From sequence record OM386658.1: a stretch of 64,000 nt of DNA; one strand, written 5' to 3'. Positions 1-64,000 of the stretch are shown here, in pieces. Positions within the stretch are counted from its first letter, which is position 1. Every line of letters begins with the position of its first letter. Position numbers and translations under genes: made by a program. Source of the stretch: Escherichia phage vB_EcoM_ESCO32. A model generated the notes under the pieces. It was given only the letters and a program-made list of their open reading frames with translations, was not told the DNA's origin and searched no databases.

Positions 1-350
1 ACATTAGCTAATAATAACGCACCGCAACAATGTAAGGGAATACAATATACTCGTATATTGTTGCGCTTGCAATTGTTGCAAGCTACATAAGCACAAATAA
101 TAACTATCGGTGATGGTTATTATGTGGGGTGTGTAGTTGCGTTATTATTAGCCGCCTATGTGTCCGGCATAGGCTGCTAATGATACGCTTGCGAATTATA
201 TTTCTTGTTATAGTTATTGTATGAAATGATTACTACATGAAATGGTTATTTAGGTAATAGATAGGGAGGTAAAGATTAGATCATAAATAGATAGGATATT
301 AATTATTTAGCAATGTTACTAACAATTTAATAGTTACTTTGTGCAACAAT

Positions 351-398
351 TCGATAGATTATAGTTATAGTTTTAAGGGTTAGATAGATTATAGTTAG
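351..398. repeat. short direct repeat GATAGATTATAGTTA x2 in AT-rich ORF-free leader region
   Basis: 15-mer present twice about 33 bp apart inside the 860-bp AT-rich non-coding region at the window start. Confidence 0.3.
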
Positions 399-544
399 CT
401 TAGTAATGATTTACATTGATTATTGTTGTTTAATATAAGGTTATCAATAAGATAGTAACAGTATGTTATAAATAAAAGTAAGATAATTAGCTTTAATTTA
501 GTTAGATAACTTATTATTTTATAAGTTAGATGGTCTTAAGTTAA

Positions 545-617
545 GAATGATTATCATTATTGCATTATGCAGTTTATTGCATAAATAATCAGCTATAAAT
601 GAAAATGATTATCACTT
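545..617. promoter_or_regulatory. Fur-box-like palindromic sites
   Basis: GAATGATTATCATTATT (545-561) and AAATGATTATCACTT (603-617) resemble the GATAATGATAATCATTATC iron box; AT-rich context, so chance similarity is possible. Confidence 0.3.
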
Positions 618-825
618 AAGAGGAAAGACAAGAAAAAGGCTGTTTTTGCCAGATAGTTACATTGAGAAATTAAAAATAAGCGGTCTAAAACACGTTGTAA
701 GCGCCTTATGATCTTCATGGTATGGTTGTTCATCTGCTCCTTGATTAGCTCGATACCGCGATCTATTCACTTTTTTCGGTGAACGTTTTTGATAGGTAAA
801 AGCTATCATCTTTATTTAGGTAAAA

Positions 826-850
826 AGAAAGGGCGCTTTGTGCGCCCTGG
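826..850 (-). terminator. rho-independent terminator after CDS 864..1247
   Basis: minus strand reads GGGCGC-acaaa-GCGCCC stem followed by TTTCTTTTTACC. Confidence 0.6.
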
Positions 851-863
851 TGTGAAATGTTAT

Positions 864-1247
864 TTACTTATAAGCCGGATCGTTTGTTATATCAATCCAA
901 TGAGCTAAATTAATTTTATTTTTTGCTTTCATTTTCTCGATCAAACGTTCGGCTAATGTCTCGGAACGAATATAAACATGCTCGCTAAAATCTTGCCCGG
1001 TTTCTTCGTCGATCATCTCGCGATATTCAATTTTCCCGATAAACGCATGATTCAGCGCATAAGTTTTACCCGTGTACCAGTTATGTAAATGGATCTCGCA
1101 TTTATAATCATCGCTATACCCTTCGGTTGTTCTAACTTCAACCAGATCGCCTTTAAACACTGATAAGCACCACATAGGATCACGATCTACAGCGCCGTTA
1201 AAATCTTTACCGTTTACAGTAGCCGCCAGGTTGATGATATTGCTCAT
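864..1247 (-). CDS. hypothetical early protein (127 aa)
   Basis: ORF track; ATG with GAGGAA-type RBS; terminator downstream; no domain recognised. Confidence 0.55.
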   Translation of the reverse strand: MSNIINLAATVNGKDFNGAVDRDPMWCLSVFKGDLVEVRTTEGYSDDYKCEIHLHNWYTGKTYALNHAFIGKIEYREMIDEETGQDFSEHVYIRSETLAERLIEKMKAKNKINLAHWIDITNDPAYK

Positions 1248-1322
1248 GGTGATTCCTCGTTTACCGTTTAAAATTGCTTGCCCTACACGATAACTATAAG
1301 TTAACAGAGGCTATAAAGCAAG

Positions 1323-1553
1323 TTATTTTTCAAAAAATTTTTCTGCTGTGATATTCTTCCCAGTGGGGTTAGCTACTTTCAAAATTTTATCATGTACTGG
1401 ACGCCCGAAAGAATAAGATCCGTATACAGTAAACCAATAATCGCCGTCAGGCTGTACTATTACCGCCGCATAGGGTACGCCTTTTTCGTTATTGCTGACA
1501 AAATAGATCACATTGCCGTTAATAGCCTCAGCGCGTTTAATTTGTTCGATCAT
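1323..1553 (-). CDS. hypothetical early protein (76 aa)
   Basis: ORF track; ATG preceded by AGGAA and by promoter plus leader hairpin cassette. Confidence 0.55.
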   Translation of the reverse strand: MIEQIKRAEAINGNVIYFVSNNEKGVPYAAVIVQPDGDYWFTVYGSYSFGRPVHDKILKVANPTGKNITAEKFFEK

Positions 1554-1571
1554 GATATGATTCCTATATTG

Positions 1572-1632
1572 GGCGGGAAACCATTTCCCGCCTTACGTGA
1601 TACATCTTAGTATAAGGGCGATCCGGTGTCAA
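1572..1632 (-). promoter_or_regulatory. early promoter plus leader stem-loop cassette
   Basis: minus strand TTGACA-17 bp-TAAGAT then GGCGGGAAAtggTTTCCCGCC (1572-1592) immediately upstream of the RBS of CDS 1323..1553. Confidence 0.6.
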
Positions 1633-1645
1633 TAGATAAAGTTAA

Positions 1646-1882
1646 TTATTTTGCATAATCAATAACAGCGCATATTTTATCATTTACATCTTGTAAATCA
1701 AAGGCATAGGCGATCTTGCCTTGTAATTTTCCACGGGTGAAACAGATACGATAAACGCCGTTTTTACTGTCATCTTCTGATTTTAGTATTTTTGCAACTG
1801 TTGCAATTAACAGATCATCAGAGTAAGCGATAAAACCGCCACGTAAAATAGGTGATTTTTTGAGGATCATGACTTCTTTCAT
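1646..1882 (-). CDS. hypothetical early protein (78 aa after start trimming)
   Basis: ORF track frame 1646..1930; the track start lies inside the -10 element, so start moved to in-frame ATG (MKEVMILKK) downstream of the promoter. Confidence 0.5.
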   Translation of the reverse strand: MKEVMILKKSPILRGGFIAYSDDLLIATVAKILKSEDDSKNGVYRICFTRGKLQGKIAYAFDLQDVNDKICAVIDYAK

Positions 1883-1929
1883 TTTCTTTTCCTGTTTTCG
1901 TTTTGGGTATGTTCTACCCTCTAAAAACA

Positions 1930-1958
1930 ATATTAAACTGTTGTGATTTATCGGTCAA
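1930..1958 (-). promoter_or_regulatory. sigma70-type promoter
   Basis: minus strand TTGACC-17 bp-TAATAT upstream of CDS 1646..1882. Confidence 0.45.
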
Positions 1959-2052
1959 TAGATGAGATTGTAAAGATTTGATAGTTTATTCCTTTGATGT
2001 TTTGTTATTTAATAGATATTAGCTATCAATATATAGCGGGATCTTCCGGTGA

Positions 2053-2205
2053 TTATCTTCCCCTGTCCCCAGGTGCCGCCCGTTCCATAATAATAATCAA
2101 AAGCAGGATAAAAGGCAAGATAAAAGGCAAATTATTCCCTATGTGCTTTAAACGCTCTAAACAGCTTTCTAACAGCTTTTTCATCCTGGCAAGGTGATTA
2201 GTCAT
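2053..2205 (-). CDS. possible small hydrophobic protein (about 50 aa)
   Basis: ATG with AAGG RBS in the 460-bp gap; translation MTNHLARMKKLLESCLERLKHIGNNLPFILPFIL...; contains a 12-bp tandem duplication; speculative. Confidence 0.25.
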   Translation of the reverse strand: MTNHLARMKKLLESCLERLKHIGNNLPFILPFILLLIIIMERAAPGDRGR

Positions 2206-2304
2206 TGTTACCTTGTTTAAGCGGTTATAATCGGTTTTAGGCTGTTTTACGCCACCTTTTACGTTTATTCTTTACGTGTTACTTCCATCGTGAAAAAAGA
2301 ATAC

Positions 2305-2336
2305 AAAAAAGGGCGCTTAGTGCGCCCCTTTCTTTT
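2305..2336 (-). terminator. rho-independent terminator
   Basis: minus strand GGGGCGCactaaGCGCCC stem followed by TTTTTTGTATTC. Confidence 0.55.
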
Positions 2337-2344
2337 ACCGTGTA

Positions 2345-2734
2345 TTAATATTCGTTATAATACATCGCTAACTTTTCATCAAAAGCCGATTGACGATCTG
2401 CATACTCCCAAAACATTTCTTGATCCTGTTGTTCGTCATCATCCATCATGTTGAATTGCGCAACCTCCTGGTAAGTGATCGCCATATTATAACGATAGGT
2501 GATCTCTTCTGCGATGTTTTCCGGTAAAGATGATTCTACACTGTCTAACAGCATATTTAACATCATTTCAGCCGCTTTTTCATCATTATCAAAGCAGTAA
2601 GCAGACCATGCCGCATGATGTTTATTTTTCATCTTTGCAATCAAGCCGTTGACTAAAAAAGGCGCTACGTTGTTAACGATACCCTGTAAAGATTGGAATT
2701 TTTCAACGTTAGAAACAGAAACCAGGTTGCGCAT
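2345..2734 (-). CDS. hypothetical early protein (129 aa after start trimming)
   Basis: ORF track frame 2345..2770; track start lies inside the leader hairpin; in-frame ATG (MRNLVSV) with AAAGG RBS chosen. Confidence 0.5.
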   Translation of the reverse strand: MRNLVSVSNVEKFQSLQGIVNNVAPFLVNGLIAKMKNKHHAAWSAYCFDNDEKAAEMMLNMLLDSVESSLPENIAEEITYRYNMAITYQEVAQFNMMDDDEQQDQEMFWEYADRQSAFDEKLAMYYNEY

Positions 2735-2757
2735 AGTATTTACCTTTTTGATTACCT

Positions 2758-2816
2758 GGCGGGAAACCATTTCCCGCCTACGTGGTAAATAATACCATAT
2801 TGGGGATCGGTGTCAA
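2758..2816 (-). promoter_or_regulatory. early promoter plus leader stem-loop cassette
   Basis: minus strand TTGACA-16 bp-TGgTATTAT then GGCGGGAAAtggTTTCCCGCC (2758-2778). Confidence 0.6.
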
Positions 2817-2822
2817 TACTTT

Positions 2823-3209
2823 TTATTCAATATAAATCAAATTATCTTCACCAATGTAAGCATGCACCGATGGCATTAATTTAGCTGCATTTGTTAGGCG
2901 GTTGGCGGTGTTAGTAGTGTATATTTCAGGGCGATCCCAAAAGCCTACGCCGTGACCGTTACGGGTGAAATGTAAGTCATTCCCGATCTGGTTTGCTGTT
3001 GCGCCGTCGCTCATTGCCTCAGAGATAGCAGCATCATTGGCATCACAATAAGCCGCTACGTCATGAATGATCCGCTGATGGGCTTGATCTGAAAAATCAT
3101 AATCGTCTAAGTTATCAATAAAATAGCCTTCATGATCCCTGGCGGATTCAGCAAAAATAAAGGCTTCTTTATAACCGTTGATGATTTCAATAATGATTTC
3201 AGTTTTCAT
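2823..3209 (-). CDS. hypothetical early protein (128 aa)
   Basis: ORF track; ATG start overlapping the stop of the upstream gene (translational coupling). Confidence 0.55.
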   Translation of the reverse strand: MKTEIIIEIINGYKEAFIFAESARDHEGYFIDNLDDYDFSDQAHQRIIHDVAAYCDANDAAISEAMSDGATANQIGNDLHFTRNGHGVGFWDRPEIYTTNTANRLTNAAKLMPSVHAYIGEDNLIYIE

Positions 3210-3421
3210 GCTGTACGCTCGACAATAATAATGGTTTGCGGTATCTCGTTTTCTACTACTAACAAGGCTTTTTTCTGTGTGATAGATATTTTAACACGTT
3301 GTAAAGTAGCGGTAAAATCTTTCATTTCATTATGCGCGGATTTAGTGCAATGCCATATTTCAGGTTTACCAATTTGCAAGCCGCGTAAAAATTCTGTTTT
3401 ACCTGTCTTATTCGTGATCAT
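3206..3421 (-). CDS. hypothetical early protein (about 71 aa)
   Basis: ORF track frame 3206..3439 (TTG in track); in-frame ATG (MITNKTGK) with AAGGTG RBS preferred. Confidence 0.45.
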   Translation of the reverse strand: MITNKTGKTEFLRGLQIGKPEIWHCTKSAHNEMKDFTATLQRVKISITQKKALLVVENEIPQTIIIVERTA

Positions 3422-3431
3422 TTGATTCACC

Positions 3432-3536
3432 TTATCCAATACCGTGGGAAGATAGGATCATGTTAGCCATAGTTGCAACCAATCCAACCGATAACACCAG
3501 GCCAACTACTACAACCGTGAAAATTTTCTCTAACAT
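3432..3536 (-). CDS. possible small hydrophobic peptide (34 aa)
   Basis: ATG with GAGGG RBS directly downstream of a promoter/hairpin cassette; MLEKIFTVVVVGLVLSVGLVATMANMILSSHGIG; below the ORF-track size cut-off. Confidence 0.25.
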   Translation of the reverse strand: MLEKIFTVVVVGLVLSVGLVATMANMILSSHGIG

Positions 3537-3554
3537 GATTCTACCCTCATTAAT

Positions 3555-3616
3555 GGGCGTTGCCTTATTGCCCCGCCCTATGTCGTACACTTTACCAGAT
3601 AACTGAATATTGTCAA
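3555..3616 (-). promoter_or_regulatory. early promoter plus imperfect leader stem-loop
   Basis: minus strand TTGACA-16 bp-TAAAGT then GC-rich imperfect palindrome GGGCGGGGCAAtaaggCAACGCCC. Confidence 0.5.
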
Positions 3617-3617
3617 A

Positions 3618-3812
3618 CTATTTTTTACAAGGGATCAGTAAACTTCTTGCTACCGCTTCACGTAAACCTTTACTTTTTATTAAATCTATTGTTGCAGGGT
3701 GGCAAGTAAAAGCCTTTGACCATTTTTGATCACCTGGTTTACGGGCGAAAATGTAAACTTCTCCGTCGATTTCATCCCAACGAGTATTGCTTGTTAGTTT
3801 TTTAAGCGCCAT
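3618..3812 (-). CDS. hypothetical early protein (about 64 aa)
   Basis: ORF track frame 3618..3842; track start (GTG) falls in the leader hairpin; in-frame ATG (MALKKL) chosen. Confidence 0.45.
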   Translation of the reverse strand: MALKKLTSNTRWDEIDGEVYIFARKPGDQKWSKAFTCHPATIDLIKSKGLREAVARSLLIPCKK

Positions 3813-3833
3813 GCTGATTTCTCTTTTAGTTAT

Positions 3834-3892
3834 GAGCGGCACTATTGCCGCCCTACGAAATACATTCTACCCGATTTATAATTGTTGTCAAA
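3834..3892 (-). promoter_or_regulatory. early promoter plus leader stem-loop cassette (variant B)
   Basis: minus strand TTGACA-16 bp-TAGAAT then GGGCGGCAatagTGCCGCTC (3834-3853). Confidence 0.55.
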
Positions 3893-4162
3893 CTATTTTT
3901 TCAAGCTCGACCAGTCAAAACACGGGGCGATCTCGTTAAAACTTGTGCCCTGTAAAGCACATAATTTTTTAGCAATAGCCGCCGTGACCTGGCGCTGTAC
4001 GCGCGGATCTGCTACTGATTGGAGAAAGTAGGCGGCTTTATATGTGATCATGCTTTCGCCTGTTTCCTTGTTAACGTGGTGCACGGTTTTAGCCTTATCA
4101 TCTTTTACCAGGGTGTAACCGGATTCGATGGCCTTGATTGCAACGTCCAATGATATTTTCAT
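3893..4162 (-). CDS. hypothetical early protein (89 aa)
   Basis: ORF track; ATG preceded by AAGAGATAA-type sequence and hairpin. Confidence 0.55.
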   Translation of the reverse strand: MKISLDVAIKAIESGYTLVKDDKAKTVHHVNKETGESMITYKAAYFLQSVADPRVQRQVTAAIAKKLCALQGTSFNEIAPCFDWSSLKK

Positions 4163-4181
4163 GATTTATCTCTTTATTGAT

Positions 4182-4203
4182 GGCGGGGAATACTCCCCCC
4201 GCC
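4182..4203 (-). promoter_or_regulatory. intercistronic GC-rich stem-loop without promoter
   Basis: GGCGGGGaatactCCCCCCGCC sits 8 nt after the stop of the upstream small ORF and 20 nt before the next ATG; no -35/-10 pair and no U-tract. Confidence 0.5.
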
Positions 4204-4210
4204 TTATTAA

Positions 4211-4381
4211 TTACTCTTCATCGTCGCCGTTGTAGTATTCAATGCCGTTTTCATCGGTTACGGTAATATTAACGCCACCGATAGCAACACGATCACGGGC
4301 AAACGTCATGGCTTCATTTAAATCTTCAGACCAAAAAATATTGTGACCTTTGCGCGATACATAAAACATAGTCGGGATCAT
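4211..4381 (-). CDS. small hypothetical protein (56 aa)
   Basis: unannotated gap ORF MIPTMFYVSRKGHNIFWSEDLNEAMTFARDRVAIGGVNITVTDENGIEYYNGDDEE; fills the gap between two cassettes. Confidence 0.45.
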   Translation of the reverse strand: MIPTMFYVSRKGHNIFWSEDLNEAMTFARDRVAIGGVNITVTDENGIEYYNGDDEE

Positions 4382-4402
4382 GATTTGTTTCTCTTCTGTT
4401 GT

Positions 4403-4464
4403 GAGCGGGAAACCACTTCCCGCCCTATGTGATAAACTTTACTACGTTGTTTTTCTGCTGTCAA
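4403..4464 (-). promoter_or_regulatory. early promoter plus leader stem-loop cassette
   Basis: minus strand TTGACA-17 bp-TAAAGT then GGCGGGAAgtggTTTCCCGCTC. Confidence 0.6.
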
Positions 4465-4465
4465 A

Positions 4466-4750
4466 TTATTTTTTAATGTTTTGCCCTACAAAATTGATCA
4501 CTTCCTTAAGCTGTTTCTCAGTCATGATCGTGCCTGGTAATTCTTCTTTGATTTCTTCCGGTAAATAGATATTACCGCGCCAAGTTAATAAACAACAGTT
4601 TTGATCTTCGCAGATGGAATAAGAGAAGATCCACTCATTATCATTCTCAAGCTCCCAAAAGCACAAAAAATCTTCTTTCCCTAAGTTTTCAACGGTTAAG
4701 CATAATCCGCGACGTGCTGCATAGTTGGAAAGTGCTTTTGTGATCTTCAT
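4466..4750 (-). CDS. hypothetical early protein (94 aa)
   Basis: ORF track; ATG; cassette upstream. Confidence 0.55.
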   Translation of the reverse strand: MKITKALSNYAARRGLCLTVENLGKEDFLCFWELENDNEWIFSYSICEDQNCCLLTWRGNIYLPEEIKEELPGTIMTEKQLKEVINFVGQNIKK

Positions 4751-4769
4751 AGCTTATCTCTTCTTTTAA

Positions 4770-4833
4770 GGCGGGGAAACCATTTCCCCGCTCTATGAGA
4801 TACAATATACTACCCGTTCGGTGTGCTGTCAAT
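4770..4833 (-). promoter_or_regulatory. early promoter plus leader stem-loop cassette
   Basis: minus strand TTGACA-17 bp-TATATT then GCGGGGAAAtggTTTCCCCGC (4771-4791). Confidence 0.6.
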
Positions 4834-5156
4834 CAATAATCTTCAATATTTTCTACATTGACAAAAGCATGTTTATTTTCTAAGTTTTCGCCGTACCATT
4901 GCCCCATGTTGATTTCTGCGGTGCGCAACCAGGACATGCCGCGTTGTATCTTTTTACTTGCAATCTCGATCCGGCTTTTGCATAGTGCTTTCGCTTGCAA
5001 TGTAAAAACACTATTGCCCTGTAATGCTTCCAGGTCATCATGTGCAAGGCGATACTCTTTAAAGCCTGATTCTATCATTTCAATAGCATCAAGTAAACGC
5101 GCGCGATGATAGAAAAAATCAGAGTTATCCAAATAAACACCGATCACAGATTTCAT
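4833..5156 (-). CDS. hypothetical early protein (about 107 aa)
   Basis: ORF track frame 4833..5216; track start lies inside the promoter spacer; in-frame ATG (MKSVIGV) downstream of the -10 chosen. Confidence 0.5.
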   Translation of the reverse strand: MKSVIGVYLDNSDFFYHRARLLDAIEMIESGFKEYRLAHDDLEALQGNSVFTLQAKALCKSRIEIASKKIQRGMSWLRTAEINMGQWYGENLENKHAFVNVENIEDY

Positions 5157-5199
5157 AATTTTACCCTTTTGTTTGCGGCCTTTGCCGTTTTCAAGATAT

Positions 5200-5228
5200 A
5201 TTTTAAAGCATAACAAAAAATTGTCAAA
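5200..5228 (-). promoter_or_regulatory. sigma70-type promoter (no leader hairpin)
   Basis: minus strand TTGACA-16 bp-TAAAAT. Confidence 0.5.
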
Positions 5229-5256
5229 CCTTTAAAGCGTACAACTATAAAACCTA

Positions 5257-5376
5257 TTAAAACACAATATATAACAACATGGCTATAGTAGCAATATAAC
5301 ATAAAACCATGCTTGTTTTCCTTCCTTCCTCATATGCTGGATTTATTACGCTATACTGTACGGGAATAACTTTCAT
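5257..5376 (-). CDS. possible small protein (39 aa)
   Basis: gap ORF MKVIPVQYSVINPAYEEGRKTSMVLCYIATIAMLLYIVF with AAGGA RBS; speculative. Confidence 0.25.
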   Translation of the reverse strand: MKVIPVQYSVINPAYEEGRKTSMVLCYIATIAMLLYIVF

Positions 5377-5385
5377 GTTGTTTCC

Positions 5386-5481
5386 TTAATGTCTTAAAAC
5401 GTGGTTTACAATAGAAACAAGTATACAGAAGAAAAAAGATCCTGACAATAAGATCCCGAAAAATAAATGTAAATAGGGCAT
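5386..5481 (-). CDS. possible small membrane peptide (31 aa)
   Basis: gap ORF MPYLHLFFGILLSGSFFFCILVSIVNHVLRH with GGAG RBS; speculative. Confidence 0.3.
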   Translation of the reverse strand: MPYLHLFFGILLSGSFFFCILVSIVNHVLRH

Positions 5482-5485
5482 GGTT

Positions 5486-5788
5486 TTACTCCTTAAAAAA
5501 ATCATTGACAATTAAACTGATAACGCCCAGCACCAGATCACCAGGTAGCGCCGCGCTTTCGTTGTTGCTTATTTGCACTTCCTCACTAGTACCAGCATGA
5601 TAAATCGCATGGTAAGCAATAGTATAATAACCTTTCGTTATTTCTTTAAGATTAATGATTAGCACGTTATTTGTTTCATCTTGAAACAATTTAGCGGTGA
5701 TAGTATTGTTTTCTTTTACACTATCGACTTTTATTGATGGATCAGTTACACCAGAAAAAAGAAAAAACGTTTTAGCTATGCCGTTCAT
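5486..5788 (-). CDS. hypothetical early protein (100 aa)
   Basis: ORF track; ATG with AAAGGAG RBS; promoter upstream. Confidence 0.55.
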   Translation of the reverse strand: MNGIAKTFFLFSGVTDPSIKVDSVKENNTITAKLFQDETNNVLIINLKEITKGYYTIAYHAIYHAGTSEEVQISNNESAALPGDLVLGVISLIVNDFFKE

Positions 5789-5810
5789 GTAGTTCTCCTT
5801 TGTTGTGTGT

Positions 5811-5839
5811 ATCTTATAACGTGCTTTCTATGTTGTCAA
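5811..5839 (-). promoter_or_regulatory. sigma70-type promoter
   Basis: minus strand TTGACA-17 bp-TAAGAT directly upstream of CDS 5486..5788. Confidence 0.5.
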
Positions 5840-6237
5840 TCTTTTATCTCGGTGCATTTTGCTAGGGTATACGTTGCAAGTGCTGACACTAGTTTTTCAT
5901 TGCTACGATCTGCGGCTGTACTGTGTACTTTTTGAATACTTTTTAGCCACGGCGTAAAGTTTTGAGTAGTAAGCACACTAGTAATAATTTCACATGGCAC
6001 GTTTTCATTTAAACCGTTAGCTATAGATTTATCTATTTTTGCCGTTAGTTGTGTAACAGCACCATAAGCGATCATGTGTGAATCCTCCATGATTTCATCG
6101 GGGATCGCATTATTAATGATCATCACGTTTTCCATTGCATCAACGGCGCTTAATTCTGCTACTGTGGAGGATATTGCCGCGTGAGATGTTCCAACCATGC
6201 CAAAAGAGATTAAACCAGCGATCAATAATTTTTTCAT
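5836..6237 (-). CDS. secreted or periplasmic hypothetical protein with signal peptide
   Basis: ORF track frame 5836..6249; start placed at MKKLLIAGLISFGMVGTSHA with GAGG RBS; N-terminal hydrophobic signal-like segment. Confidence 0.55.
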   Translation of the reverse strand: MKKLLIAGLISFGMVGTSHAAISSTVAELSAVDAMENVMIINNAIPDEIMEDSHMIAYGAVTQLTAKIDKSIANGLNENVPCEIITSVLTTQNFTPWLKSIQKVHSTAADRSNEKLVSALATYTLAKCTEIKD

Positions 6238-6245
6238 TTCTTGCC

Positions 6246-6428
6246 TCATATATGTTTTATTGAGATTATATTGTCACTATATACAACGTTTTTCAACGTG
6301 TCAATAAAAATCTTATTGCCTTCAATCCCCAGGATCACGCCGCTAGTTATGAAGCCATATTGATCACGGTATCGGGCGCATAACCTTTGCCCCTGGGCTA
6401 GTGCCTTGCTTATTTCTTCTAATCTCAT
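6246..6428 (-). CDS. hypothetical early protein (60 aa)
   Basis: ORF track; ATG with AGGAG RBS; stop overlaps the downstream gene start. Confidence 0.45.
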   Translation of the reverse strand: MRLEEISKALAQGQRLCARYRDQYGFITSGVILGIEGNKIFIDTLKNVVYSDNIISIKHI

Positions 6429-6520
6429 TTTAAAGCTCCTGTAAAGCCGTCTAACGTTGATTTATAGGCTTGCCCTGGCGTTACCATTGCCTATGGGTAA
6501 CAAGCCTCTATATAAGCTAA

Positions 6521-6548
6521 AAGGGCGCTTATTGCGCCCTTTTTTGTT
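6521..6548. terminator. GC hairpin, possible bidirectional terminator
   Basis: AAGGGCGCttattGCGCCCTT followed by TTTTTGTT on plus strand and shorter T run on minus. Confidence 0.5.
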
Positions 6549-6684
6549 ATTCGTTCCAGTATCTTTTTGTGCTGCGATCTCTTTTTGTTTTGTTCCGCTT
6601 ATCGCCTTTCTTGGTGATCTCTTCGTTCCAATTTTTACGCGCCTTGCTGCGGTTGAATTTTTCGATCTGCTGTGATGCGTTCAT
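6547..6684 (-). CDS. small highly basic protein (45 aa)
   Basis: gap ORF MNASQQIEKFNRSKARKNWNEEITKKGDKRNKTKRDRSTKRYWNE with GAGGA RBS; lysine/arginine rich. Confidence 0.4.
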   Translation of the reverse strand: MNASQQIEKFNRSKARKNWNEEITKKGDKRNKTKRDRSTKRYWNE

Positions 6685-6699
6685 GTTTTTTCCTCTTAA

Positions 6700-7059
6700 T
6701 TACGCCACGTTATGCTGTTTTGCCAGGATTACGATCATGCTTGCAATATATAACCAATAATTTTCCCGCTCACGGGTAACGGTTGTTTCTTTGCTTGTTT
6801 CTTTTATGTACTTCCATTCAATTAACAAGTGATCGATCTCGTTATAATCAAAAGCAATATTGACTTCTGACGGTAAACCTTGTAACCATGAGGCTATTGC
6901 CTTGATCACGTTATAATTGTAACGTTTTTGATTATCGGGATACCAGTATTCAGAGTTAAAACGGCGCATCAGTTCGGTGATCTTTTCTTTTTCGGTTGTA
7001 GTACCATCAAAAGAAATAGCCGACACAATGTAAGTTTTAATTGCTTTTACTGATTTCAT
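6700..7059 (-). CDS. hypothetical early protein (119 aa)
   Basis: ORF track; ATG; cassette upstream. Confidence 0.55.
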   Translation of the reverse strand: MKSVKAIKTYIVSAISFDGTTTEKEKITELMRRFNSEYWYPDNQKRYNYNVIKAIASWLQGLPSEVNIAFDYNEIDHLLIEWKYIKETSKETTVTRERENYWLYIASMIVILAKQHNVA

Positions 7060-7079
7060 AATCTTATCTCTTTATTGAT

Positions 7080-7138
7080 GGCGGGAAACCATTTCCCGCC
7101 GTTGTTGTTACTTTACTTATAAATGATGCTACTGTCAA
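7080..7138 (-). promoter_or_regulatory. early promoter plus leader stem-loop cassette
   Basis: minus strand TTGACA-17 bp-TAAAGT then GGCGGGAAAtggTTTCCCGCC (7080-7100). Confidence 0.6.
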
Positions 7139-7145
7139 ACGGATA

Positions 7146-7316
7146 TTATTTGTTTTTTAACGTTAATGTTCCCAGCTTATCAGCGTGACGCAGACCAGGA
7201 AAGATCCATTTTCCTGATTCATCTTTTACCGGGGCTTTAAGCGTAGCGCCCAGATTGGCGGCATTAACTTTACGTGCAACGTTGCGAGCGGCTTCACGGG
7301 TGGCGAAAGTGATCAT
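7146..7316 (-). CDS. small hypothetical protein (56 aa)
   Basis: gap ORF MITFATREAARNVARKVNAANLGATLKAPVKDESGKWIFPGLRHADKLGTLTLKNK; hairpin upstream. Confidence 0.45.
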   Translation of the reverse strand: MITFATREAARNVARKVNAANLGATLKAPVKDESGKWIFPGLRHADKLGTLTLKNK

Positions 7317-7340
7317 GGTGTTTTCCTCTTCTCTTTGTTA

Positions 7341-7400
7341 GGCGGTGGGCTATTCCACCGCCTTGATGAATATAGTTTACTTTATTTTGTTAAGATTGCA
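7341..7400 (-). promoter_or_regulatory. promoter-like element plus leader stem-loop
   Basis: GGCGGTGGgctattCCACCGCC hairpin (7341-7362) preceded on minus strand by TTGCAA-16 bp-TAAACT. Confidence 0.5.
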
Positions 7401-7407
7401 AGCGGTT

Positions 7408-7623
7408 TTATGAAATAATTGTCAAAGTAAAATCATAATCTTTTGACAGTTTATATTGTACCTTGTTCCCGTAATAGTCACCTTTACGTAAAGATCCGCG
7501 AATACCTATTACATCCTTTACATCTTTAAGATTTTTCACGCCTGTAATGTCTTTATTGAAATGATCGTGATCAGAAAATAAAACCTGCTTTGCATTTTTT
7601 AACAATGTGCGGATATTAGCCAT
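7408..7623 (-). CDS. hypothetical early protein (71 aa)
   Basis: ORF track; ATG; cassette upstream. Confidence 0.5.
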   Translation of the reverse strand: MANIRTLLKNAKQVLFSDHDHFNKDITGVKNLKDVKDVIGIRGSLRKGDYYGNKVQYKLSKDYDFTLTIIS

Positions 7624-7643
7624 TTGATAATCTCTCTCACTAT

Positions 7644-7701
7644 GAGCGGCACTATTGCCGCCCTATGAATTACATTTTACTAATTTTAGTTATCTTGTCA
7701 A
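7644..7701 (-). promoter_or_regulatory. early promoter plus leader stem-loop cassette (variant B)
   Basis: minus strand TTGACA-16 bp-TAAAAT then GGGCGGCAatagTGCCGCTC (7644-7663). Confidence 0.6.
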
Positions 7702-7709
7702 TATTATTT

Positions 7710-7937
7710 TTAGTTTAATGCATCCAGGCACAACAAGCGATCAACATTTAGATCGGTTAGGCTAATCGTTGGCACCTGGTAGGATTCGATATATTCGACG
7801 CTCGACCACTGACCAAAATTAGCGACCGCCCAGCTATTCAAGGAAGAGTGAAGATCATCCCCTTTCTTCTCTGTGATGACTGCTACTACCTGGGAGCTTC
7901 CAACCGTACCGGATACGCGAACAATAACGATAGCCAT
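7710..7937 (-). CDS. hypothetical early protein (75 aa)
   Basis: ORF track; ATG with AAAGG RBS. Confidence 0.5.
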   Translation of the reverse strand: MAIVIVRVSGTVGSSQVVAVITEKKGDDLHSSLNSWAVANFGQWSSVEYIESYQVPTISLTDLNVDRLLCLDALN

Positions 7938-7960
7938 AATTATAACCTTTCTTTGATTTG

Positions 7961-8020
7961 GCGGGAAACCATTTCCCGCCCTATGTGATAAACTATACCA
8001 GAATATAAAACGTTGTCAAC
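7961..8020 (-). promoter_or_regulatory. early promoter plus leader stem-loop cassette
   Basis: minus strand TTGACA-16 bp-TATAGT then GGCGGGAAAtggTTTCCCGCC (7961-7981). Confidence 0.6.
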
Positions 8021-8028
8021 TGTTTTTA

Positions 8029-8268
8029 TTACATTCCAACCATAGCGGCACGGATTGCAGTTTTACTATACTTGAATCCGTCCGGTGTTTTATCTTGTCC
8101 AGTTTGCTCCAGGAATAACATCATATCACGCGCGGCATCATTCTTATTTGTATTAGCTGCGATAAATTCACGCGCAAGATTATAAAAACCTTCATCGTTG
8201 TTGATCCAAAGGCTTACATTCCAATGAGTTTTGTTTTTGTGACCGTTGTACATTTTAGATTTAGCCAT
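8029..8268 (-). CDS. hypothetical early protein (about 79 aa)
   Basis: ORF track frame 8029..8325; track start overlaps the -10 TATAAT; in-frame ATG (MAKSKMYNGHK) downstream of hairpin chosen. Confidence 0.5.
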   Translation of the reverse strand: MAKSKMYNGHKNKTHWNVSLWINNDEGFYNLAREFIAANTNKNDAARDMMLFLEQTGQDKTPDGFKYSKTAIRAAMVGM

Positions 8269-8291
8269 GATGTTAATCTCTTTTTCAGTGA

Positions 8292-8350
8292 GGCGGGAAC
8301 TATTCCCGCTCTCTATGCAAAACATTATACGCCTTTAAACCTAGTTTGCA
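8292..8350 (-). promoter_or_regulatory. early promoter plus leader stem-loop cassette
   Basis: minus strand TTGCAA-16 bp-TATAAT then GGCGGGAAtagTTCCCGC. Confidence 0.6.
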
Positions 8351-8370
8351 AGTGCTTTTTAAAAATATGC

Positions 8371-8601
8371 TTAGATTGCAATCGCGTCTAGGCTATAATA
8401 ATAATAAGTGCCGTATTGGTGTACTTTATTACCTTTTATTTCAGTGCTGAATGAATCCGAACGATTAGCATATGATGTTAATTTATAATACTTTGCTTTA
8501 CTAATACGTTGCCATACACCGCAGATCCGCTGTAAGTAAGTAGTTTTATTAGTAGTAGTATCTTTTACGGTTTTAACTTCGGTCATATACATATTAGCCA
8601 T
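8371..8601 (-). CDS. hypothetical early protein (about 76 aa)
   Basis: ORF track frame 8371..8634; track start is inside the leader hairpin; in-frame ATG (MANMYMTEV) chosen. Confidence 0.45.
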   Translation of the reverse strand: MANMYMTEVKTVKDTTTNKTTYLQRICGVWQRISKAKYYKLTSYANRSDSFSTEIKGNKVHQYGTYYYYSLDAIAI

Positions 8602-8620
8602 TTTATTATACCTAGTTATA

Positions 8621-8683
8621 GGCGGGGGAACCATTCCCCCGTCCTGATATGAAACATTTTACGCTTTTTATTCGTGCTGTCAA
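8621..8683 (-). promoter_or_regulatory. early promoter plus leader stem-loop cassette
   Basis: minus strand TTGACA-16 bp-TAAAAT then GGACGGGGGAAtggTTCCCCCGCC. Confidence 0.6.
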
Positions 8684-8689
8684 TGCTTT

Positions 8690-9055
8690 TTATAAATCTT
8701 TTTTACGTTTAACATCGCTTGCATGACTGTATACAGCGATCCCATTGTCACGGCAAAAACGGGAAAGGTAAGCATAATTTGAAAAGTCTTTGCCTTCCAG
8801 GTTGATGACCTTGCTAAACTCTTCCAGGGCAACGGTATCAAAATGATCCCCGTAACCATAGTGAAACGGAACGTTAACGACTTCAATCAGTTTACCGCCG
8901 ATCTCAACGTCAACCATCAAAGAGAAATAAGTATTACCATAAGACTTTTGAAACCAGCGACGGGCGCTAATATGTACCGCTTCAATGCTGGATAGTTCAA
9001 TTTTAGCAGTGTTAGCCAGGGTAGCATAAGCAGAAACATTGATATTTTTAGCCAT
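8690..9055 (-). CDS. hypothetical early protein (121 aa)
   Basis: ORF track; ATG; promoter upstream. Confidence 0.55.
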   Translation of the reverse strand: MAKNINVSAYATLANTAKIELSSIEAVHISARRWFQKSYGNTYFSLMVDVEIGGKLIEVVNVPFHYGYGDHFDTVALEEFSKVINLEGKDFSNYAYLSRFCRDNGIAVYSHASDVKRKKDL

Positions 9056-9102
9056 AGTCTTTAATCTCTTTTGATTAGTTAGGAGTATTCCCGATAAAAG
9101 TT

Positions 9103-9131
9103 ATTATGCTTGTACTATCGTTCGTTGTCAA
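9103..9131 (-). promoter_or_regulatory. sigma70-type promoter (no hairpin)
   Basis: minus strand TTGACA-17 bp-CATAAT. Confidence 0.5.
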
Positions 9132-9150
9132 TAGCACAAGACTAAAACTT

Positions 9151-9330
9151 TTAACGATAATCATCATATGCTTTATTGACCTGGCGAATATAGCATTCAA
9201 AAGCTAGATCAATAGATTTATATTCACGGATATAATTACCATAGGAAACCACATACATTTCTATAGCTTCCTCATATGCCAGGAGGATAGAATCTAAACC
9301 TACGATCTCAGTCTTCGCAATAATAGCCAT
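9151..9330 (-). CDS. small hypothetical protein (59 aa)
   Basis: gap ORF MAIIAKTEIVGLDSILLAYEEAIEMYVVSYGNYIREYKSIDLAFECYIRQVNKAYDDYR; tandem promoters upstream. Confidence 0.45.
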   Translation of the reverse strand: MAIIAKTEIVGLDSILLAYEEAIEMYVVSYGNYIREYKSIDLAFECYIRQVNKAYDDYR

Positions 9331-9367
9331 GCTTTTATTCCTTAGTAATGTTTCAATCTATATAAGC

Positions 9368-9472
9368 ATTATAGCTTACTGATTTTAGGTGTCAACTGAT
9401 TTTTTATTTCACCTTTGAGAAGTTGCCCCGCTCTATGTGGTACATATTACGGGGCTTGTTTGCATATGTCAA
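9368..9472 (-). promoter_or_regulatory. two tandem sigma70-type promoters with long-loop GC hairpin between them
   Basis: minus strand TTGACA-17-TAATAT (9444-9472) and TTGACA-16-TATAAT (9368-9395); GCCCCG...CGGGGC inverted repeat around 9424-9455. Confidence 0.5.
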
Positions 9473-9475
9473 CCC

Positions 9476-10030
9476 TTACACAATGCAATTTTCATAATTT
9501 TTTAAGGCTTGTATTTTTTCCTCTTCTGTCGGCGTGTATGGCTGGATCTCTTCCTCTTCCATGTTAGGCATGATTTCTTCCTCTTCCTCCTGGTCGTCCT
9601 GGTCTTCCTCTTGCGCTATGGTAACAAGTTTATTGATCTTCTCCTGGGCTTTAATCAATTTTGCATCTAGCACCATTTTAGCGGTGTTGTATACAGTCCA
9701 TGCCATGCGCTTTTCTTCGTATGCCTTATCTAGTGCGGCTAATTTAGCGGGATACTCTTCTAACACCTTAAAAGCCGGATCAATGCTATATAAGGGATTA
9801 TTTTTAGCGTCATCGCTTGGATCTGCGGCGCTTGCAATGTCAGCGTTACCGTTTGCCAGCCAACCAGGGCGAACGGATCGCGTCTTTGTGTGACCGTTGC
9901 TCTTTGCCGCTCGATTCCCTATCTGCTCCCCGCTGTACCCTACCATGTGATCGATCATGTCATCTGGTATTATGCGCGGATCATTAGCGTCATGCTTTAC
10001 CCATGACTGGATCACATATTCACGCCCCAT
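9476..10030 (-). CDS. hypothetical protein with strongly acidic C-terminal tail (184 aa)
   Basis: ORF track; C-terminus QEEDQDDQEEEEEIMPNMEEEEIQPYTPTEEE; start overlaps the upstream gene end. Confidence 0.55.
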   Translation of the reverse strand: MGREYVIQSWVKHDANDPRIIPDDMIDHMVGYSGEQIGNRAAKSNGHTKTRSVRPGWLANGNADIASAADPSDDAKNNPLYSIDPAFKVLEEYPAKLAALDKAYEEKRMAWTVYNTAKMVLDAKLIKAQEKINKLVTIAQEEDQDDQEEEEEIMPNMEEEEIQPYTPTEEEKIQALKNYENCIV

Positions 10031-10292
10031 GTTCGTTCGCCTCTTCTGTTAGTAGTTTACACACCTTAAACATGCTTGCCGCGTCTTTTGACGGTAGCCA
10101 GCCTATGCGATACACTCCAGGATCTGGATTCGTTATATCCGTTAGTTGGGCATTACGATGATTAAAAATAGTGTAACCGCCGCCAGCACGGGGATAAACA
10201 TTATCTTTAAACCTGATAGCGTATCTCGCCAGGTTGAACGTCGTAGCATGTTCAAAAGCGATCACATTATCAAAAACTTTTAGAAAAAACAA
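10020..10292 (-). CDS. hypothetical early protein (90 aa)
   Basis: ORF track; TTG start with GGAGGA RBS 5 nt upstream. Confidence 0.5.
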   Translation of the reverse strand: MFFLKVFDNVIAFEHATTFNLARYAIRFKDNVYPRAGGGYTIFNHRNAQLTDITNPDPGVYRIGWLPSKDAASMFKVCKLLTEEANEHGA

Positions 10293-10294
10293 GA

Positions 10295-10441
10295 TTATCC
10301 TCCCCAGCGTTTAAAGCCCGTTGCACGGTTATTTTTTAACTCTCGTTTTAGTCTCTTGCAACGGTTTACAAGTGCAAACCGTGCCGGAGTGGTAACAGTA
10401 GCGCCGTTTTTGGTGTGAATACTCATTACATATTGTTTCAT
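10295..10441 (-). CDS. possible small basic protein (48 aa)
   Basis: gap ORF MKQYVMSIHTKNGATVTTPARFALVNRCKRLKRELKNNRATGFKRWGG downstream of cassette. Confidence 0.35.
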   Translation of the reverse strand: MKQYVMSIHTKNGATVTTPARFALVNRCKRLKRELKNNRATGFKRWGG

Positions 10442-10460
10442 AAAGTTTTATCCTATGTAA

Positions 10461-10514
10461 GCGGGAACTATTCCCGCTTTAAGATAGCTTATCAGGTTTT
10501 AGTGCAATGTCAAC
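10461..10514 (-). promoter_or_regulatory. early promoter plus leader stem-loop cassette
   Basis: minus strand TTGACA-16 bp-TAAGCT then GCGGGAAtagTTCCCGC. Confidence 0.55.
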
Positions 10515-10519
10515 CGTTT

Positions 10520-10882
10520 TTATTCGTAAATTTTACCGCTTTCCACCCATACCATAACACGGCGCATGTTATCCCATGCATCTTGTCGCAGATTTAAGGC
10601 ATGCAATTCTTCCGTGGTGCTCATACCTGGAACGGGCTTATTATACGTTACAAAGAGATCGCCAGCATATTCATAAGCCAGGGTAAGATCACATTGAATC
10701 ATCTTTTTAATCATAGCATCAAGCATCATATTAGCGGCATGTTGATCACGTTTTAACGGTAATGTCGCGATCTGTGTGCGATAGCTTTCGATCCGTGCAT
10801 CCACTGCATCACGCGAAAGATTTTTCACGTCATCGCGGAAAGATACCAGGTTTAACATGATAGTATTGATTTGCTTGCTCAT
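10520..10882 (-). CDS. hypothetical early protein (120 aa)
   Basis: ORF track; ATG with AAAGGG RBS. Confidence 0.55.
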   Translation of the reverse strand: MSKQINTIMLNLVSFRDDVKNLSRDAVDARIESYRTQIATLPLKRDQHAANMMLDAMIKKMIQCDLTLAYEYAGDLFVTYNKPVPGMSTTEELHALNLRQDAWDNMRRVMVWVESGKIYE

Positions 10883-10904
10883 TGTGTTACCCTTTCTTTG
10901 ATTT

Positions 10905-10964
10905 GGCGGGAAACCATTTCCCGCCCTATGTGGTATATATTACTAAATTATTTTTCAGTGTCAA
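10905..10964 (-). promoter_or_regulatory. early promoter plus leader stem-loop cassette
   Basis: minus strand TTGACA-16 bp-TAATAT then GGCGGGAAAtggTTTCCCGCC (10905-10925). Confidence 0.6.
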
Positions 10965-10967
10965 GCC

Positions 10968-11240
10968 TTAAAGCAAAAATGCTACATCTTGCGCTTTTAG
11001 TGTAGTGTCGATCATTTTCGGGCTTTTATAATCAACAAAGCGCGCGGTTTTTTCAATAGCGAAACCTAAATAATCTTGCTTATTGAAATTACATTCTTTT
11101 TTAAATGTTTCCCGTGCCACGGTGATCGCTGCATCCAGGGATAAACGCCCATCAATATTAATATTAGCGAAAGATCCGCCACCGCGCATAGGTTTACCAG
11201 TGATACCCATTACGATCATTGATGCGCTATATGATGCCAT
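10968..11240 (-). CDS. hypothetical early protein (90 aa)
   Basis: ORF track; ATG; cassette upstream. Confidence 0.55.
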   Translation of the reverse strand: MASYSASMIVMGITGKPMRGGGSFANINIDGRLSLDAAITVARETFKKECNFNKQDYLGFAIEKTARFVDYKSPKMIDTTLKAQDVAFLL

Positions 11241-11262
11241 GATTATTTCTCTCTTCTGTTAT

Positions 11263-11320
11263 GAGCGGCACTATTGCCGCCCTATGTGATACATCTTATC
11301 AGATTAAAAAACGTTATCAA
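11263..11320 (-). promoter_or_regulatory. early promoter plus leader stem-loop cassette (variant B)
   Basis: minus strand TTGATA-16 bp-TAAGAT then GGGCGGCAatagTGCCGCTC (11263-11282). Confidence 0.55.
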
Positions 11321-11328
11321 GAATATTT

Positions 11329-11424
11329 TTAAAAAATAATAACCGCTACTACAACCCAAAATGGAACGGCGAGAATGATAGCGTTAATCGTTCCAACCGC
11401 CAAGCTGTTTTCTTTCTTGATCAT
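11329..11424 (-). CDS. possible small membrane peptide (31 aa)
   Basis: gap ORF MIKKENSLAVGTINAIILAVPFWVVVAVIIF; first gene position of the minus array; speculative. Confidence 0.2.
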   Translation of the reverse strand: MIKKENSLAVGTINAIILAVPFWVVVAVIIF

Positions 11425-11692
11425 CGTTATCAACCTTTTATAAGTAATGTTATTGTGACGGTGGATTGTGGAGATCCTCACCTTTGCCCGTCCTGCATTG
11501 CGCCCTCCTTTTGTTTATTGTCGTTGTGCCTCGCCCCCCTCGACAAGATGAATAATACGCTACCAGGTGAGGAACGTCAACCCCTTTTTTAATCTTTTTT
11601 TCATTTCTTTTTTGCTTGCTATCTATAAAGGAAAGGGGCTATTATCTTTCTACCGCGCCAACCAGGGCGCACATCAAAGAAAGGGCGATACC

Positions 11693-11959
11693 ATGACAAA
11701 TACTACTTTACACCTCATGCACTCATTAGGCTGGCAAGGCGGCACGGTGCACCAGGTAGCAAGCGCAACGGGCTTAAAGGTTGAAACCGTTCTCAACCTG
11801 GGCGATCATAAGGTGGAAGAAATAGATCATTTTGATACGTTCGCAAATGGTTATCTATGGGCTTGCAGTGGCGGCGGGGAAAGCAAGATCCCACCAGGGG
11901 CGCGGGGTGATATGTATTTTTGGTTAGGTGTCCTATCCTGGCAAGAAAACAAAAAATAA
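11693..11959 (+). CDS. hypothetical protein (about 88 aa)
   Basis: ORF track frame 11567..11959; start placed at in-frame ATG (MTNTTLHLMH) with AAAGGG RBS. Confidence 0.4.
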   Translation: MTNTTLHLMHSLGWQGGTVHQVASATGLKVETVLNLGDHKVEEIDHFDTFANGYLWACSGGGESKIPPGARGDMYFWLGVLSWQENKK

Positions 11960-11962
11960 TAT

Positions 11963-11990
11963 TGACAAGCCCAGGGATCGGGCTTATACT
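11963..11990 (+). promoter_or_regulatory. sigma70-type promoter with palindromic spacer
   Basis: TTGACA-16 bp-TATACT on plus strand; spacer contains AGCCC...GGGCT inverted repeat; no downstream ORF identified. Confidence 0.45.
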
Positions 11991-12221
11991 GTCTTACATA
12001 CAGAAGAGGAAGCGCCACCCCCACGGCGTAAAGGCGGGGCTAACATACCAGGGCACTACTGGTTGGAAGGTTGATCGCCGGTAGCTCGTCTAAAATAAAT
12101 TTGTAAAGAAATGTAAAGATAAAAATAATTGCTTGCTTTTGTTGTTGGTTATGCTATTCTTATTGTATGGCGAGGGGACACGGGAGCGCGAGACAAACAC
12201 CGCCCCTGCGCGTTATTCTCT

Positions 12222-12332
12222 AAATGAGAAAATTCTCATTTGCTAATGATTCTCATTCTCTTACTGAGAATGATTATCACTTACATAGTTAAATGATAAT
12301 GATTCTCATTTACAAATGAGAATCATTATCAT
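12222..12332. promoter_or_regulatory. cluster of AT-rich palindromes with Fur-box similarity
   Basis: AAATGAGAAaaTTCTCATTT (12222-12241) and perfect 19-bp inverted repeat ATGATAATGATTCTCATTTacAAATGAGAATCATTATCAT (12293-12332); halves fit TGATAATnATTATCA at 13-14 of 15. Confidence 0.4.
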
Positions 12333-12353
12333 ACGCACACCTATAAAAACACG

Positions 12354-12552
12354 AAATTGAACTTTTCATTTTTGATTTTTCTACGGAAAAAGGCAAAAAA
12401 ACTTTAAATAAACTGGGGAATTTTTAAAAAATTGAAGTTTTCATTTTCTAAACCTGGATAGAAATACGTACAAAAACTTTAAATAATTTTGACCAAACTT
12501 GAACTTTTCATTTTCTAAATTTGTACCCAAAAATCTGTAAAAACTTTAAATA
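12354..12552. repeat. three tandem imperfect 58-bp direct repeats (iteron-like)
   Basis: units at 12354-12411, 12429-12486, 12495-12552 share TTGAAcTTTTCATTTTcTAAA ... AAAAACTTTAAATAAtTTTG; ORF-free AT-rich region. Confidence 0.6.
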
Positions 12553-12772
12553 ATTTTGTCCTTTTTATAAAAATGATTTTACTGTTCTGTTATAAATAGT
12601 AGCTAAGAGATAATGTGTCTTTTAAAAACCAAATAGCATAGTCCAACAAACAAATTAAATAATTTATTAACAGAGTACAAAATAATACTTACTCTGGATA
12701 TATTATTCAGAGGGTGAATTTCCGTACATGAAACCCACACCCCTTTTTATAAAAATAAAAATTTTCAAAATA

Positions 12773-13324
12773 TCAGGAAATATCAGATTGTGCTTTTAGA
12801 TAAACAGCAAGGTCTGTATGCCATTTTCCTAAAAGATTTTGTCCTTTCCAACAGTCCTTATTTTCCACATCACGATCCCACATCCCCATTTTGATACCAT
12901 AAATAGAATCATAAGGGCTTGCCTCTACGAACTCCTTATCGGCGTAAGCAATAAGTTTATTTTTGAGATCTTCATTTTGTGTGTATTTAAGATACAAACC
13001 ACGCTTGACAATCTTCTCTCGTAAAGAAGTCCAGGTATCTTCATCATAATCTTTAACTAATCTGCCTAGTCGCTTATAATATGCTTGTTCTTTTTCTCCT
13101 GTATATCTTAGACCTCCGGTTAAAATAGAAGATGCAATGTTGTAATCATAAAATAAACATGCTTTTCTCCACATCATATATTGTTCCACACAAGTAAATT
13201 CAACAGAACTTGTAATAGAATTATTATACTTGGGAGCTAAAGGTTCAATAAAAGATGATAGATACCAGTTGCTAAATTCATCTTTTGCCGAGAAGAAGAA
13301 CACATACTTATCAGTAATCCGCAT
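12773..13324 (-). CDS. NADAR-domain (YbiA-like) protein, putative ADP-ribose or N-glycoside hydrolase
   Basis: ORF track 183 aa; FFFSAKDEFSNWYLSSF ... EQYMMWRKA ... ASPYDSIYGIKMG ... GQNLLGKWHTDLAVYL follows the NADAR pattern recalled from E. coli YbiA. Confidence 0.7.
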   Translation of the reverse strand: MRITDKYVFFFSAKDEFSNWYLSSFIEPLAPKYNNSITSSVEFTCVEQYMMWRKACLFYDYNIASSILTGGLRYTGEKEQAYYKRLGRLVKDYDEDTWTSLREKIVKRGLYLKYTQNEDLKNKLIAYADKEFVEASPYDSIYGIKMGMWDRDVENKDCWKGQNLLGKWHTDLAVYLKAQSDIS

Positions 13325-14503
13325 TTACACCTCCTTACTGTATACTAACTTGCCACCATGTTGTGTAATAATTTTTTGAAGATTTTCCAAATCAGAAGCA
13401 CTTACTGTTTCTGTATGACCATCTTTCAACTCTCTTGCTGTTAAAATACCAGTTTTTAGTTTTTTCTTTATAGCTCTTTCAGCAGCCTTACACTGTTTCA
13501 CTGTACTAAAATCATATAAACAAATACGCTCCATAAAAAACATATTATGCCTATTTTGATTGTTTAATCGCCTGTCACTATCTTTAGCTATGCCAAACTT
13601 AAGAGCAACTATAATATCATTATCTTTAACAATATTAATATATAATTGCTGTTGACTATGACCTGCACATTGTGGACAACCTTGACCGTGGCTTAATAAG
13701 TTATTAACACGCCCTATCTGCTCCCCATGCACAAGACAAAGATATTTAAACTTACCTGTAGAAGATGGTTTGGTAATCCAATCTACCCAGACATACCCTT
13801 TCCCTTCTACTTCCTTTTTTACCCTATAGGTGATCTGGTCTTCTGTATACTGATAGTTCCCACAACGACACGGAATGTACCCTTGTTTAAGGCGATTTCC
13901 TTTAGAGTAAAATTTACCATCACAAACACCTGCTTGAACATATTCATCATGAGAGCAAACAGGACATTCAACCATCCAGGTAATATGCCTACATCCTTTA
14001 CCCCGTGTTCCTGTGTTAGTGAAGATAGTGCCTTCCTTAAATTTCCCTGTAGAAAAGAAACCTGCAATATGTTGATCGTCGGACATTGTTTGTTTCTCCC
14101 TCCTACATTGTGGACAACCTCGACCGACTTTAAATTGATCAATTGCTGTACTTTGCCATCTATTCCCACAATGGCACAACAAATCAAGTTTTGTGTAACA
14201 CCCTTTCCATTCTCCAACGTACCCTAATACTTGATACTCCTTCTTCTGTGCTATCTCTTCCAAGATCGGTAATTCTGCTTCCCATGTTAACGGCTTATTC
14301 CTTGCACATGTCGGACAACCACGTCCATTCTTAAAATCATTAATGCTCGTGGTGTTCCATTCTCCATGATCAGAGCAAGATAGCTTAAGTTTAGTCTTGT
14401 TCCCTTTCCATTCTCCCGTCCATCCTAAGATTTGGATTTGCTTACTCTCTGCTATTGGTTGACACTCTTCTTTATATTGTTCCCATGATTTTGGTGCTAC
14501 CAT
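13325..14503 (-). CDS. zinc-ribbon repeat protein with C-terminal GIY-YIG/T5orf172-like domain
   Basis: ORF track 392 aa; at least three copies of G(W/Y)xGEWKG...KLxLxC..(H)G..W.....I..FK.GRGCP.CA; C-terminal LYINIVKDNDIIVALKFGIAKDSDRRL. Confidence 0.65.
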   Translation of the reverse strand: MVAPKSWEQYKEECQPIAESKQIQILGWTGEWKGNKTKLKLSCSDHGEWNTTSINDFKNGRGCPTCARNKPLTWEAELPILEEIAQKKEYQVLGYVGEWKGCYTKLDLLCHCGNRWQSTAIDQFKVGRGCPQCRREKQTMSDDQHIAGFFSTGKFKEGTIFTNTGTRGKGCRHITWMVECPVCSHDEYVQAGVCDGKFYSKGNRLKQGYIPCRCGNYQYTEDQITYRVKKEVEGKGYVWVDWITKPSSTGKFKYLCLVHGEQIGRVNNLLSHGQGCPQCAGHSQQQLYINIVKDNDIIVALKFGIAKDSDRRLNNQNRHNMFFMERICLYDFSTVKQCKAAERAIKKKLKTGILTARELKDGHTETVSASDLENLQKIITQHGGKLVYSKEV

Positions 14504-14540
14504 CTACTACTCCTTTTATTAAATCTGGCATCAATACAAG

Positions 14541-14568
14541 AAAACCCGCCGGAGCGGGTTTTTATTTG
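14541..14568. terminator. intergenic GC hairpin, possible attenuator/terminator
   Basis: AAACCCGCcggaGCGGGTTT followed by TTTATTTG on plus strand and weaker U-tract on minus; lies between two minus-strand genes. Confidence 0.4.
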
Positions 14569-14577
14569 CTGGCTTAC

Positions 14578-15705
14578 TTAAAACACGCTTGCCAAAGTTG
14601 CACCATTGGTGATAGTTGGTTCCAGAACAATACGGAAAGAATCTTCTGGATCATCACTAAACACAACGATTTTACCACCTGTAATAAGATCTGCTTTCAT
14701 TTTTGTCGCATTCAATGGAATTCGAGCATCGCCTTCATCATCAAAAACCACGTAAGAGCTATTAGCAAGGGCTTCTTTAGAGTCTGCATCACTTGGAGAT
14801 GACAAGTACACGTCTAGTGTGCACGAGCCACCTAAAAAGATTGCAGGTGTAAAGTTATGCCAACTAGATACCCAGCTAACTTTCTGAAGTTTTCCATTAA
14901 TAACAACGCTACTGATATCCCATTTATTACCCCCACCCAAAGAAACGCCCATCATAGAGATACATTCTTTAAAGGATAAATCAGGGTAGAAATTAAGTTC
15001 TTCTACTATACCTTGGATCACATCAAAGGACAACTCTAAACTTACATCCCAAAGTCTTTGGAAATTATCAAAGTGTGCTTTGTTATCCAGGTTTTTATCT
15101 AAATAGTCAATCATAGTTTCTAGTGAGATTTTATCATAATTAAAATTATAAAACACACGACTAGGACGATTTAAAAAGAATTCAGAGATAAAACCACTGT
15201 TTTTAGTCAGAATAAACAGTTTATTACCACTGCCAGTACCATCTAACAAAGTGAGAAGTGCTTCTTGATCTTGTTTCTTCTCATACACTTTATCAAACTC
15301 GTCAAAAATAATCACTGCTTTGTCGGTGATCTTGCTAATAAGTTCAATGAAATTAGCATCACTGTAGGCTTGAGTAACCATAATAGTAGGAATACCTTCT
15401 TCTACAAGGTCACGACTAATGAGTTTGGCTAACATAGTTTTACCACTACCCTTAGTTCCTGTCAGAAGCAATCCTGTATTTTTACCTTGTGCACTCCGGC
15501 GATGGAATGTACGGATAACGTGATTTGCTCGTTTTTCTGTTTCACCATACAGAACATCCGGTACACCTGTCAGATTACCACGGCTTAAAAAATAATTGCC
15601 AAGGGGATCACGACTAACAGTATAGAATCCAGGTGGAAGATAGTTAGATTCCACGCCCATATCTTTATTTACACTTACAATATCACCATAAATCGTGTAT
15701 TTCAT
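14578..15705 (-). CDS. P-loop NTPase (AAA-like), paralog of CDS 30467..31627
   Basis: ORF track 375 aa; Walker A GTKGSGKT, Walker B IIFDEFD; about 45 percent identical by eye to the N-terminal 230 aa of the plus-strand paralog. Confidence 0.8.
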   Translation of the reverse strand: MKYTIYGDIVSVNKDMGVESNYLPPGFYTVSRDPLGNYFLSRGNLTGVPDVLYGETEKRANHVIRTFHRRSAQGKNTGLLLTGTKGSGKTMLAKLISRDLVEEGIPTIMVTQAYSDANFIELISKITDKAVIIFDEFDKVYEKKQDQEALLTLLDGTGSGNKLFILTKNSGFISEFFLNRPSRVFYNFNYDKISLETMIDYLDKNLDNKAHFDNFQRLWDVSLELSFDVIQGIVEELNFYPDLSFKECISMMGVSLGGGNKWDISSVVINGKLQKVSWVSSWHNFTPAIFLGGSCTLDVYLSSPSDADSKEALANSSYVVFDDEGDARIPLNATKMKADLITGGKIVVFSDDPEDSFRIVLEPTITNGATLASVF

Positions 15706-15716
15706 TTTAACCCCTT

Positions 15717-16154
15717 TTATTTTTGTTGAGATGAACGAATTAAATCAGCAGCAAATTCAATCAGATACACTTTTGGTGCAATAATGATTTTTAGCCAATC
15801 AAAATTCGAAAAGAAAATAACAAATCCTAAAAAGAAAAAGAAAGCACAGACAACAAGGCCAACAATAGGTAAAGCAGATACTTCACCATAGCGATCTCGT
15901 GACCACAGGCATTCTTTATCTTTAATTGCTTTTACGAGGTTCCGCACAGCAATAAAAGTAATAAACATAAAGCAAATACTAAAAAGTTGCCATAAACCTG
16001 CGGATACTGCTTTCCACACTAATAGTTGATGGATTACTTCTGGAATTTGTTGTTTTCCAAACTCTACAACATCACTCATTGTTTGAATAGTGACGTTAAC
16101 CATGTTCAGAAGTACATCCGTTGCTTTATCTGCGATTGCGTTTGTTTTACTCAT
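15717..16154 (-). CDS. membrane protein (2-3 predicted TM helices)
   Basis: ORF track 145 aa; hydrophobic stretches LWQLFSICFMFITFIAV and IVGLVVCAFFFFLGFVIFF. Confidence 0.6.
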   Translation of the reverse strand: MSKTNAIADKATDVLLNMVNVTIQTMSDVVEFGKQQIPEVIHQLLVWKAVSAGLWQLFSICFMFITFIAVRNLVKAIKDKECLWSRDRYGEVSALPIVGLVVCAFFFFLGFVIFFSNFDWLKIIIAPKVYLIEFAADLIRSSQQK

Positions 16155-16168
16155 TCTTTATTCCTCAC

Positions 16169-16342
16169 TTACCTTTTAAGGAAACCAATCATAATGAAGA
16201 ACCACATCCAGGCAGGAGAGATAATAAAGCCAAAGAAACCGCAAATAACCGCTTTCTTAATCTCTTCCAGACAACCCACCAGGAAAAGAACGAGTGAGAC
16301 TACAATCCAAATAGCCATAAATACTGTAACAAAGAAACTCAT
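16169..16342 (-). CDS. small membrane protein (57 aa)
   Basis: gap ORF MSFFVTVFMAIWIVVSLVLFLVGCLEEIKKAVICGFFGFIISPAWMWFFIMIGFLKR with GGAGAAAGG RBS. Confidence 0.4.
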   Translation of the reverse strand: MSFFVTVFMAIWIVVSLVLFLVGCLEEIKKAVICGFFGFIISPAWMWFFIMIGFLKR

Positions 16343-16362
16343 ACCTTTCTCCCGTCTGTATT

Positions 16363-16614
16363 TTAAAATTCAACCACCACTTTATCGAGGTGCTCTGCTT
16401 CAACTTGATCTAATGTTAACACCTCAACTAAACCCTTGTCAATACCTAATTTAATAACATCAACATATTGTCCAAACAGATCCTGGATAGATATCTTGTG
16501 TTCGACAACAACAACCACTTCATTCCCTTTTGTGAATTCTCTCCATACACGTCCACATTTGAAAATAAAGTCTGCTTCATCTGCTGTTATCATTTTAGGT
16601 TTGATACTTAACAT
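16363..16614 (-). CDS. hypothetical protein (83 aa)
   Basis: ORF track; start overlaps the stop of the upstream gene. Confidence 0.5.
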   Translation of the reverse strand: MLSIKPKMITADEADFIFKCGRVWREFTKGNEVVVVVEHKISIQDLFGQYVDVIKLGIDKGLVEVLTLDQVEAEHLDKVVVEF

Positions 16615-16952
16615 TATAAAACTCCGTACTCTGGTTCAATATTATGCTTACGACAAATGGCATCCCAACGCTCATTACCAAAACTTCTTCCATGTAGTGC
16701 ATCGTATGCGAAATGTTCTGCCAACCACATTACTACACCATCTGGTTCAGTGTCAAGCGGAATTCGAAACTCTCGATCATAACGCATACGGAGAACAAAC
16801 TCATTACCGTCTTCCAGCAGGTGCATATGACTTTTAGCTCGTGATGCCAAATCGAAGAAAGGAGGTTCATCGTTCCAAACGTGACGCTCAACTTCAACAC
16901 CATGATCAACTACCAAAGTGGCAATTACTTCTCTCATTTCTTTACTAAACAT
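16614..16952 (-). CDS. hypothetical protein (112 aa)
   Basis: ORF track; ATG. Confidence 0.55.
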   Translation of the reverse strand: MFSKEMREVIATLVVDHGVEVERHVWNDEPPFFDLASRAKSHMHLLEDGNEFVLRMRYDREFRIPLDTEPDGVVMWLAEHFAYDALHGRSFGNERWDAICRKHNIEPEYGVL

Positions 16953-17050
16953 ATTAAAGCCCTCCTAATTTAATAGTCCACTCAACACCTGTTAGATAAC
17001 TTCTTTACACAAGTATACTAAGAACATATAAGTGATTTTACCAGATATGT

Positions 17051-17404
17051 TTAGCTCCACAAATTATGGAAATACTTAGCAAACAAAATACGACCTTCTA
17101 AACGCTTTTGCCGTTGTTTTTCATTAACTTCTTCAGGTGGAGTTGAATCCTTAAAAGAGGACTCCATTTTTTCAAGAATTTCTAACCAGTGTTCTGCTGC
17201 TCGTTCTTCCATATAAGGTAGATAGTCACCTTTAGCGTGTGGGTACATCCGACGAAGTAACCCGCTAGGAATTTTAACATTGTTTGTGGCTATCACTTTT
17301 GCACGATATGCAGAAAGTGCGTTGTAGATCAGTTTACTTAGTGTCACATCCAGATCAAGAAGATCACTCTCTTCAAATTGAATTTTATCGTGTACAATTT
17401 TCAT
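17051..17404 (-). CDS. hypothetical protein (117 aa)
   Basis: ORF track; ATG with AGGAG RBS. Confidence 0.55.
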   Translation of the reverse strand: MKIVHDKIQFEESDLLDLDVTLSKLIYNALSAYRAKVIATNNVKIPSGLLRRMYPHAKGDYLPYMEERAAEHWLEILEKMESSFKDSTPPEEVNEKQRQKRLEGRILFAKYFHNLWS

Positions 17405-17415
17405 ATCACTCTCCT

Positions 17416-17706
17416 TTATAGTAAAACACGTTTTGCACTGCTTGGTGCATTGTCGAACATGTTTATCACTTTGTCAAGTTTGTGTATTAACTCGTTCGTA
17501 ATGTTCCACTCTTTGTATGATCTCCATTGTTTCTTATTCTCACCTACCTGGTGTAAAACTTTGATTGGTGCATTCAAACGTACATTGCGTTCTTTGTCCT
17601 CTTCAAAAGAGGCTAACCATTTTTCGTTATGCCCATGAACAGCAATAATAATGCCAAAACCATCAAAAGTTTCTGTAATATTCTTAGTTGCTAGTGTGAT
17701 GTTCAT
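17416..17706 (-). CDS. hypothetical protein (96 aa)
   Basis: ORF track; first gene of minus island next to the divergent promoter region. Confidence 0.55.
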   Translation of the reverse strand: MNITLATKNITETFDGFGIIIAVHGHNEKWLASFEEDKERNVRLNAPIKVLHQVGENKKQWRSYKEWNITNELIHKLDKVINMFDNAPSSAKRVLL

Positions 17707-17765
17707 ATCTAACCTCTTTTGTTACGATACCCACAGAGTACCAGAAACTAATTTCAAATCAAGTA

Positions 17766-17793
17766 TTGACATACATTTTTATTTTGTTAAGAT
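17766..17793 (+). promoter_or_regulatory. sigma70-type promoter starting the plus-strand block
   Basis: TTGACA-16 bp-TAAGAT on plus strand in the divergent intergenic region 17707-17824. Confidence 0.5.
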
Positions 17794-17824
17794 TAGCGCA
17801 TACCAAATGAAAGGAGAAAAACAA

Positions 17825-18004
17825 ATGCAAAACATCGAACTAACTTCTATCGAAGCTAAAGAAGCAATGAAGGAAGATAGACGTGTTGAACATAACCGTT
17901 TTTGCGGTGGTGAGTGGTTTGAGATGGAATTCAGATCGGAAGTTTGGCAAGGGAGTGATGGGGCTGTAATCAAAAAGGAAAGAAGAAATGATCTACAAAA
18001 ATAA
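17825..18004 (+). CDS. hypothetical protein (59 aa)
   Basis: ORF track frame 17651..18004; start placed at ATG with AAAGGAGAAAAA RBS (MQNIELTS). Confidence 0.45.
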   Translation: MQNIELTSIEAKEAMKEDRRVEHNRFCGGEWFEMEFRSEVWQGSDGAVIKKERRNDLQK

Positions 18005-18140
18005 GTTCACTGGCTGTCTGCGTAAATTTATTGACAAAAAAGGGTATGTTTCTGTTGACAATGGTGTTACGTGGGTGCAAAATGGCACTTCAGAACAACT
18101 GGTCAAGGCTTTACCTTACTACGAGGAGTTTACAAAATGA
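17988..18140 (+). CDS. possible small protein (50 aa)
   Basis: overlapping-frame ORF MIYKNKFTGCLRKFIDKKGYVSVDNGVTWVQNGTSEQLVKALPYYEEFTK; ATGA overlap with next start; speculative. Confidence 0.3.
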   Translation: MIYKNKFTGCLRKFIDKKGYVSVDNGVTWVQNGTSEQLVKALPYYEEFTK

Positions 18141-18337
18141 CAGAATGGGTAAAAGTAGAAGATCCATACGATATCCCACTAGGTGAGTATGTGGTGGTAA
18201 TGGAAGATGGTGAAAAAGGGTATTGTGAAGTGCATAAAAGTATGTCTGGTAAGATTATTGTGGTGAACCATCATTTTCACTTTGATTACCCTCCTATTGT
18301 GGCATATATGCCTTTACCTAAATATGAAGGGGATTAA
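18137..18337 (+). CDS. hypothetical protein (66 aa)
   Basis: ORF track frame 18071..18337; start placed at ATG with GGAG RBS (MTEWVKVEDPYD). Confidence 0.45.
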   Translation: MTEWVKVEDPYDIPLGEYVVVMEDGEKGYCEVHKSMSGKIIVVNHHFHFDYPPIVAYMPLPKYEGD

Positions 18338-18484
18338 ATGTTATTCTTTAAACTTAATATTGCTTTTTGTTTGTTTGCAAACATTGCATTCTGGGTACTA
18401 GGTAGTGTAAAATTAGGCTACTTCTTTACTGTACTACAAGCTATTTGTTTAGCTGGTCAAATAATCACTAAGGGGCGAGTATGA
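18338..18484 (+). CDS. small membrane protein (48 aa)
   Basis: gap ORF MLFFKLNIAFCLFANIAFWVLGSVKLGYFFTVLQAICLAGQIITKGRV; TAAATG and ATGA couplings with neighbours. Confidence 0.4.
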   Translation: MLFFKLNIAFCLFANIAFWVLGSVKLGYFFTVLQAICLAGQIITKGRV

Positions 18485-18909
18485 CACAACAAATTCAAGA
18501 CAAATTTAATGAACTCTATCCAGCAAGTGAAAGCGGCACTCATAACGTGCGTAAATCGCTCTATAACGTCTTTAAAGCAGGATGGGAGGCTTGCCTTCAG
18601 GCTCAAGAAAAACCAGCGTCAGAGACGCGTAACGGCTTTTATATCCCGATTGTTGAAAGTGAGGAAGGATGGGGTAGCAAACATGATGGTTATATGGTAG
18701 GATTCACCATAGAAGATCTTGAAGAACGCCGTAAAGTCTTTGAGGCAGCTAATACAGAAAAGTATGGCTACTATTATGAACGACCTGTTCGTTACATTCC
18801 TGTTGTGCTTAGTCCTAAAGCTGTTGAAACAATGTCTGCAACAGAAAAAGAAAGGACGCGCCATTGTGTATGGTTTGATGATATTGACGACTTTCGATTT
18901 GGAGAATAA
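18481..18909 (+). CDS. hypothetical protein (142 aa)
   Basis: ORF track; ATG with AAGGGG RBS. Confidence 0.6.
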   Translation: MTQQIQDKFNELYPASESGTHNVRKSLYNVFKAGWEACLQAQEKPASETRNGFYIPIVESEEGWGSKHDGYMVGFTIEDLEERRKVFEAANTEKYGYYYERPVRYIPVVLSPKAVETMSATEKERTRHCVWFDDIDDFRFGE

Positions 18910-18912
18910 TTT

Positions 18913-19185
18913 ATGAAAAATAAACACCCTTACTATCAACTATTGCATGTACTGCGCCGATTGCGCAATAAGCAGATTGAAGATTTCCGTCACTTCAAGC
19001 GTGATCGTGTGAATCGTCAATGGATGGATCATCGTTTCTTCTCTTTAACTGTACGTAAGTTCCGTGAAGAGATTAAGAAGACAGACCAGGTAATTGCAGG
19101 TGCTAAACGTGCAATCTCTATGTCAAAAATCACAGGTGTAAATCATATGTACGACTTCAAAACAGACTCTGTTGTACCTATGTAA
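18913..19185 (+). CDS. hypothetical basic protein (90 aa)
   Basis: ORF track; ATG. Confidence 0.55.
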   Translation: MKNKHPYYQLLHVLRRLRNKQIEDFRHFKRDRVNRQWMDHRFFSLTVRKFREEIKKTDQVIAGAKRAISMSKITGVNHMYDFKTDSVVPM

Positions 19186-19348
19186 AGTATTTTGTAAAGT
19201 TTTGTGGAGAGTATTGACTTTTTCAGAAAAACATGCTACCCTAAACCTGAAAGGTGACGAGCGAAGCGAGTTAGTATTCTCTATAGATATTGTTCCTGTC
19301 ACTCATGGAGGGGCAGGAACAGAGTATATTACTGTATAGGAGAATGCT

Positions 19349-19555
19349 ATGGATATTACTACACTAAAGTTTATACTTCTCTTCTTACTTATAGTTATAG
19401 GATTAATTGTTATACCCTATCTATATGTCTACATGTTATCTCGTAAGTATGGTTATGAGCGTATACCATTTTACTATTTAATACCTGTCTTAGTTATCTA
19501 TCTATTTCTCTTTTGTAGATATTGTCCTGAACTAGTCCTGAACATTGGAAGTTAG
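19349..19555 (+). CDS. small membrane protein (68 aa)
   Basis: ORF track; AGGAGAA RBS; two hydrophobic helices; leader contains 9-bp stem CTGTTCCTG...CAGGAACAG (19281-19313). Confidence 0.55.
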   Translation: MDITTLKFILLFLLIVIGLIVIPYLYVYMLSRKYGYERIPFYYLIPVLVIYLFLFCRYCPELVLNIGS

Positions 19556-19674
19556 AACCTGTTGAAGTTTACCATCGTGTATGGAAGACAAAATACAGAT
19601 CTAACAGTAATTAGTTATTGACTCTATCTACTAAATAATCTAGACTCTATGTAAAGTTTACTAAGGAGATTACT

Positions 19675-19839
19675 ATGCAAAACATTTCTATCACTAAAAC
19701 AAAAAGATCTGTACCTAAACTTACTCACTCTACCTACCCTGTTATCATCCGAAAAGGAAAAGAATGGATTAAAGATGATCATGGTGGTTATGTAGAAGTG
19801 TCAAAGCTGAAAGAAGCAGAAGTTAACTTTGTACGCTAA
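19675..19839 (+). CDS. small hypothetical protein (54 aa)
   Basis: gap ORF MQNISITKTKRSVPKLTHSTYPVIIRKGKEWIKDDHGGYVEVSKLKEAEVNFVR with AAGGAG RBS. Confidence 0.45.
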   Translation: MQNISITKTKRSVPKLTHSTYPVIIRKGKEWIKDDHGGYVEVSKLKEAEVNFVR

Positions 19840-19849
19840 GGAGTAGATT

Positions 19850-20131
19850 ATGACTGAAGAGTTTAAGCAATGGTTTGATAAAAACTTTCTACCCCATCTG
19901 TGGCCTAATGAAGAAGAACGTCAAGAGATGATGATCTACACTTGGCTTGCCTGGCGGGATGGCATCCGTAGCAAAGAAGCACAGGAAGAGGAACCTATTG
20001 CTTACATCTTTAAACATCCGGCAGGTAAGTTGTTTTGGGCTTTAACAGACGAAAGTAATAAAGATCACCATGATGTTATTCCTGTGTATGCCAAGAACAA
20101 TGTGAAGGATCAATCAGATGACAATGTATAG
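19850..20131 (+). CDS. hypothetical protein (93 aa)
   Basis: ORF track; AAGGAG RBS. Confidence 0.6.
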   Translation: MTEEFKQWFDKNFLPHLWPNEEERQEMMIYTWLAWRDGIRSKEAQEEEPIAYIFKHPAGKLFWALTDESNKDHHDVIPVYAKNNVKDQSDDNV

Positions 20132-20600
20132 CATATGGGGTAGAATGGGTGAAGACCATGACTACTATTGCTTGAAAAGTAACGTTGAACAGGCAGATGT
20201 TGATCAAATTATAAAGCACTACCTGAAAACATGGCGTGAGGTGGAGTTTAGAGAGTTCGCTATCCTCCATAGTCAAGAAGGAGAAAAGGAGATAGACATG
20301 AGTACACTAACTAAAGCAGTACAAACGCATAAGGAATACGAGGAAGCAGTTAAAGACGAAGTGAACCCTACTTCACTGACGTTCGAAAACCTTACTCCTT
20401 TATTTTGGTCATATGATGGTAATGAAATTTTTACACATGATACACCAGAGGCTGTTAAAAATTGGGAAGGCTGTTGTAATTCCTATGAGGTATTATATGT
20501 CGTAGAAGAAGATGATACGTACATTATGTTCCGCATAGATAACGGTTGTGGTGATCAGTGGGATATTGTTCTTTCTAAACATTTGCAATTGGGTGGTTAA
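20118..20600 (+). CDS. hypothetical protein (160 aa)
   Basis: ORF track; overlaps upstream stop. Confidence 0.6.
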   Translation: MTMYSIWGRMGEDHDYYCLKSNVEQADVDQIIKHYLKTWREVEFREFAILHSQEGEKEIDMSTLTKAVQTHKEYEEAVKDEVNPTSLTFENLTPLFWSYDGNEIFTHDTPEAVKNWEGCCNSYEVLYVVEEDDTYIMFRIDNGCGDQWDIVLSKHLQLGG

Positions 20601-20601
20601 A

Positions 20602-20964
20602 ATGCTAAAGTACCTGATGATCACTTGGTTATGTTTACTTTCATTTGCGGGACATGCAACAGAGGGTTTTAAACTTGGTGCTGACGGTACTAAATTCTTT
20701 ACATATTGGGGTGGGAAAGCCTTATACCAAGAAGAAAAGAATAGCATAGAGTGTACGGTTAGTAAGAAGATTAAATCAGTAGATCAATATGGGGATGCCT
20801 ATACTGGTGTAGGTTTTAACTGTGGAAAAGATTTATTTCTATTTGTTAAGAAGTATTTAGATGTTAACCTTGTATTGCTTATTGTTGTAGATCCTGCTAA
20901 GTTTGAAGAGCGTAAAGCATATCGTGCAGATATGTTCCTAGAATATGATGATAAGGAGAAATAA
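20602..20964 (+). CDS. secreted hypothetical protein with signal peptide
   Basis: ORF track frame 20548..20964; start placed at MLKYLMITWLCLLSFAGHA with GGTGG RBS. Confidence 0.55.
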   Translation: MLKYLMITWLCLLSFAGHATEGFKLGADGTKFFTYWGGKALYQEEKNSIECTVSKKIKSVDQYGDAYTGVGFNCGKDLFLFVKKYLDVNLVLLIVVDPAKFEERKAYRADMFLEYDDKEK

Positions 20965-21315
20965 ATGCTTGATGTAATTATTAATGGTGTTAAATATATT
21001 CCTTATGTAGAGAAAAGCAATCCTGATGCCTTGGATGTTATGTTTGAGGATTCAGATCTTGGTACTGTCACTGTACGGGAATATTTCCGACAACTACTCT
21101 CTACGTTATGGAGAGAAGAAGAGTGTTTTAATGGTAAACGTCCATTTGGTAACTCATGCTGGCAATTTGATATGATCCGCGCCTTAATTGAGGCAGGGTA
21201 TATTGAAGGTACAGTTGTGTACGATGAAGATGGATATCCAGAAGAGACTGACTACGACAGCAAAGAAGCTAATAAATTTATACAGGGCTTGATTGCACAG
21301 ATGTGTTTGGGTTAA
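20965..21315 (+). CDS. hypothetical protein (116 aa)
   Basis: ORF track; AAGGAGAAA RBS. Confidence 0.6.
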   Translation: MLDVIINGVKYIPYVEKSNPDALDVMFEDSDLGTVTVREYFRQLLSTLWREEECFNGKRPFGNSCWQFDMIRALIEAGYIEGTVVYDEDGYPEETDYDSKEANKFIQGLIAQMCLG

Positions 21316-21316
21316 T

Positions 21317-21703
21317 ATGAAAGTATTAAATTTTTACCACTTAGGTAAAGTAATACCTGAAGGTGCAGTTTACATTGGCAGAGCTATGCCTCATATGGGG
21401 TTAAAAGCCTCAAAGTTTGCAAATCCTTTTAAGTTAAAGGATGATGAACCACGAGGGTCAACTATACAAAGATATAAAGAGTGGTTGTGGGAACAAATTC
21501 GTTGTGGTAAAATCACTCTTGAGGATTTGTTAGAATTAGAAGGGAAAGACTTAGTTTGCTTCTGCGCACCTCAACCTTGTCATGGTGATGTGTTGGTAGC
21601 AGCGGTTGCTTGGGCTAGAACAGAGTGGGATAAAAGGCATCCTACTTACACAGATGATTATTGGATTTGGGAGGATATTTATGAAGACTACACAAGAAAT
21701 TAA
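21317..21703 (+). CDS. DUF4326-like protein (tentative)
   Basis: ORF track frame 21293..21703; motifs YIGRAMPHMG ... ANPF ... GKDLVCFCAPQPCHGDVL match my recollection of the DUF4326 pattern; not verified. Confidence 0.5.
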   Translation: MKVLNFYHLGKVIPEGAVYIGRAMPHMGLKASKFANPFKLKDDEPRGSTIQRYKEWLWEQIRCGKITLEDLLELEGKDLVCFCAPQPCHGDVLVAAVAWARTEWDKRHPTYTDDYWIWEDIYEDYTRN

Positions 21704-22046
21704 GGTATTTGATCTGTCAGGCTTAGATATGGAAAAAGCAACCCTGTATCATCACGATAAAGATAATATTACGTACATCTACATCGGAGCAGATAAATAT
21801 AACATTCCTGAAAACTCCCTAGCGGTAATGAAGGAAGGGGATATGCCTTTGCAAGAGAAGATGATTGGTTTTTCCTTTCGTCAAGATGTTAAGATGGATG
21901 GTGTTATTGCTATCTTCCAGGTAGACGAGTTTTATATGGTTACTTTTGTCACACCAAATTTCACCAATATCAATGGGGAAGAGGCAGCAAACGATGTTAT
22001 TGTTCTAACGTTGGGTAATGCCTTAAAAGATTTAGAAAACGTTTAA
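21681..22046 (+). CDS. hypothetical protein (about 121 aa)
   Basis: ORF track frame 21606..22046; start placed at ATG with GGAGGA RBS (MKTTQEIKVF). Confidence 0.5.
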   Translation: MKTTQEIKVFDLSGLDMEKATLYHHDKDNITYIYIGADKYNIPENSLAVMKEGDMPLQEKMIGFSFRQDVKMDGVIAIFQVDEFYMVTFVTPNFTNINGEEAANDVIVLTLGNALKDLENV

Positions 22047-22067
22047 CAAACCAATAAGGAAAATATA

Positions 22068-22583
22068 ATGTTTTTTGATGCTCAATCTCCACTTGTTGAC
22101 TCTGTAAGCAGGGCGGTAATATATCCAGACTTTGATGAAAGAGAAATATGGCTTAAGGAACACCACTATGATCCAGAAAATGTCAACTGGTGCAATCTGG
22201 ATGTTGGTAAGTATCCGCGAGATAAGGGCATCTTGAAATATTATGCTTGCTATACGGTGGATAACATCTATGAATACTACGTGTTTCGTAGTTTGATTAT
22301 CCATTTAAATAAATTGGGTGCTCTAACAGGGGATTCTCAATTCACTCTAGGCCACTATAAACCATTTAAGAAAGGTGGAGAGCACTTTCCAAGCAATTGG
22401 ATTATACAAACATTAAAAGATAATTCTCGTGCTAGTGATGTTATCCCAGACAAAAAAGAAAAGTGGACATGGCATGAGCAAATGGAGTATATTATACAAC
22501 ATATGCCACAACGTGTATTGTATGAGGAAAAGTTGGTCAACCGTTGTGCCGAGTTAATACAGATTGTTAAAGGGTTTTACTAG
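22068..22583 (+). CDS. hypothetical protein (171 aa)
   Basis: ORF track; AAGGAAAA RBS. Confidence 0.6.
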   Translation: MFFDAQSPLVDSVSRAVIYPDFDEREIWLKEHHYDPENVNWCNLDVGKYPRDKGILKYYACYTVDNIYEYYVFRSLIIHLNKLGALTGDSQFTLGHYKPFKKGGEHFPSNWIIQTLKDNSRASDVIPDKKEKWTWHEQMEYIIQHMPQRVLYEEKLVNRCAELIQIVKGFY

Positions 22584-22591
22584 GGGGAAAT

Positions 22592-23068
22592 ATGTCTAAA
22601 CGTTTTGGTCGTAATCAAAAAAGAAAGTTAAGTGCTCAACTAGCAGCTTTGCAAAAAGAGGTTAACACTTTACAAAAAAGTGTTTGTGAACTTAAGGAAC
22701 AAAACCAACTTGAAAAAGAGTGTATCCAGCTTACACAGGAAGTTATTGGTGAGTATTTTCCTTCACTAGTTCCTAAGAAGGTGGCTCTTAGGGAAAATCT
22801 ACCTTTTACCTTGTCCTTAATGCAAGCAAATGATAGATTCCAAACTGAAACTGATGATTTGATGTTTGCAATGCATCAATTACATGGTTTAGAATATACA
22901 GCACAAGTGGATAAACTTCGTAACATGTTATATGTGCGGGTAGAAACACCTAAAGGTGAGACAGTAGCTTTTAATTATAATTTCCAACAGCTACCTGATC
23001 ATATTATTGAACAAATTTTAAAACGAGATTTTGTTCCTATGCTTGTTAAACAAATTAAGAGAGGTTGA
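22592..23068 (+). CDS. hypothetical coiled-coil protein (158 aa)
   Basis: ORF track; AGGGGGAAA RBS; heptad-like N-terminal region. Confidence 0.55.
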   Translation: MSKRFGRNQKRKLSAQLAALQKEVNTLQKSVCELKEQNQLEKECIQLTQEVIGEYFPSLVPKKVALRENLPFTLSLMQANDRFQTETDDLMFAMHQLHGLEYTAQVDKLRNMLYVRVETPKGETVAFNYNFQQLPDHIIEQILKRDFVPMLVKQIKRG

Positions 23069-23069
23069 A

Positions 23070-25844
23070 ATGGCTAAGAAAGAGTTGAGCTTCACTCCGA
23101 CAGAAGAGCAAACAGCTATTAAGGAGGCTTTTCCAGACCATCGCTTTTTAACTATCCAAGCTAAATCTGGGTCAGGCAAAACGTCAACACTTTATTTGCT
23201 GGCTAACAGTACAGAAGATCGCATTCTTTACTTAGCTTTCAATAAAAGCATGGCAGAAGAAGCACGACGTAAGATGCCACTAAATGTAGAATGCCGTACA
23301 TTGCATTCTATTTGCTATCAATTCCTGGATCATCGTTTACGTGCAAAACTGTCACGACCAGAAGGACAGTATGTTAACGTTGCAGGTACAGGTAGTGAGA
23401 TAGCAAAGAAATTTAAGATTAATAATCTTATTGATAAACGAGGGAAAACACTTTTAACTCGTGCTATGATCGGTTTAATGATCAAGCAAACCGTAGGTAA
23501 GTTTGAATTTTCGGATGATCCTTTTATCAGCCGTAAACATTTTCCTAGTGTACATCTTGCAGATATTAAAAGAAAAGGTATTAACGAACACAAACTAATT
23601 ACAGAAGTAGTTAAGTATGCAAAACAATTGTGGCGAGAGCGCATCGATCCTAACACAGACACTTTGATGACGCATGACACCTATGTAAAATTGTTTGAAT
23701 TATCTGGTGCTGATCTTGGTTATGATATTATTTTTGGTGATGAATTCCAGGATGTTAACCCTGCATTCTTATCTATTCTGCGAAATGCTAAATCTGCAAA
23801 ACAAATTGTGGTAGTGGGCGATGAATTCCAATGTGTGTCGGAAAACACGGTACTTAATACCGAGAATGGTCAGGTTACAATGAAAGACCTGCAAATCGGT
23901 GATAAGGTAGAGTCTTATTCTAATGGTAAAGTTACATTTAGAAAAGTAACAAATAAGACTTTATCTACACGTACAAAAGGTAGGAATATTATTACTGCCA
24001 CAGGTAAAACTTTAGATATGACACATAACCATCGTATTTGGGCTTCATCCTATGTTCTGAAAGATGATCAGATGGTGGTATACCTAATGTGGAGGAAAGA
24101 TTTAGGTTTCCGAGTAGGGATCACTAACAAATTCGATGATAAAGAAGGTTTTTCTAAACTGGGGCAACGTACACGTTCTGAAAAAGCACAGAAATTGTGG
24201 GTGTTGGATATTGTTGAAAACCGTGAAGCTGCTATGGAAAAAGAAATGGCATACAGTTTACAATATGGCATTCCTACTTGTGTATTTGAAGCAAGTTCAC
24301 GCGGCATTAATCAAGAAAGGATCAATAACATTTTTGAACAATTCGGACAAAACGGTTTTAAACTTTTAGAGGATAAAGATTATCATTTTGCTTATCCACA
24401 TTGGCACAGCATCAATTGTGCAGTAGATGAAAGAAAAATGTTAACAGTGACTTTGCGAGCACAAGGTTGTAAAGGAACACAAGTTAGTTTTGAGTGGACA
24501 GAAAGTGAAATGTCAATCTATGCTTCACTCATTGAAGCAGGTGTAAGCGTAAGTGTTGCTAAGTTGGAAGGTCGTTACCGTGTACGTAAATATTTCAATT
24601 CTTATCGTGAAGCATTGAGTTTTGCACAAAAGATCCTTGAAATAGTGCCGTTTGCATCTTTAAAAGAATGCATGTCCTCTGTGAACACCGCCAAATATAC
24701 TTTAATTCCGGCGGCGGGTTTGTTTAAAGGCATGTCTGTGTTGGTAAAAGATGGTGATACTGTAACGGCAGAAGAAATTGTGGACATTGTAGATAGTGAA
24801 GGTATCTATTATGATATTGAAGTAGAGGATACTGCTAACTTCTTTGGCAATGAAATTCTTAGCCACAACTGCATTTATCAATTTAGAGGTAGCTCTAATA
24901 TGATGATTGAAACAGCTAAGTATGGGGCAGAGCTTCCATTAACTGCTTGCTTCCGTTTTGGCCCCAAAGTGGCAAACATTGCCAATATGATTTTAAGCGA
25001 TAAAGAACCTTTGCGTCATCCTTTGGTTGGTAAAGGCTTTGATACTGTAGTAGGTAGCTACAAATCAGATGTTGTAGACTATACAAAACCTTACACTATC
25101 ATCTTTCGCAAGAATTTAACCTTGCTTATGGAGGCAATGGATCGTATTGCAGATGGGGAAGAAATTATTATTAACGTAGACACCAGGGATTTTATCTCTA
25201 TGGTAGATAGTGTTAATGCTCTTCGGAGAGGAGATATTGAGAAAGTAAAACATGAAACTGTATTACCTTACGCAGACTGGGATGAATTTGTTGAGTGTGC
25301 AGAGGCTGATCCAGATGCTAAACGCTTGTTAAACATTGTAGTTTCTGGTAAGGCAAACACTATAGCACATACACTTAGAACGCATAGAAATTCTCCTACA
25401 GCAAAAGTCACACTGACTACAGCACATAAGTCTAAAGGTTTGGAGTGGGATCAGGTTATTGTTGCTAATGATTTTCCTTCCAATTATGATAAAAAGACTG
25501 GTGAGTGGGTAGGACTAGAAGAGGCAGAGCGAAACCTACTGTATGTAGCGCATACCCGTTGTGTTAAATGCTTACAATGGAACACAACCGTACAGGAGAT
25601 TATAGATATCAACCGTGTTGCAACAGAGAAAGTACCAACAAGCACCACTTTACCGATCAATGGTATTAAACTTGGTGTATTTGGCGCTGGCACATCTCGA
25701 AAAGCTGTAGAAAAATTTGTTGCAGATTCTTTTGATGGTAACTATAATCATGCACAAGCATATGAGAGTTGGCTAGAGGAAGGTGAAGGTGATTTTTTAG
25801 GTGAAATAAATCTTTTACCAGACATAAATAAACTGGTAAACTAA
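23070..25844 (+). CDS. UvrD/PcrA-like SF1 DNA helicase interrupted by an intein
   Basis: ORF track frame 23031..25844; Walker A AKSGSGKTS; motif III split as VVVGDEFQ / [intein] / CIYQFRGSS; motif VI TTAHKSKGLEWD. Confidence 0.85.
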   Translation: MAKKELSFTPTEEQTAIKEAFPDHRFLTIQAKSGSGKTSTLYLLANSTEDRILYLAFNKSMAEEARRKMPLNVECRTLHSICYQFLDHRLRAKLSRPEGQYVNVAGTGSEIAKKFKINNLIDKRGKTLLTRAMIGLMIKQTVGKFEFSDDPFISRKHFPSVHLADIKRKGINEHKLITEVVKYAKQLWRERIDPNTDTLMTHDTYVKLFELSGADLGYDIIFGDEFQDVNPAFLSILRNAKSAKQIVVVGDEFQCVSENTVLNTENGQVTMKDLQIGDKVESYSNGKVTFRKVTNKTLSTRTKGRNIITATGKTLDMTHNHRIWASSYVLKDDQMVVYLMWRKDLGFRVGITNKFDDKEGFSKLGQRTRSEKAQKLWVLDIVENREAAMEKEMAYSLQYGIPTCVFEASSRGINQERINNIFEQFGQNGFKLLEDKDYHFAYPHWHSINCAVDERKMLTVTLRAQGCKGTQVSFEWTESEMSIYASLIEAGVSVSVAKLEGRYRVRKYFNSYREALSFAQKILEIVPFASLKECMSSVNTAKYTLIPAAGLFKGMSVLVKDGDTVTAEEIVDIVDSEGIYYDIEVEDTANFFGNEILSHNCIYQFRGSSNMMIETAKYGAELPLTACFRFGPKVANIANMILSDKEPLRHPLVGKGFDTVVGSYKSDVVDYTKPYTIIFRKNLTLLMEAMDRIADGEEIIINVDTRDFISMVDSVNALRRGDIEKVKHETVLPYADWDEFVECAEADPDAKRLLNIVVSGKANTIAHTLRTHRNSPTAKVTLTTAHKSKGLEWDQVIVANDFPSNYDKKTGEWVGLEEAERNLLYVAHTRCVKCLQWNTTVQEIIDINRVATEKVPTSTTLPINGIKLGVFGAGTSRKAVEKFVADSFDGNYNHAQAYESWLEEGEGDFLGEINLLPDINKLVN
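23832..24869 (+). mobile_element. intein (346 aa) inside the helicase
   Basis: begins CVSENTVLNTENG (block A), contains TxxH block B (MTHNHRIW) and ends VEDTANFFGNEILSHN followed by +1 Cys; in frame with host protein. Confidence 0.8.
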
Positions 25845-25854
25845 GGGGGTTAAA

Positions 25855-26106
25855 GTGGCAGGGTATCATTTGAAGGAGATTAGCAAAGAGGAATATGGTT
25901 CTGTTGCTAAGATTCAAGAAGAGCTTTATGAACTTCAAGATGCTATTGATCAAGATTGCAAGCTGATGCAACTTATTGAGTTATCAGATATTGTAGGCGC
26001 TGTTGAAGGTGTTCTTGAACAGCATTTTCCTGGTATGACGCTTCAAGATTTGATCACTATGTCAAACATTACTAAACGTGCATTCCGCAATGGAGGTCGA
26101 TCATGA
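25855..26106 (+). CDS. hypothetical protein (83 aa)
   Basis: ORF track; GTG start with AAGGGGG RBS. Confidence 0.45.
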   Translation: MAGYHLKEISKEEYGSVAKIQEELYELQDAIDQDCKLMQLIELSDIVGAVEGVLEQHFPGMTLQDLITMSNITKRAFRNGGRS

Positions 26107-26675
26107 ATGTTGCAGTAATAGCTCAAGCTATTGATTACTATGGTCGATTTGCACAAATGTTAGAAGTTCCATATCTCGTGGATGCTGATATACTGGCGTA
26201 TACACTACCAGAAAATAAAGAGGATCGCCCATTAGGGCATCCTAACGGTAAATACTATGTAGCTAGTGCAGAACAATCTTTCCTGCAAATGGAGAAGGAT
26301 GGTTTTGAATTTGCAGTAGGTAATCCGTATATGGCACTAACACCATGTTACCGCACAGAAGAAAATTTAGATGATACCCATTTTAATATTTTCTTGAAAT
26401 TGGAGTTGATTGAGTTCTACCCTGATGCTACAATTGAAGAGTATGCTAACTCTATACGCTGTTTCTTCTCTACTTATTATGGAGTTAAAACATATTTAGT
26501 ACCCACTAATATTGGGGTTGACGTAGAGGATGAATATGGTTTAGAATTAGGTTCATTCGGTATGAGGGAGTCTCCAAGAGGTCATCCTTATATCTATGCA
26601 ACAGGTATTGCGGAGCCTAGGGCTTCACTGGCAATAAACCGTGTTGTAAATAACATTCAAAGCATTAGCAAATAA
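26103..26675 (+). CDS. hypothetical protein with class-II aminoacyl-tRNA-synthetase-like motif 2 (tentative)
   Basis: ORF track 190 aa; CYRTEENLDDTHFNIFLKLELIEF resembles the FRxE...EFxxxE motif 2 of class II synthetase cores; weak, unverified. Confidence 0.55.
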   Translation: MNVAVIAQAIDYYGRFAQMLEVPYLVDADILAYTLPENKEDRPLGHPNGKYYVASAEQSFLQMEKDGFEFAVGNPYMALTPCYRTEENLDDTHFNIFLKLELIEFYPDATIEEYANSIRCFFSTYYGVKTYLVPTNIGVDVEDEYGLELGSFGMRESPRGHPYIYATGIAEPRASLAINRVVNNIQSISK

Positions 26676-26687
26676 AAGGAGAATAGA

Positions 26688-27122
26688 ATGTCTATTGTGA
26701 CACAAATGAAAGCAGATCGTATCTTAGCACGTACAACCGATAAGGGTGCTTTTGCTTTGTTAACTAATATTATTGGTGAGTTTGACCTTGCTCGTACTCA
26801 AAAGGCAAATCTAAACAAATCAGAAGACGATATTATGATTAACATTGTTAAGATTGGTATTGCACACGCTAAAGAGGAACTAGACTCACTTAAGAAAGTT
26901 AATGCCTCCATTAGCAAATGTGAGCGAGCTATGCGTGATATCACCACTCTGGAAAAATATTTGCCAGAAATGCTATCTGAAGATGATCTTCGAGCTATTG
27001 CTGAAGAATTTGCCTTGACAGGCAAGAAAATGCCAGATATGATGAAACACCTTAAAGCAGAGTATCCGAATCAATATGATGGAAAACTTGCTTCTACCAT
27101 TGCAAAAGAAATTTTAAACTAA
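26688..27122 (+). CDS. GatB/YqeY-domain protein
   Basis: ORF track 144 aa; length and C-terminal LEKYLPEMLSEDDLRAIAEEF ... GKKMPDMMKHLKAEYPNQYDGKLASTIAKEIL match the YqeY pattern. Confidence 0.6.
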   Translation: MSIVTQMKADRILARTTDKGAFALLTNIIGEFDLARTQKANLNKSEDDIMINIVKIGIAHAKEELDSLKKVNASISKCERAMRDITTLEKYLPEMLSEDDLRAIAEEFALTGKKMPDMMKHLKAEYPNQYDGKLASTIAKEILN

Positions 27123-27139
27123 TTTAGAAGGAGAACATA

Positions 27140-28090
27140 ATGATTGCATTTTACGCTAATAAACTGGAAGTTAAAAAAGCAGCAGAAGAGATGGGTATCC
27201 TGCATATTCTTAACGAAGCAATTCACAAGAGTTTTGGTTACACAACTGAAGCAGAAATCAATGATCTGATTCACAGTGTTAATGATTTGTTCTTCTACCC
27301 TAACTTTCTACAGCAGTTAGATGGTTGTGGATTTGAATATATGGAGCTTCATCCTGAATATACATTTATGGAAGTAACACCTGAAGGTTTTCTGGAGATT
27401 ATTCGTACTGAATATCTTGCTAAAGAGGATAAAGAAAAAGATATGGCTGAAAAAGTACAACTGACTGTGCATAATACGTGTTTCCTGGATACTGAGGCCA
27501 CGGAAGAAAATATTAATTATCTGCTTTCCGTTTGTAATCCTCGTTGTCCACAACCACATTGGAAAAATGCAGATCATTATCTAATGTATTCAACTGAAGA
27601 AAACATTACTTTCTTCGATGAAAACAGTGGTATTAATGGTGCACATAAGAATTCTCCATATAGGAAAGATCGGTTTGTAGTTGATGTAAAAACATTTACT
27701 AAACTGTTTGATGAGTATTATTCAAAAAATGAAAGTAAGACTGAATCTTCACCAAAACCACGTTTTCGCCGACCGCGTAAACCTGTGCCTACTCGTTCTG
27801 TAAGTTATGTTCGTATCATTTACACTACACAGCAGGTATATACTCTTAAGAACGTAAGTGCTCTTACTGTACAAGAAGATGCAATTAATATTGTGCGCAA
27901 TAATGTTATTACAGAGGGTATTGAGGAAAAGATTATGTCTGTTATCGATCCTAAACTTGTTATGGCAATCATTATTAATGAACCAAAAGGTGTAACAACA
28001 TTGTTCCGAAATATTCACGGTACTTGGGAAACTCAAGTTGACGGTTTGACTTCTGACGGTTGTACACGTATTACCAAAAACCTTGACTAA
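27140..28090 (+). CDS. hypothetical protein (316 aa)
   Basis: ORF track; AGAAGGAGAA RBS; terminator downstream. Confidence 0.65.
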   Translation: MIAFYANKLEVKKAAEEMGILHILNEAIHKSFGYTTEAEINDLIHSVNDLFFYPNFLQQLDGCGFEYMELHPEYTFMEVTPEGFLEIIRTEYLAKEDKEKDMAEKVQLTVHNTCFLDTEATEENINYLLSVCNPRCPQPHWKNADHYLMYSTEENITFFDENSGINGAHKNSPYRKDRFVVDVKTFTKLFDEYYSKNESKTESSPKPRFRRPRKPVPTRSVSYVRIIYTTQQVYTLKNVSALTVQEDAINIVRNNVITEGIEEKIMSVIDPKLVMAIIINEPKGVTTLFRNIHGTWETQVDGLTSDGCTRITKNLD

Positions 28091-28137
28091 GATCAAGGAC
28101 AATCTTACGAAAAAGATTTAAAATAAAGATCCACCCT

Positions 28138-28166
28138 AAAGCCAGCTTAATGCTGGCTTTTATTTT
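28138..28166 (+). terminator. rho-independent terminator
   Basis: AAAGCCAGCttaaTGCTGGCTTT followed by TATTTT. Confidence 0.6.
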
Positions 28167-28179
28167 CCACGGAGGATTA

Positions 28180-29979
28180 ATGACCCAAAAACTATATGAG
28201 GATGTAATCGGATTCCTCGAACAAACATCCGAAGAATTTACTCGTGAAAATGCAAACAAACCTGCAATGATTGTTAATACTCACCGAGACTTACTAGCAG
28301 GTATCCTAAGCAAGCACATGGCAATGACCCATATTTTACCGGAAGATCTGGCAGAATGGCATAAGAGTGGGTATGGTCACATTCACGATTTAGATTATTT
28401 ACTCTCACCTCTAACTAATTGTTGCCTGGTAAATTACCAAGATATGCTTGAGAACGGTTTCCGTATTGGTAATGCGCATATTGAAAAACCAAAATCTATT
28501 GGCGTAGCAACTACTGTCCTAACTCAAATTATTCAAGCAGTAGCTTCTAGCCAATATGGTGGACAAACTTGTGCACATGTTGATACTGGGCTTAGTCAAT
28601 ACGTTAAAGCAAGTTTTAATAAAATATATGCCGATGTTGGCGATTATGATATTGCTATGCGTATGGTAGATAAACAGGTCTATGATGCAATGCAAACTTT
28701 AATCTACCAGGTGAACACTCTAATGAGTGTAAATGGTCAGTCACCTTTTATAACAATTAGTTTAGGTTTGGATACCTCTGCTTTTGGTAGAATGATCACT
28801 AAAAACTACCTAATGGTGCACAAACAAGGATTGGGAAAAGATAGGGTAACTCCTGTGTTTCCTAAAGTTATCTTCTTCTTGGAAGATGGTGTTAACATGA
28901 AAGCTGGCGATCCAAATTATGATTTGAAGCAACTGGCAATGGAGTGTTGTGCTGAACGCATTTATCCTGATTTTATCTCTGTACCTTTAAACAAAGAAGT
29001 TACAGGATCTTCAGATGGTCGCGTTACAAGCATGGGTTGCCGTAGCTTCTTGTCATACTATGCAACAGAGCAAGGTGAAAAATATGATGGTCGTTTCAAC
29101 TTAGGCGTAGTTTCTTTAAACTTACCTATCATTGCAGCAGAGTCCCGTGAAAAGGGCATCTTATTTACTGAACTGTTGGAACAACATATGGAGATGGCGT
29201 ATAAGGCACATATGCTACGTGTTAACCGTATTAGACATACCAAAGCATCTCAAAACCCTACATTGTTTATGGAAGGGGCTTTAGCTCGACTAGAAGCTAA
29301 TGAAGAGATTGGTAAACTATTCGAAGGTGGTTATGCCTCTATTAGTATCGGTTATGTAGGTTTAGCAGAAGCTATGGAGATTTTATACCCAGGTAACACC
29401 AATCCAAAAGCAATGGGTAAAAACATCCTTCAATATATGAAGGATATCTGTGGCACATTTAAAGAACGTTCTGGTTTAGCTTTTAGTTTGTATGGAACAC
29501 CAGCAGAATCCTTGTGCTATAAATTTGCCAAAGCATTAAATGATCGCTATCCTGGTTCTATTGATCGTGACTACTTGACAAACTCTTTCCATCAACCTGT
29601 GTGGATGCACACTACCCCGTTCCAAAAGTGGGATTATGAGGAAGGTTTTGCACAAATCAGTAATGGTGGGAACATAGGTTATGTAGAAACACCAAACCTT
29701 AAAAATAACTTGCAAGCACTGGAAACTCTTGTAGATTATGCCTACAACAAAATTCCTTATTTTGGCGTGAACCAACCTGTAGATCAGTGTTTCAAATGTG
29801 GTTTTCATGGTGAATTTAAGGCAACAGCTAAAGGCTTCGAGTGTCCAAGTTGTGGCAATCATGAGGAAGAATCTATATCTGTAATCAGAAGAGTGTCAGG
29901 ATATCTTTCTGCCCCTAACTCTCGCCCTTATAATAAAGGTAAAATGCAAGAGGTATTAGAAAGGGAGAAACATTTTTGA
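28180..29979 (+). CDS. nrdD: anaerobic ribonucleoside-triphosphate reductase (class III RNR)
   Basis: ORF track frame 28150..29979; start at ATG with GGAGGA RBS; C-terminal zinc ribbon CFKCGF...CPSCGN and glycyl-radical motif RVSGYL. Confidence 0.9.
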   Translation: MTQKLYEDVIGFLEQTSEEFTRENANKPAMIVNTHRDLLAGILSKHMAMTHILPEDLAEWHKSGYGHIHDLDYLLSPLTNCCLVNYQDMLENGFRIGNAHIEKPKSIGVATTVLTQIIQAVASSQYGGQTCAHVDTGLSQYVKASFNKIYADVGDYDIAMRMVDKQVYDAMQTLIYQVNTLMSVNGQSPFITISLGLDTSAFGRMITKNYLMVHKQGLGKDRVTPVFPKVIFFLEDGVNMKAGDPNYDLKQLAMECCAERIYPDFISVPLNKEVTGSSDGRVTSMGCRSFLSYYATEQGEKYDGRFNLGVVSLNLPIIAAESREKGILFTELLEQHMEMAYKAHMLRVNRIRHTKASQNPTLFMEGALARLEANEEIGKLFEGGYASISIGYVGLAEAMEILYPGNTNPKAMGKNILQYMKDICGTFKERSGLAFSLYGTPAESLCYKFAKALNDRYPGSIDRDYLTNSFHQPVWMHTTPFQKWDYEEGFAQISNGGNIGYVETPNLKNNLQALETLVDYAYNKIPYFGVNQPVDQCFKCGFHGEFKATAKGFECPSCGNHEEESISVIRRVSGYLSAPNSRPYNKGKMQEVLEREKHF

Positions 29980-30446
29980 ATTACGCCGGATATGAACCTG
30001 TTGACATGCTCAACGGTGACGGTGTAAGATGCTCTTTGTGGGTGAGCGGTTGTAGCCACGGTTGCCGTGGCTGCTTTAACCAGAAAGCCTGGTCGTATAA
30101 CTACGGACAAGAGTTCACTACTGAAACATTAGATCTTATCTTGAAAGATTTATCTCGACCTTTCATTAAAGGATTAACAGTTTTAGGTGGTGAACCTCTT
30201 GACAAAGAGAACATTGACACTGTAGCGTATGTTCTTGAGAAGGTAAGAGATTGTTTTGGAAACAAAAAAGATATTGTCTTATACACAGGATATCTTTTTG
30301 AAGAAATTCCAGAGAAAATTAAAAAACTGGTTGACATAGTGATAGATGGTAAGTATGATATGAATCAACCAACAACGAAACGTTATAGAGGCTCAGATAA
30401 TCAACGAATGTGGGTTAAGAAAGACAACATTTGGGAATCTGACTAA
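29976..30446 (+). CDS. nrdG: anaerobic RNR activating enzyme (radical SAM)
   Basis: ORF track 156 aa; TTG start overlapping nrdD stop; N-terminus NYAGYEPVDMLNGDGVRCSLWVSGCSHGCRGCFN parallels E. coli NrdG as recalled. Confidence 0.85.
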   Translation: MNYAGYEPVDMLNGDGVRCSLWVSGCSHGCRGCFNQKAWSYNYGQEFTTETLDLILKDLSRPFIKGLTVLGGEPLDKENIDTVAYVLEKVRDCFGNKKDIVLYTGYLFEEIPEKIKKLVDIVIDGKYDMNQPTTKRYRGSDNQRMWVKKDNIWESD

Positions 30447-30466
30447 ATTAAATAGAGGAGAAAACT

Positions 30467-31627
30467 ATGTTTACAGTATTCGGCAATCAAATCTTCCTGC
30501 GTCAGAAATCTGGTACAGATATTGAAGAAATTCCAGCAGGAACTTTTGGTGTAGGTGTTACTCAAAGTGGTGAGTTCTTCCTGTATCCTAAAAACGATAT
30601 GGAAGTGCCTTCAGTAACATACGGTGATACTGATGATAAATCAGAACGTATTATCAAAACGTTCCTTAGCCGCAAAGGTAAAAACACAGGTGTTCTCCTT
30701 GAGGGTACGAAAGGTAGCGGTAAAACTTTGCAAGCTAAAATGCTGTCTTCTGCTCTTCGTGAAATGGGTATTCCTACTATTTCTATCGGCAGTGCTTTTA
30801 ATGGCGAAGGTTTTATCAATTTTATGTCTAAAATCACACAACCTGTGATGATTATGATCGATGAATTTGATAAACTGTATGCTGAAAAAGATGCACAAGA
30901 TGGTTTGCTTACCCTGTTGGATGGTGTTGGTGGCTACGACAAACTGTTTGTATTGACTAAAAATGATGGTTATGTATCAGAATTTTTGCGTAATCGTCCT
31001 AGCCGTATTTTCTACAGTTTTAGCTATAAGAAACTACCTAAAGCTACTATGGATGATTATCTGGCTAAAAATCTGGAGAACAAAGCCTTCTTACCAGATT
31101 TTGAAACGCTTTATAATCTCTCCGTGGATTTGAACTTTGATATTGTTCAGTCATTAGTAGAAGAACTTAACCGTTACCCTAATGACAAATTCTCTGATGC
31201 ACTTGCATTGATGGGTATCAGTATTACTGAACACCGCTATGCTGCAAAAGAGGTTAAACTTCTGAAAGTTAACGGTGTAGATCGTACAGGAGATGTTTCG
31301 TCAGATACCGATATTGACGGTATGACAGCACAAGGTTTGTTTAGCGGTAATCGTTATGTTGTAGCTGTAGACCATAAACTAGGTGAAGAGCATCTTCCTG
31401 AAATGGAAGGGATTGTTACCGTAGAAGATAAAGATGAAGAAGGTGACTACTACTGGGGTGTAGACCGTATCTTGCTAACGTATGATGAAAAACACATTCG
31501 TACAATGGGTGGTGACGGTTATCACTTTATGTTCACCGATGATAAAGGTAACAACATTGAAGTTGTTATTAAAAACAAAGAACGTAAAAACTACACAGAG
31601 TATGTGTTTGGTGGTCGTTCTTACTAA
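30467..31627 (+). CDS. P-loop NTPase (AAA-like), paralog of CDS 14578..15705
   Basis: ORF track 386 aa; Walker A GTKGSGKT, Walker B IMIDEFD; shared blocks LLTLLDG, LTKN.G..SEF, NRPSR.FY. Confidence 0.8.
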   Translation: MFTVFGNQIFLRQKSGTDIEEIPAGTFGVGVTQSGEFFLYPKNDMEVPSVTYGDTDDKSERIIKTFLSRKGKNTGVLLEGTKGSGKTLQAKMLSSALREMGIPTISIGSAFNGEGFINFMSKITQPVMIMIDEFDKLYAEKDAQDGLLTLLDGVGGYDKLFVLTKNDGYVSEFLRNRPSRIFYSFSYKKLPKATMDDYLAKNLENKAFLPDFETLYNLSVDLNFDIVQSLVEELNRYPNDKFSDALALMGISITEHRYAAKEVKLLKVNGVDRTGDVSSDTDIDGMTAQGLFSGNRYVVAVDHKLGEEHLPEMEGIVTVEDKDEEGDYYWGVDRILLTYDEKHIRTMGGDGYHFMFTDDKGNNIEVVIKNKERKNYTEYVFGGRSY

Positions 31628-31633
31628 GTGATA

Positions 31634-31660
31634 AAAGGAGGCGAAAGCCTCCTTTATTTA
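31634..31660 (+). terminator. rho-independent terminator
   Basis: AAAGGAGGCgaaaGCCTCCTTT followed by ATTTAT. Confidence 0.6.
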
Positions 31661-31673
31661 TATGGAGGGTATT

Positions 31674-31865
31674 ATGGATCATTATTTTGTTTTTAAAGAT
31701 AAAGTTGATACCGCAGGTGGTCACGTTGCTAAAAATGATCGTGACATTAAAGAAGTATTAGGAGATCTGATTAACATTTTAGAACAAAAAGAGTTGCTTT
31801 TAGATAAGGATATTGCTAGACTTCTGGGTGTGGGGATAAGTGACATACAAAGATTACCATTCTAA
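31674..31865 (+). CDS. hypothetical protein (63 aa)
   Basis: ORF track frame 31662..31865; start placed at ATG (MDHYFVFKDK) with GGAGGG RBS. Confidence 0.45.
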   Translation: MDHYFVFKDKVDTAGGHVAKNDRDIKEVLGDLINILEQKELLLDKDIARLLGVGISDIQRLPF

Positions 31866-31876
31866 AGGGGAAGAAA

Positions 31877-32032
31877 ATGCTTACAGATGATGAATATAAA
31901 GCTATCCAGGAAAAACTAACGGAGCTTGAAATTCTTGCTGTCAATATTAAAGATCAATCACATGCTGGAAAGTTACTACAGCAAGAGATCAATAAAATTA
32001 AGCAGATGATATTCTTTTGGACGGAGGATTAA
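31877..32032 (+). CDS. small hypothetical protein (51 aa)
   Basis: gap ORF MLTDDEYKAIQEKLTELEILAVNIKDQSHAGKLLQQEINKIKQMIFFWTED with AAGGGGAAGAAA RBS. Confidence 0.45.
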   Translation: MLTDDEYKAIQEKLTELEILAVNIKDQSHAGKLLQQEINKIKQMIFFWTED

Positions 32033-32034
32033 AA

Positions 32035-32691
32035 ATGACTGTTAAGCATATTTCTTTTGATGTATGGAATACTCTTATTACTGCTAATCCTTTGTATGCA
32101 GAAGAACGCAACAAGGTTATTGCCGAGTATGCCTCTTGTTCTGAGGTAGAAGCAACTACCGTATATAAAGAGGTAAAAACTCTCCTGGATTTAAAAGCAG
32201 AAAAAGGTATTTGTGGAACATCTAGGCATGCTTGGGAAACACTTTCTGCTCATTTGAACATTGATCTTGATAAGGTGGATGGGTTAAAAAGAGACTGTTT
32301 AGCAATGTTTATAAAACATCCTCCAACATTAAACCCTGAACTTTGCAAGAAGTTGGAAGAGCTAAGTTCAACCTATTCTTTGAGTATTAAAAGCAATACT
32401 AATTTTGTACCTGGTAGTTTTTTAGCTGTATATTCTGGCTTGACAAAATTACCATTCGACTTTATGCATTTTTCTGACGAGTTTTGCTTGTGTAAACCAG
32501 ATCCTAGGTTTTTTAAACTCTCTTTTGATGAAATGGTAACGTTTGATCTCGCACCAGAGGAGATCTTACACGTTGGAGATAGTTTGATCTATGATGGAAA
32601 AGCTGTTGACATAGGGATGAAGTTCTGTCATATTATTAATCCAGAAGACTTGTTGGCTAAACTTAAAAAAGAGGAACTTATTAATGCGTAA
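32035..32691 (+). CDS. HAD-like hydrolase (tentative)
   Basis: ORF track frame 32017..32691; start at ATG with GGAGGA RBS; ISFDVWNTLI (motif I-like, second Asp not conserved) and HVGDSLIYDGKA (motif IV-like). Confidence 0.55.
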   Translation: MTVKHISFDVWNTLITANPLYAEERNKVIAEYASCSEVEATTVYKEVKTLLDLKAEKGICGTSRHAWETLSAHLNIDLDKVDGLKRDCLAMFIKHPPTLNPELCKKLEELSSTYSLSIKSNTNFVPGSFLAVYSGLTKLPFDFMHFSDEFCLCKPDPRFFKLSFDEMVTFDLAPEEILHVGDSLIYDGKAVDIGMKFCHIINPEDLLAKLKKEELINA

Positions 32692-33541
32692 TCAAATTCA
32701 ACATTTTGCTAATACTTTTACTAACCTGAAGGAAGCAAAATTTAACATTGCAGATTATTCCAAGCTAAAGTTTGGTAGTAACCAGGCAGCAAAAAGAATG
32801 GGGCGCATTCTGGCTGAAAGTTTCTTTTCCAAGTATGAAGAACGACTGGTAAATGAAAGTTTTGTTGTTATTCCATCTCCATATAACTATGTGAAAAATG
32901 CAGCTACAGTGTTATCTGAACATTTTGTAGATCACCTCAACTACCTAATCTCTATCAAAGGAGGTAAAGCAGTGGAGTGGGATATCGTTCATCGTAAAGT
33001 GAGCTATATCAATGATTATGGATTTCTTAGCAAAGAAGATCGTAAGGCTTTGATCGATGGTGACACTTTCTCTATCAATCGTGATTTCTGGGGTAATAAA
33101 ACTCTGATTTTCATTGATGATGTTAATATTACAGGAACGCACGAAGAAAAACTTATTGAAATTTTAGACAAAGAAGGTGTTGAAAACGATACGTTTTTCC
33201 TGTACTTTGCAAAGTATGAAGGTACAGAAGCCAATACCGAAGCTGCACTTAACTTCAACTATATCAATAACCTGGCAGCTTTTATTAAAATGATTAAACA
33301 AGAAACTGATGCTAAATGTTTGGTTCGTCCTATTAAGTATCTAATGAGTCAAAGCGAAGTTGATTTTAAAATTGCACTTTCACAGCTTCCTTTGTATTAT
33401 GTAGAACAACTGTTCTTTGGTTGCCTTGCAGAAGGCTACAATAACATTGAAAAATATAAAGAGAACTTTGATTTCCTACGTCAATTTTTTGAAAGCAACA
33501 TTATCAACAAATCTAATGTTAAAGGGGATTATTATGTCTAA
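32684..33541 (+). CDS. phosphoribosyltransferase-like protein
   Basis: ORF track 285 aa; PRPP-binding-type motif KTLIFIDDVNITGTHEEK. Confidence 0.65.
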   Translation: MRNQIQHFANTFTNLKEAKFNIADYSKLKFGSNQAAKRMGRILAESFFSKYEERLVNESFVVIPSPYNYVKNAATVLSEHFVDHLNYLISIKGGKAVEWDIVHRKVSYINDYGFLSKEDRKALIDGDTFSINRDFWGNKTLIFIDDVNITGTHEEKLIEILDKEGVENDTFFLYFAKYEGTEANTEAALNFNYINNLAAFIKMIKQETDAKCLVRPIKYLMSQSEVDFKIALSQLPLYYVEQLFFGCLAEGYNNIEKYKENFDFLRQFFESNIINKSNVKGDYYV

Positions 33542-34250
33542 TAAAGTAATGACTTTCGGAGATCCTATCACCAATATTACAGAAAAAGATTTTGGGCGTG
33601 TAGCAACAGATAAAGATGGTGTCTTAAGAATTCGTGTACAAGGTATTACAGCACAGGATGAATATGCTGTGTATGTTTCAGGTCTTAACTATATTGATGA
33701 TCGCATTACACAAAACTTTGCACTGATCGGTGGTGTAGAGAAAATGTATTGGGAAGATGAAATTGTAACAAGTTATCCGGCAGGTATCATTGAGGTATAC
33801 GGTGATCTTTTAGCAGCAGCCGAGAGAGGCGATATAGACGCTATAGCACACTGCTGTAACTGTTTTTGCACTATGGGTAGTGGTATTGCACCAAAAATTA
33901 AAAGCAAGTGGCCTGGTGCGTTTAAAGCAGATTGTGCCACTAAACGTGGTGATTATAAAAAATTAGGTACGTTTACCAAATATATAGAAAACAATTTGAC
34001 AATTTATAATTTATATGGACAATATGGTTATAGTCGTCGTGAGGAAGGTAAGCGTGACCTGAATTATGAAGCTATCTACAATGCGTTAGATAGTATGGGA
34101 GACGATGTTGTATCTTCAGGCGGTAAAATTGTAGGTTTACCAATGCTTGGTTGTGGTTTGGCTGGAGGTTCTTGGAGTATTGTAAAACTTATGATCGAAG
34201 AAACTCTAGTAAACAAAGGTTTAAATGTAATTGTTTACAAACTGAAATAA
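33534..34250 (+). CDS. macro-domain-like protein (ADP-ribose binding or hydrolase)
   Basis: ORF track frame 33417..34250; start at ATG with AAAGGGG RBS; DAIAHCCNCFCTMGSGIAPKI and IVGLPMLGCGLAGGSW resemble macro-domain glycine-rich motifs. Confidence 0.6.
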   Translation: MSNKVMTFGDPITNITEKDFGRVATDKDGVLRIRVQGITAQDEYAVYVSGLNYIDDRITQNFALIGGVEKMYWEDEIVTSYPAGIIEVYGDLLAAAERGDIDAIAHCCNCFCTMGSGIAPKIKSKWPGAFKADCATKRGDYKKLGTFTKYIENNLTIYNLYGQYGYSRREEGKRDLNYEAIYNALDSMGDDVVSSGGKIVGLPMLGCGLAGGSWSIVKLMIEETLVNKGLNVIVYKLK

Positions 34251-34259
34251 GGAGAAAGT

Positions 34260-34466
34260 ATGGCAGGTGTTTTAGCAGTATTAGGTTGTTTTATTGTTGT
34301 GTTTTTGATTGTGTTAATCCCTAGTTGGCTACTGCTTTTAGCATACAACTATATGATTGACATTATCGGCTTAGACTGGCATCATGTTCCTGTAACGTTT
34401 TGGAGTGTAGTCTGTGTGACGTTCATTCTTGCGGTACTTCGTGGTATCTTTCAATCTAACAAATAA
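34260..34466 (+). CDS. small membrane protein (68 aa)
   Basis: ORF track; two hydrophobic helices. Confidence 0.5.
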   Translation: MAGVLAVLGCFIVVFLIVLIPSWLLLLAYNYMIDIIGLDWHHVPVTFWSVVCVTFILAVLRGIFQSNK

Positions 34467-34480
34467 GAGAGGATTTTTAT

Positions 34481-34729
34481 ATGCGTAAAGTAAATGTTGA
34501 AGTGCTTGAAAAATTTAGAAACACTCGTGATTGTACTATCGGCAAGGTTTACGAGGCTATTCTCCTTGAAGATGGAGATCAAGTTCCTGCCCCGTATCAC
34601 GCCTTTAATGGTCAAATCAGCAAAGTGGAAGGTGGTCTTGCTATTTGCTTTATTGATGACGTAGGTGATGCTGTAGCTTTCCCTGTCATTAACAAAGAAG
34701 ATAAACTTAAAATTACAGAACTGAACTAG
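34481..34729 (+). CDS. hypothetical protein (82 aa)
   Basis: ORF track; AGAGAGGA RBS. Confidence 0.55.
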   Translation: MRKVNVEVLEKFRNTRDCTIGKVYEAILLEDGDQVPAPYHAFNGQISKVEGGLAICFIDDVGDAVAFPVINKEDKLKITELN

Positions 34730-34788
34730 TTGACTTTCTTTAAAAACAGTTTATAGTATAAGACATAGAGCGGAGGATTGTCCTCCGC
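34730..34788 (+). promoter_or_regulatory. promoter plus leader stem-loop cassette (plus-strand copy) upstream of terC
   Basis: TTGACT-16 bp-TATAGT then CATAGAGCGGAGGAttgTCCTCCGC; same architecture as the minus-strand early cassettes. Confidence 0.55.
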
Positions 34789-34806
34789 ATTAAAGAGGAG
34801 AAAAGA

Positions 34807-35784
34807 ATGCAACTGGGTTTCCCAATTATTGATGTGGTTGTTTTAGTGGGTATTTTAGTCTTGTCGATTTGTATTGACTTCTTTGGACACAGAGAAAACA
34901 AAGAAATTTCATTTAAATCTGCAATTGGCTGGTCAATTTTCTGGATTGGGGTATCATTAGCCTACTATGGTTTTGTATACTTCCAACACGGTGCTGATTT
35001 TGCGAGCTTGTTCTTGAGTGGGTATGTGTTGGAGAAATCTCTTTCTGTAGATAACTTAGTAGTATTTGTAGCAGTATTCGCAAGTTTTGGTATTAAAAGC
35101 ACACACTTGCAGCACAAGATTCTACTTTGGGGTATTGCAGGTGCGATTGTCTTCCGAGGTGTGTTTGTAGCAGTAGGTACTTACTTGTTGAGTTTGGGCT
35201 GGTATGTTAATATCTTCTTCGGTGCTGTCATCCTTTTCTGTGCGGCTAAAATGGTATTCGCTGGAGATAATGATGCAGAAGTTGATTACTCTAAACACTG
35301 GGCTACTCGCATTGTTCGTAAGCTGTTCCCTGTATCTGATCAGATGGATGGTGAGAAGTTCTTCACAATCAAAAATGGTGTTCGTGTAGCAACTCCGGCT
35401 CTGGTTTGTGTGTTTGTAATGGAAATGGTTGACGTAATCTTTGCAGTAGACTCTGTTCCAGCAGTAATTGCAGTGACACAAGAACCTCTGCTGGTGTTCT
35501 CTTCGATGCTCTGTGCAATCTTAGGTTTACGTGCTCTGTTCTTTGTTCTTAGTGTTGCACTGAAGTATTTGGTTCATCTGGAGAAAGCAGTTATCGTAGT
35601 CCTGGTGTTTGTGGGTGTAAAACTGATGTATCACCCGTTTGCAGAAACTCTGCACGCAAAAGTGAGTTTCCTGCCAGCACACATTGACCCGACGATCAGT
35701 ATGTATATTGTGTTAGGTACTCTTGGGCTGGGTGTTCTTGCAAGTTTAATCTTCCCTGAAAAAGAAGACCAGGCTGTTGCTTAA
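34807..35784 (+). CDS. terC: TerC-family integral membrane protein
   Basis: ORF track 325 aa; multiple TM helices; TerC-type motifs LEKSLSVDNLVVFVAVF and VDVIFAVDSVPAVIAV. Confidence 0.85.
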   Translation: MQLGFPIIDVVVLVGILVLSICIDFFGHRENKEISFKSAIGWSIFWIGVSLAYYGFVYFQHGADFASLFLSGYVLEKSLSVDNLVVFVAVFASFGIKSTHLQHKILLWGIAGAIVFRGVFVAVGTYLLSLGWYVNIFFGAVILFCAAKMVFAGDNDAEVDYSKHWATRIVRKLFPVSDQMDGEKFFTIKNGVRVATPALVCVFVMEMVDVIFAVDSVPAVIAVTQEPLLVFSSMLCAILGLRALFFVLSVALKYLVHLEKAVIVVLVFVGVKLMYHPFAETLHAKVSFLPAHIDPTISMYIVLGTLGLGVLASLIFPEKEDQAVA

Positions 35785-35790
35785 TTCATT

Positions 35791-35813
35791 AAGCCCCTTC
35801 GGGGGCTTTATTG
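35791..35813 (+). terminator. rho-independent terminator
   Basis: AAGCCCCttcgGGGGCTT followed by TATTG. Confidence 0.55.
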
Positions 35814-35823
35814 AGGTGATCTG

Positions 35824-36030
35824 ATGGTGGTTTTACGTGTTCTTTGGATTCTGTTTGAAAATATTTGTTTTGCTCTAGGGTTGTTTTGTTTGATTTTTAT
35901 CTTGACAACATATATTGATAACCATACAATTACTATCAACAGGAACGGAGAACAGATGTATTGTTTCTCTAGGGATTTTAAAAATTGTGTTGAGATTTTA
36001 AATGAGAGGGTTACAAATGAAAAACATTAA
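35824..36030 (+). CDS. possible small membrane protein (68 aa)
   Basis: ORF track; GAGGTG RBS; hydrophobic N-terminus. Confidence 0.35.
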   Translation: MVVLRVLWILFENICFALGLFCLIFILTTYIDNHTITINRNGEQMYCFSRDFKNCVEILNERVTNEKH

Positions 36031-36607
36031 ATCTTTTATTGTTGCAGTTGTTTTAGGTAGTGCATTGCTGGTAGGTTGTGATGATTCTGAAAATGTACAA
36101 AATCAACGTTACCAACAAACACCAAATCAGATGGTAGATGAACAATATGTAAATCAGCCTGCACCTCAAGTTGTTCAAGCAGCACCTGCACAACCTTCAA
36201 CAGTTGTTGTGCAAGGAGGCGGCAGTGGTTCTTCTGGCGTAGGTGAGTTTGCTACAGGTATGCTTCTTGGTCATATGTTGAGTGGTAATAGTGGCGGTGG
36301 TGGTTATAGAGATGGCGGTAGCAATACAACAATTATCAATAACAACGCTGCTCCTACAACTAATAGTAAAGCATATACAACACAAAAGCATAGGTTTTAT
36401 GATAAACAAGGGAATACATATACAACCACTAAACAAAACACAATTAAGCAGCAAAGTGTACAAACGTATTCACGCCCATCAACAACAAAAGTGAATAGTG
36501 ATTACTCTGCTCGTAAGTCTTACTCAAGTCCTATTAGCTCTTATAGTAAGTCTTCGAAAAGTTATTCTTCGTCGAAACGTAGTTTTAGTAGCTCACGTCG
36601 TCGTTAA
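36017..36607 (+). CDS. lipoprotein with Ser/Tyr/Lys-rich low-complexity tail
   Basis: ORF track frame 36002..36607; start at MKNIKSFIVAVVLGSALLVGC (lipobox LVGC); C-terminal SYSKSSKSYSSSKRSFSSSRRR. Confidence 0.6.
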   Translation: MKNIKSFIVAVVLGSALLVGCDDSENVQNQRYQQTPNQMVDEQYVNQPAPQVVQAAPAQPSTVVVQGGGSGSSGVGEFATGMLLGHMLSGNSGGGGYRDGGSNTTIINNNAAPTTNSKAYTTQKHRFYDKQGNTYTTTKQNTIKQQSVQTYSRPSTTKVNSDYSARKSYSSPISSYSKSSKSYSSSKRSFSSSRRR

Positions 36608-36642
36608 TAATTTAATACAGATTAAATAAGAAGGAGAAACAG

Positions 36643-37494
36643 ATGAAACTAGAAGTTGGTAAAGTGTATCGCCTGGAAGGTTGGATCTTTAATCAAGAAA
36701 TTCTTGAGAAGAATAAAGATGGTTTTGAGTTTGTTGGTACTACCAAGGAAAGTATGCACAATGACGAATACTGTAAATTCGTTGGTAAAAATACAGGTCA
36801 AGAACAATTTTGCTTTAAGAGCGCAATCGGTGATTATGCTTCTGTAATGCCAACACCAGAAAAGACTTCGAAGCAATATACTGTCTTTGGTGTAAAACTT
36901 GAAGAACTTGTAGAACACCCACGTTTTGAAGAGTTCAAGGTTGCTGCAATGCGCAAGCATTCTGAAATTAAAATACATAATTTGTTTGATTTAGAAGATC
37001 GGTTTGATATCTTTATGTATGATCGCAGGGAAAAGCATTTTGATGCAACGACTTCAAAATTTGCTGCAACAGAGGATATTAAAATCCTTGATGTTGATAC
37101 CTTTCTTGAGAGTGTATCGTTTGTATTCATTCCTAAATACAAAAAACGTAGTGATCATAAACGTGTGAAAGGAACTCCTCGTAAAAAACGTACTGTAAAC
37201 AAAGCAACTTTGCACTTCACTTCTGGTGATAAATATACTCTCAAAGGGTTTGAAAGTGTTTTGTATGATGCTGGAACGGGTAATATCAAGTTTATCATTA
37301 AGGCAACCTACAAAGGTACGGTATTGCACGAAGAGGCTGTTACACTACCTGTATTCGATATCTCTCGTGTTGAGGTACGGGGTGTTAAAGAGTCCTTCGA
37401 TCTGGATTTCTTAACCGCTAATGATACTGGTTATGTTAATCTGGAAGCAGATGGAGCATTTATTACTACAAATTATTTAGATATGTTTGTTTAA
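36643..37494 (+). CDS. hypothetical protein (283 aa)
   Basis: ORF track; AAGGAGAAA RBS. Confidence 0.65.
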   Translation: MKLEVGKVYRLEGWIFNQEILEKNKDGFEFVGTTKESMHNDEYCKFVGKNTGQEQFCFKSAIGDYASVMPTPEKTSKQYTVFGVKLEELVEHPRFEEFKVAAMRKHSEIKIHNLFDLEDRFDIFMYDRREKHFDATTSKFAATEDIKILDVDTFLESVSFVFIPKYKKRSDHKRVKGTPRKKRTVNKATLHFTSGDKYTLKGFESVLYDAGTGNIKFIIKATYKGTVLHEEAVTLPVFDISRVEVRGVKESFDLDFLTANDTGYVNLEADGAFITTNYLDMFV

Positions 37495-37562
37495 TACTTA
37501 ACTTGTGTTATGATGGTGGTACAGAGGTATCACCATTTACTAAAGAATATGGAGGAAAATGA

Positions 37563-38666
37563 ATGTCCAGTCCTTTTATCAGTGCCGTAAAAAGCAAACC
37601 GTCTGAAATGAGTGTATTCACGGCAACAACAGAAAAAAGTAAGTCTTTGTTTGCTCCAAGTGCTATGGATGCAAGCCCTGTATATGCCCCTGCTGTTGCA
37701 CGACCTGTACAAATGCTGCCTCCAATGTCTCGTGAAGAGATTGAACAAGTTGGTGCTGATGCAGGACTTACTCTTCGTAACCTTAATGCTGAAGTGCTTA
37801 AACACCAACGTTCATCTCAGGGGGATGAAATGAGTGAACGTTTAACTGCACTTATTAAGCAAGCAAAGCAACTTGATCCTAACTCTATTAAACAATCTAA
37901 AGGCTTAGGTAAACTAGTTAAGAAAGTATTAGGTATGAAAGAAGATTTGTTTGGTGAATTTGACACCATCAATAATCGTATTGAAGGTTTGGTAAAGACA
38001 CTACAAACAGATTTGAAAAAAGAAGAAGATTCTTTACGATATCTGCAACGTTTAGAAGAGGCTATTGCAAAATATGCTCTTAGCTTAAACAGGGATATAG
38101 AGCTTCTAACAGCTACTTATGAAAAAGAAGAAGTTCGCCTTAATACACTACCTGAAAATGAAGTAGAAGAACGTCAACGTACTCGTGATACTATGGATCT
38201 GCTTGAAATTCGTATTGCAGACCTGAAAGCCTTGCGTTTACTGTGTGTTCAGATGGGGCCACGTGTACAAAGTATGCAGAAAGTATCTGCAAGTTTGATG
38301 CGATCAGCCCGTAATATTGTGAATAATGTTATTCCTGCTTACTCTGCAAACTTTTCTATGTATATTGAAAGTCTACGCCAGAAGAAAGCAGCAGATACAC
38401 AGAACAATGTACTGAATGAGTTTAATGCTGCTATTGCAATGGGTAGTGATCTGGCTGCACAAAACCAAATTGAAGCTACACAACTTGCTAATCGTCAAGT
38501 ATTGGATATTGAGACATTACGTCGCGATCAAGAAAACTTAGTTAAAATGTTGGAAGAAACTAATCGGATCAACACTGAAGCCCGTGCTGCTCGTATTGAT
38601 TACATTCAGGAAGTGCAATCTCTTGAAGATGGTATGATTCAAACTGTTAAACGTGGTCTACTTTAA
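37563..38666 (+). CDS. telA: TelA-like (toxic anion resistance family) protein, tentative
   Basis: ORF track 367 aa; long alpha-helical protein of TelA size in a TerC/TerD neighbourhood; assignment rests mainly on context. Confidence 0.5.
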   Translation: MSSPFISAVKSKPSEMSVFTATTEKSKSLFAPSAMDASPVYAPAVARPVQMLPPMSREEIEQVGADAGLTLRNLNAEVLKHQRSSQGDEMSERLTALIKQAKQLDPNSIKQSKGLGKLVKKVLGMKEDLFGEFDTINNRIEGLVKTLQTDLKKEEDSLRYLQRLEEAIAKYALSLNRDIELLTATYEKEEVRLNTLPENEVEERQRTRDTMDLLEIRIADLKALRLLCVQMGPRVQSMQKVSASLMRSARNIVNNVIPAYSANFSMYIESLRQKKAADTQNNVLNEFNAAIAMGSDLAAQNQIEATQLANRQVLDIETLRRDQENLVKMLEETNRINTEARAARIDYIQEVQSLEDGMIQTVKRGLL

Positions 38667-38679
38667 GGAGAAATATATT

Positions 38680-38886
38680 ATGAATATTAAAATTTACAAA
38701 CTGTCTGGTTCTATGATCGCTGTCCAGTACGACAATGAAGATCGTTATGTTCTCCTCCAGGATGCTTGGTTAGATGATCCTAATGTATTTACTGTCCTGC
38801 GAGAACTACGTTCTGTCTATACCTATTCTTCTAAAGATGGTTTTGATAGTTCAACGATGGAATTGGTAAAAGAGGAGAATGTGTAA
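38680..38886 (+). CDS. hypothetical protein (68 aa)
   Basis: ORF track frame 38653..38886; start at ATG with AAGGAGAAA RBS. Confidence 0.5.
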   Translation: MNIKIYKLSGSMIAVQYDNEDRYVLLQDAWLDDPNVFTVLRELRSVYTYSSKDGFDSSTMELVKEENV

Positions 38887-39086
38887 TGAATAAAGATATT
38901 CACTTAACTCGTGAAGAATTACAAACCATTATGGAAGATGCTTTCATTGATGGTTGGAAACAAGGTCAAGAGTCAGATTGGTATGATGCCGAAGACTTTT
39001 TGTATTATCATATGACTGCACCTGTAGACGAGCAAACACACTCTGAAACAACTTTGGCTATAATTGATCTTAAGGCTGGTGTATAA
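38886..39086 (+). CDS. hypothetical protein (66 aa)
   Basis: ORF track; TAATG coupling; contains LTREELQTIMEDAFIDGWKQG motif shared with next gene. Confidence 0.5.
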   Translation: MNKDIHLTREELQTIMEDAFIDGWKQGQESDWYDAEDFLYYHMTAPVDEQTHSETTLAIIDLKAGV

Positions 39087-39649
39087 TGGGATGTTTTAGT
39101 TTCTTGTGCAAAGAATCTGGTAATGCTGCTCTTTCTACCTCTTTCGATGGCTCTCCTTGCTACCTATTTCTTTTGAAAGGTGGTAAAGTTGTTGAAGAGA
39201 TGTATGGCAATTATGATAGCTATGGTAGTGTTTTCTCTAACGAAGAAGATAAACATGGCAATCGTAAAAGATTCAAGTGGTCTATGTCTTGGGAAGAAGT
39301 TTGTAATTTGATGTTCTCTTCCGATCTTGGAGATGGGATTGCTCTGGTATTAGAAGAGCACTTTACAGGCGAGATCCCAACAGAAAGATCTGAAGAAGAT
39401 CCTAACCAGGGTTGGGGTGATGGGGAAGAAGATCCAGATTGCTTCTTCAGCACTGAAAATAATAAATTTAAATGTGTTGACAATCCTTACCACAAAGTGC
39501 ATAATACTTGCATTGAGACAGAAGAAGACTCAAAGCTAGAAATTGAAGATGATTTAGTTGTAACTATCTCTTTAAACGAGTTGCAAAAAATCACTAGAGA
39601 GGCTTTCTATTTAGGTTGGAAAGTAGGTAAAGGAGGAGATAGTGCTTAA
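39086..39649 (+). CDS. hypothetical acidic protein (187 aa)
   Basis: ORF track; C-terminal LNELQKITREAFYLGWKVG repeats the motif of the preceding gene. Confidence 0.55.
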   Translation: MGCFSFLCKESGNAALSTSFDGSPCYLFLLKGGKVVEEMYGNYDSYGSVFSNEEDKHGNRKRFKWSMSWEEVCNLMFSSDLGDGIALVLEEHFTGEIPTERSEEDPNQGWGDGEEDPDCFFSTENNKFKCVDNPYHKVHNTCIETEEDSKLEIEDDLVVTISLNELQKITREAFYLGWKVGKGGDSA

Positions 39650-39911
39650 ATTTAATATCAAAGACGACAAATCAGATGAACCTAAATGTTTTGGAGAACT
39701 TGACGTAGGTGATACATTTGTATATTATGTTGCCTATCAAGATTCTGGTTTAGATACATTCAGAAATTTAGTGTTTATTAAGGTTAATACAAACCAAGCA
39801 ATGTGTCTGAACGGTTCGCAAAGAGGTCAACTTAGCTGTATTTCGTATGATACAGAAATGGTAGAAGTGGATTTAGAAGTTACTAACATTACACTCAGAA
39901 AGGAGAAATAA
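39642..39911 (+). CDS. hypothetical protein (89 aa)
   Basis: ORF track; GTG start with AAAGGAGGAG RBS. Confidence 0.45.
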   Translation: MLKFNIKDDKSDEPKCFGELDVGDTFVYYVAYQDSGLDTFRNLVFIKVNTNQAMCLNGSQRGQLSCISYDTEMVEVDLEVTNITLRKEK

Positions 39912-39912
39912 T

Positions 39913-40707
39913 ATGTCCAATAAAATCAGTCTTAAAAAACGTCAAGAAACTCTTACCGTATCTCTGCGTAAGAAAAAGATTAACGATGTTGTTCTTCGTG
40001 TCGGTAGTGCCTTAGATATTTCGGGTAGTATGTGTGAGCTGTATCGTGATGGCACTGTCAGTGATTTTGTAGGTAAGCTACTGCCGTTTGGTATGAAGTT
40101 TGATGATAATGCACAGATTGACATGTGGGCTTTCAATAGTTCTTCTTTTGAACTGCCTCCTGCAACGGCTGATGTATATGATGATTATGTCGGCTCTTGT
40201 ATGTCTAATGTTTGCATCAATGGTGGTACAGCTTATGCTCCAGTAATGCAAGAGATCTATGATACATACTTCGGTAGTGTACCTATGAAAAATATTACAC
40301 GCGAAGTCGTTGAGTATGAAGAAGTTCCGGCTAAGGGTTTCCTTGCTAAACTAACTGGTAAAAAAGAACGTGTAGAAGTTACACGTACTGTTGTAGAACA
40401 GGTTGTAGATACTGATGCACAAGTTGATCGTACTCCTGCAATGATTTTCTTCCAAACTGACGGGGAGAACATGGATACTTCAGCAGTACGTAGTTTGCTG
40501 AACAAACACCGCAACACTCCTGTTTACTGGTTTATGGTTGGTGTAGGTAATGCAAACTTTAAATTCCTGAAAGACTTGGCAAAAGAATACGATAACGTTG
40601 ATTTTATCGGTATTGCAGATTTGTCCTTGTCTGACGAAGAACTTTACGATAAACTGCTATCCGAAGAGTTTGGCGAGTGGGTTAAAAAATTTGGAGCAAA
40701 AGCGTAA
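39913..40707 (+). CDS. von Willebrand factor A domain protein (TerY-like)
   Basis: ORF track 264 aa; MIDAS-type DISGSM ... TDGEN; N-terminal ISLKKRQETLTVSL resembles the TerD N-terminus. Confidence 0.65.
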   Translation: MSNKISLKKRQETLTVSLRKKKINDVVLRVGSALDISGSMCELYRDGTVSDFVGKLLPFGMKFDDNAQIDMWAFNSSSFELPPATADVYDDYVGSCMSNVCINGGTAYAPVMQEIYDTYFGSVPMKNITREVVEYEEVPAKGFLAKLTGKKERVEVTRTVVEQVVDTDAQVDRTPAMIFFQTDGENMDTSAVRSLLNKHRNTPVYWFMVGVGNANFKFLKDLAKEYDNVDFIGIADLSLSDEELYDKLLSEEFGEWVKKFGAKA

Positions 40708-40714
40708 AAAACGC

Positions 40715-40742
40715 TTGACTTTGTAGAAAAGATTAGTAAAAT
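40715..40742 (+). promoter_or_regulatory. sigma70-type promoter upstream of terD
   Basis: TTGACT-16 bp-TAAAAT. Confidence 0.45.
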
Positions 40743-40779
40743 AGACAACGTAAATTAACAACAAAGGAGATAATAAATT

Positions 40780-41376
40780 ATGACTCAGAAAATTTCCCTG
40801 AAAAAAGGTTCTAGCGAAAAAGTTTCTCTGAAAAAGATTGCACCAGCACTGAAACGCATTCGTCTGGAATTCTCTTGGAAATCTAACGAAAAACTGGATC
40901 TGGATGTTAGTGCTCTGATTTGCCGACACAATGCATCTGGTCTGCCGGAACTGTTGTCTCCTCGCCACCTGGTATGCTACGCACAGAAATTTGATCCTGA
41001 ACGTTCTACTTTTGCAGGTGAAGATGTTCGTGACGGTGTAGGACAAATGGAGCAGATTGATGTTACACTGGATAATATCTCTGCTGAAGCACAGGAAATT
41101 GCATTCGTAATCACTATTGATGACGAAACGGGTAAGAAACGCCTTGGTCACGCTACCGAAGGTTTCCTTAAAATCTTCGATGATGAACGTAACGTTGAAC
41201 TGCTGGATTTTGACTTCTTGGCTCCAGAACTTGCAGGTAATACCATTTGCCACGTTGCCTCCCTGGTGCGGGAAGATAGCGAATGGAAACTGAAAGCATA
41301 TGGTGTAGGTAAAGCTGGACTTGACATTTATGATGTAGTTAAAGCGTTTGGCGCTGGCGACGATTGGTTCGAGTAA
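40780..41376 (+). CDS. terD: TerD-family tellurium-resistance/stress protein
   Basis: ORF track 198 aa; ISLKKGSSEKVSLKK ... KLDLDVSALIC ... FVITIDDE ... EDSEWKLKAYGVG aligns by eye with E. coli TerD. Confidence 0.85.
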   Translation: MTQKISLKKGSSEKVSLKKIAPALKRIRLEFSWKSNEKLDLDVSALICRHNASGLPELLSPRHLVCYAQKFDPERSTFAGEDVRDGVGQMEQIDVTLDNISAEAQEIAFVITIDDETGKKRLGHATEGFLKIFDDERNVELLDFDFLAPELAGNTICHVASLVREDSEWKLKAYGVGKAGLDIYDVVKAFGAGDDWFE

Positions 41377-41384
41377 TAAATCAT

Positions 41385-41408
41385 AGCGCCCTTCTGGGCG
41401 CATATTTT
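41385..41408 (+). terminator. rho-independent terminator
   Basis: AGCGCCCttctGGGCGC followed by ATATTTT. Confidence 0.55.
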
Positions 41409-41428
41409 AAATAGAAGAGGAGAAAACA

Positions 41429-42031
41429 ATGGGTATTACTTTAGAAGGTCAAAAACTTATTCGCAGCGGTAATTTTCTTGTGGATATTGACAACAATGAA
41501 GATTATGCTTTAGAAGTTAGTGATGTACTGTTTAATGCTTTGCAGTCTGGTTTCAATTTTGAAGTTTATGAAGTAATCCGTGGAACTAAACTCAGAGAAA
41601 CCCTTGGATCAACTAGTGATGTTTATTCTGCGATCTGGCAATATTTCGGGTTAATGGATGGTAAGACATACCTTACTGATAGTTATTCTGAAGATGTTGT
41701 TTATCTTGATATGGAAGAGTTTCGTCGTCTGTTCAAAAGTGAAGAAAATGAAGAAGAGGGTGAACTTTTTGAAGGAATTACTCTCGAAGGTAATGTTGAA
41801 ATTGTGTATAAAGCAGGAAAAACATTCCACTTGCGTGAAAACGGTAAAGCAAAAGTTGATTTTGTAAACAAGACAGTAACAACTGAACATAATTATCTTA
41901 AAGATGGTCAACCAGCTTTTGAACGTGTAACAATTAAATTTAAAGTATTGTCTGCACTAGTTACGGATCAAGAACGTATTGATTTTGTAGAAGATGGTGT
42001 AGTAACTCATACAAAGGTTTACAACATCTAA
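41429..42031 (+). CDS. hypothetical protein (200 aa)
   Basis: ORF track; AGAGGAGAAAA RBS; followed by GC hairpin AGAGGGGGgataaTCCCCCTC. Confidence 0.65.
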   Translation: MGITLEGQKLIRSGNFLVDIDNNEDYALEVSDVLFNALQSGFNFEVYEVIRGTKLRETLGSTSDVYSAIWQYFGLMDGKTYLTDSYSEDVVYLDMEEFRRLFKSEENEEEGELFEGITLEGNVEIVYKAGKTFHLRENGKAKVDFVNKTVTTEHNYLKDGQPAFERVTIKFKVLSALVTDQERIDFVEDGVVTHTKVYNI

Positions 42032-42124
42032 CAGGGTGTAAGAGGGGGGATAATCCCCCTCCACTTGCAAAACAGCCTCTTCTGTGTTACAATAAAAGTT
42101 CGTTTAACAAAATAGGAGGCAAGT

Positions 42125-42634
42125 TTGTCAATAAAAACCTTTGTCGCAATTGCGTTACTATCCTTAACTGCTTTTACATTTACACCTGTTGTGGCGCAAG
42201 CCGAAGCTGCAAACGTAAAAACTGCTAAAGTAGTTCACAAGTGTACAAAGCGTGATAGTAAAGAAAATCTATTAGCTTGTGCAATCTATGCAGAAAGTCG
42301 TAATCAAGGAAAGCGCGGTATGGCTGCTGTTGGTAATGTAGTATTGAATAGGGCTAGAGATTCATATTTCCCTGATACTATAAAAGAAGTTTTGTTTCAA
42401 AAAGGACAATTCTCTTACACAAAGACATTCAACGTTATGGAACGTGATAAGTGGAAGGAAGCTAAGACTATAGCAGAACGTCTACTTTATCTCGATACGC
42501 ATTTTCCAGAATTACGAATTGCATTAGATATTACAAAAGGAGCATTATACTTTAAAAAATCTACAATAAGAGCACACTGGGAAAAAGATATGGTTCTAGT
42601 GTACCGCTACAAAGAACATCAATTCTATCGCTAA
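42125..42634 (+). CDS. SleB-type cell-wall hydrolase with signal peptide (candidate endolysin)
   Basis: ORF track 169 aa; TTG start after AGGAGG; signal peptide ending VVAQA; core AVGNVVLNRARDSYFPDTIKEVLFQKGQFSY. Confidence 0.7.
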   Translation: MSIKTFVAIALLSLTAFTFTPVVAQAEAANVKTAKVVHKCTKRDSKENLLACAIYAESRNQGKRGMAAVGNVVLNRARDSYFPDTIKEVLFQKGQFSYTKTFNVMERDKWKEAKTIAERLLYLDTHFPELRIALDITKGALYFKKSTIRAHWEKDMVLVYRYKEHQFYR

Positions 42635-42644
42635 GGAGATATAG

Positions 42645-42923
42645 ATGAAAGATGGCGTTATCGTTGCAAGTTATCTTGTTATTGGTCTTACAGAAGAGGA
42701 TGTACATTACATTAGGAAACATTTAGAACAGTTTGCAATGATGTTCATCGAAGACGAAGACAATATGGATGTTTATTCAATTGAAATGATCAATGATAAC
42801 GTCTATCCTTGTATAGCTTTACGAGTCGATGAAGATGTTTGGGAACGTTTTTCACGTAGTCACGATAATGTTGAATGTTCTATGGTTATGTCACAAAGCA
42901 ACATACTGGGAGTGTTACACTGA
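42645..42923 (+). CDS. hypothetical protein (92 aa)
   Basis: ORF track; AAGGAG RBS. Confidence 0.5.
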   Translation: MKDGVIVASYLVIGLTEEDVHYIRKHLEQFAMMFIEDEDNMDVYSIEMINDNVYPCIALRVDEDVWERFSRSHDNVECSMVMSQSNILGVLH

Positions 42924-43153
42924 TGGCTGATGTTATTGAAGTTAACTTTAAAACAAAAAAGAAAGTTGATAAGTATACAATCTTAAAAAATATTTGCGTT
43001 GTGTGCTTCAATTCTGTAATATATGACTCACGTAAGGGCGAAAATGAAAATGAACCTTACATCCAGATTTCTAAAGGTAAAGGGCAGTGTATCTGCAAAA
43101 ACTGTGCTGTAGCAATTAAGGAGGTTGTAGATGAAAACCATTGGGATCAATGA
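42923..43153 (+). CDS. small zinc-finger protein (about 76 aa)
   Basis: ORF track frame 42875..43153; start at ATG overlapping upstream stop; CVVCFNS ... CICKNC Cys pairs. Confidence 0.5.
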   Translation: MADVIEVNFKTKKKVDKYTILKNICVVCFNSVIYDSRKGENENEPYIQISKGKGQCICKNCAVAIKEVVDENHWDQ

Positions 43154-43325
43154 TACTGGTGAAGTTGTAAAATCTTGGGATGATCTTAGTGGTATCCCTA
43201 CAGATAAACTGATTAAACTGCGTGATGTTTGTCGTGATCATCTTAATGAAACATATAAAGAGTATATGGAAGCACGAGATCACAGTTTAGCTATCCAAAT
43301 GGAACTCGCAAAACGTAATCAATAG
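43131..43325 (+). CDS. hypothetical protein (64 aa)
   Basis: ORF track; GGAGG RBS. Confidence 0.45.
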   Translation: MKTIGINDTGEVVKSWDDLSGIPTDKLIKLRDVCRDHLNETYKEYMEARDHSLAIQMELAKRNQ

Positions 43326-43382
43326 GTAAAACCATTTGGACTTTTTAGTCTAAAAATGCTAAAGTAATAATACGGAGGGAGT

Positions 43383-43946
43383 ATGATATTTCACATAACT
43401 CCCTATCTTTCTGGAGATATTGGAAAAGGTATCAATGACACAATAAGTGTCTTACCAGAAGATAGTTGGATTTGCCTAAGAGACATTGATACAATGTTTC
43501 TTCTTCCAGAACAACCTGCTTGGCTGGAATCAATAGTCCGTTCAAATCCTGATTTTGATGTTCTTGGTGCATCTTGTAATAGATTGGGATCAACATATCA
43601 ATTATTTAATAATGAAAGAAGTGAAGATCCAAATATATTACACCACATTGAGATTGCAAAAAGAGCACATCTAGAATGGGGAAACTCAATAGAGGAAGTA
43701 CCTACAGATGCTATCTTAGCAGGATTCTTTCTTCTCTTTCGTAAGAGCCTGTGGAATGAAATCCCTTTTGAGGAAAGATCAATACAGTTTGATATAATTT
43801 TCTCTAAAGCATTGCACGCTAACAATAAAAGGCTAGGTTTACTACGTGGGTTATATTTATTTCACACATACCGTTTAGGTAATGATGATCCTAGAAAAGC
43901 TATTTCACACCTTTTACATTGTCAAGACATGAATAAAATTATTTAA
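43383..43946 (+). CDS. hypothetical protein, possible glycosyltransferase-associated (187 aa)
   Basis: ORF track; ACGGAGGGAG RBS; precedes three glycosyltransferase-like genes. Confidence 0.55.
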   Translation: MIFHITPYLSGDIGKGINDTISVLPEDSWICLRDIDTMFLLPEQPAWLESIVRSNPDFDVLGASCNRLGSTYQLFNNERSEDPNILHHIEIAKRAHLEWGNSIEEVPTDAILAGFFLLFRKSLWNEIPFEERSIQFDIIFSKALHANNKRLGLLRGLYLFHTYRLGNDDPRKAISHLLHCQDMNKII

Positions 43947-43955
43947 GGAGTTATT

Positions 43956-44642
43956 TTGGAAAATACAAAAATTGGTGTTGGTGTTATTACTGTAGGTAAG
44001 CGTCCTCTTAAAGATTATCTTGTGACTGATCCTAATGCTACTTTTGTTGTACAGTATGATCGGGAACGAAAAGGTGTTGCATATGCTCGTAATGAACTGA
44101 TGAAAAAGTTTTATGATGAAGGGTATGATTACTGGTTTATTTTTGATGATGATTGCTATCCTGTTGTTCAAGGTTGGGAAACATATTTTGTAAAACAAGC
44201 GAAGGAAAATGGTTGGGATTTCTTTGGTATGCCTGAATACTTTAAAGATAAAGTAAAAGGTATTGAAGGGGAAGTGGTTATTTGGGAACTAGGTATGTGC
44301 CAGTTTGGTATGTATTCCCGTGCAGTTATTGAGAAAGCTGGCTATTTCCGCTCATACACCCACGGTTATGGATATGAAGATGCAGAGTGGATTCATCGCG
44401 TTCCACTGGCAGGTTTGAACCGAGGTATTCAAGGCGTGCCATGTCCTATTCGAATTATGGCGTTTATCCATCCTGATGATGTATTTGGAGACAATCCTTT
44501 ACCTTTTGCGAATCTGTCAAAAGAAGAGAAAGAACAGGGTATTGGTGTAAACTGGGAACAATATAAACAATCCCTGGAGGATCTTCGCAATGGTAAAACT
44601 TTTATCTCTTATGAGGAGGCTCAAAAATATGGTAAATCCTAA
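43956..44642 (+). CDS. GT-A-type glycosyltransferase (tentative)
   Basis: ORF track 228 aa; TTG start after AAGGAG; GVGVITVGKRP ... YDYWFIFDDDCYP. Confidence 0.6.
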   Translation: MENTKIGVGVITVGKRPLKDYLVTDPNATFVVQYDRERKGVAYARNELMKKFYDEGYDYWFIFDDDCYPVVQGWETYFVKQAKENGWDFFGMPEYFKDKVKGIEGEVVIWELGMCQFGMYSRAVIEKAGYFRSYTHGYGYEDAEWIHRVPLAGLNRGIQGVPCPIRIMAFIHPDDVFGDNPLPFANLSKEEKEQGIGVNWEQYKQSLEDLRNGKTFISYEEAQKYGKS

Positions 44643-45603
44643 TACTCCTGTACTTAAGTGTGATAATAAGTTAGGCAGTGGTTGTGATTACCATCGTATT
44701 GTAATGCCATTTGCTGGAAATACGTTTAAACCTAAGAAAGACGTTTTAGTTTTTAATAGAGTGTATTCTCGTGGAGCAGACGAGGTTAAACGCCTGAAGG
44801 CACAAGGTGTTAAGATTATTGTTGATTTAGATGACTTTTATTCACTTAATCCTGAACATTATATGGCTGGCGTATTTACTAATCATTCAAAGACTATTGT
44901 AGAGATGGTTAAGTTAGCAGATGTTGTTACTGTAACAACAGAATACCTAGCTTACAAAATTCGTCATTTAAATCGTAATGTTGTCGTAATTAGAAACGCA
45001 CTACCTTACGACGAAGGTCAATTTACTTTGACAAAAGACCGTAATTCTGACACGCCTATTATCTGGGCTGGAGGAGCAAGCCACGAGCCTGATTTATCTC
45101 TTGTAGCTAATACATTTGATGATACACTATTGACAATTGCAGGGTATGAAGTGTATCCTTCTGCACCTGTTGGAAATAACAGTCAGTATCTAACTACTGC
45201 GGAGTGGGTTAAAGTAAAACGTAAAATTCCAAATGCACAGTATAAACCAGCTATTAAAAATTTAGGTGAGTATATGTCTGTGTATGACGGTCACAGTATT
45301 GCAATTGCTCCCCTGGTAGATAATGACTTCAACAACTGTAAAAGCAATTTGAAGATTTTGGAAGCAGGTGCAAAGGGTCTTCCTATTATCTGTTCTCCTG
45401 TGCTGCCGTACTTCAATCCGGTAGATGCAAAGGCTGTTATCTATGCAGACTCTAAAGCATCTTGGCATTATGAAGTTGTCAAGCTAATGAGGAACCCTAG
45501 ATACACAGAAGATCGTGGTATGATGCTTGCAGAACACGTTCGTCTTAATTATAATCTTGCAGATGCCAATGAACTGCGTCGTCAAGTTATTGAAAGTCTT
45601 TAA
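44629..45603 (+). CDS. glycosyltransferase-like protein, paralog A
   Basis: ORF track frame 44590..45603; start at ATG after GAGGAGG; shares AIAPLV.N.FNN.KSNLKILEAGAKGLP...CSP with next gene. Confidence 0.65.
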   Translation: MVNPNTPVLKCDNKLGSGCDYHRIVMPFAGNTFKPKKDVLVFNRVYSRGADEVKRLKAQGVKIIVDLDDFYSLNPEHYMAGVFTNHSKTIVEMVKLADVVTVTTEYLAYKIRHLNRNVVVIRNALPYDEGQFTLTKDRNSDTPIIWAGGASHEPDLSLVANTFDDTLLTIAGYEVYPSAPVGNNSQYLTTAEWVKVKRKIPNAQYKPAIKNLGEYMSVYDGHSIAIAPLVDNDFNNCKSNLKILEAGAKGLPIICSPVLPYFNPVDAKAVIYADSKASWHYEVVKLMRNPRYTEDRGMMLAEHVRLNYNLADANELRRQVIESL

Positions 45604-45614
45604 CAAGGAGTTAT

Positions 45615-46559
45615 ATGCCTAATATTATTCTTGACACACGCGGAAATGAAAAGTATAGTGTATGTGATTTTCATAGAATCATTTTGCCATATAAACGCAA
45701 ACTGACCATTAATCCTAAGCATAATATTTTTGTGTTCAATGGAGTACCAACACGTGGAAAGCCAGGTTTCCTGGCTCTTAAACAACTTGGGTTTAAATTG
45801 GTAATGGATCTGGATGATTCTTTAATTATTCCTGAAGGGCATATGCTTGAAGGATTATTTGAAAATCAAATCCGAGATGACCTAAAATGGTTCCTTGAAA
45901 GAAGCGATCTTGTAACTACAACAACTCCAGCATTAAAGGTTGAATTAAGCCAATACAATGATAATGTACATATTGTGCCTAACGGACTACCTTTTGATGA
46001 AGGACAGTTTGTTCTTACGAAAGATCGTTATTCTAAAAGTCCACTGGTTTGGGCGGGAAGTGAAACACATAAACATGATTTAGCAATTCTTCCTGCTTTT
46101 GGTAAAGAGTTAACTTTATGCGGATTTCGTAGAGATCACGAAGAGTTAAGTAGTGCTCAATGGTTGCAAATTAAAGAAGATATTCAACCAGATTGTGTTT
46201 ATGAAGGTATTCGTCCTTATGAGTGTTATATGGAAGCATACGATGGTCATCAAATCTCCATAGCTCCATTAGTAAATAATCATTTTAATAATGCCAAAAG
46301 TAATTTAAAAATTCTTGAAGCTGGTGCTAAAGGTTTGCCACTCGTTTGTTCGCCACGGGAGAACTATTATACTGAAGAATTTAAAGATCTAATCTTCTTT
46401 GCTGATTCAGTTAAAGAGTGGAAAGATATTGTAGAATACTTAATCGAATCTCCTGACGTTTGTATTGAGAAGGGATTGGCTCTTGCTAAGTATGTAAGAG
46501 ATAACTACAATATTGATGATTTAAATGAAACCCGCAGACTGCTTATCGAGGATTTATAA
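45615..46559 (+). CDS. glycosyltransferase-like protein, paralog B
   Basis: ORF track 314 aa; AAGGAG RBS; SIAPLVNNHFNNAKSNLKILEAGAKGLPLVCSP. Confidence 0.65.
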   Translation: MPNIILDTRGNEKYSVCDFHRIILPYKRKLTINPKHNIFVFNGVPTRGKPGFLALKQLGFKLVMDLDDSLIIPEGHMLEGLFENQIRDDLKWFLERSDLVTTTTPALKVELSQYNDNVHIVPNGLPFDEGQFVLTKDRYSKSPLVWAGSETHKHDLAILPAFGKELTLCGFRRDHEELSSAQWLQIKEDIQPDCVYEGIRPYECYMEAYDGHQISIAPLVNNHFNNAKSNLKILEAGAKGLPLVCSPRENYYTEEFKDLIFFADSVKEWKDIVEYLIESPDVCIEKGLALAKYVRDNYNIDDLNETRRLLIEDL

Positions 46560-46828
46560 TGAACACTTTTGATTTTGAGTATAAACAAGATAATAAAGAA
46601 CCTATTATTGTTGAAGTAGATTACTATTATGAAGAACCTAATCCTTTCTCACGAGAAAGTGATTGGGATTATTATGGTGGCCTTATTGTTGATGGTATTA
46701 GGTTCTATTCTGGTACAAAAGAACTTTTTGATATAGATATTTCCCCATCGGAAATTGTTTACCAATTTAAGAAACATATGGAAGATTTGGAAATGCAATA
46801 TATTATGGAGACAAACGAATCATTTTAG
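46559..46828 (+). CDS. hypothetical protein (89 aa)
   Basis: ORF track; start overlaps upstream stop. Confidence 0.5.
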   Translation: MNTFDFEYKQDNKEPIIVEVDYYYEEPNPFSRESDWDYYGGLIVDGIRFYSGTKELFDIDISPSEIVYQFKKHMEDLEMQYIMETNESF

Positions 46829-46840
46829 TAGGAGAATCAT

Positions 46841-48613
46841 GTGTCTTATGTTGTAAATAAATATGGGTATAACATTGACCTAAGTCAAGAAGGACATACT
46901 GGGTGTCCTCGTTGTATGAAAGGAGGGCGTGATCGATCACAAAACAATTTGATGGTATATGGCTTAGATGCCGATGAAGACCATCGAGGCGCACATTGTT
47001 TTTCTTGTGGCTTTACTATCCCTGATCAAAAATGGTTAAATGCACACGGTGAAGAAATTGAAGAGGAGGATATCTTGGGTAGTGAGTTTAATCCAGAAGT
47101 ACATGATAAACTAAAAGCCAGCACTGGAACTAATCCAAAAGGTTATCGCGGTATTCGTGAAGATATCTCTAAACCTTTCGGTGTACGCTATATGTACGAT
47201 GAAGCTACTGGCGAAGTAATTTCAACACTATACCCTACAACTAAAGATTACAATATTGCTGGGTATAAACAACGTATCGATCCAAAAGATTTTTCGCATC
47301 CTATTGGTGAAACAGGAAAGGATTGTGATCTTTTTGGTGAGTTTAAATATCGTAACCACAGTGGTACTATTCTAATCGTTGGTGGTGAACACGATATGCT
47401 GGCTGCAACACAGATGCTAAAAGATTATAACAAGGGCGGTAAATATCCTGTTCCTGCTGTAGTGTCTGGTACTTGTGGCGAAACATCTCTGCATAAGCAG
47501 CTTCAACATCGTTATAAATTCTTAGATCAATTTAAAAAGATTGTTCTGTGTATGGATAATGATGAAGCTGGACGTGCAGCAGTTGAGAAATGTGTTAAAA
47601 TCTTACCACGTAATAAAGTTTACGTGATGGAACTAACGGATGTTAAAGATCCTAACCAGGCACTAGTAGAAGGAAAAATTGATCATTTTATTGATCGCTT
47701 TTTCAAAGCTAAATTGTACACACCTGCTGGTGTTTACGCTTCTAACGTACTGTATGAAGCAGCCTTGGAATGCCTGGAAGCTAAAATGATCACCCTTCCT
47801 CCATTCATGCGTGTTGCTTCTAATATGTTAGGTGGAGGCTTGGTAGAAGAAGAAATTACTGTTATACTTGCAAAAACAAGTATCGGTAAGACACTGTTGG
47901 TTAACGAGATTACGAAACACATTATTCTTGCACACCCAGAACATACTCTTGGTATTTTATCTTTGGAGGCAACGTATAAGAAGTATTCTCGTAACTTGCT
48001 GTCTTCATTCTTGCATATCCCTCTTCACCGTAAAACAAAAGAAGAGAAGGAAAAGATTTTAAAAGATAATGAAGAAAAGATTCGTGATTTTTACGAACGA
48101 GAAGATGGAACACCACGTTTCTATGTTTGTGATGATCGTGGGGCTAACGTAGATGTGATTAAAGAGAAGGTTCTGGAAATGATTATTTATTTCGGAGTAA
48201 CCATTCTTGTTATCGACCCTTATTCTGACTTGCTTTCTGGTATGGACGTGTCACAACAAGAGGAACTTGCGACGTGGCTGAAACGCATTATGAAAGAGTA
48301 CGCAATAACCATTGTTGTAATTTCACACGTTAAAAAGTCTTCTAACAATAGTAATGAACATATTGTAGAAGATGATGCAATGGGTAGTAGCTTCCTTGCT
48401 AAAGGTGCTGGTATCACAATTGCGCTGGAGCGTGATAAACAAGCTGAAGATCCTATGGAACGTAACCGCACATATTGCTACATTCTAAAGAACCGTGAGT
48501 TCTCAGAGACTGGTGCAGCAGGTAGTTTCTTCTATGAGATTAAAACAGCTACACTTCACGATTACGATCAATACACAAGTAACCCAGAAAATATTTCTGC
48601 TGGTTCTTATTAA
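46841..48613 (+). CDS. bifunctional DNA primase-helicase (T7 gp4-like)
   Basis: ORF track 590 aa; GTG start after AGGAG; zinc ribbon CPRC...CFSCGF; Toprim-like LIVGGEHDMLAA / MDNDEAG; DnaB-type Walker A AKTSIGKT. Confidence 0.85.
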   Translation: MSYVVNKYGYNIDLSQEGHTGCPRCMKGGRDRSQNNLMVYGLDADEDHRGAHCFSCGFTIPDQKWLNAHGEEIEEEDILGSEFNPEVHDKLKASTGTNPKGYRGIREDISKPFGVRYMYDEATGEVISTLYPTTKDYNIAGYKQRIDPKDFSHPIGETGKDCDLFGEFKYRNHSGTILIVGGEHDMLAATQMLKDYNKGGKYPVPAVVSGTCGETSLHKQLQHRYKFLDQFKKIVLCMDNDEAGRAAVEKCVKILPRNKVYVMELTDVKDPNQALVEGKIDHFIDRFFKAKLYTPAGVYASNVLYEAALECLEAKMITLPPFMRVASNMLGGGLVEEEITVILAKTSIGKTLLVNEITKHIILAHPEHTLGILSLEATYKKYSRNLLSSFLHIPLHRKTKEEKEKILKDNEEKIRDFYEREDGTPRFYVCDDRGANVDVIKEKVLEMIIYFGVTILVIDPYSDLLSGMDVSQQEELATWLKRIMKEYAITIVVISHVKKSSNNSNEHIVEDDAMGSSFLAKGAGITIALERDKQAEDPMERNRTYCYILKNREFSETGAAGSFFYEIKTATLHDYDQYTSNPENISAGSY

Positions 48614-48623
48614 GGAGAAAAAT

Positions 48624-49019
48624 ATGAAAGACAACGAAAACATCCTCTATGGGGTATGCCCTTCTGCTTTAGCGTATGATTATACGAAAACTATTGCTAA
48701 GTTTAAATTTCAAGACGGATCAGAATTAGAACCATACGGTTATGCTTATGGTGAACATTTGTGGTTTGAGGATGGTTGTCTATACCTTCTCATTCAAACT
48801 ACCAGTGGTTTTGTGGGAGAGCTTGTAGATCGTATGTTGAAAAATGTCAGTGATAAAGTTATTCTTGATATCACTAGTAAGGATGAAAACATTAATAACA
48901 TTGTTTCCACTTTTAATGGTTTGACAGGCACTGTTAAAATTGAACGTGTAGGCTTGAGAAATACCAATGGTGTCCCTAATTGCCTTATTAAAGTACAACT
49001 AAGTGCTGACAATAAATAA
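48624..49019 (+). CDS. hypothetical protein (about 131 aa)
   Basis: ORF track frame 48495..49019; start at ATG after AAGGAGAAA. Confidence 0.55.
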   Translation: MKDNENILYGVCPSALAYDYTKTIAKFKFQDGSELEPYGYAYGEHLWFEDGCLYLLIQTTSGFVGELVDRMLKNVSDKVILDITSKDENINNIVSTFNGLTGTVKIERVGLRNTNGVPNCLIKVQLSADNK

Positions 49020-49109
49020 CAAGAAGGGGCGAAAGCCCCTTTACAAAACAATTAATTTGTGGTACAGTATTAACAAATTAAGACTTTAGAAATATTTTAA
49101 GGAGGGAGA

Positions 49110-52100
49110 ATGGGAGCTTTTACTTTCGACATTGAAAGTAACAACTTGCTTAATGACGAAAGTGTAGATTACTTGGCAAGTCCATATCGTTTAAAAGATA
49201 GTTTTGCAATGCACTGTATTGTGTGCGAAAGTCATGATACTGGAGAGATTATTGCTTTCCATGATGGTGATAAATATCTTTTCGATGGTCGTCCGTATGT
49301 TGAGACTGACGGAAAGTATGAATACCGACTGGAGGAATATGAGCATTTAGAATATACCCATTTCCCTCTTAAAGATTTTCCTGATTTTGTAAATGGAACA
49401 GGTAAATTTAAAGGTAATTCAAACTATAAAATTACCAAAGTAGTTGGACATAACATCATTAACTTTGACTTACTGGCAATTAAATTATTTTTTAAACTCA
49501 ACTACAGTATTAAGTACAATACTTGGGGTAATAGTAACATTGAAATTTGTGATACTATGATCTTAAGTAAGACACTAAACCCTGATCGCTTCGGTGGTCA
49601 TAGTCTGGCAGAGTTATCTAAGAAGGCTGGAGGGGATGTTAAAATTGATTTTAGAAAAAACATTCCTGAAACTGAAAGATTTAAAACATTTGCAGCAGAT
49701 ATGCTGTATTACTGTATTTACGATAACAAAGCTAACACCGCAGTGTTCCGTTATTTGATGGAAGAGTGGGGTGATTATAATAAGTGGTCTGAACCATTTA
49801 ACTTAGAACAACGTGTAGCTGATATTATTACACGTCAAGAGCACCGTGGCTTTGCTTTCAATATGAAACAAGCAGAAGATAATATTCGTGATCTGGATGC
49901 TCGAATGGAAGCATGTCGTTTAGAGGCAGAACCTGTGCTACCTCCTAAACCTGCTACTAAAGGTTATTTGAAATCATTCATTCCACCTAAACTACAGTTT
50001 AAAAAGAATGGTGAACCTTCAAGTAACATGATAAAGTTTGCAGAGAAACATTCTGGTGAACTTGTACAAAAAGAAGATGGTTGGTGGCTATTTGCATTAG
50101 GTAAAGAGTTTAAACTACCTATTCCAGCAGAAGAACCTATTTGTGATCCTACAGTACCTGCTACTTTAGACGACACTACACATATTAAAAACTGGTTAGT
50201 TGGTTTAGGTTGGAGTCCATCTGAATATAAAGATAAAGATATCACTCTTAAATCTGGCACTAAGATTAAGAAAGATGAAGCACAGATGGAGAAAGCTATT
50301 CGTGACTATGTTGATCAAACGTTAGCATCTAATTTCTGCCAGGACAGATGTGATCATCTGGAGTGCACACCAGAAACTTTGGAATGGAAACTAAGAGATC
50401 GTATTGCTAAAGCTAAAGGTCGTGGTGTTAAAGTGCTTACTAACCCTTCCTTTACAAAAGGGCAAGAGAAAGATATTTGTCCTAACTTGGAAGCACTAGG
50501 TGAAAAGTTTCCTTATGCTACGCAGATTGTGCAGTATCTTACGTATAAACACCGTAGGAACTCTATTCTAGGGGGTGGTGCTGATTGGGAAGAAGATGAA
50601 GAGGATTATGATAAAGGTTATCTGGCAGCAGTAAGGGCTGATGGTCGTATACCAACTCCTGCTGCAACGTGTGATGCAGCTACGTCTCGTATGAAACATA
50701 GGTTAGTAGCAAATATCCCACGTGTAACATCTCTGTACGGATATGAAATGCGTAACTTATTTGGTGTAGAAGTTCCAAAATACTTCCAAATTGGTTATGA
50801 TTTTGATTCTCTTGAGGCAAAAATAGAATCACACTACTGTGTACCTATGGATGCACAAGCACTAACCCGTAAAGGTTGGGTTGGTTATCACGATCTACAA
50901 GAAGGGGATGAAATCTTAGGATATAACCCAGAAACAGGACTTAAAGAATGGACTAAAGTAAAAGGTAAGGTCTTCTATAAAAATAGTAAGACGTTTGAGA
51001 TTAAAGGAAAATCCCATACTTACCGTGCAACAGCAGATCACCGTTGGTATGTTAATACCCGTAGTAAAGGGAATACTTATGTGCCTAAAGTCAGAACAAC
51101 TGCCGAGCTTTGCACAGGAGATAATATTATTTGTAATGCTCCATTTAACATGGAACAAGATCAGGTAAATAGTTTAACTTCTGTTCAACAAGGTAAATGG
51201 GATGTTCCGTGGGTAGAGCGTGTAGTTAATATGTCTCATGCCGAGCGTGTAGCTTTCTTGGAAGGTTTCTTGATTGCAGATGGTTACTGGCATGAACATA
51301 AACAAAAACCTGTTTGGCGTTGGGCGCAGAACCCAGGTGAACTTTTTGAAGCAGCTTTAACTGCCTCGTACCTGGTGCATGGAGGCAATATCTCTGTAGC
51401 TTTCAATACAAAAGAGCAGAAAGTAAAAGTGGCAACATTGGCTAACCGCTCTCACATTCCTGTTCAAAGTTTGACTATTGAAGAGTGGGGTGTAGAGGAT
51501 GTTTGGTGTCCACAAACAGAACTTGGTACGTGGGTCATGCGTCAGAAAGACTGCATTACCATCACAGGAAACTGTTGGCGGTACGAGCAGGAACCACACG
51601 AATATTGTAATGCTCTATTATTGGAAAAACCTAATGATGTTCATACAATGATGGCTCGACGTATTTCTGACACTATTGGTCGTAAGTTTGAACGAAGCCC
51701 TGCTAAATCTGTTAAGTATGGTATTACTTATGGTGCTCAAGCTGCAAAAGTAGCAAAAACTATAGGTAGTGATATGTATACCGGACAGCTTGTATACGAT
51801 GCTTTCTGGGAAGCTGCAAAACCTCTTGCGCTTCTTAAAGAACGTCTGCATGACTTTTGGGTTAAAACAGGTAAGAAATACATTCTGGGTATTGATGGTA
51901 GGAAAGTACCTACACGATCTGCACACGCAATACTTAACTCTCTGTTCCAGAGTGGTGGTGTTATTTGTGCAAAAAGAGCAATGGTTATCTACGACGATCT
52001 TATCGAAGAAGAAGGATTAGCTGTTGACTTTTTTGTTGATGACTGGAAAAATAAGTCATTCGTTCAACAAATGATTGCATATCACGATGAAGCACAGCTT

Positions 52101-52424
52101 GAAGTAACTCGTGATCTGGTGCATTTTAAATGGTTCTCTAAAGAATCTTTAGGTTGGACTCAAGTTGATGATCCAGAAGAACAAAAGAAAATTGATAAAG
52201 AATGTTTGGATAAAGTTAATGCCTGGAAAGAAGAGGAAGAGAAACGTACTGGCAAGATTTGGGCTAACGTACATGAATCTCCGAAAGGTGGTTGGTTTAC
52301 AGCCTACAGTCGTGCTGGAGAATTAGCATCTATCGCTGTTAATAAAGCTGGTGAGTATTACAATCTTAATGTACCTCTCACTGCTGGTTACGATGTTGGT
52401 AACTCATGGGCCAGTTGTCATTAG
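49110..52424 (+). CDS. family-A DNA polymerase (T7-like) interrupted by an intein
   Basis: ORF track 1104 aa; exo FDIESNNL; motif A DFDSLEAKIESHY; post-intein CWRYEQEPHEY...DVHT parallels T7 pol as recalled; motif B KYGITYGAQ; motif C YHDE. Confidence 0.9.
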   Translation: MGAFTFDIESNNLLNDESVDYLASPYRLKDSFAMHCIVCESHDTGEIIAFHDGDKYLFDGRPYVETDGKYEYRLEEYEHLEYTHFPLKDFPDFVNGTGKFKGNSNYKITKVVGHNIINFDLLAIKLFFKLNYSIKYNTWGNSNIEICDTMILSKTLNPDRFGGHSLAELSKKAGGDVKIDFRKNIPETERFKTFAADMLYYCIYDNKANTAVFRYLMEEWGDYNKWSEPFNLEQRVADIITRQEHRGFAFNMKQAEDNIRDLDARMEACRLEAEPVLPPKPATKGYLKSFIPPKLQFKKNGEPSSNMIKFAEKHSGELVQKEDGWWLFALGKEFKLPIPAEEPICDPTVPATLDDTTHIKNWLVGLGWSPSEYKDKDITLKSGTKIKKDEAQMEKAIRDYVDQTLASNFCQDRCDHLECTPETLEWKLRDRIAKAKGRGVKVLTNPSFTKGQEKDICPNLEALGEKFPYATQIVQYLTYKHRRNSILGGGADWEEDEEDYDKGYLAAVRADGRIPTPAATCDAATSRMKHRLVANIPRVTSLYGYEMRNLFGVEVPKYFQIGYDFDSLEAKIESHYCVPMDAQALTRKGWVGYHDLQEGDEILGYNPETGLKEWTKVKGKVFYKNSKTFEIKGKSHTYRATADHRWYVNTRSKGNTYVPKVRTTAELCTGDNIICNAPFNMEQDQVNSLTSVQQGKWDVPWVERVVNMSHAERVAFLEGFLIADGYWHEHKQKPVWRWAQNPGELFEAALTASYLVHGGNISVAFNTKEQKVKVATLANRSHIPVQSLTIEEWGVEDVWCPQTELGTWVMRQKDCITITGNCWRYEQEPHEYCNALLLEKPNDVHTMMARRISDTIGRKFERSPAKSVKYGITYGAQAAKVAKTIGSDMYTGQLVYDAFWEAAKPLALLKERLHDFWVKTGKKYILGIDGRKVPTRSAHAILNSLFQSGGVICAKRAMVIYDDLIEEEGLAVDFFVDDWKNKSFVQQMIAYHDEAQLEVTRDLVHFKWFSKESLGWTQVDDPEEQKKIDKECLDKVNAWKEEEEKRTGKIWANVHESPKGGWFTAYSRAGELASIAVNKAGEYYNLNVPLTAGYDVGNSWASCH
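50838..51572 (+). mobile_element. intein (245 aa) with LAGLIDADG-type homing-endonuclease motif inside the DNA polymerase
   Basis: starts CVPMDAQALTRKGW (block A), TADHRWY (block B), LEGFLIADGYW (LAGLIDADG-like), ends ITGN followed by +1 Cys; inserted right after polymerase motif A. Confidence 0.7.
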
Positions 52425-52453
52425 TCTAACATATTGTTTTATAAGGAGTTTTT

Positions 52454-53041
52454 ATGGTATATGGTCATGGTATTTTTGATGGAGATTTTACTGTAAGATC
52501 TCCTAGAGGAACTATGCACCCTGCTTATATGAAATGGATGTCTATGTTGGGGAGGTGTTACTCCCCTTGTCAACAAGAACGTGATCCTTGTTATAATGGG
52601 GTGACAGTTTGTGAAGAATGGAAGTTGTTCTCCAATTTCTATTCCTGGTTGCAAACTTGGGATGACTGGGAAAACTTAGAACTTGATAAAGATATTATAG
52701 GAGGGAGAGTTTACTCTCCCAATACCTGTCTTTTAGTAACAGGAGATCTTAATAAGTTCTTAGCTTATAGAGTAAGTAAAAGATCTCATGGGACTATGGT
52801 GGGATGTAGTTACGAGAAAGATCGTAAAAAGTATAAAGCCAACATAAAAGTAGGCGGTCGCATGAAAACGCTGGGACGTTTTAATACTGAAATTGAAGCG
52901 CATCTTTGTTGGTTGAAGGCTAAGGCAGAACAGCTTACAAAATTCTTTGAAACTGAAGATGAAAGAGTTGTTCCACATCTTAAAGCACTATATAATGAAA
53001 TGCTTGAGCATGTAGAACAACACAAAGAGTGGACACGATAG
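52454..53041 (+). CDS. AP2-domain DNA-binding protein (possible homing-endonuclease-related)
   Basis: ORF track 195 aa; AP2-like GCSYEKDRKKYKANIKVGGRMKTLGRFNTEIEAHLCWLKA; N-terminal Cys/Trp-rich region of unknown type; no HNH or GIY-YIG motif seen. Confidence 0.6.
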   Translation: MVYGHGIFDGDFTVRSPRGTMHPAYMKWMSMLGRCYSPCQQERDPCYNGVTVCEEWKLFSNFYSWLQTWDDWENLELDKDIIGGRVYSPNTCLLVTGDLNKFLAYRVSKRSHGTMVGCSYEKDRKKYKANIKVGGRMKTLGRFNTEIEAHLCWLKAKAEQLTKFFETEDERVVPHLKALYNEMLEHVEQHKEWTR

Positions 53042-53049
53042 GAGAAAAT

Positions 53050-53643
53050 ATGAATATTGAAGATCAAAAAGTACGAGCTTTAGAAGTATTACGTATGTGC
53101 CAACTGGTAGATCCGTTTGCAATTGTAGCTGGCGGCGCTGTACGTGACTGGCGATTAGAGAAACCTGCGCAAGATATTGACATTTACTTGCGTATGCCTA
53201 ACCACAATACACTCGTATTAGTAGAGAAATTTTTGATGTTGGGTGTTGGTGCACGTAATGTTAAACAACTTACTAAGCAAACAGAACACACTTATGCCGA
53301 ACTACCACATTTGAAATGGGTATTTGAAGCATACTATAAAGATCTTAAGTTTAACTTTATGATCATGGAAGAAGGTGTACGCAGTGAAATCGTATGGAAC
53401 TTTGATGTGGCTATTTGCCTGTGTTACTGGGATGGTCAAAATTATGTATATCATCCAGACTTTGAATTTGCACTGAAAACTAATATTTGTACTATTAATC
53501 ACCGATACACAGGTAAGGAAGCACACGTCCGTAAAATGGCAGAACGTTTCCCTATGTTCCGCTTTGTAAAAGACGTTTTCATTCCCAAAGAACCAGAAGT
53601 ACGTACACTGGATTCATTTAACAACGAAGAATTTAAGATTTAA
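53050..53643 (+). CDS. nucleotidyltransferase (CCA/poly(A)-polymerase head-domain type)
   Basis: ORF track frame 53029..53643; start at ATG after AGGAGAAAA; IVAGGAVRDWRLEKPAQDIDIYL matches the GGxVRD...DxD motif. Confidence 0.6.
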   Translation: MNIEDQKVRALEVLRMCQLVDPFAIVAGGAVRDWRLEKPAQDIDIYLRMPNHNTLVLVEKFLMLGVGARNVKQLTKQTEHTYAELPHLKWVFEAYYKDLKFNFMIMEEGVRSEIVWNFDVAICLCYWDGQNYVYHPDFEFALKTNICTINHRYTGKEAHVRKMAERFPMFRFVKDVFIPKEPEVRTLDSFNNEEFKI

Positions 53644-53686
53644 GTGTTGACAAACATTATAATTATGTGTTATTATGAGGACTTGA

Positions 53687-54085
53687 ATGACAGATAATCG
53701 TTCTAAAATCTTAGTCGAGACGTTCTACAGTAGAGAAACTAACCGTCTTGAGCTAACTAAAAAAGATGTTGAACCTCAAGATAATACCTTTTTTATTCAA
53801 ATACTATGTCTCTTTGGTGGATACAACCGTTTAACAGTGCGGGTAGAAAACAAAGAGATATCTGAAACCACTATCACAAAACGTGAGCTTATGTTACTAC
53901 AGGATACAATACGAGATGTTTTGGATAATCCTGGAAAAGCAAAAGTAATTAACCTTGGTGGAGAAAAGATACAAATCCTCCATTTCGAAAGTGGTGAAAT
54001 AGGATTTGGTATTGGTCTTGGTAAATACCTGTTGGAAGAAACTGACGCTACTCTTTTACGAGAGTTTTGTGTTAAAGTAATGTAA
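53687..54085 (+). CDS. hypothetical protein (132 aa)
   Basis: ORF track; TTGACA-type promoter just upstream. Confidence 0.55.
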   Translation: MTDNRSKILVETFYSRETNRLELTKKDVEPQDNTFFIQILCLFGGYNRLTVRVENKEISETTITKRELMLLQDTIRDVLDNPGKAKVINLGGEKIQILHFESGEIGFGIGLGKYLLEETDATLLREFCVKVM

Positions 54086-54101
54086 TTATAGAGGAGAATT
54101 T

Positions 54102-55049
54102 ATGCCAGTAATTAATTCTGAAATCGACCGTCGTACTAAAAAAGAAGCATTCTGGGCTGAAGGTATCGTTGAATATGTCAAACTGGATAAGTTTGATGAA
54201 ATGAAAGTCTCTTATATTAAGGTTGCAGGTCAGCCAGATAAGAAAATTGAATCAACTCACAAAGCATCTCTGCTTATTAAAGAGAAAGGTGCTAGTGCTG
54301 ATGATAAAGGTGTTTGGGTTAGCCTAGGTGAAGTTAAACTGCATCCAGAACATGAAAACCTGCAAGTTAAAGATGGTGACAAGTGGGTTACTATCGAAAA
54401 AGGTGTAGAACTAACTATGGATGTTAAACCTTCTGAATGGAATGGCAAAACATACTACAATTCCTCTAAAGGTAAAATCACTATTCTTTCAACAGAAGGT
54501 GTTCAGCAAGCACAATCTTCTTCAAAAGGTGGAAATAAGCCATCTAATAACGAAGGTAGCAAGCCTAACTACAAAAAACGTGATACCGTAGGGATTGAAA
54601 CAGGACACGCTGTAAACGGCGCTCTGGAGCTTCTACGTGCTGGTGTGAAAGGTGATGCTTTCGACTTGGCTGGTGTGGTACAATCTGCAACTGTTACTCT
54701 GAAAGCAGAAATTGCTAAAGATCGTGGCGTTGATGTGACTGACTATGATCTTGGTGCTTCAGTTGGACACGCAATTCTTAACGCTTGTCGTGATCATACA
54801 GGTAAAACTGTAACGGCAGAAGAGATTATTGAAGCTGCTCGTGAAGTTCTTGCTTTGTCTGATAAAGTAGCTGCTGCTATCCGTGGAATGTCTACCCCAG
54901 TACAAGAAGTTAAGAAAGAAACTAAAAAAGTAGAGAAGAAAGAGCCAGCACCGAAAGAACCAGAACCTGTTGTTCAAGATTTCGATGATGATATCCCATT
55001 TGCTCCTATTGGTTTGCAGTATGGTCGAAACTTCCTGCACTGTTTCTAA
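54102..55049 (+). CDS. putative ssDNA-binding protein with SSB-type acidic tail motif
   Basis: ORF track 315 aa; AGAGGAGAA RBS; near C-terminus QDFDDDIPF matches the E. coli SSB tail as recalled, followed by 16 more residues. Confidence 0.5.
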   Translation: MPVINSEIDRRTKKEAFWAEGIVEYVKLDKFDEMKVSYIKVAGQPDKKIESTHKASLLIKEKGASADDKGVWVSLGEVKLHPEHENLQVKDGDKWVTIEKGVELTMDVKPSEWNGKTYYNSSKGKITILSTEGVQQAQSSSKGGNKPSNNEGSKPNYKKRDTVGIETGHAVNGALELLRAGVKGDAFDLAGVVQSATVTLKAEIAKDRGVDVTDYDLGASVGHAILNACRDHTGKTVTAEEIIEAAREVLALSDKVAAAIRGMSTPVQEVKKETKKVEKKEPAPKEPEPVVQDFDDDIPFAPIGLQYGRNFLHCF

Positions 55050-55071
55050 TAGTTAAATATTGTGTAAATAT

Positions 55072-55097
55072 AAGGAGCCTAACGGCTCCTTTTCTTT
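55072..55097 (+). terminator. rho-independent terminator
   Basis: AAGGAGCCtaacGGCTCCTT followed by TTCTTTG. Confidence 0.55.
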
Positions 55098-55109
55098 GAA
55101 GGAGATATA

Positions 55110-55841
55110 ATGAGCGAATTTGTAAACAACACCGCGTTAAACTACCTGCAAACCCTCGAAAGCAATAGTGTAGATTTGATTCTTACTGACCCACCATATG
55201 CTATTTCTCGTGACACAAATTTTCAATCTGGAGAGCCTACTGGAAAAGATACAGATAGATTCCGTGTATCTTACAACTTTGGGGATTGGGATGTTGTAGA
55301 TATTCCTTACTTTAAAGAAGTATTCAAAGAAGCCTATAGGGTGCTTAGAAAAGGTGGTACTTGCATAGTTTGGTATGATATCTGGAAGATCCAGGAGCTA
55401 CGTGAAATCCTTGAACCGCTTGGTTTTCGTATGTTCCGTACTATTGAATGGATTAAAACAAACCCTGTACCCATCAACAGTGGTGTTAACTACCTTAGTA
55501 ACGCTAAAGAGATGGCTATTGTTTGTGTTAAAGGTTCTAAGCCAACCTTCAATGCCTCCTACCACAAGGGTGTGTTTGAGTATCCTATCTATCAAGGAGC
55601 AGATCGTTTTCATCCGACACAAAAACACTTGACTTTGTTTTGTGACCTTATTAATATACATACCAACGAAGGAGATGTAGTCTTAGACTTCTTCTCTGGA
55701 AGTGCAACAACACAAGTTGCGGCACTTTTAACAGGTAGAGAATACTTAGGCTGTGAAGCCGATGTAAATATTTTTAAGCAAGCGGAGGAACGACTAAATG
55801 AGTACACTGAACAGCAAAATCACCCTGAAAGCACTGATTAA
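55110..55841 (+). CDS. DNA amino-methyltransferase (N6-adenine or N4-cytosine), beta class
   Basis: ORF track 243 aa; DPPY catalytic motif (LILTDPPYAI) precedes SAM-binding DFFSGSATT. Confidence 0.8.
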   Translation: MSEFVNNTALNYLQTLESNSVDLILTDPPYAISRDTNFQSGEPTGKDTDRFRVSYNFGDWDVVDIPYFKEVFKEAYRVLRKGGTCIVWYDIWKIQELREILEPLGFRMFRTIEWIKTNPVPINSGVNYLSNAKEMAIVCVKGSKPTFNASYHKGVFEYPIYQGADRFHPTQKHLTLFCDLINIHTNEGDVVLDFFSGSATTQVAALLTGREYLGCEADVNIFKQAEERLNEYTEQQNHPESTD

Positions 55842-56229
55842 CAACGGTATGAACCTGGACTCTGGTCTGTCTCCAAAGATTTCTATGGCACGACTAGAAC
55901 AAGTTACTGGTCTTCGTCAAGTAAGTAATGGCGGTAAGATTATTCGTGATGACGCTGTACCTTTTAATAAATTTCAGATTGAACGTCATTACGATCCTGT
56001 AACTGCAAGTCTCACTGGTGTAACTTTCTCAGGTTATCGTACTGCCGGATACCAACGTAAGGTTGTAGCTGAACGTATTAAAAATCGCAAACAGAAAATT
56101 GCAACATTGAAGAAACTAGTAGAGAAAGATGTTTCAGAACTTCTTAACCTGTATGAAACTCTTGAGACAAAAGGTGAAGATCATAAACTCTTCTCTAAAG
56201 AAGATGTGAGCGTAATTTTCACTGATTAA
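55798..56229 (+). CDS. hypothetical protein (143 aa)
   Basis: ORF track; last plus-strand gene before the convergent late genes. Confidence 0.5.
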   Translation: MSTLNSKITLKALINNGMNLDSGLSPKISMARLEQVTGLRQVSNGGKIIRDDAVPFNKFQIERHYDPVTASLTGVTFSGYRTAGYQRKVVAERIKNRKQKIATLKKLVEKDVSELLNLYETLETKGEDHKLFSKEDVSVIFTD

Positions 56230-56237
56230 GATAAAAG

Positions 56238-56264
56238 AAAAGGAGCCTATTGGCTCCTTTTTGT
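56238..56264. terminator. bidirectional terminator between convergent transcription units
   Basis: AAAGGAGCCtatTGGCTCCTTT with T runs on both sides. Confidence 0.5.
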
Positions 56265-58151
56265 TTATGTAACATTGACTGTAAATCTGACAAGAGGTGA
56301 TAACACGTCATTATCAGCATCATAGTGTGCAACATCAAACACTGCTGTACCTGCTGCAAACCCGTATTGTTCAACCTGATCTGCATAAGTAAATGTGTAA
56401 GTGTTAGTATCAAGAGTTTGTTCTGTAAGAATTGCTGCTGTGAGGACGTTTACATTTCGGAAGTAATGTTTGGTATATCCTGCTGGTTCCCAAGAAATAA
56501 TTGCATCTTGGTTAGCTTGTCTTACAGCGGCTCCTCCTGTTGGAACAGACATATCAACCCAAACAGGTGGTGTTGATGTTAAATCTGTACCGTCTGCTGC
56601 TGATTTAGCAAGTTTTGTAGCTGCTGTTTGATATACAGAAGAAATATAATGGATACGACCATCAATACCTTCTTCATAAACATAACCACTGTAACGTTCA
56701 GCACCATCTACCCAAGAACCAATGATAACATCATCACGTGCTGTAGAGATGGTTCTTTGTACATTTCTGTACTTCTGCCAATCCACACCATTAACTTCTA
56801 CACCATATAAATAAGAACGTCCTAGGATCTGCCAAACAATTTTTGCTTGAGAAGCAGGAACTATTGTACGCATCTTATCAAAGATAGCTATCGTAGCATC
56901 ATGGTAACGTGTAGTGTTACTGTACCTACCTGCAACAGTCGAAGATGCTGATACAGCATCATTTTCACCTTGTCCCCAAATAATTGCTTTAACCTTACTT
57001 GCATAAGGTGTGACTTTAGTGATAAAGTTAGTTAAGCATGGCCCATCTGCTGTGTTATCCAGATCATACCAGTAGTTGTCTGGTGTACCTGTTCCAGCTT
57101 TATCGTCAGCATATTTATCTGCTGCTGATGATCCAGAAGCTGTATTTAACGGAAGAACTTCAGCATTTGCTAAACCACGTTGCGTAGCATATGCATTACG
57201 GGTTGTTGTGCTACTCATTACTGCTTTATTTGCACCAGATAATTCTGTAAAGTGTGCATTTACGTTATCTTGTCCAGCAAAGACAATAACTTCTTTAATG
57301 AACGAATCATCTGTAGCTATTGAGTTATTAAAGATAACGGCTGCTGCTTTGGTGCTCTTAACGCTAATTTTAAGGTATGTTGGAGCAAACCCATAAAGAG
57401 GAATAGAGTCAGAGATATCAAAGTAAGCGTAAGTATTCGTGGTTGTTGTAGTCCACTGAACACTATTATCACTTAAATCTAATACTTCTACAGTATAAGT
57501 ATCACCGTCTAGTGGATCAGTTACATCCCAAGCAACACGAACGTCTCCATAACTGTTTGCCACGGCTGTTACATTAGAAATAACAGGAATAGCATTAACA
57601 CCTAAATAAGAACTATCAGAGGCCACAACTGTTCCTTGATACGTTGCAGTACAACCTATACGGCAATTGCCATCTTTAAGAGCAGTTATTAATCCTGTAG
57701 GGCTTACAGTAGCTACTTCTGGATCTGTTGTGGTGTATGTAATTACCATATCTGGAAGGTCTTTAGCACCTTCTGGACTGATTGTAGCAACCAACTGTTG
57801 AGTAGTGCCTACATCCATAGCCGATAGACTTTCAGTGTACACACTTAATTCTGAAGCATAACCACCAGATTGATCAGTTAAGACAGCACCTAAATTATTT
57901 TTAGCTGTCATTATTGCATCAAAACCACCTTCAGCAACAAACTCCATCATACCATTATTATCTATAACCATTTTGGTATTATCTGAAGATGAAAAAGCTA
58001 TATCAAATAACGCACCATCTTCGGGTGTAACTGTATATGTCAGTTGTTTTTTACTACCAACTATTGCAATGCCAATAGAGGAAGTGGTTATAGATGTAGC
58101 TGTTACTACTGAAGCTGATGTTGTTGACATAAATAAAGGAATAGGATACAT
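56265..58151 (-). CDS. tail fibre/spike protein with Ig-like domains and SASA/SGNH-type carbohydrate esterase domain
   Basis: ORF track 628 aa; Big_2-like ITYTTTDPEVATVSPTGLITALKDGNCRI; esterase-like VIVFAGQDNVNAHF and AIIWGQGENDA. Confidence 0.65.
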   Translation of the reverse strand: MYPIPLFMSTTSASVVTATSITTSSIGIAIVGSKKQLTYTVTPEDGALFDIAFSSSDNTKMVIDNNGMMEFVAEGGFDAIMTAKNNLGAVLTDQSGGYASELSVYTESLSAMDVGTTQQLVATISPEGAKDLPDMVITYTTTDPEVATVSPTGLITALKDGNCRIGCTATYQGTVVASDSSYLGVNAIPVISNVTAVANSYGDVRVAWDVTDPLDGDTYTVEVLDLSDNSVQWTTTTTNTYAYFDISDSIPLYGFAPTYLKISVKSTKAAAVIFNNSIATDDSFIKEVIVFAGQDNVNAHFTELSGANKAVMSSTTTRNAYATQRGLANAEVLPLNTASGSSAADKYADDKAGTGTPDNYWYDLDNTADGPCLTNFITKVTPYASKVKAIIWGQGENDAVSASSTVAGRYSNTTRYHDATIAIFDKMRTIVPASQAKIVWQILGRSYLYGVEVNGVDWQKYRNVQRTISTARDDVIIGSWVDGAERYSGYVYEEGIDGRIHYISSVYQTAATKLAKSAADGTDLTSTPPVWVDMSVPTGGAAVRQANQDAIISWEPAGYTKHYFRNVNVLTAAILTEQTLDTNTYTFTYADQVEQYGFAAGTAVFDVAHYDADNDVLSPLVRFTVNVT

Positions 58152-58190
58152 TTAATCTCCTTAAACAATAAGCCCCCGAAGGGGCTTTGA

Positions 58191-60152
58191 TTATGTGCGT
58201 TTAGCAACAATAGCATCCACGTAATCACCAACACCACAATATGTTAGTTGTAGTATTGTTACTCCGTTAGGATCTGTATTAATATCACTAGAACCAATTA
58301 CTTTATAAGATGGATCTAAAGTAACAGTACGACCTCCAGTGGCATCTTGGATAAGATAAACTATTGCAGAGAATGGTTTAGGTTTTGTGCTATCTTCGAC
58401 ACCAGGCCATGCTTTTATAGTAGAGTTACCAGTAAGATTCAACACATTCATGTTATGTGTTCCTGGAGGTGTCCAGTCACCTGTAACAGAGTTGTTGGTA
58501 TATGCTGTAACCTCTATAAAATTAGTTGTTACTTTTGTTGGAACTATATCTTGACCATCTACAGAACTGGTGAGTTCTTCCCATGCTCCATCTTTACGAG
58601 CATAGATCTTACCGTCACTAGGTGCATCTGTGATGCTAGGTAGTGTACCTTGAGAAGTCCAGACAGTTGCAGATGTTTTTAAGAACACCTCGCCAGTGGA
58701 GATATTAAAGGCATAATCACCTTGTTTACCATCACTAGAGATTGGATCTGTTGTTTTAACAATCCAAGTTGCACCGTCTGTACCGTTAGTACCAGCGTCA
58801 CCTTTTTCACCCTTATCACCTTTCAAACTACCCATATCTACATATTCAGCAGTTTGAGTTTGTTCGTCATAGGTGTAAATGTAAAGATGGCCTGTATCTT
58901 CCGTCAGATAAGCGTCACCGTAATTGGCTGTAGGAGGAAGTGCACTTGCAGACGCAACGTGTCCTTTTGCAGTGATTGGAGTACCAGCTAAACGACCAAC
59001 ATTTGTCCACTCTGTGGCTCCTTGCAACCAGACCCAAAGTTCATTATTGATCAGATAACCATCACCATCTTCTCCAGTTTGTGGTAGTTCAGAAGTGCTA
59101 GTCAGAATATCAATAATAGTCAACCCTGCGCCAGTTGGCCCCGTCAAGCCTTGTATACCCTGCTCACCTTGATCACCCTTGTCTCCCTTATCACCTTTTT
59201 CTCCTTTCAGAGAGGCAATATATTCGTCAATAGTACCAACGTTACCAGCATTTAACCAGACTTGATAAGCAGAATCACCAGTGTTACCCTTATCTCCTTT
59301 GTCGCCTTTATCTCCTTTTGGCCCCACTATAGCGCCCATATTGATCCATTCTACACCGTTTGACACGTATAGATATGTACCAATACTCCATGCTTGAGAT
59401 GTGTTTCCAGGAGATGCAGAAGGAAGATCTGAAACAGAGTTAGCTGCACCTTGGTAATCAAAACCATTAGCATTATTACCTGGTACACCTTGTGGCCCCT
59501 CTGGGCCAGGCTCCCCTTTATCACCTTTAATTGAAGCAAGATAATCTAGTTCTGTACCTTGGTTCCCTGCTGCAAGCCAAACTTGATAAGCAGATTTACC
59601 CTCTGGCCCCTGTGAGTTTACTTTTCTCCAAGCAGTACCATCCCAAGCATACATATTCTCGCCTACAATCCATGCATCTCCTGCATTGTTTCCAGTTGTA
59701 GGTAATTGGTTGGTATTAGATAGTGTCCCTAGTAGCTTTAATGGAGCACCTGGATCACCTTTTAAAGAAGCCAACCACTGTGTCTCAGTACCTTGGAAAC
59801 CATTGTCTACGGCAATCTGGTAAGCTGATTTACCAGCTTCTGGGATGGATTCTCTAAGATCTTCAATTTCAGCTTCAATAGCATCTAATTCTGATTCTAT
59901 TTGAGCAATGTCATCTGCATTACCCACATTTTTCCAAGCTGTATCTGAAATCCCTCCAGTAGATGTAGGAGTAGAGTTAGCAGGTACAACTTTAGGTAGA
60001 GAACCTTTCCACTGATAGTAGTTACCGTCAGCTTCAAAGAGCAATGCTTCACGAGCATCTCTTAAGGTAAAACCACTTGCAAAACTTCTACGCTTTCTAT
60101 AGCGAGACTCTACCATGTCTGCAATGGCACTATTTGGACGTGTTAAAATCAC
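58191..60152 (-). CDS. tail fibre protein with collagen-like Gly-X-Y repeats
   Basis: ORF track 653 aa; GDKGEPGPEGPQGVPG, GPKGDKGDKGDKGNTGD, GEKGDKGDKGDQGEQGIQGLTGPTG. Confidence 0.8.
   Translation of the reverse strand: MILTRPNSAIADMVESRYRKRRSFASGFTLRDAREALLFEADGNYYQWKGSLPKVVPANSTPTSTGGISDTAWKNVGNADDIAQIESELDAIEAEIEDLRESIPEAGKSAYQIAVDNGFQGTETQWLASLKGDPGAPLKLLGTLSNTNQLPTTGNNAGDAWIVGENMYAWDGTAWRKVNSQGPEGKSAYQVWLAAGNQGTELDYLASIKGDKGEPGPEGPQGVPGNNANGFDYQGAANSVSDLPSASPGNTSQAWSIGTYLYVSNGVEWINMGAIVGPKGDKGDKGDKGNTGDSAYQVWLNAGNVGTIDEYIASLKGEKGDKGDKGDQGEQGIQGLTGPTGAGLTIIDILTSTSELPQTGEDGDGYLINNELWVWLQGATEWTNVGRLAGTPITAKGHVASASALPPTANYGDAYLTEDTGHLYIYTYDEQTQTAEYVDMGSLKGDKGEKGDAGTNGTDGATWIVKTTDPISSDGKQGDYAFNISTGEVFLKTSATVWTSQGTLPSITDAPSDGKIYARKDGAWEELTSSVDGQDIVPTKVTTNFIEVTAYTNNSVTGDWTPPGTHNMNVLNLTGNSTIKAWPGVEDSTKPKPFSAIVYLIQDATGGRTVTLDPSYKVIGSSDINTDPNGVTILQLTYCGVGDYVDAIVAKRT
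59118..59555 (-). repeat. collagen-like (G-X-Y)n coding repeats within the tail fibre gene
   Basis: three Gly-X-Y blocks rich in GDKGDKGDKG; coordinates approximate. Confidence 0.55.
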
Positions 60153-60168
60153 TTTACTACTCCTTTTA

Positions 60169-60189
60169 TAAAGGGGCTTTCGCCCCTTT
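60169..60189. terminator. intergenic GC hairpin between tail genes
   Basis: AAAGGGGCtttcGCCCCTTT flanked by T/A runs on both strands. Confidence 0.45.
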
Positions 60190-60192
60190 TAA

Positions 60193-62607
60193 TTAAGCAT
60201 TATTGACAGTAACAAAAGTAACAGGGTTCAGAGCTTTAATTTTTGTATTCTCTGCTGTAGGTGTTACAATTGGATCTGCAATATCTATTGTGTACAAACT
60301 ATTTGTCACATATGTAGCACGTGCTATAGTTGTCACAAGATCGCCGCCATTTACACCTGCACCTGGAATAACAATCTTAGTACCTGCTGCTTTAGCGTAG
60401 CCATTACTAGCCCAGTTTAAAGCATTAGACTGTAGATAGGTTTGACCTGTAACAGTTGCTTTTATTTTCTCATTATCACTAAAGAAAGCACCACCTGCTG
60501 TAACAACGTGTTTTTTACCGCTTGCACAATGAATAACTGTTCCAGTAGGGAAGTCACGCCCACCTGGGAATTCATCATAAGCTGTAAAATATTGTTCAGA
60601 AATAGTAGTTAAAACTGGCCCACGATGACCTGTACCATCAACAGCAGTTGGAACACCAAAGTTATTTCCAACCTGATCGCAACGATCAGTGTAGATTTTA
60701 GCAAAAGAAACTGTTATTTCATCTCCGCTAAGTGCTGTACATCCTACCCACTTCATATACGTGAATTGGCTGCGAGTATAGAAACCGCCACCACTTCCTT
60801 CTCCGCTTCCATGTTGACCAATAAAGTCAATGCTACGGCAACGAATGTTATTAAAGGTAGAGCTAGATGGTAGTCCACGCCATTTAAAAACATTACAATT
60901 GATGTTACTAACAATTGTAGAGTTTTCCCAGGCATCTGATCCAGCCGTTGCAATCTCAATTGAAGATTCTGGAATATCCAAATTCTTAATTGTAAAGTTA
61001 ATTGGTGGCCCCGCATATCTTCCACTGTTAACACCCCAGTCAATAAAGACCATGCGTGTTGAAACAGACGGATCATTAAGCAGATAACCAGTTAAACCAT
61101 CAACTTCAAAATCTTGGCATCCGTATAATGCAACACCACAAGTAGTTAAACCTGTACCTGTTGAAACTGCTGTGTTAGGATAAACTTCGTTATCACGTAT
61201 TGTGAAGTTTTTACCCATTTCAACGTGTAAACATTGACGGCAATTGTAAACCCTATTCCCAACGATACTGAAATTACGTACATATTGTGAATCAGGAACA
61301 TCAACACCATATGGGCCACTACCTGCTACACCAATACCAATACCCCAGTTTGCCCCTTGTCCAGAAGCATCTACGTTAGCAATGTGGTTATTCTCGATAA
61401 TCAAACCTTCAGTGTAGTGTTTTTGAACTACGTTAAGTTCAATAGCATCACCTTTAATATCGTGAATATAGTTGTTAGAGTAACGCCCGTAGGTCATTAC
61501 TTCTCCAGTACCTTGTTGCAGGATCGCATATTTACAACCATACATTTCGTTGTAACTGAAGTCCAACGTACCTTCACTTGTCATTGCTTGCATTAAGAAT
61601 GCTGCTGTAGATGTTGCGTTGGAGAAGATATTACGATAGAATCGGCAATCACCACCTAACATCTTAACATAACATTTTTCAAAGCGAACGTTTTCCATCC
61701 AACAAGACACAGTAGAAATCATTGTTCCACCGTTACCAGTGAATGTACCACCATACCAACGAATACCAGACATAGCAATTGAGCTTGTGAATCTATAATT
61801 CTTATCTGCACGTACTTGAATGTTATTCGTGTTAGCGAAAGTAATGGTTTTTAAAATTGCTTGAGTATCATCGGTAACTCCATCACCAATTGCACCAAAC
61901 TGCTCAGGCGTTACAAAGTATTGAGCTTGTAAGAGGTTGCCTCCAGATGGAAGACCAACCATTGCTGCACCAGTGGTGGATGACAAAAGGTTTTTCTCTA
62001 CGTAAGAAGTAGAGGCTGTTGTTTTACCAATAAAAGCAAACAATTTGTTAGGTAGACCAGTAGACGGATCTAAACCTAGTGGTTCTGCCAGAATAATTTT
62101 ACTATCTTTGATAGTAAATGCTTCACCTTGAATCTGAATTACACCGTTAATGGTGACAATAGCATTATCAAAGATATAAGGAGGACTGATTTCTGTTTCA
62201 TATCCTGTAGCACCTTTAAAATACCAAGGATACACATCTGAAGCTAACTGTTCAGTTTTAAGAGCGTACAGAGTCCAGTTACTATCTCCTACAGGTGTTC
62301 CCTGCATAGGTACAGGGTTCGCAGTAGTGGCAGATGGGGCATAATAGTACCCACTCAAGATACCGTTTTCAAAATAACGTAACTGGTTAAATACAGTTTC
62401 AGTTGATCCTGCTGACCAAGCAACAGGACTCTTAAAGAAGAAGTTATCAACAAGTGCTTTACGCAGTGTAGGTATTAAACCTGTTTCGGTTTCTACAGTT
62501 GCTGTAGCATCTCCATTAATAACATCATGCATCTGGTTAGACGAGAATATAACCAGATCAACACCTTGTTCTAGTGTCGTAGCAGGATATGTTGGAAAAT
62601 TCGCCAT
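60193..62607 (-). CDS. tailspike/tail fibre with right-handed beta-helix (pectate-lyase-like) domain, candidate depolymerase
   Basis: ORF track 804 aa; N-x-I-x-N-rich repeats (NNYIHDIKGDAIELN ... IIENNHIANV ... IVGNRVYNC ... IRDNEVY). Confidence 0.7.
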   Translation of the reverse strand: MANFPTYPATTLEQGVDLVIFSSNQMHDVINGDATATVETETGLIPTLRKALVDNFFFKSPVAWSAGSTETVFNQLRYFENGILSGYYYAPSATTANPVPMQGTPVGDSNWTLYALKTEQLASDVYPWYFKGATGYETEISPPYIFDNAIVTINGVIQIQGEAFTIKDSKIILAEPLGLDPSTGLPNKLFAFIGKTTASTSYVEKNLLSSTTGAAMVGLPSGGNLLQAQYFVTPEQFGAIGDGVTDDTQAILKTITFANTNNIQVRADKNYRFTSSIAMSGIRWYGGTFTGNGGTMISTVSCWMENVRFEKCYVKMLGGDCRFYRNIFSNATSTAAFLMQAMTSEGTLDFSYNEMYGCKYAILQQGTGEVMTYGRYSNNYIHDIKGDAIELNVVQKHYTEGLIIENNHIANVDASGQGANWGIGIGVAGSGPYGVDVPDSQYVRNFSIVGNRVYNCRQCLHVEMGKNFTIRDNEVYPNTAVSTGTGLTTCGVALYGCQDFEVDGLTGYLLNDPSVSTRMVFIDWGVNSGRYAGPPINFTIKNLDIPESSIEIATAGSDAWENSTIVSNINCNVFKWRGLPSSSTFNNIRCRSIDFIGQHGSGEGSGGGFYTRSQFTYMKWVGCTALSGDEITVSFAKIYTDRCDQVGNNFGVPTAVDGTGHRGPVLTTISEQYFTAYDEFPGGRDFPTGTVIHCASGKKHVVTAGGAFFSDNEKIKATVTGQTYLQSNALNWASNGYAKAAGTKIVIPGAGVNGGDLVTTIARATYVTNSLYTIDIADPIVTPTAENTKIKALNPVTFVTVNNA

Positions 62608-62948
62608 TAATTTTTGTCCTTACTTTGTGTGCGCTTTGTAATCTCCTCTAGCATTAATTGAACAGGAGCATTTTTTAAATCCATTATTTTTTCAATCTTC
62701 TGTTCTAAGGCAGTATTATTTGCCATTAATGTAGAGTTGATCTGGTTAAGCATTTGAGCAAGTTCTGCTTTGGTAGCATAAGTGGATTCAACAAACACCA
62801 ACTTCTTTTCTAGTTCGCGGTATTTGTCTTCCATTTTATCCAAATCACTTGCCATATCATCTATCTTCTGTTTGAAGACCACCCAGATTACGCCAATAAG
62901 AGGGATAATCGCCTCTTTAGCGATATCCCATACTTCTGTTAGCTCCAT
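62607..62948 (-). CDS. hypothetical protein with N-terminal hydrophobic helix and coiled coil (113 aa)
   Basis: ORF track; IIPLIGVIWVVF hydrophobic segment then heptad-rich region. Confidence 0.5.
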   Translation of the reverse strand: MELTEVWDIAKEAIIPLIGVIWVVFKQKIDDMASDLDKMEDKYRELEKKLVFVESTYATKAELAQMLNQINSTLMANNTALEQKIEKIMDLKNAPVQLMLEEITKRTQSKDKN

Positions 62949-62957
62949 ACATTGCCC

Positions 62958-63509
62958 CTATTTCTTAGGTCTTGTAGGCCAAGTTATATTAGGTGCATCT
63001 TCAACGTTAATTTGAATTAATGTTGCACGATAGAGTTTAACTTTTCCTAACCAATCTTTTTGTTCTTCAGATAAACCTTGTAATTCCTCTAAATCTTGAA
63101 TCGCAGACACTTGATTCGTAGCCCAAGTTAGCTCCTTTTCTAACTTAAGAGTAGCATCTTCAATAGCAAGATTATTGTGAGGAACAAACTTACCTTCAAC
63201 ATATTGCCAAGAGCCAATATTACTTTCATCTTCTATTTTATCTGGTACATTATATGTAACTAAAATAGATTGTCCGGCAGGGAAATAGGTAGTAACATCT
63301 TTAGTAGCACCACGTACAATATTATTATCATCTAAGGTAATAAAATAAGCGTCGGGATATTCTACCATCAAAGTTTTTTGAAGCTGATACCAGTCGTTAC
63401 CATCTTTGTCTTGCAAAAAACCACCACCAACAGAAAGATAAAGAATATTTTCTTCTGTTAATTCTGGTTCATACAATTCAAAACCTGTAAAAATAACGTC
63501 TTTTTTCAT
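62958..63509 (-). CDS. hypothetical tail-associated protein (183 aa)
   Basis: ORF track; position within the tail fibre module. Confidence 0.55.
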   Translation of the reverse strand: MKKDVIFTGFELYEPELTEENILYLSVGGGFLQDKDGNDWYQLQKTLMVEYPDAYFITLDDNNIVRGATKDVTTYFPAGQSILVTYNVPDKIEDESNIGSWQYVEGKFVPHNNLAIEDATLKLEKELTWATNQVSAIQDLEELQGLSEEQKDWLGKVKLYRATLIQINVEDAPNITWPTRPKK

Positions 63510-63518
63510 AGACTCTCC

Positions 63519-63992
63519 TTACGAAACGTTGGTTACTGTTATCCAGCTACCATTAATATAATATTGTAGCGGGGCTGACCAATACCAAGCACCACGAAGT
63601 TCTTTCTTGTCACCAAAACCCCAACCTGTGATCACGTGACCAGCATAGAAACGAGACTCAGACACACCAGCTTGGATACGTGTTCCAAGACGGATAGCAG
63701 ACACAACAGAAGAAACTCTATTGTTAATGCTATTAATTTGGCCTTGCAAGTTACTATTAACGTTGTTAATATTATTTTGCAGTGTGCTTTGCAATGAGTT
63801 TAGTCTGGAGTTAAGATAATCTAATCTTACAAGAGCATTACCATTACCAGTATCTTGACCAGAATTAGAACGAGGGTTGTCTATTAAAACATAACCTGCA
63901 TCATATAAACGGACTGCACAAGATGTTCCTCCAGTTGATGGGTTCATTCTATAAATATAGAGTTGACCACCTGCACCTGGTTCAGAGGACAT
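63519..63992 (-). CDS. hypothetical structural protein (157 aa)
   Basis: ORF track; lies within 8 nt of the window end, upstream context not visible. Confidence 0.5.
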   Translation of the reverse strand: MSSEPGAGGQLYIYRMNPSTGGTSCAVRLYDAGYVLIDNPRSNSGQDTGNGNALVRLDYLNSRLNSLQSTLQNNINNVNSNLQGQINSINNRVSSVVSAIRLGTRIQAGVSESRFYAGHVITGWGFGDKKELRGAWYWSAPLQYYINGSWITVTNVS

Positions 63993-64000
63993 ATTACCTA

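Follow-up and report, generated by a model that had tools for sequence, protein, structure and literature searches.

The window analysed here, a stretch of 64,000 nucleotides of Escherichia phage vB_EcoM_ESCO32 (OM386658.1), belongs to a phi92-like myovirus (Justusliebigvirus) and is 99.3% identical to Escherichia phage alia. On the plus strand, positions 43383-46559 hold four glycosyltransferase genes in tandem, two for small GT-A-type enzymes (ORF1, putatively, and ORF2) and two for GT-B paralogs (ORF3 and ORF4), followed by a fifth, small gene:

ORF1, 43383..43946, plus strand: small soluble GT-A-like (DxD) putative glycosyltransferase of 187 aa
ORF2, 43956..44642, plus strand: GT2/GT7-like glycosyltransferase of 228 aa with a GT-A fold, a TTG start and its DxD motif at D64-D65-D66
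ORF3, 44629..45603, plus strand: GT-B glycosyltransferase of 324 aa, paralog of ORF4
ORF4, 45615..46559, plus strand: GT-B glycosyltransferase of 314 aa with a GT4-like fold
ORF5, 46559..46828, plus strand: conserved small protein of 89 aa, very acidic (pI 4.1), its start overlapping the ORF4 stop

ORF1-4 are not new as genes: RefSeq labels all four as glycosyltransferases in genomes 99% identical to the window, and two papers already comment on the 'dTDP glycosylation machinery' of phi92-like phages. As a sequence feature the cluster is ordinary. The earlier note had described a glycosyltransferase-like cluster in which a GT-A-like protein with a DDD motif is accompanied by two diverged paralogs, and this description holds: the four consecutive genes were confirmed, the motif is the FIFDDD of ORF2, and ORF3 and ORF4 are 40% identical (E 2e-80). 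The conserved catalytic-type motifs are intact in all four glycosyltransferases, both paralogs included. All four lack hydrophobic segments and three of them are acidic; a 19-residue Kyte-Doolittle scan found no transmembrane segments in ORF1-5 (maximum 0.8-1.2), and no membrane protein genes lie within the cluster. The NCBIfam search gave no match and PDB sequence searches, with single proteins as well as family profiles, gave spurious matches only. The sole plus-strand terminator-like hairpin near the cluster lies upstream, at 41386-41401, and a sigma-70 promoter scan was uninformative (35 sites observed versus 27.4 +/- 5.2 expected).

ORF1 (pI 5.6) matches phrog_14179, annotated 'glycosyltransferase' (E 5e-113), and also the C-terminal part of phrog_26101 (E 5e-24), and has no match in Pfam, NCBIfam or PDB. 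Its family alignment shows invariant D34-x-D36-T37, N66-R67, H161-x-Y163-R164 and H176, and contains a GT2-like segment (AG.F.LFRK..W....F.E......D) with a conserved C-terminal His. A comparison of the ORF1 and ORF2 families by hhalign gave a probability of 1.4%, and hence no demonstrable common origin.

ORF2 has the features of a GT-A enzyme, namely a single Rossmann-like nucleotide-sugar domain and a DxD metal site, and resembles GT2 wall-polymer enzymes (GlfT2, TarP, TarS and the rhamnosyltransferase RmlT). Its 114 family relatives matched Glyco_transf_7C (54), Glycos_transf_2 (41) and, weakly, TAGT (11, best E 1.6e-5). ORF2 itself scored 24.1 bits against Pfam TAGT (PF20691), below the gathering threshold of 27.5 bits and over residues 16-79 of 228 only, the DxD region; membership of TAGT was dropped on account of this score and the GT7C/GT2 character of the relatives. 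Beyond the enterobacterial clade the relatives are actinophage glycosyltransferases only (351 Mycobacterium phages; 50,697 phage records). One of these is Spartacus gp108, whose N-terminal GT2/GT7C domain is homologous to ORF2 (BLASTP 1e-12, hhalign 99.2%), at an identity of 26% at which the acceptor specificity of a glycosyltransferase is not transferable.

Both ORF3 and ORF4 show the two Rossmann-like domains of GT-B enzymes, the C-terminal one donor-binding. ORF4 scored 26.9 bits against Pfam Glyco_trans_1_2 (cut-off 25), and its closest solved folds are GT4 enzymes (PglA/PglH-type, PimA, WaaG, WbnH and HepE). ORF3 matched Glyco_trans_1_4 and Glyco_trans_1_2 weakly (14.9 to 17.9 bits, below the cut-off), yet is 40% identical to ORF4; it matches phrog_7162 (E 9e-149) and retains all 15 columns that are invariant in a 36-member family. 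The start of ORF3 was placed at the ATG at 44629, with GAGGAGG 9 nt upstream, and the RefSeq CDS of its counterpart in alia has equal length; the mechanical frame begins at 44590 and overlaps ORF2.

ORF5 matches phrog_4240 (unknown function, E 8e-35), and in distant relatives a similar gene of 83-89 aa follows the last GT-B gene and precedes the primase/helicase. ORF5 may go with the primase and not with the glycosyltransferases, so that its membership of the system is uncertain.

What ORF1-4 use as donors, in which order they act and what they modify is inferred as follows. The four enzymes would form a soluble cytoplasmic glycan-assembly set, transcribed with the replication genes, in which ORF1 and ORF2 would be small metal-dependent GT-A-type enzymes and ORF3 and ORF4 GT4-like GT-B paralogs, and which would attach several sugars in sequence onto a non-DNA acceptor. 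Host UDP-sugars and dTDP-L-rhamnose from the phage RmlABCD would serve as donors, and the acceptor would most likely be at least one virion protein, comparable to the virion glycosylation of mycobacteriophages (Che8 gp108-110, Corndog and Myrna) that was reportedly described by Freeman et al. in 2023. Glycosylation of virion proteins, an option absent from the earlier note, is favoured by the comparative evidence and is our best guess, held with somewhat less than even confidence. The dTDP-rhamnose pathway (RmlABCD) is encoded in the same genome, about 70 kb from the cluster, and has been documented before (PMC7552041). The sets of phage genomes that carry RmlC, ORF2 and ORF4 match one another, each with about 130 members from Justusliebigvirus and Phapecoctavirus, a co-occurrence that is lineage-level and phylogenetically non-independent. 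Moreover, four glycosyltransferases are more than a single sugar addition needs.

Informative gene contexts were also found outside this phage group. An unrelated phage contig of 36 kb (L018) has a gene for an ORF2-like GT-A protein (hhalign 98.3%) directly followed by one for an ORF4-like GT-B protein with the same KSNLKILEAGAKGLP block, and this pair is the start of an operon that continues with genes for small and large terminase, portal, protease and capsid, on the strand opposite to the replication genes. In another locus (L013), the interval from terminase to portal/capsid contains a distant ORF1 homolog along with a GT2 gene, a polysaccharide deacetylase, two Methyltransf_24 genes (a domain also present in Che8 gp108) and a UDP-galactopyranose mutase. 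In Streptomyces phage KimJongPhill, the genes immediately preceding terminase, portal and capsid include an ORF4 homolog, an epimerase and a methyltransferase. ORF1/ORF4 homologs are also part of large sugar cassettes in two further phage loci (L014 and L017), alongside genes for DegT aminotransferase, dehydratase/epimerase, radical SAM proteins and several glycosyltransferases, which makes complex glycans a better fit than base modification. Finally, the right-arm cassette that contains Spartacus gp108 also encodes an ortholog of Che8 gp110 (92% identical); Che8 gp110 is reported to be essential for capsid glycosylation (PMC12363180). This link to Che8 runs via Spartacus gp108, a different glycosyltransferase that other cluster F phages have at this locus and whose own function is predicted.

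The solved folds closest to ORF4 are of GT4 enzymes that use lipid-linked or membrane acceptors, and ORF2 is similar to wall-polymer enzymes including RmlT, in line with action on the host envelope. ORF1-4 would then work at the inner membrane face, with either the LPS core or an undecaprenyl-linked precursor (of LPS, ECA or the N4-type glycan receptor) as substrate, and the phage's own surface-glycan receptors would be altered or capped during infection, resulting in superinfection exclusion or in progeny that are spared trapping on debris. dTDP-rhamnose is a classic O-antigen precursor, which counts for such a role, and the solubility of ORF1-4 is compatible with it, since GT4 enzymes often bind the membrane peripherally and have no transmembrane segments. 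The receptors of phi92-like phages include a wecB-dependent surface glycan and the LPS core (PMC8594841; PMC11990801). A strictly lytic phage, however, has little time to export and ligate a new polymer, and no flippase, polymerase, ligase or GtrA/GtrC-type membrane partner was found in or beside the cluster; the head-morphogenesis operon led by the same GT-A and GT-B pair in the 36-kb phage and the actinophage homologs that adjoin capsid genes also speak against it. We consider an envelope acceptor unlikely. Host surface polymers were one of the two substrates put forward in the earlier note, and that option is neither strengthened nor excluded by our results.

The other was phage DNA bases, and this option is now disfavoured because no hydroxymethylase was found among the alia ORFs and no TET among the alia proteins scanned, ORF2 is no bona fide TAGT and the phage group is restriction-sensitive. 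Olsen et al. (2020) are said to have speculated on phage DNA glycosylation as well, the option named first in the earlier note: a hydroxymethylated or otherwise activated phage base, perhaps motif-specific, would be decorated with rhamnose or other sugars. The genome does encode a C5-cytosine methyltransferase (alia gp168), unclustered and about 57 kb from the glycosyltransferase genes. A search for a dCMP or dUMP hydroxymethylase beyond the window, of the kind that the earlier note had called for, detected no ThyA-family protein among all 620 alia ORFs of at least 60 aa (phmmer with an E. coli ThyA sequence, best E 0.67), and the sole thymidylate synthase homolog is ThyX-type (alia gp203, Thy1, E 1.9e-9). 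Likewise, a Tet_JBP or other dioxygenase domain was absent from 24 hypothetical or vaguely annotated alia proteins (136-386 aa) and from the window ORF at 41429-42031; this 200-aa ORF was considered as a hidden dioxygenase and rejected, as it gave only Cupin_3 at E 0.052 and lacks the HxD motif. The TAGT match of ORF2 is sub-threshold, confined to the DxD region and weakly shared by 11 of its 114 relatives. ORF4 matched solved GT4-type structures better than those of the T4 enzymes, with no T4 alpha- or beta-glucosyltransferase among the best 50 viral fold matches, and in the 36-kb phage with the same gene pair no base-modification genes were found in the 21 kb examined. The phi92-like phages Bas60-62 were described as 'exceptionally susceptible' to restriction-modification despite their 'putative dTDP glycosylation machinery' (Maffei et al., PMC8594841). 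DNA as the acceptor is, in our opinion, quite improbable.

We also found a Ter-type module (TelA, TerC, vWA-TerF and TerD with PRTase_3, HAD and Macro) 2-11 kb upstream on the same strand, in an arrangement that is conserved in a distant relative. Together with the solubility of all four enzymes, this favours another soluble acceptor, either a host protein, as in effector glycosylation of the EarP or toxin type, or a small molecule, for instance the nucleoside-like product postulated for the Ter/PRTase/HAD module. An ORF4 homolog in Burkholderia that adjoins an intimin/invasin-type adhesin likewise hints at bacterial protein glycosylation. Against this, the cluster is separated from the Ter module by the terminator-like hairpin, an unknown gene, a lysis-type hydrolase and three small ORFs, the gene pair is found without any Ter genes in other phages, and no specific acceptor has positive support. 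An acceptor of this kind seems very improbable to us.

Glycosylation of virion proteins has to be reconciled with the position of the cluster, which in this phage lies among early or middle replication genes and was counted against it. The validated Che8 genes are likewise located outside the structural operon of Che8, and the replication-module location is therefore no counter-argument. In the literature searched (the phi92 virion proteomics paper apart) no glycosylated virion protein of phi92-like phages is reported, and for phi92-like and phAPEC8-like phages it yielded nothing on DNA modification or virion glycosylation. No acceptor motif emerged as a candidate; S/T/N-rich C-termini are present in sheath and portal and were considered too weak to use as acceptor sites. 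Glycosylation of the collagen-lysine/BclA type was dropped for the collagen-like tail fibre (58191-60152, minus strand), in which the GXY runs are short, Lys/Asp-rich and not GXT; no lysyl hydroxylase was seen. With more doubt than confidence, we propose that phi92-like and phAPEC8-like coliphages may build an oligosaccharide of their own, probably with rhamnose in it, and coat virion proteins with it, by means of a module of an ORF2-type GT-A and an ORF3/4-type GT-B enzyme that also moves between unrelated phages.

The phi92-like and phAPEC8-like phages are broad-host-range coliphages that are often considered for therapy. If the acceptor is a virion protein, these phages of E. coli and Salmonella, which are isolated widely, would be coated with glycan. 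During therapy such a coat could alter how antibodies recognise the particles, how they are cleared and how stable they are, effects that are reported for mycobacteriophages. The trait could then be traced in metagenomes by the portable GT-A and GT-B gene pair, and virion glycosylation would have its first demonstrated case among phages of Gram-negative bacteria. If DNA or the host envelope is the acceptor, this would imply modification chemistry or an exclusion mechanism of a new kind. Cultured phages exist for the group (phi92, alia and BASEL Bas60-62).

Among known systems, the GtrABC serotype conversion of prophages has in common a phage-encoded change to a host surface glycan. The Gtr proteins, however, are periplasm-acting membrane proteins of temperate phages, whereas ORF1-4 have no hydrophobic segment, the phage is lytic and the cluster contains no integral membrane GtrA flippase or GtrC-type transferase. 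PBCV-1 A064R (a rhamnosyltransferase/methyltransferase acting on the chlorovirus capsid) concerns a eukaryotic host and was a mid-ranked structural match with no sequence-level relationship. ORF1-4 have no sequence similarity to the T4 DNA alpha- and beta-glucosyltransferases (GT72 and GT63, acting on 5-hydroxymethylcytosine), and GT4-type enzymes are the better structural matches; no dCMP hydroxymethylase, dCTPase or ThyA-family enzyme was detected in the alia genome, and the phage group is restriction-sensitive. The TET/5mYOX-associated glycosyltransferases (TAGT) share with ORF2 the GT-A fold and DxD motif, a weak domain match and a C5-cytosine methyltransferase encoded at another site of the genome. 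They differ in that they occur in clusters of methyltransferase, TET and glycosyltransferase, whereas ORF2 is below the Pfam cut-off and no TET/JBP was detected in the scanned proteins.

The mycobacteriophage system (PMC12363180, PMC11256854 and PMC12619734) is among the closest comparisons. Direct homology of ORF1-4 to Che8 gp108, gp109 and gp110 was rejected, since BLASTP and phmmer gave nothing better than E 0.08. The present cluster has no GT25-type enzyme and no methyltransferase, and Che8 lacks a counterpart of the GT-B paralogs ORF3 and ORF4; unlike Che8, the present phage infects a Gram-negative host and encodes a rhamnose pathway. Nevertheless, in both cases several soluble phage glycosyltransferases are encoded outside the structural operon, a Methyltransf_24 component is common to related cassettes in other phages, and ORF2 is homologous to the cassette-mate of a close Che8 gp110 ortholog.

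Four plus-strand ORFs in a row occupy all of 43383-46559, each hitting a PHROG family that carries the label glycosyltransferase (E 1e-79 to 1e-149), which settles at four the cluster of glycosyltransferase-like genes that the earlier note had counted as three or four:

43383-43946, plus strand: ORF1, 187 aa
43956-44642, plus strand: ORF2, 228 aa, TTG start, contains WFIFDDDCYP
44629-45603, plus strand: ORF3, 324 aa as annotated in RefSeq; the ORF call begins at 44590
45615-46559, plus strand: ORF4, 314 aa

ORF3 probably starts at the ATG at 44629, which is preceded by a GAGGAGG site and gives the RefSeq length. The next gene, ORF5 (46559-46828, plus strand), encodes a conserved, very acidic protein (89 aa, pI 4.1, phrog_4240); its start overlaps the ORF4 stop, and in every relative examined it separates the glycosyltransferases from the primase/helicase. 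The region shares 99.3% identity with Escherichia phage alia and 98.8% with phi92, both Justusliebigvirus (Stephanstirmvirinae). Several records named 'Campylobacter phage' (e.g. A145, host given as C. jejuni; MG065645.1) are likewise ~99% identical to these E. coli phages, both in the cluster and in the rml genes, which suggests mislabelled hosts or contaminating coliphages. The gene cluster is already known, having been annotated earlier and remarked on in papers: RefSeq records carry a glycosyltransferase annotation on all four genes, and the record of the BASEL phage EmilieFrey (Bas61) lists two 'putative glycosyltransferases' and two 'putative disaccharide synthases' for the counterparts. 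An experimental study of these enzymes was not found in the literature searched. At the sequence level the cluster is unsurprising, and the functional reading is circumstantial.

The GT-A-like protein with a DDD motif described in the earlier note is indeed ORF2, for which a GT-A fold is predicted (pLDDT 89) and in whose family D64-D65-D66 and Y138-G139-x-E141-D142 (YGYED in ORF2) are invariant. The two paralogs with a common block are likewise real, ORF3 and ORF4 being 40% identical over their full length (E 2e-80) and both containing the block. ORF4 is predicted to adopt a GT-B fold (pLDDT 95), and its model resembles, among predicted viral structures, generic group-1 glycosyltransferases of uncultured phages and giant viruses, with no T-even enzyme in the top 50 matches. 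Because 15 columns are invariant in the GT-B family alignment (n=36, both paralogs included; R21, D67, D68, N123, H152, D155, G170, P218, L219, F224, K228, S229, K232, E235 and Y251), ORF3 and ORF4 both look catalytically competent. The least secure assignment is that of ORF1, which has no match in Pfam, NCBIfam or PDB; across its family D34-x-D36 does not vary, histidines near the C-terminus are conserved and a GT2-like segment is present. Hydrophobic segments are absent from all four proteins, which are acidic except for ORF3 (pI 8.2).

The earlier note named phage DNA bases and host surface polymers as frequent substrates of such enzymes in phages; the identity of the enzymes as glycosyltransferases stands, and a DNA target is improbable. 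It is favoured by the adjoining primase/helicase and PolA genes and by a weak match of ORF2 to Pfam TAGT (E 3.9e-5), but that match is confined to the DxD region and reaches 24.1 bits where the cut-off is 27.5. Searching 1.84 billion representatives with a profile yielded 1556 relatives of ORF2, and among the 114 scanned Glyco_transf_7C (54) and Glycos_transf_2 (41) prevailed over weak TAGT hits (11). ORF2 as a bona fide TAGT was ruled out by the sub-cut-off score together with these relatives, and by sequence it is best classed as a GT2/GT7-like enzyme. The search for a hydroxymethylase in the rest of the genome, done on alia, came out against a DNA target too: the sole thymidylate-synthase homolog is ThyX-type, while the known pyrimidine hydroxymethylases all belong to the ThyA family, and no ThyA homolog was found among alia ORFs of at least 60 aa (phmmer, E. 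coli ThyA as query). No Tet_JBP or other dioxygenase domain was detected in 24 alia proteins of 136-386 aa that are uncharacterised or only loosely annotated, or in the window ORF at 41429-42031, and the C5-cytosine methyltransferase of alia is unlinked to the cluster. Justusliebigvirus-type phages and phapecoctaviruses encode a complete dTDP-rhamnose pathway, for which rhamnosylation of hydroxymethylated nucleotides was speculated (Olsen et al. 2020, PMC7552041). Phi92-like phages were nevertheless found 'exceptionally susceptible' to restriction-modification 'despite a putative dTDP glycosylation machinery' (Maffei et al. 2021, PMC8594841), and this published sensitivity disfavours bulk base modification. 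The evidence against DNA glycosylation is stronger than that for it; sparse, motif-specific modification is still conceivable.

The rhamnose pathway of alia (gp189-192) lies ~70 kb from the cluster, beyond the range of the window. RmlC, ORF2 and ORF4 are distributed alike across ~130 genomes, a co-occurrence at lineage level only. Regions of alia outside the window (3463-4452, 13523-16783, 22340-23311 and 36833-39531) encode the C5-cytosine DNA methyltransferase, RmlABCD and the ThyX-type synthase, and also a ribose-phosphate pyrophosphokinase and nicotinamide phosphoribosyltransferase pair that resembles NAD+ reconstitution pathways.

Several other features of the window were observed. The PolA gene (49110-52424, plus strand) encodes 1104 aa versus 859 aa in alia, with an insertion at ~50841-51572 between 100% identical flanks that is missing from alia and EmilieFrey. 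Cys is the first of the extra 244 residues (578-821), Asn is the last and is itself followed by Cys, and a LAGLIDADG-like motif, FLEGFLIADGY, lies inside; the insertion has no Pfam match at E <= 0.001 and resembles an intein that carries a homing endonuclease. A NADAR-domain protein is encoded at 12773-13324 (minus strand), its alia ortholog gp103 matching the Pfam domain at E 1.9e-36; enzymes of this kind remove ADP-ribose from guanine in DNA, and this one could serve as counter-defence against DarT-type toxins. The tail-fibre gene at 56265-58151 (minus strand) encodes 628 aa versus 939 aa for alia gp033, and the alignment breaks at 56276-56295, skipping ~950 bp of alia; hence this receptor-binding protein varies among phages that are nearly identical elsewhere. 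The lateral tail fibre (58191-60152, minus strand) has several short, GDK/GEK-rich collagen-like G-X-Y runs, e.g. GPKGDKGDKGDKGNTG; it was considered as a glycosylation target and found no support.

Just upstream of the glycosyltransferases, at 32035-41376 (plus strand), lies a tellurite-resistance-type (Ter) stress module with associated genes, an arrangement kept in a distant relative (L007):

32035-32691, plus strand: HAD phosphatase
32684-33541, plus strand: PRTase_3, ComF-like phosphoribosyltransferase
33534-34250, plus strand: Macro domain protein
34807-35784, plus strand: TerC
37563-38666, plus strand: TelA
39913-40707, plus strand: vWA-TerF
40780-41376, plus strand: TerD

We propose that ORF1-4 would work together in the cytoplasm as a glycan-assembly set, building an oligosaccharide on an acceptor other than DNA. 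GT2 enzymes are inverting, and the GT2-like GT-A enzymes would be the more plausible users of dTDP-beta-L-rhamnose, while the GT4-like paralogs probably transfer hexoses or HexNAc from host UDP-sugars; that there are two of them suggests a pair of related linkages or of related acceptors. Remodelling of the envelope has a low probability, though a higher one than a DNA target: the nearest GT4 and GT2 structures act on lipid-linked acceptors and the receptors of phi92-like phages are a wecB-dependent glycan and the LPS core, but the phage is lytic and a membrane partner is absent. Another soluble acceptor, a host protein or a product of the neighbouring Ter/PRTase module, is given slightly less credence than a DNA target, and the remaining probability falls to something else. 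Virion proteins are tentatively preferred, on the strength of the gene contexts of homologs, although at 25-30% identity acceptor specificity is not transferable.

Clustering at 90% identity leaves 57 clusters in the GT-B family, a small number, and most relatives keep the order glycosyltransferases, small acidic ORF, primase/helicase, PolA; more can be learned from the distant occurrences. In an unrelated small phage (L018, a 36-kb metagenomic contig, Logan SRR25068741) an ORF2-like GT-A (hhalign 98.3%) is directly followed by an ORF4-like GT-B sharing the KSNLKILEAGAKGLP block. This pair (9216-10984; the GT-A stop overlaps the GT-B start) heads an operon that contains the small and large terminase, portal, protease and capsid genes and diverges from the replication genes; in that phage it belongs to the head-morphogenesis transcription unit. 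Since it opens a terminase-capsid operon, the GT-A plus GT-B pair is a portable module and behaves as a mobile unit of two genes. In L013 the interval from terminase to portal/capsid contains a distant ORF1 homolog, accompanied by a GT2, a deacetylase, a UDP-galactopyranose mutase and two Methyltransf_24 genes, and in Streptomyces phage KimJongPhill an ORF4 homolog, an epimerase and a methyltransferase are found immediately upstream of terminase, portal and capsid. Other homologs (L014, L017) form part of large sugar cassettes of phages, which also encode DegT aminotransferases, dehydratases, radical SAM enzymes and multiple glycosyltransferases, and a Burkholderia homolog adjoins an intimin/invasin-type adhesin. 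The resulting hypothesis, sharper than before and directly testable, is that of a virion glycan in a Gram-negative phage, with a portable pair of GT-A and GT-B genes as its carrier.

Among the closest known systems is the virion-glycosylation cassette gp108-110 of mycobacteriophage Che8; PMC12363180 describes Che8 gp110 as essential to the glycosylation of the capsid. ORF1-4 show no resemblance to Che8 gp108-110. The location of ORF1-4 in a replication module is no counter-argument, because the validated Che8 genes also sit outside its structural operon. Outside the enterobacterial clade, the relatives of ORF2 among 50,697 phage records are only actinophage glycosyltransferases, including those of 351 Mycobacterium phages, and ORF2 is clearly homologous to the N-terminal domain of gp108 of the cluster F phage Spartacus (BLASTP 1e-12; hhalign 99.2%). 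This different glycosyltransferase lies at the site where Che8 has gp108-110, and two genes downstream of it comes an ortholog of Che8 gp110 (92% identity). Che8 gp108 itself contains Methyltransf_24, as does the L013 cassette that holds the distant ORF1 homolog.

Follow-up and report, generated by a model that had tools for sequence, protein, structure and literature searches.

The family-A DNA polymerase gene of Escherichia phage vB_EcoM_ESCO32, a phi92-like phage, very probably carries a functional and horizontally mobile intein, with protein splicing supported indirectly by its presence in viable isolates such as PaulScherrer (PMC8594841), by purifying selection and by the splicing of a distant relative. 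The window analysed is a stretch of 64,000 nucleotides (record OM386658.1) to which all positions refer. This T7-type gene is the only replicative DNA polymerase gene found in it. The helicase intein mentioned in the preliminary description is also present in the window; it lies in a UvrD-type helicase and is unrelated to the polymerase intein. If both splice as we infer, this coliphage would replicate only after protein splicing has repaired its DNA polymerase and, separately, its helicase. Transfer of the polymerase element from one phage genus to another is ongoing.

GenBank already lists the intein in PaulScherrer and in phage SD2, with limits displaced by one codon. In most sister records the gene is simply named "DNA polymerase I" or "hypothetical protein". 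The gene is thus often not labelled as intein-bearing and the one detailed annotation is codon-shifted, which makes the boundaries given here of use for annotation. According to a 2024 paper, there were no reports of inteins in coliphages (PMC11162368); this is contradicted by the GenBank annotation of the polymerase intein. In the literature searched we found no inteins linked with phAPEC8 and no description of family-A polymerase phage inteins of this type.

The polymerase gene and its empty alleles

The polymerase open reading frame, insert included, occupies 49110..52424 on the plus strand and encodes 1104 aa. The N-extein (49110..50837, plus strand) comprises the 3'-5' exonuclease part and the N-terminal polymerase part, and ends with polymerase motif A (GYDFDSLEAKIESHY). 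The C-extein (51573..52424, plus strand, stop codon included) reads CWRYEQEPHEY...DVHT and contains motif B (KSVKYGITYGAQ) and the motif C region. Pfam DNA_pol_A scores 42 bits (cut-off 34.3) on aa 839-1002, on the C-extein side. When the spliced sequence is compared with T7 gp5 (1skr_A), the alignment is continuous over the junction (E 7.6e-21) and takes in motif A (DFDSLE / DASGLE), DVHT / DIHT, and motif B. Together the motifs and the Pfam score identify a family-A, T7-type DNA polymerase. The preliminary description had placed the insert directly after motif A and had described CWRYEQEPHEY...DVHT as resuming a T7-type enzyme; the unbroken T7 gp5 alignment bears out both statements.

Translation of 50838..51572 (plus strand) gives the 245 aa of the insert, which begin CVPMDAQALTRKGW, pass through TADHRWY and LEGFLIADGYW and end in ITGN. 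The sequence DFDSLEAKIESHY precedes them and CWRYEQEPHEY...DVHT follows, reproducing exactly the in-frame insert first reported. The 245 codons run from Cys1 to Thr243-Gly244-Asn245 and are supported by this translation, by the 735 nt absent from phage ALITA and by the intein fold of the product. [quoted passage not shown] Because the Cys1 codon and the +1 codon are both TGT, the boundary is ambiguous by 3 nt at the DNA level. The limits at Cys1 and Asn245 are the chemically correct ones. [quoted passage not shown]

Intein-free alleles, which the preliminary description had proposed to look for in related phages, occur in close relatives. ALITA has exactly 735 nt fewer and reads ESHY|CWRY, with flanks that are 99.3% identical (99.4% nucleotide identity for the N-extein). 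The empty target in the intein-less polymerases of ALITA and EmilieFrey spans ...GAATCACACTACTGTTGGCGGTACGAG.... EmilieFrey and the intein-bearing PaulScherrer have the same host in their GenBank records. The intein is carried by 34 records and the site is uninterrupted in about 100, with split matches in 36 records; the distribution among records is sporadic. An in-frame insert in a conserved host protein is therefore precisely absent from orthologous alleles, as is characteristic of inteins.

Splicing domain, family and intein class

The AF2 model of the insert (pLDDT 79, pTM 0.78) has an intein (HINT) fold. The top Foldseek matches are the TliVMA (E 1e-7), PI-SceI and PI-PfuI inteins, and the probability is 1.00 for more than 40 intein or Hedgehog structures; the class 3 inteins AceL NrdHF, MchDnaB1 and MsmDnaB1 are also returned. 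The N-terminal HINT lobe (aa 1-100; 50838..51137, plus strand) contains block A (Cys1, CVPMD..ALT..GW) and block B, with beta-strands at pLDDT of about 90. The core of block B, T65-A-D-H68-R-W70 (51030..51047, plus strand), supplies the Thr-x-x-His signature as Thr B:7 and His B:10, followed by Trp B:12; block positions are those defined in PMC2807308 and the TxxH register was fixed by alignment to solved inteins. The C-terminal lobe (aa 213-245; 51474..51572, plus strand) contains block F (DVW-C224-PQTELGTWVMRQ) and block G (ITI-T243-G244-N245).

This intein escapes detection by curated HMMs. Pfam Intein_splicing (PF14890) remains below threshold on the insert (14.7 bits against a cut-off of 35.8, E 0.028), no NCBIfam intein model matches it, and PHROGs returned nothing for the intein. 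A single-sequence search of the PDB gave only marginal matches and a word-indexed protein search only nine relatives. A profile of nine sequences reaches solved mini-inteins at E 1e-4 and aligns with block A/B of the Spl DnaX, NrdJ-1 and AceL NrdHF inteins. An exhaustive profile search was needed to reveal the family, with 552 cluster representatives at E<1e-30 and 7849 relatives at E<1e-3. The intein thus belongs to a large and essentially undescribed phage intein family that standard HMMs overlook. True minis of 140-165 aa that have no nuclease domain (P0005, P0008 and P0009) are also found in the family. Such minis and the compact inteins of about 245 aa, where they splice fast without a penultimate His, could serve protein engineering.

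Conservation was counted in 127 family representatives less than 50% identical to each other. Cys1, Thr B:7, His B:10, Cys F:4, Thr G:5 and the C-terminal Asn are invariant (127/127 each), and all but one representative have Trp B:12 (126/127), as is also the case for Gly G:6 (126/127). The +1 residue is Ser in 65, Cys in 31 and Thr in 31, with no others. The junctions of this copy, Cys1, Asn245 and Cys+1, are those expected of an intein. The penultimate His, usual though not obligatory in inteins, is replaced by Gly244. The preliminary description had noted this Gly correctly, but it is a strict family trait rather than an anomaly of this copy. The Gly is no defect: it is the normal residue of the family and has a precedent in the gp51 intein of mycobacteriophage Bethlehem, which splices better with Gly than with His (PMC5050341).

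The absence from ALITA, the AlphaFold fold and the profile relatives with invariant boundary residues confirm that the insert is an intein and not a chance resemblance. There is a negligible chance that it is no intein at all, either a polymerase subdomain peculiar to this lineage or an insertion that has turned the gene into a pseudogene, as the sub-threshold scores of the curated intein HMMs might suggest. The absence of the insert, to the nucleotide, from polymerases 99% identical to this one, the intein fold, the invariant splice-junction residues, the occurrence of the same element in unrelated proteins and an open reading frame under purifying selection all argue against this alternative.

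In the route that we favour, the polymerase would be made as a precursor of 1104 aa interrupted between motif A and the fingers. Self-excision of the intein would join ...ESHY to CWRY... and yield a polymerase of 859 aa whose junction is identical to that of intein-free relatives, together with a free intein of 28 kDa. Cys1 would form the N-terminal thioester, aided by Thr65 and His68. [quoted passage not shown] Cyclisation of Asn245 would proceed with Gly244 in the place of the penultimate His.

The order of nucleophiles could differ in the same intein. In a class 3 route, Cys224, activated by His68, Thr243 and Trp70, would attack the N-terminal junction first and form a branched thioester at block F before transfer to Cys+1; Cys1 would be dispensable or have another role, such as redox control. 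The "WCT" triplet is complete here at the defining positions B:12, F:4 and G:5 (PMC2807308), as Trp70, Cys224 and Thr243 (126, 127 and 127 of the 127 representatives). The His-to-Trp and Cys-to-Asn spacings equal those of proven class 3 inteins, the 21 residues from Cys224 to Asn245 being the same in the Msm DnaB-1 and Mle DnaB inteins (positions from PMC5222942), and the Foldseek retrieval of AceL NrdHF, MchDnaB1 and MsmDnaB1 points the same way. Class 3 inteins have no Cys, Ser or Thr at position 1, however, and B:7 is unconserved in them (PMC7891396), whereas Cys1 and Thr B:7 are both present in 127/127 here. At +1 this copy has Cys, a residue seldom found there in class 3. Polyphyletic class 1 inteins, too, may have Cys at F:4 (PMC3196547), and the intein of Bethlehem gp51, a relative, is counted among class 1. 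We regard the class 3 route, and with it a Cys1 without its usual function, as unlikely.

The family joins an invariant class 1 N-terminus (Cys1, Thr, His) to the full class 3 triad. A phage-borne progenitor state has been proposed for class 3 inteins, and the grafting of WCT onto a class 1 intein failed in experiment (PMC7664689). Both residue sets are kept by nature here, in contrast to the failed graft, and this bears on the question of how class 3 arose from class 1. We tentatively suggest, as a possibility short of an even chance, a reading in two parts. The residues of both classes, combined with Gly-Asn, may represent a living progenitor state of class 3 or a two-cysteine relay, and the nuclease half-domain of the compact form of about 245 aa may work as a homodimer.

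A single LAGLIDADG half-domain and transfer between genera

The preliminary description had called the insert a LAGLIDADG-motif intein. Both the motif and the intein stand, but there is only one motif and one half-domain rather than the usual two. The half-domain (aa 116-212; 51183..51473, plus strand) is complete at about 97 aa and has the alpha-beta-beta-alpha-beta-beta core, with the motif helix at its head and Asp148 as the acidic metal-binding residue. The motif, L141-E-G-F-L-I-A-D148-G149 (51258..51284, plus strand), is placed by family conservation and aligns to the second motif of a two-motif paralogue in phage nieznany. Position 148 is acidic (Asp or Glu) in 123 of the 127 family members, Gly149 is found in 124, a small residue at 143 in 125 and Gln164 in 125; Lys120 is also conserved. 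The compact one-motif form accounts for 126 of the best 157 matches and occupies many insertion sites in many host proteins. We found no description of one-motif LAGLIDADG inteins in the literature searched. To our knowledge, all intein LAGLIDADG nucleases that have been characterised biochemically or structurally have two motifs in one chain.

Transfer is visible in the sequences themselves. The intein DNA is 96.5% identical to that of ESCO5, a Phapecoctavirus and so a member of another genus, and about 99-100% identical over 51010..51510 (approximately 500 nt), whereas the ESCO5 polymerase exteins are only 72.6% and 78.8% identical to those of the window. PaulScherrer shows the opposite pattern, with exteins 99% and intein 95% identical at the DNA level. 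GC3 is 31% in the intein and 25% in the exteins. Comparison of these sequences shows a recent inter-genus transfer of the intein. Over its initial 30 nt the ESCO5 C-extein agrees with the window at 24 positions and with nieznany at 13; this is only suggestive of a co-conversion tract, there being no intein-free phage close to ESCO5 for comparison.

The likely driver of this spread between co-infecting phages would be the LAGLIDADG half-domain of the intein itself. As a pair, two intein molecules would make up a two-site nuclease directed against polymerase alleles that lack the intein, and recombinational repair of the cut would copy the intein in. Strong purifying selection and the retained catalytic Asp suggest such a homodimeric nuclease: in the comparison with PaulScherrer, dN/dS stands at 0.022 across the entire intein and at 0.026 in its nuclease-like part (32 synonymous and 3 non-synonymous changes). 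The family bears on whether inteins can carry a one-motif, dimer-forming homing nuclease. If the reading is correct, this would be the first homodimeric homing endonuclease of an intein to be found in nature. A search for palindromic symmetry in the intein-less target gave a best centre with 6/11 paired positions, typical of shuffled sequence. A target of this kind does not favour a symmetric homodimer; the result is uninformative to mildly negative.

The inter-genus identity could also stem from ordinary recombination in mixed infections and not from nuclease-driven homing. It is possible, though we judge it the weaker interpretation, that the intein is competent in splicing and that its half-domain is dead or a non-nuclease remnant left after loss of the first LAGLIDADG half-domain. 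Spread would then depend only on general recombination during mixed infection, or on breaks that other homing endonucleases of these phages make and that the intein exploits as a hitch-hiker. The single motif here, against two in the 32%-identical nieznany paralogue and in other relatives, is what such a loss would leave, and the non-palindromic target fits it. LAGLIDADG folds of the WhiA type, which are not nucleases, reach the same scores as the nucleases, and free-standing HNH endonuclease genes adjoin the polymerase in these genomes (52454..53041 in the window), but the neighbouring gene is found both with and without the intein. Selection on the half-domain is as strong as on the splicing domain, and the metal-binding acidic residue, the Gly and Gln164 are retained across the family at the frequencies given above. 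The existence of domain-less minis implies that the half-domain is not needed for splicing. Colonisation of many different sites and proteins by the one-motif form is likewise unexpected of a decaying remnant.

We considered separately whether the intein homes in collaboration with the free-standing HNH/AP2 endonuclease gene (52454..53041) just downstream of the polymerase, and rejected this because gene and intein occur independently. The gene is present in the intein-free phages alia, EmilieFrey, KKP_3264, PHB05 and ESCO8 and is missing from the intein-bearing ESCO5.

Comparison with known inteins and homing endonucleases

The same element occupies the same site in PaulScherrer (MZ501100, bas60_0044, "intein-containing DNA polymerase precursor") and in phage SD2, with 98.8% amino acid identity. 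The PaulScherrer intein was found by comparative genomics of the BASEL collection (PMC8594841), and the literature searched holds no published analysis of its residues, family or endonuclease. A 324-aa intein at motif B of the Phapecoctavirus phages nieznany, ukendt and nepoznato and the polymerase intein of Pseudomonas phage KIL1 share the host gene, CVP.D..., T..H.W, (V/F)(W/F)C and TGN|C. They differ in their site (KYG|...|TYGAQ), in having two LAGLIDADG motifs and in being only 32% identical.

Among solved structures the best matches, PI-SceI, PI-PfuI and TliVMA, likewise consist of a HINT domain into which a LAGLIDADG fold is inserted, between blocks B and F, but they carry two half-domains per chain and act as monomers, whereas one of about 97 aa is present here. 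Natural homodimeric one-motif enzymes (I-CreI, I-MsoI and I-CeuI) are free-standing and intron-encoded and have pseudo-palindromic targets, unlike the non-palindromic target described here. An artificial fusion of I-CreI within the Mxe GyrA mini-intein is attributed to Fitzsimons-Hall et al. 2002 in PMC3943268.

The intein of Bethlehem gp51 (RDF / metallophosphoesterase) matches the family profile and resembles this one in Cys1, TxxH, VWC (Cys F:4) and Thr-Gly-Asn followed by Ser (TGN|S). The relation is distant (domain scores of 20.9 and 11.6 bits). It is 317 aa long, with a two-part, full-size endonuclease region and Val at B:12, and lies in another host protein and phage group. This class 1 intein splices completely, is slowed strongly by G316H, and carries an endonuclease with toxic effects on E. 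coli (Kelley et al. 2016, PMC5050341). The polymerase intein resembles the class 3 inteins Bethlehem DnaB, Msm DnaB-1 and Mch DnaB-1 (Tori et al. 2010, PMC2807308) in being phage-borne and in having Trp B:12, Cys F:4 and Thr G:5 at the same spacing. Class 3 inteins have no Cys, Ser or Thr at position 1, no conserved Thr at B:7, usually a penultimate His, and Ser or Thr at +1, whereas the family described here combines the same triad with invariant Cys1 and Thr B:7, with Gly G:6 and, in this copy, with Cys+1.

The polymerase insert and its host gene

The open reading frame at 49110..52424 (+) encodes 1104 aa. The preliminary description placed an intein in a family-A DNA polymerase of the T7 type, directly behind motif A, and its coordinates and quoted text are correct: 50838..51572 (+) translates to 245 residues that begin with CVPMDAQALTRKGW, end with ITGN and contain both TADHRWY and LEGFLIADGYW. 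The insert is flanked by DFDSLEAKIESHY on the N side and CWRYEQEPHEY...DVHT on the C side. Once the insert is taken out, the 859-aa polymerase matches that of T7 (1skr and others; E 7.6e-21) unbroken across the junction, where qigYDFDSLEakieSHY|CwRYeq corresponds to qagIDASGLElrclAHF MaRFdn; the proposed site is confirmed. The polymerase ndVHT pairs with gdIHT of the T7 enzyme, motif B (AKsvkYGitYGA) pairs with AKtfiYGflYGA, and the C-terminal part matches Pfam DNA_pol_A over the cut-off.

The polymerase gene is 98-99% identical to those of UAB_1, VEcB, cardinal, PaulScherrer and phi92, which are phi92-like phages (Justusliebigvirus, Stephanstirmvirinae). In ALITA, outra, muut, alia, EmilieFrey and others, equally close, only 78% of the query is matched, in two pieces that span 2580 nt (3315 - 735). 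Intein-free alleles of the kind that the preliminary description proposed to look for therefore exist: ALITA lacks exactly the 735 nt, its polymerase flanks are 99.2-99.4% identical to the window in direct comparison, and its protein reads ...AKIESHY|CWRYEQ... at the empty site. A query of 200 nt across the empty site found it uninterrupted in about 100 records, the places exceeding the records by 36, as expected for halves 735 nt apart. A translated search found the intein at >=90% amino-acid identity in 34 records. The insert is a sporadic, optional element with precise bounds. Its sporadic occurrence and exact absence from close relatives rule out a polymerase subdomain. TGT encodes both Cys1 and the +1 residue, so DNA alignment alone places the boundary no better than to 3 nt.

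Curated profiles miss the element. Pfam Intein_splicing scores far under its gathering score (E 0.028), LAGLIDADG_3 reaches E 0.15, no intein model of NCBIfam matched and PHROGs gave no match. The intein call is nevertheless borne out by the predicted fold and by family conservation. An AlphaFold2 model built on nine relatives has a pLDDT of 79 and a pTM of 0.78, and in Foldseek it is closest to inteins that carry an endonuclease (TliVMA, E 1.4e-7, then PI-SceI, PhoVMA and PI-PfuI). Some 40 mini-inteins, Hedgehog and BIL domains come next, all at probability 1.00, among them the class 3 inteins AceL NrdHF, MchDnaB-1 and MsmDnaB-1. Blocks A and B of the nine-sequence profile align to solved inteins, which fixes the Thr-x-x-His register. 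Predicted structure and family evidence together point clearly to an intein.

As an object the intein is already known, being annotated in sister phages, and it is an ordinary kind of element. GenBank MZ501100 (PaulScherrer, BASEL collection) names the product "intein-containing DNA polymerase precursor", a name shared by phage SD2. The PaulScherrer mat_peptide "intein" lies at 3232..3966 of that locus (L001), equivalent to window 50841..51575. Compared with the chemically sensible Cys1...Asn245 bounds, this feature is displaced downstream by one codon, so it would start with Val and end with Cys. The shift is likely explained by TGT at both flanking Cys codons, which lets the indel be placed either way. 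The BASEL collection inteins were found by comparative genomics, with nothing further said (PMC8594841). A 2024 paper states that coliphage inteins have never been reported (PMC11162368), and our literature search found no paper analysing the polymerase intein. Beyond the existing annotation, the analysis gives clear evidence that the element is still moving between genera, places it in a very large intein family missed by standard models, and finds that catalytic residues of class 1 and class 3 are mixed invariantly, together with a Gly-Asn end, and that a one-motif LAGLIDADG domain is conserved.

Mobility, selection and neighbouring elements

Intein and extein identities to the window diverge. 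In ESCO5, of another genus (Phapecoctavirus), the N-extein is 72.6%, the intein 96.5% and the C-extein 78.8% identical, and the intein reaches ~99-100% over about 51010..51510. In PaulScherrer, of the same genus, the corresponding values are 98.9%, 95.2% and 99.3%, with the 3' half of the intein at 91-94%; in KP13-16 they are 73.8%, 77% and 80.2%. The history of the intein is thus uncoupled from that of the host gene, the mark of recent horizontal transfer. GC3 is 31% in the intein versus 25% in the exteins. Over its first 30 nt, the C-extein of ESCO5 resembles the window at 24/30 positions versus 13/30 for the Phapecoctavirus nieznany, which is intein-free at the motif-A site. This pattern hints at a short co-conversion tract and is not decisive.

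The inteins of the window and PaulScherrer are separated by 32 synonymous and 3 non-synonymous changes (dN/dS 0.022), and their endonuclease-like parts (aa 101-205) by 17 and 2 (dN/dS 0.026). The entire element, and not the splicing domain alone, is maintained.

Immediately downstream of the polymerase, at 52454..53041 (+), a free-standing HNH/AP2-type homing endonuclease gene matches phrog_953 (E 3e-76) and has no match in Pfam. In ALITA it is absent, only 140 nt separating the polymerase and nucleotidyltransferase genes. It occurs sporadically in intein-bearing and intein-free phages alike and so shows no coupling with the intein. The second intein proposed in the preliminary description is also real: an unrelated, canonical intein of 346 aa (aa 268-613; 23832..24869, +; GDEFQ|CVSENT...ILSHN|CIYQFRG) with Asp at block F:4 interrupts the UvrD-type helicase ORF 23031..25844, and the family profile of the polymerase intein does not match it. 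Some relatives, Paula, JLBYU50 and 92CQ among them, lack it by exactly 1038 nt. The two inteins assort independently, since ALITA carries that of the helicase and lacks that of the polymerase.

A large family, and a single LAGLIDADG half-domain in the polymerase intein

A word-indexed search recovered only nine relatives. An exhaustive profile search over 1.84 billion cluster representatives recovered 7849 with E-values under 1e-3; 3187 of these lie under 1e-10 and 552 under 1e-30. The 157 best matches include 126 that cover the full profile without interruption (221-282 aa), about 25 that have two LAGLIDADG motifs and a ~100-aa extra segment (314-374 aa in total), and a few mini-inteins 140-165 aa long. 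Insertion sites are mostly in phage replication proteins: family-A polymerase motif B (...AKTFIYA|...|TLYGAG), the window's own motif-A site (...EAHY|...|TYKYDNG, in members P0036, P0043 and P0061), polymerase TGR..H|SPN..IP, the primase TOPRIM motif and a small FDVYP|SAYANGW protein. The window primase/helicase at 46841..48613 (+; motif ...HSGTILIVGGEHDMLAATQ) is intein-free; the homologous TOPRIM site is filled by family inteins in metagenomic P0153, P0115 and P0099 (...GGKY|intein|CLIVEGEHDALAAYQ).

Two-motif relatives with the family signature occur in cultured phages, at motif B of the nieznany, ukendt and nepoznato polymerases, in the Pseudomonas phage KIL1 polymerase, and in Gordonia phage portal and tape-measure proteins. 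Nieznany (about 2501..3472 of its locus, L003), ukendt, nepoznato and AV126 carry in the same polymerase a paralogous 324-aa intein with two LAGLIDADG motifs, 32% identical to that of the window and sharing its TGN|C end, but inside motif B (KSVKYG|...|TYGAQ). Its +1 residue is Cys where intein-free alleles have Ile, and in these four phages Thr replaces Cys at the empty motif-A site. The KIL1 polymerase (vB_PsyM_KIL1_0103, locus L006) is annotated as a two-piece join. Its intein reads GKT|CLPVDS...VTITGN|CNYAS and a stop lies further downstream in the translation; the join probably handles a different interruption, not the intein. Four 146-kb records labelled Campylobacter jejuni (MG065639, MG065645, MG065656 and MG065689; 'Campylobacter phage' A150, A145, C3 and A110a) have a Phapecoctavirus-type polymerase with the motif-B intein, with the identity, E-value and score of E. 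coli phages nieznany and ukendt. Their host labels look doubtful.

Aligned to nieznany, the window intein lacks the region of the first motif (FLGWLLSDGYY) and keeps the second, LEAFWMADGH pairing with LEGFLIADGYW. The half-domain scored 8.5 against the TliVMA intein endonuclease domain, 8.3 against WhiA, 7.6 against I-Tsp061I, 6.5 against I-DmoI, 6.2 against I-CeuI, 5.8 against I-MsoI and 4.8 against I-CreI. Across 127 compact family members, the acidic residue of the motif is kept in 123, the following Gly in 124, a small residue at 143 in 125, Gln164 in 125 and Lys120 in 116. The combination of a conserved Asp, Gln and Lys may resemble the active site of I-CreI.

A LAGLIDADG nuclease requires two half-domains, and the one-motif form is conserved, selected and widely disseminated. 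The simplest reading of the sequences, which we hold tentatively, would thus be a putative homodimeric nuclease formed by two intein molecules. An engineered fusion of I-CreI in a mini-intein reportedly kept both activities, so such an arrangement is physically possible; our literature search found no description of a natural one-motif, homodimeric intein nuclease. Counting against the homodimer are the lack of palindromic symmetry at the empty site and the non-nuclease WhiA, which scores as high as the nucleases. That the half-domain is inactive or a non-nuclease is somewhat unlikely. The half-domain is dispensable for the splicing fold, since the family includes natural mini-inteins of 142-163 aa (P0005, P0008 and P0009), and P0005 differs from its 245-aa sister P0002 essentially by its clean loss.

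Catalytic residues compared with known inteins

The same 127 members have invariant Cys1, Thr B:7, His B:10, Cys F:4, Thr G:5 and terminal Asn (each 127/127). Trp B:12 is present in 126, G:6 is Gly in 126 and Ser in 1, and +1 is Ser in 65, Cys in 31 and Thr in 31. Class 3 inteins are recognised by Trp B:12, Cys F:4 and Thr G:5 (PMC2807308); the prototype has His, Asn and the +1 residue at G:6, G:7 and G:8, respectively (PMC2807308; PMC5222942). The polymerase intein has Trp70 (two past His68), Cys224 and Thr243 at these positions, and its Cys224-Asn245 distance of 21 residues is that of Msm DnaB-1 (Cys118 to Asn139) and Mle DnaB (Cys124 to Asn145) (PMC5222942), so the full WCT triad is present. 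A class-3 start of splicing would account for this triad at its defining positions. However, class 3 inteins by definition lack the N-terminal nucleophile and do not conserve B:7 (PMC2807308; PMC7891396), unlike this family. The invariance of Cys1, Thr B:7 and His B:10 leads us to favour a class-1 start, with Cys224 probably assisting or relaying; a class-3 start is unlikely. The class 1 inteins that have Cys at F:4 are said to form a polyphyletic group (PMC3196547).

The penultimate Gly, flagged in the preliminary description as non-canonical, is present, but it is the family norm and not an oddity of this junction. A precedent comes from mycobacteriophage Bethlehem: the intein of its gp51 (RDF), likewise with Gly before the terminal Asn, splices completely in E. 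coli; the G316H mutant of this intein takes >5 h for about 50% splicing, and its endonuclease is toxic, only an inactivated clone being recoverable (Kelley et al., PMC5050341). The gp51 sequence contains a 317-aa intein (Cys95 to Asn411), in agreement with the G316 numbering, and matches the family profile as a distant relative (domain scores of 20.9 and 11.6 bits). In common with the family it has Cys1, T-A-N-H, E-V-W-C and H-L-T-G-N|S; its B:12 residue is Val and not Trp.

Follow-up and report, generated by a model that had tools for sequence, protein, structure and literature searches.

A probable free-standing IPA-HNH homing endonuclease gene with an AP2 domain beside the DNA polymerase gene of a phi92-like coliphage

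Organization of the locus

The window, that is, the whole 64,000-nucleotide stretch of DNA from Escherichia phage vB_EcoM_ESCO32 (OM386658.1) that was analysed, derives from a phi92-like Justusliebigvirus (Stephanstirmvirinae); over bases 48000-56000 it shares 98.3% identity with Escherichia phage PaulScherrer, and more than 50 related records match there. In this region, the short spacer between a family-A DNA polymerase gene and a nucleotidyltransferase gene is occupied by a gene of 195 codons, which starts with ATG 29 nt beyond the polymerase stop codon and 5 nt after an AAGGAG ribosome-binding site. The original prediction had placed this reading frame directly downstream of an intein-containing polymerase, and the list of reading frames gives it exactly so, the polymerase being annotated as intein-containing in the near-identical phage PaulScherrer. 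The features of the locus, with the evidence for each in brackets, are as follows.

49110..52424, plus strand: family-A DNA polymerase gene, 1104 aa with the intein (list of reading frames, Pfam, annotation of PaulScherrer and phi92, junction alignment)
50841..51575, plus strand: intein of 245 aa in the polymerase, beginning with C and ending in ITGN followed by C (mat_peptide annotation of PaulScherrer, translation, Pfam)
52443..52448, plus strand: ribosome-binding site AAGGAG of the endonuclease gene (sequence, junction alignments)
52454..53041, plus strand: probable free-standing IPA-HNH homing endonuclease gene, 195 aa, coordinates including the stop codon (reading frame, PHROG 953, BLASTP, dN/dS)
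52454..52528, plus strand: hypervariable N-terminal segment, aa 1-25 (allele comparison, dN/dS)
52454..52774, plus strand: N-terminal nuclease-like domain of an atypical HNH (ββα-metal) type, aa 1-107 (predicted fold, conservation)
52685..52693, plus strand: codons of D78-K79-D80 at the end of β1 (conservation; spacing compared with I-HmuI and P0101)
52712..52720, plus strand: codons of Y87-S88-P89 in the inter-strand loop (conservation; PacI mechanism)
52751..52753, plus strand: codon of N100 in the α-helix of the ββα motif, a putative metal ligand (conservation, spacing, model)
52796..52948, plus strand: AP2-type DNA-binding domain, aa ~115-165 (Pfam matches of homologs, profile, Foldseek, model)
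52814..52873, plus strand: divergence hot spot in the AP2 β2-β3 hairpin, aa 121-140 (allele comparison, dN/dS)
52949..53038, plus strand: C-terminal helical tail, aa 166-195 (model, dN/dS)
53040..53052, plus strand: AGGAG ribosome-binding site (53040-53044) and ATG (53050) of the nucleotidyltransferase gene (sequence, alignments)

The polymerase is recognized by the Pfam model DNA_pol_A (E 7.7e-11). The last ~25 nt of its gene (52400-52424) form a cluster of substitutions among relatives, with N/S, A/S and S/T codons and alternative stop codons, and follow a sequence that is nearly invariant; these variants are not sorted by the presence of the endonuclease gene. At the other border, the TAG stop codon of the endonuclease gene (53039-53041) overlaps the ribosome-binding site of the nucleotidyltransferase gene, and the junction does not differ between phages that have the endonuclease gene and phages that lack it. 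In the mechanical reading frame, as in the annotation of PaulScherrer, the nucleotidyltransferase gene begins at GTG 53029, inside the endonuclease gene; the ATG at 53050 after AGGAG, as annotated in phi92, is the more plausible start. Around the start of the endonuclease gene, promoter-like sites occur at the background level, terminators were not found and the fold z-score is 0.34. The gene has no paralog elsewhere in the window. A small gene between the primase/helicase and polymerase genes (48621-49019, plus strand) is called 'potential Endonuclease/Hydrolase' in the phi92 record and gives nothing in Pfam.

The AP2 domain

The C-terminal half of the protein is an AP2 domain, composed of a three-stranded β-sheet and an α-helix and homologous to solved AP2 domains. 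In the predicted model the strands span residues 118-121, 126-133 and 136-143 and the helix residues 146-165, and the peptide YKANIKVGGRMKTLGRFNTEIEAHLCW, which had been quoted as the AP2 motif in the original prediction, corresponds to residues 126-152. The domain itself was correctly predicted, but it had been called clear, and this it is not, because the Pfam AP2 model (PF00847) leaves the window protein unmatched even at E<=1. The same model matches 12 of 49 homologs (best E 6.8e-8) and nine of 103 relatives in a further set, and the family profile finds the AP2/ERF structure of WRI1 in the PDB with an E-value of 2.4e-5, the four that rank next, each of them weak (E 0.07-0.8), being AP2/ERF structures as well. 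In a Foldseek search with the whole predicted model, AP2 structures were ranked first and were the only ones found. An HMM search for AP2 and nuclease domains, proposed as a check at the outset, therefore has a divided outcome: Pfam recognizes neither in the window protein, and AP2 emerges through the homologs and the profile. Judged by its Pfam result alone, the prediction had a weak case at first, since the lack of an AP2 profile hit had been named as a refutation.

With the AP2/ERF domains of plants and apicomplexans (PF00847; 1gcc, 7et4, 7wq5), the window protein shares the three-stranded sheet with its helix and the signature G..(K/R)Y.A.I......LG.F.T..EA. It differs from them in lying below Pfam detection, in its additional helical tail and in a β2-β3 hairpin that is hypervariable among alleles.

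The N-terminal nuclease-like domain

The N-terminal half had been described as Cys/Trp-rich and as free of recognizable HNH or GIY-YIG motifs. Its composition is as described, with five Trp (W28, 56, 65, 69 and 72) and five Cys residues (C35, 39, 46, 53 and 92). As far as Pfam is concerned the second statement also holds, since the HNH, HNH_3 and GIY-YIG models do not match the window protein; nor does any NCBIfam model, and PADLOC yields negligible matches only. The domain is nevertheless not motif-less, given its invariant D78-K79 and Y87 and its predicted PacI-like fold, and the whole protein is matched by PHROG 953, 'HNH endonuclease', with an E-value of 3e-76.

Conservation was assessed in 149 sequences, namely the query and its 148 most similar representatives (≤50% mutual identity). 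W28, Y47, W56, F62, W65, D78, K79 and Y87 are invariant in this set, and R34, D80, C92 and N100 nearly so. Among the Cys residues, only C35, C53 and C92 are conserved in the family of the N-terminal domain, and they form no CxxC pairs. The window copy keeps every conserved residue of the family. In both AF2 models, helices over residues 23-66 are followed by β76-78, β93-95 and α97-108, which together constitute a ββα unit; this predicted unit carries the invariant D78 and the nearly invariant N100 at a spacing like that of I-HmuI. D78-K79-D80 is found where HNH_3 enzymes have their 'DH'. None of the family sequences examined has the canonical general-base histidine, and the invariant K79 stands in its place.

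The domain (aa 1-107) is widespread. It was found by tblastn in 1,535 phage records, in which the first word of the organism name is Vibrio in 826, Rheinheimera in 115, Bacillus in 99 and Escherichia in 83, and a search of 1.84 billion representatives at 50% identity found it in 9,857 clusters (2,603 at E<=1e-10). Profile searches of the PDB, with the family profile and with the N-terminal domain alone, found no nuclease. Matches of the domain alone to deoxycytidine kinase (E about 0.03) in these searches were rejected as a chance similarity in the W-rich stretch.

Comparison with PacI and with canonical HNH_3-AP2 enzymes

The closest counterpart of the predicted ββα fold is the HNH restriction enzyme PacI (PDB 3m7k/3ldy; His-Me finger group 20), in which an N-terminal helical module likewise precedes the ββα unit and the catalytic histidine is likewise absent. 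In PacI, Asp and Asn hold the metal, and a tyrosine of the inter-strand loop replaces the histidine base (PMC5714182, PMC4081073). By topology of the model, this tyrosine and the Asp/Asn metal ligands would be paralleled by Y87, D78 and N100, and Y87 is thus a candidate for a PacI-like catalytic tyrosine. The two proteins are otherwise different: the PDB profile search detects no sequence homology between them, PacI possesses two Cys4 zinc sites where the present family has three conserved, non-paired Cys residues, and PacI, a restriction enzyme that works as a homodimer, has no AP2.

Canonical HNH(HNH_3)-AP2 enzymes (Magnani et al. 2004), exemplified by the NUMOD4-HNH_3-AP2 protein P0101, resemble the window protein in the order of nuclease and AP2 domains, in their free-standing phage homing-endonuclease lifestyle and in spacing. 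The distance from the base position to the helix Asn is 21 residues in all three cases compared (K79 to N100 here, H75 to N96 in I-HmuI and H86 to N107 in P0101), and that from the base position to the first Gly of AP2 is 38 (K79 to G117), as against 37 in P0101. In the canonical enzymes, however, the nuclease half resembles I-HmuI (PDB 1u3e) and has a catalytic His where the present family has the invariant Lys; the middle Asn of their motif corresponds to the invariant Tyr in a gapless manual alignment that carries no statistical support, and their NUMOD4 N-terminal part is replaced by the Trp-rich helical module. The Pfam HNH_3 and HNH models match none of about 150 family members, and hhalign of the N-terminal domain profile with a 120-sequence profile of the I-HmuI family gives a probability below 1%, the best, insignificant local match falling in the NUMOD4 part. 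Therefore, homology to HNH_3 at the sequence level is not claimed.

The missing histidine raises the question of whether the protein cleaves DNA at all. It might be a domesticated, catalytically dead protein in which the ββα scaffold (as in the MH1 domain of Smad) and AP2 do no more than bind DNA, either as a transcriptional regulator, a role that the original prediction had also considered, or as an anti-defence or anti-competitor silencer comparable with the CapR+AP2 'CasPR' proteins. The invariance of K79 at the base position fits such a protein, as do the precedents of His-Me finger groups that have lost the base and can be non-catalytic DNA binders (PMC5714182) and of phage AP2 proteins that can be pure repressors (bioRxiv 10.64898/2026.02.23.707548). 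It is difficult to reconcile with this idea that D78 and N100, which are of the metal-ligand type, are conserved together with Y87 across thousands of clusters, because these residues are the catalytic set of PacI. The CasPR anti-CRISPR repressors are also small phage proteins in which an N-terminal module derived from a homing endonuclease is joined to AP2, but this module is the CapR Cys zinc finger, and they are located in acr loci of Bacillota prophages; inspection of the N-terminal domain of the window protein shows no CapR zinc finger, the motif CxxC...CxC being missing. A purely DNA-binding, regulator-like role is therefore less likely than that of a homing endonuclease, and, with the evidence from the locus described below, we regard it as unlikely.

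Relationship to the IPA-HNH family

The window protein is related over both domains to Gp59 of the Vibrio phage ICP1 (34% identity over 156 aa in BLASTP, E 1e-21; Gp59 at L006:2240-3055), and its N-terminal domain alone finds ICP1 gp59 by tblastn with an E-value of 3e-11. Three proteins, Gp59, Gp115-116 and Gp209, are the founding members of the IPA-HNH ('ICP1-like Phage AP2-associated HNH') family of homing endonuclease genes (HEGs), in which an atypical N-terminal HNH domain, found by HHsearch only, is combined with a C-terminal AP2 domain (Barth, Dunham & Seed 2023; PMC10448857). That report describes no cleavage assay and does not discuss the missing histidine (PMC10448857). A full-text search for 'IPA-HNH' returned this bioinformatic paper alone, with no biochemical report for any member, a result that is also compatible with a protein that binds DNA without cutting it.

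Both proteins have the motif LDKD...Y.P..C...N, escape the Pfam HNH models, end in AP2 and are free-standing. The window protein is shorter, being without the ~87-aa N-terminal extension of Gp59, and its host lineage, the Stephanstirmvirinae coliphages, differs from that of the ICP1 members. The homology to Gp59 and the polymorphism of the locus bear out the original assignment to free-standing genes of the homing endonuclease type with AP2. Many longer family members (e.g. P0040-P0058) carry an extra N-terminal module of ~50-60 aa that is not in the window protein, and one of them, P0052, matches DUF723 (PF05265); these modules and that of Gp59 are probably additional DNA-binding modules.

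The genomic setting is also shared. Gp59 lies directly 3' of the ICP1 polymerase Gp58, whose homology to the window polymerase extends as far as the C-terminus (34% identity, E 2e-36; L006:1-3058). Since the polymerases are orthologous and each is adjoined by an IPA-HNH gene, one family of HEGs has evidently come to occupy one site in very distant phages. IPA-HNH genes are abundant in Barbaviruses and Flaumdraviruses, and 29% of them lie beside DNA polymerase genes (PMC10448857); such HEG-like fidelity to sites beside essential genes is a further argument against a catalytically dead regulator.

Another relative is ORF014 of Dickeya phage LIMEstone1 (L016:3221-3793; 33% identity, tblastn E 1e-19), which is situated between two CDS for DNA topoisomerase II (ORF013 and ORF015) and is absent from the table of homing endonucleases in the LIMEstone1 paper. 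'Hef' of phage U5 was also considered as the family and was rejected: tblastn of the window protein within LIMEstone1 matches ORF014 alone and leaves the Hef-like F-LimIII ('Hef (Acj9)', 548 aa) unmatched, the first 50 kb of Acj9 contain no match, and HNH-AP2 and hef-like genes constitute separate classes (Petrov et al.).

Presence, absence and decay of the gene in related phages

The original prediction had suggested comparing the locus in related phages, and the gene proves to be present, absent or decayed among them. In all 11 HEG-bearing loci examined (the window and 10 phages), it is located directly 3' of the polymerase gene. The carriers among Justusliebigvirus are PaulScherrer, KKP_3264, pEC-M2929, PATM, PD06 and alia, and the others are the Phapecoctavirus phages nieznany, iGC_PHA_EC001 and phiWec179 and the Klebsiella phage KP2025. 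About 27 of 55 Justusliebigvirus records have an intact gene. The HEG-less Justusliebigvirus genomes inspected, six listed ones and phi92 (aligned directly), share one common deletion of 488 bp, and the same deletion is assumed for the remaining HEG-less records. What the deletion leaves is the ribosome-binding site, the ATG and ~94 nt of the 3' end, full of stops and frameshifts, and phi92 and muut accordingly contain only a decayed remnant that retains the ribosome-binding site and the ATG. A gene that is dispensable, having been lost in about half of the close relatives, does not look like a domesticated regulator.

Most Phapecoctavirus genomes are without the gene. Of these, ESCO13 has a clean empty site, a 49-nt spacer whose junction sequences on both sides are common with those of nieznany. 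The ESCO13 spacer (L004:3424-3471) contains, exactly at the position of the HEG in nieznany, a GC-rich hairpin, AAGGGGC-TTCT-GCCCCTT, which may be a terminator or part of a target site. No substitution at the 3' end of the polymerase gene consistently separates genomes with the HEG from those without it, and therefore no target or immunity site was identified. In the Klebsiella phage KP2025, the annotation divides the polymerase into two CDS with a gap of 478 nt between them (L014:1213-1691), pointing to an intron or other insertion upstream of the HEG.

Alleles and selection

The alleles of the gene are mosaic. For the N-terminal segment (aa 1-25) there are two types, type A, MVYGHGIFDGDF..., and type B, found in other phages, MLTVYGEGINDLEGES..., which diverge with a dN/dS of about 1 and both of which occur in both genera. 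In the β2-β3 hairpin of AP2 (aa 121-140), several variants reassort among genomes, and because dS and dN are both high there, this part has been shaped by mosaic recombination between diverged alleles. Segments of the HEG from different genera are 87-97% identical where the adjacent 3' ends of the polymerase genes are about 78-80% identical, and two HEG alleles within Phapecoctavirus differ far more than the polymerases do. The sharing of mosaic alleles across genera also counts against a domesticated protein that only binds DNA.

Outside these segments the sequence is strongly constrained, and the window endonuclease gene is under purifying selection. Among Justusliebigvirus and Phapecoctavirus alleles, dN/dS is 0.07-0.12 in the nuclease-like core (aa 26-120) and 0-0.07 in aa 141-195, the latter value rising to 0.16-0.25 when the more distant Klebsiella phage KP2025 is compared; in the C-terminal tail (aa 166-195), dN is about 0 among close alleles. 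Such strong purifying selection would also be expected of a domesticated DNA-binding protein.

It is with these values that the original suggestion of a degenerate homing endonuclease, decaying after the loss of its catalytic motif, has to be compared. The suggestion is understandable in view of the missing His-containing HNH motif and the failure of the Pfam nuclease models. The absence of the histidine is, however, a property of the whole family and no lesion of the window copy, in which all family-invariant residues are present and the core dN/dS is about 0.1, and real decay at this locus takes the form of the 488-bp deletion with stops and frameshifts seen in phi92 and muut. Because the window gene has the full conserved set and is under purifying selection, 'degenerate' is a fitting description of those remnants and not of this gene, for which we consider it very improbable.

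The polymerase intein and the possibility of other nuclease roles

The intein of the polymerase, which runs from CVPMDAQ to ITGN before the following C, lies ~880 bp upstream of the endonuclease gene. Pfam matches it weakly, with Intein_splicing at E 0.027 and one LAGLIDADG motif, 'FLEGFLIADG', at E 0.15, and for this reason its sequence is probably that of an intein without a working endonuclease. Close relatives vary in whether they have the intein, which is missing from records with 91% coverage of the query, and intein and HEG occur in all four combinations of presence and absence; the two elements are therefore not tightly linked.

The proximity of such an intein bears on a further explanation, in which the protein would be an active site-specific nuclease or nickase with a main role other than its own homing, such as exclusion or degradation of related phages that compete with it (marker exclusion), stimulation of recombination or replication in the vicinity of the polymerase gene or mobilization of the intein in trans. 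Enzymes of the HNH_3 group that are of the I-HmuI type are nickases, which is in keeping with it, as are the selection acting on the gene in many genomes and the weak LAGLIDADG motif of the neighboring intein. A precedent for action in trans is the free-standing HEG mobE of T4, which promotes the trans-homing of a defunct element (PMC2790892). The loose linkage between intein and HEG does not favor this explanation, the sequence offers nothing by which such a role could be told from ordinary homing, and exclusion and homing are two faces of one activity. We consider it distinctly unlikely, somewhat more so than a role in DNA binding only.

A proposed model for the probable homing endonuclease

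The explanation that we prefer, with a probability of roughly 0.7, is that the reading frame is an intact free-standing HEG of the IPA-HNH family, lodged in the spacer between the polymerase and nucleotidyltransferase genes, and that its product is predicted to cleave DNA. From the conservation, the predicted fold and the behavior of the locus we infer nuclease activity, the roles of the catalytic residues, a target site and homing itself.

The protein would consist of two modules. The N-terminal module of ~105 aa would be a ββα-metal domain of the HNH superfamily without the canonical histidine, with D78-K79-D80, Y87, C92 and N100 as its conserved set, and the C-terminal module, AP2 with the helical tail, would provide sequence-specific DNA binding. 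In a mixed infection, AP2 would bind a site at or near the 3' end of the polymerase gene, or in the spacer, of genomes without the gene, and the nuclease domain would then nick or cut nearby. The metal ligands in this reaction would be D78 and N100, and the attacking water would be activated either by Y87, as in PacI, or by K79. Recombinational repair from the HEG-bearing genome would subsequently copy the gene together with flanking polymerase sequence, and where the gene became fixed or useless it would decay, as in the remnants of phi92 and muut.

A broader proposal is tentative and, in our estimate, has the odds somewhat against it: IPA-HNH may represent a very large clade of ββα-metal nucleases in which the histidine has been permanently replaced by the loop tyrosine Y87, by Lys79 or by both, with the Asp/Asn metal site kept, and the member described here might also drive trans-homing of the intein.

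Implications

Genes of this kind are currently labeled 'hypothetical protein' or, generically, 'HNH endonuclease', the latter being the name of the RefSeq orthologs in alia, PD06 and PHB05; on the present reading, the annotation of the window gene should be an IPA-HNH/AP2 free-standing homing endonuclease. The modestly new elements are that the family is uniformly His-less, that it has a D-K...Y...N signature and that its predicted fold is PacI-like. The locus offers a compact natural series of the life cycle of an HEG, from intact and mosaic genes to a clean empty site and decayed remnants, and, being situated beside an essential polymerase gene with a polymorphic intein, it could lend itself to experiments in coliphages that are easy to grow. 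For enzymology, the family comprises about 10,000 representative clusters with an HNH-like predicted fold, an invariant D-K...Y...N and no histidine. If the histidine has indeed been replaced by Y87 or Lys79, these proteins would be a variant of the HNH superfamily with a catalysis of its own, put to use for homing by thousands of phage lineages.
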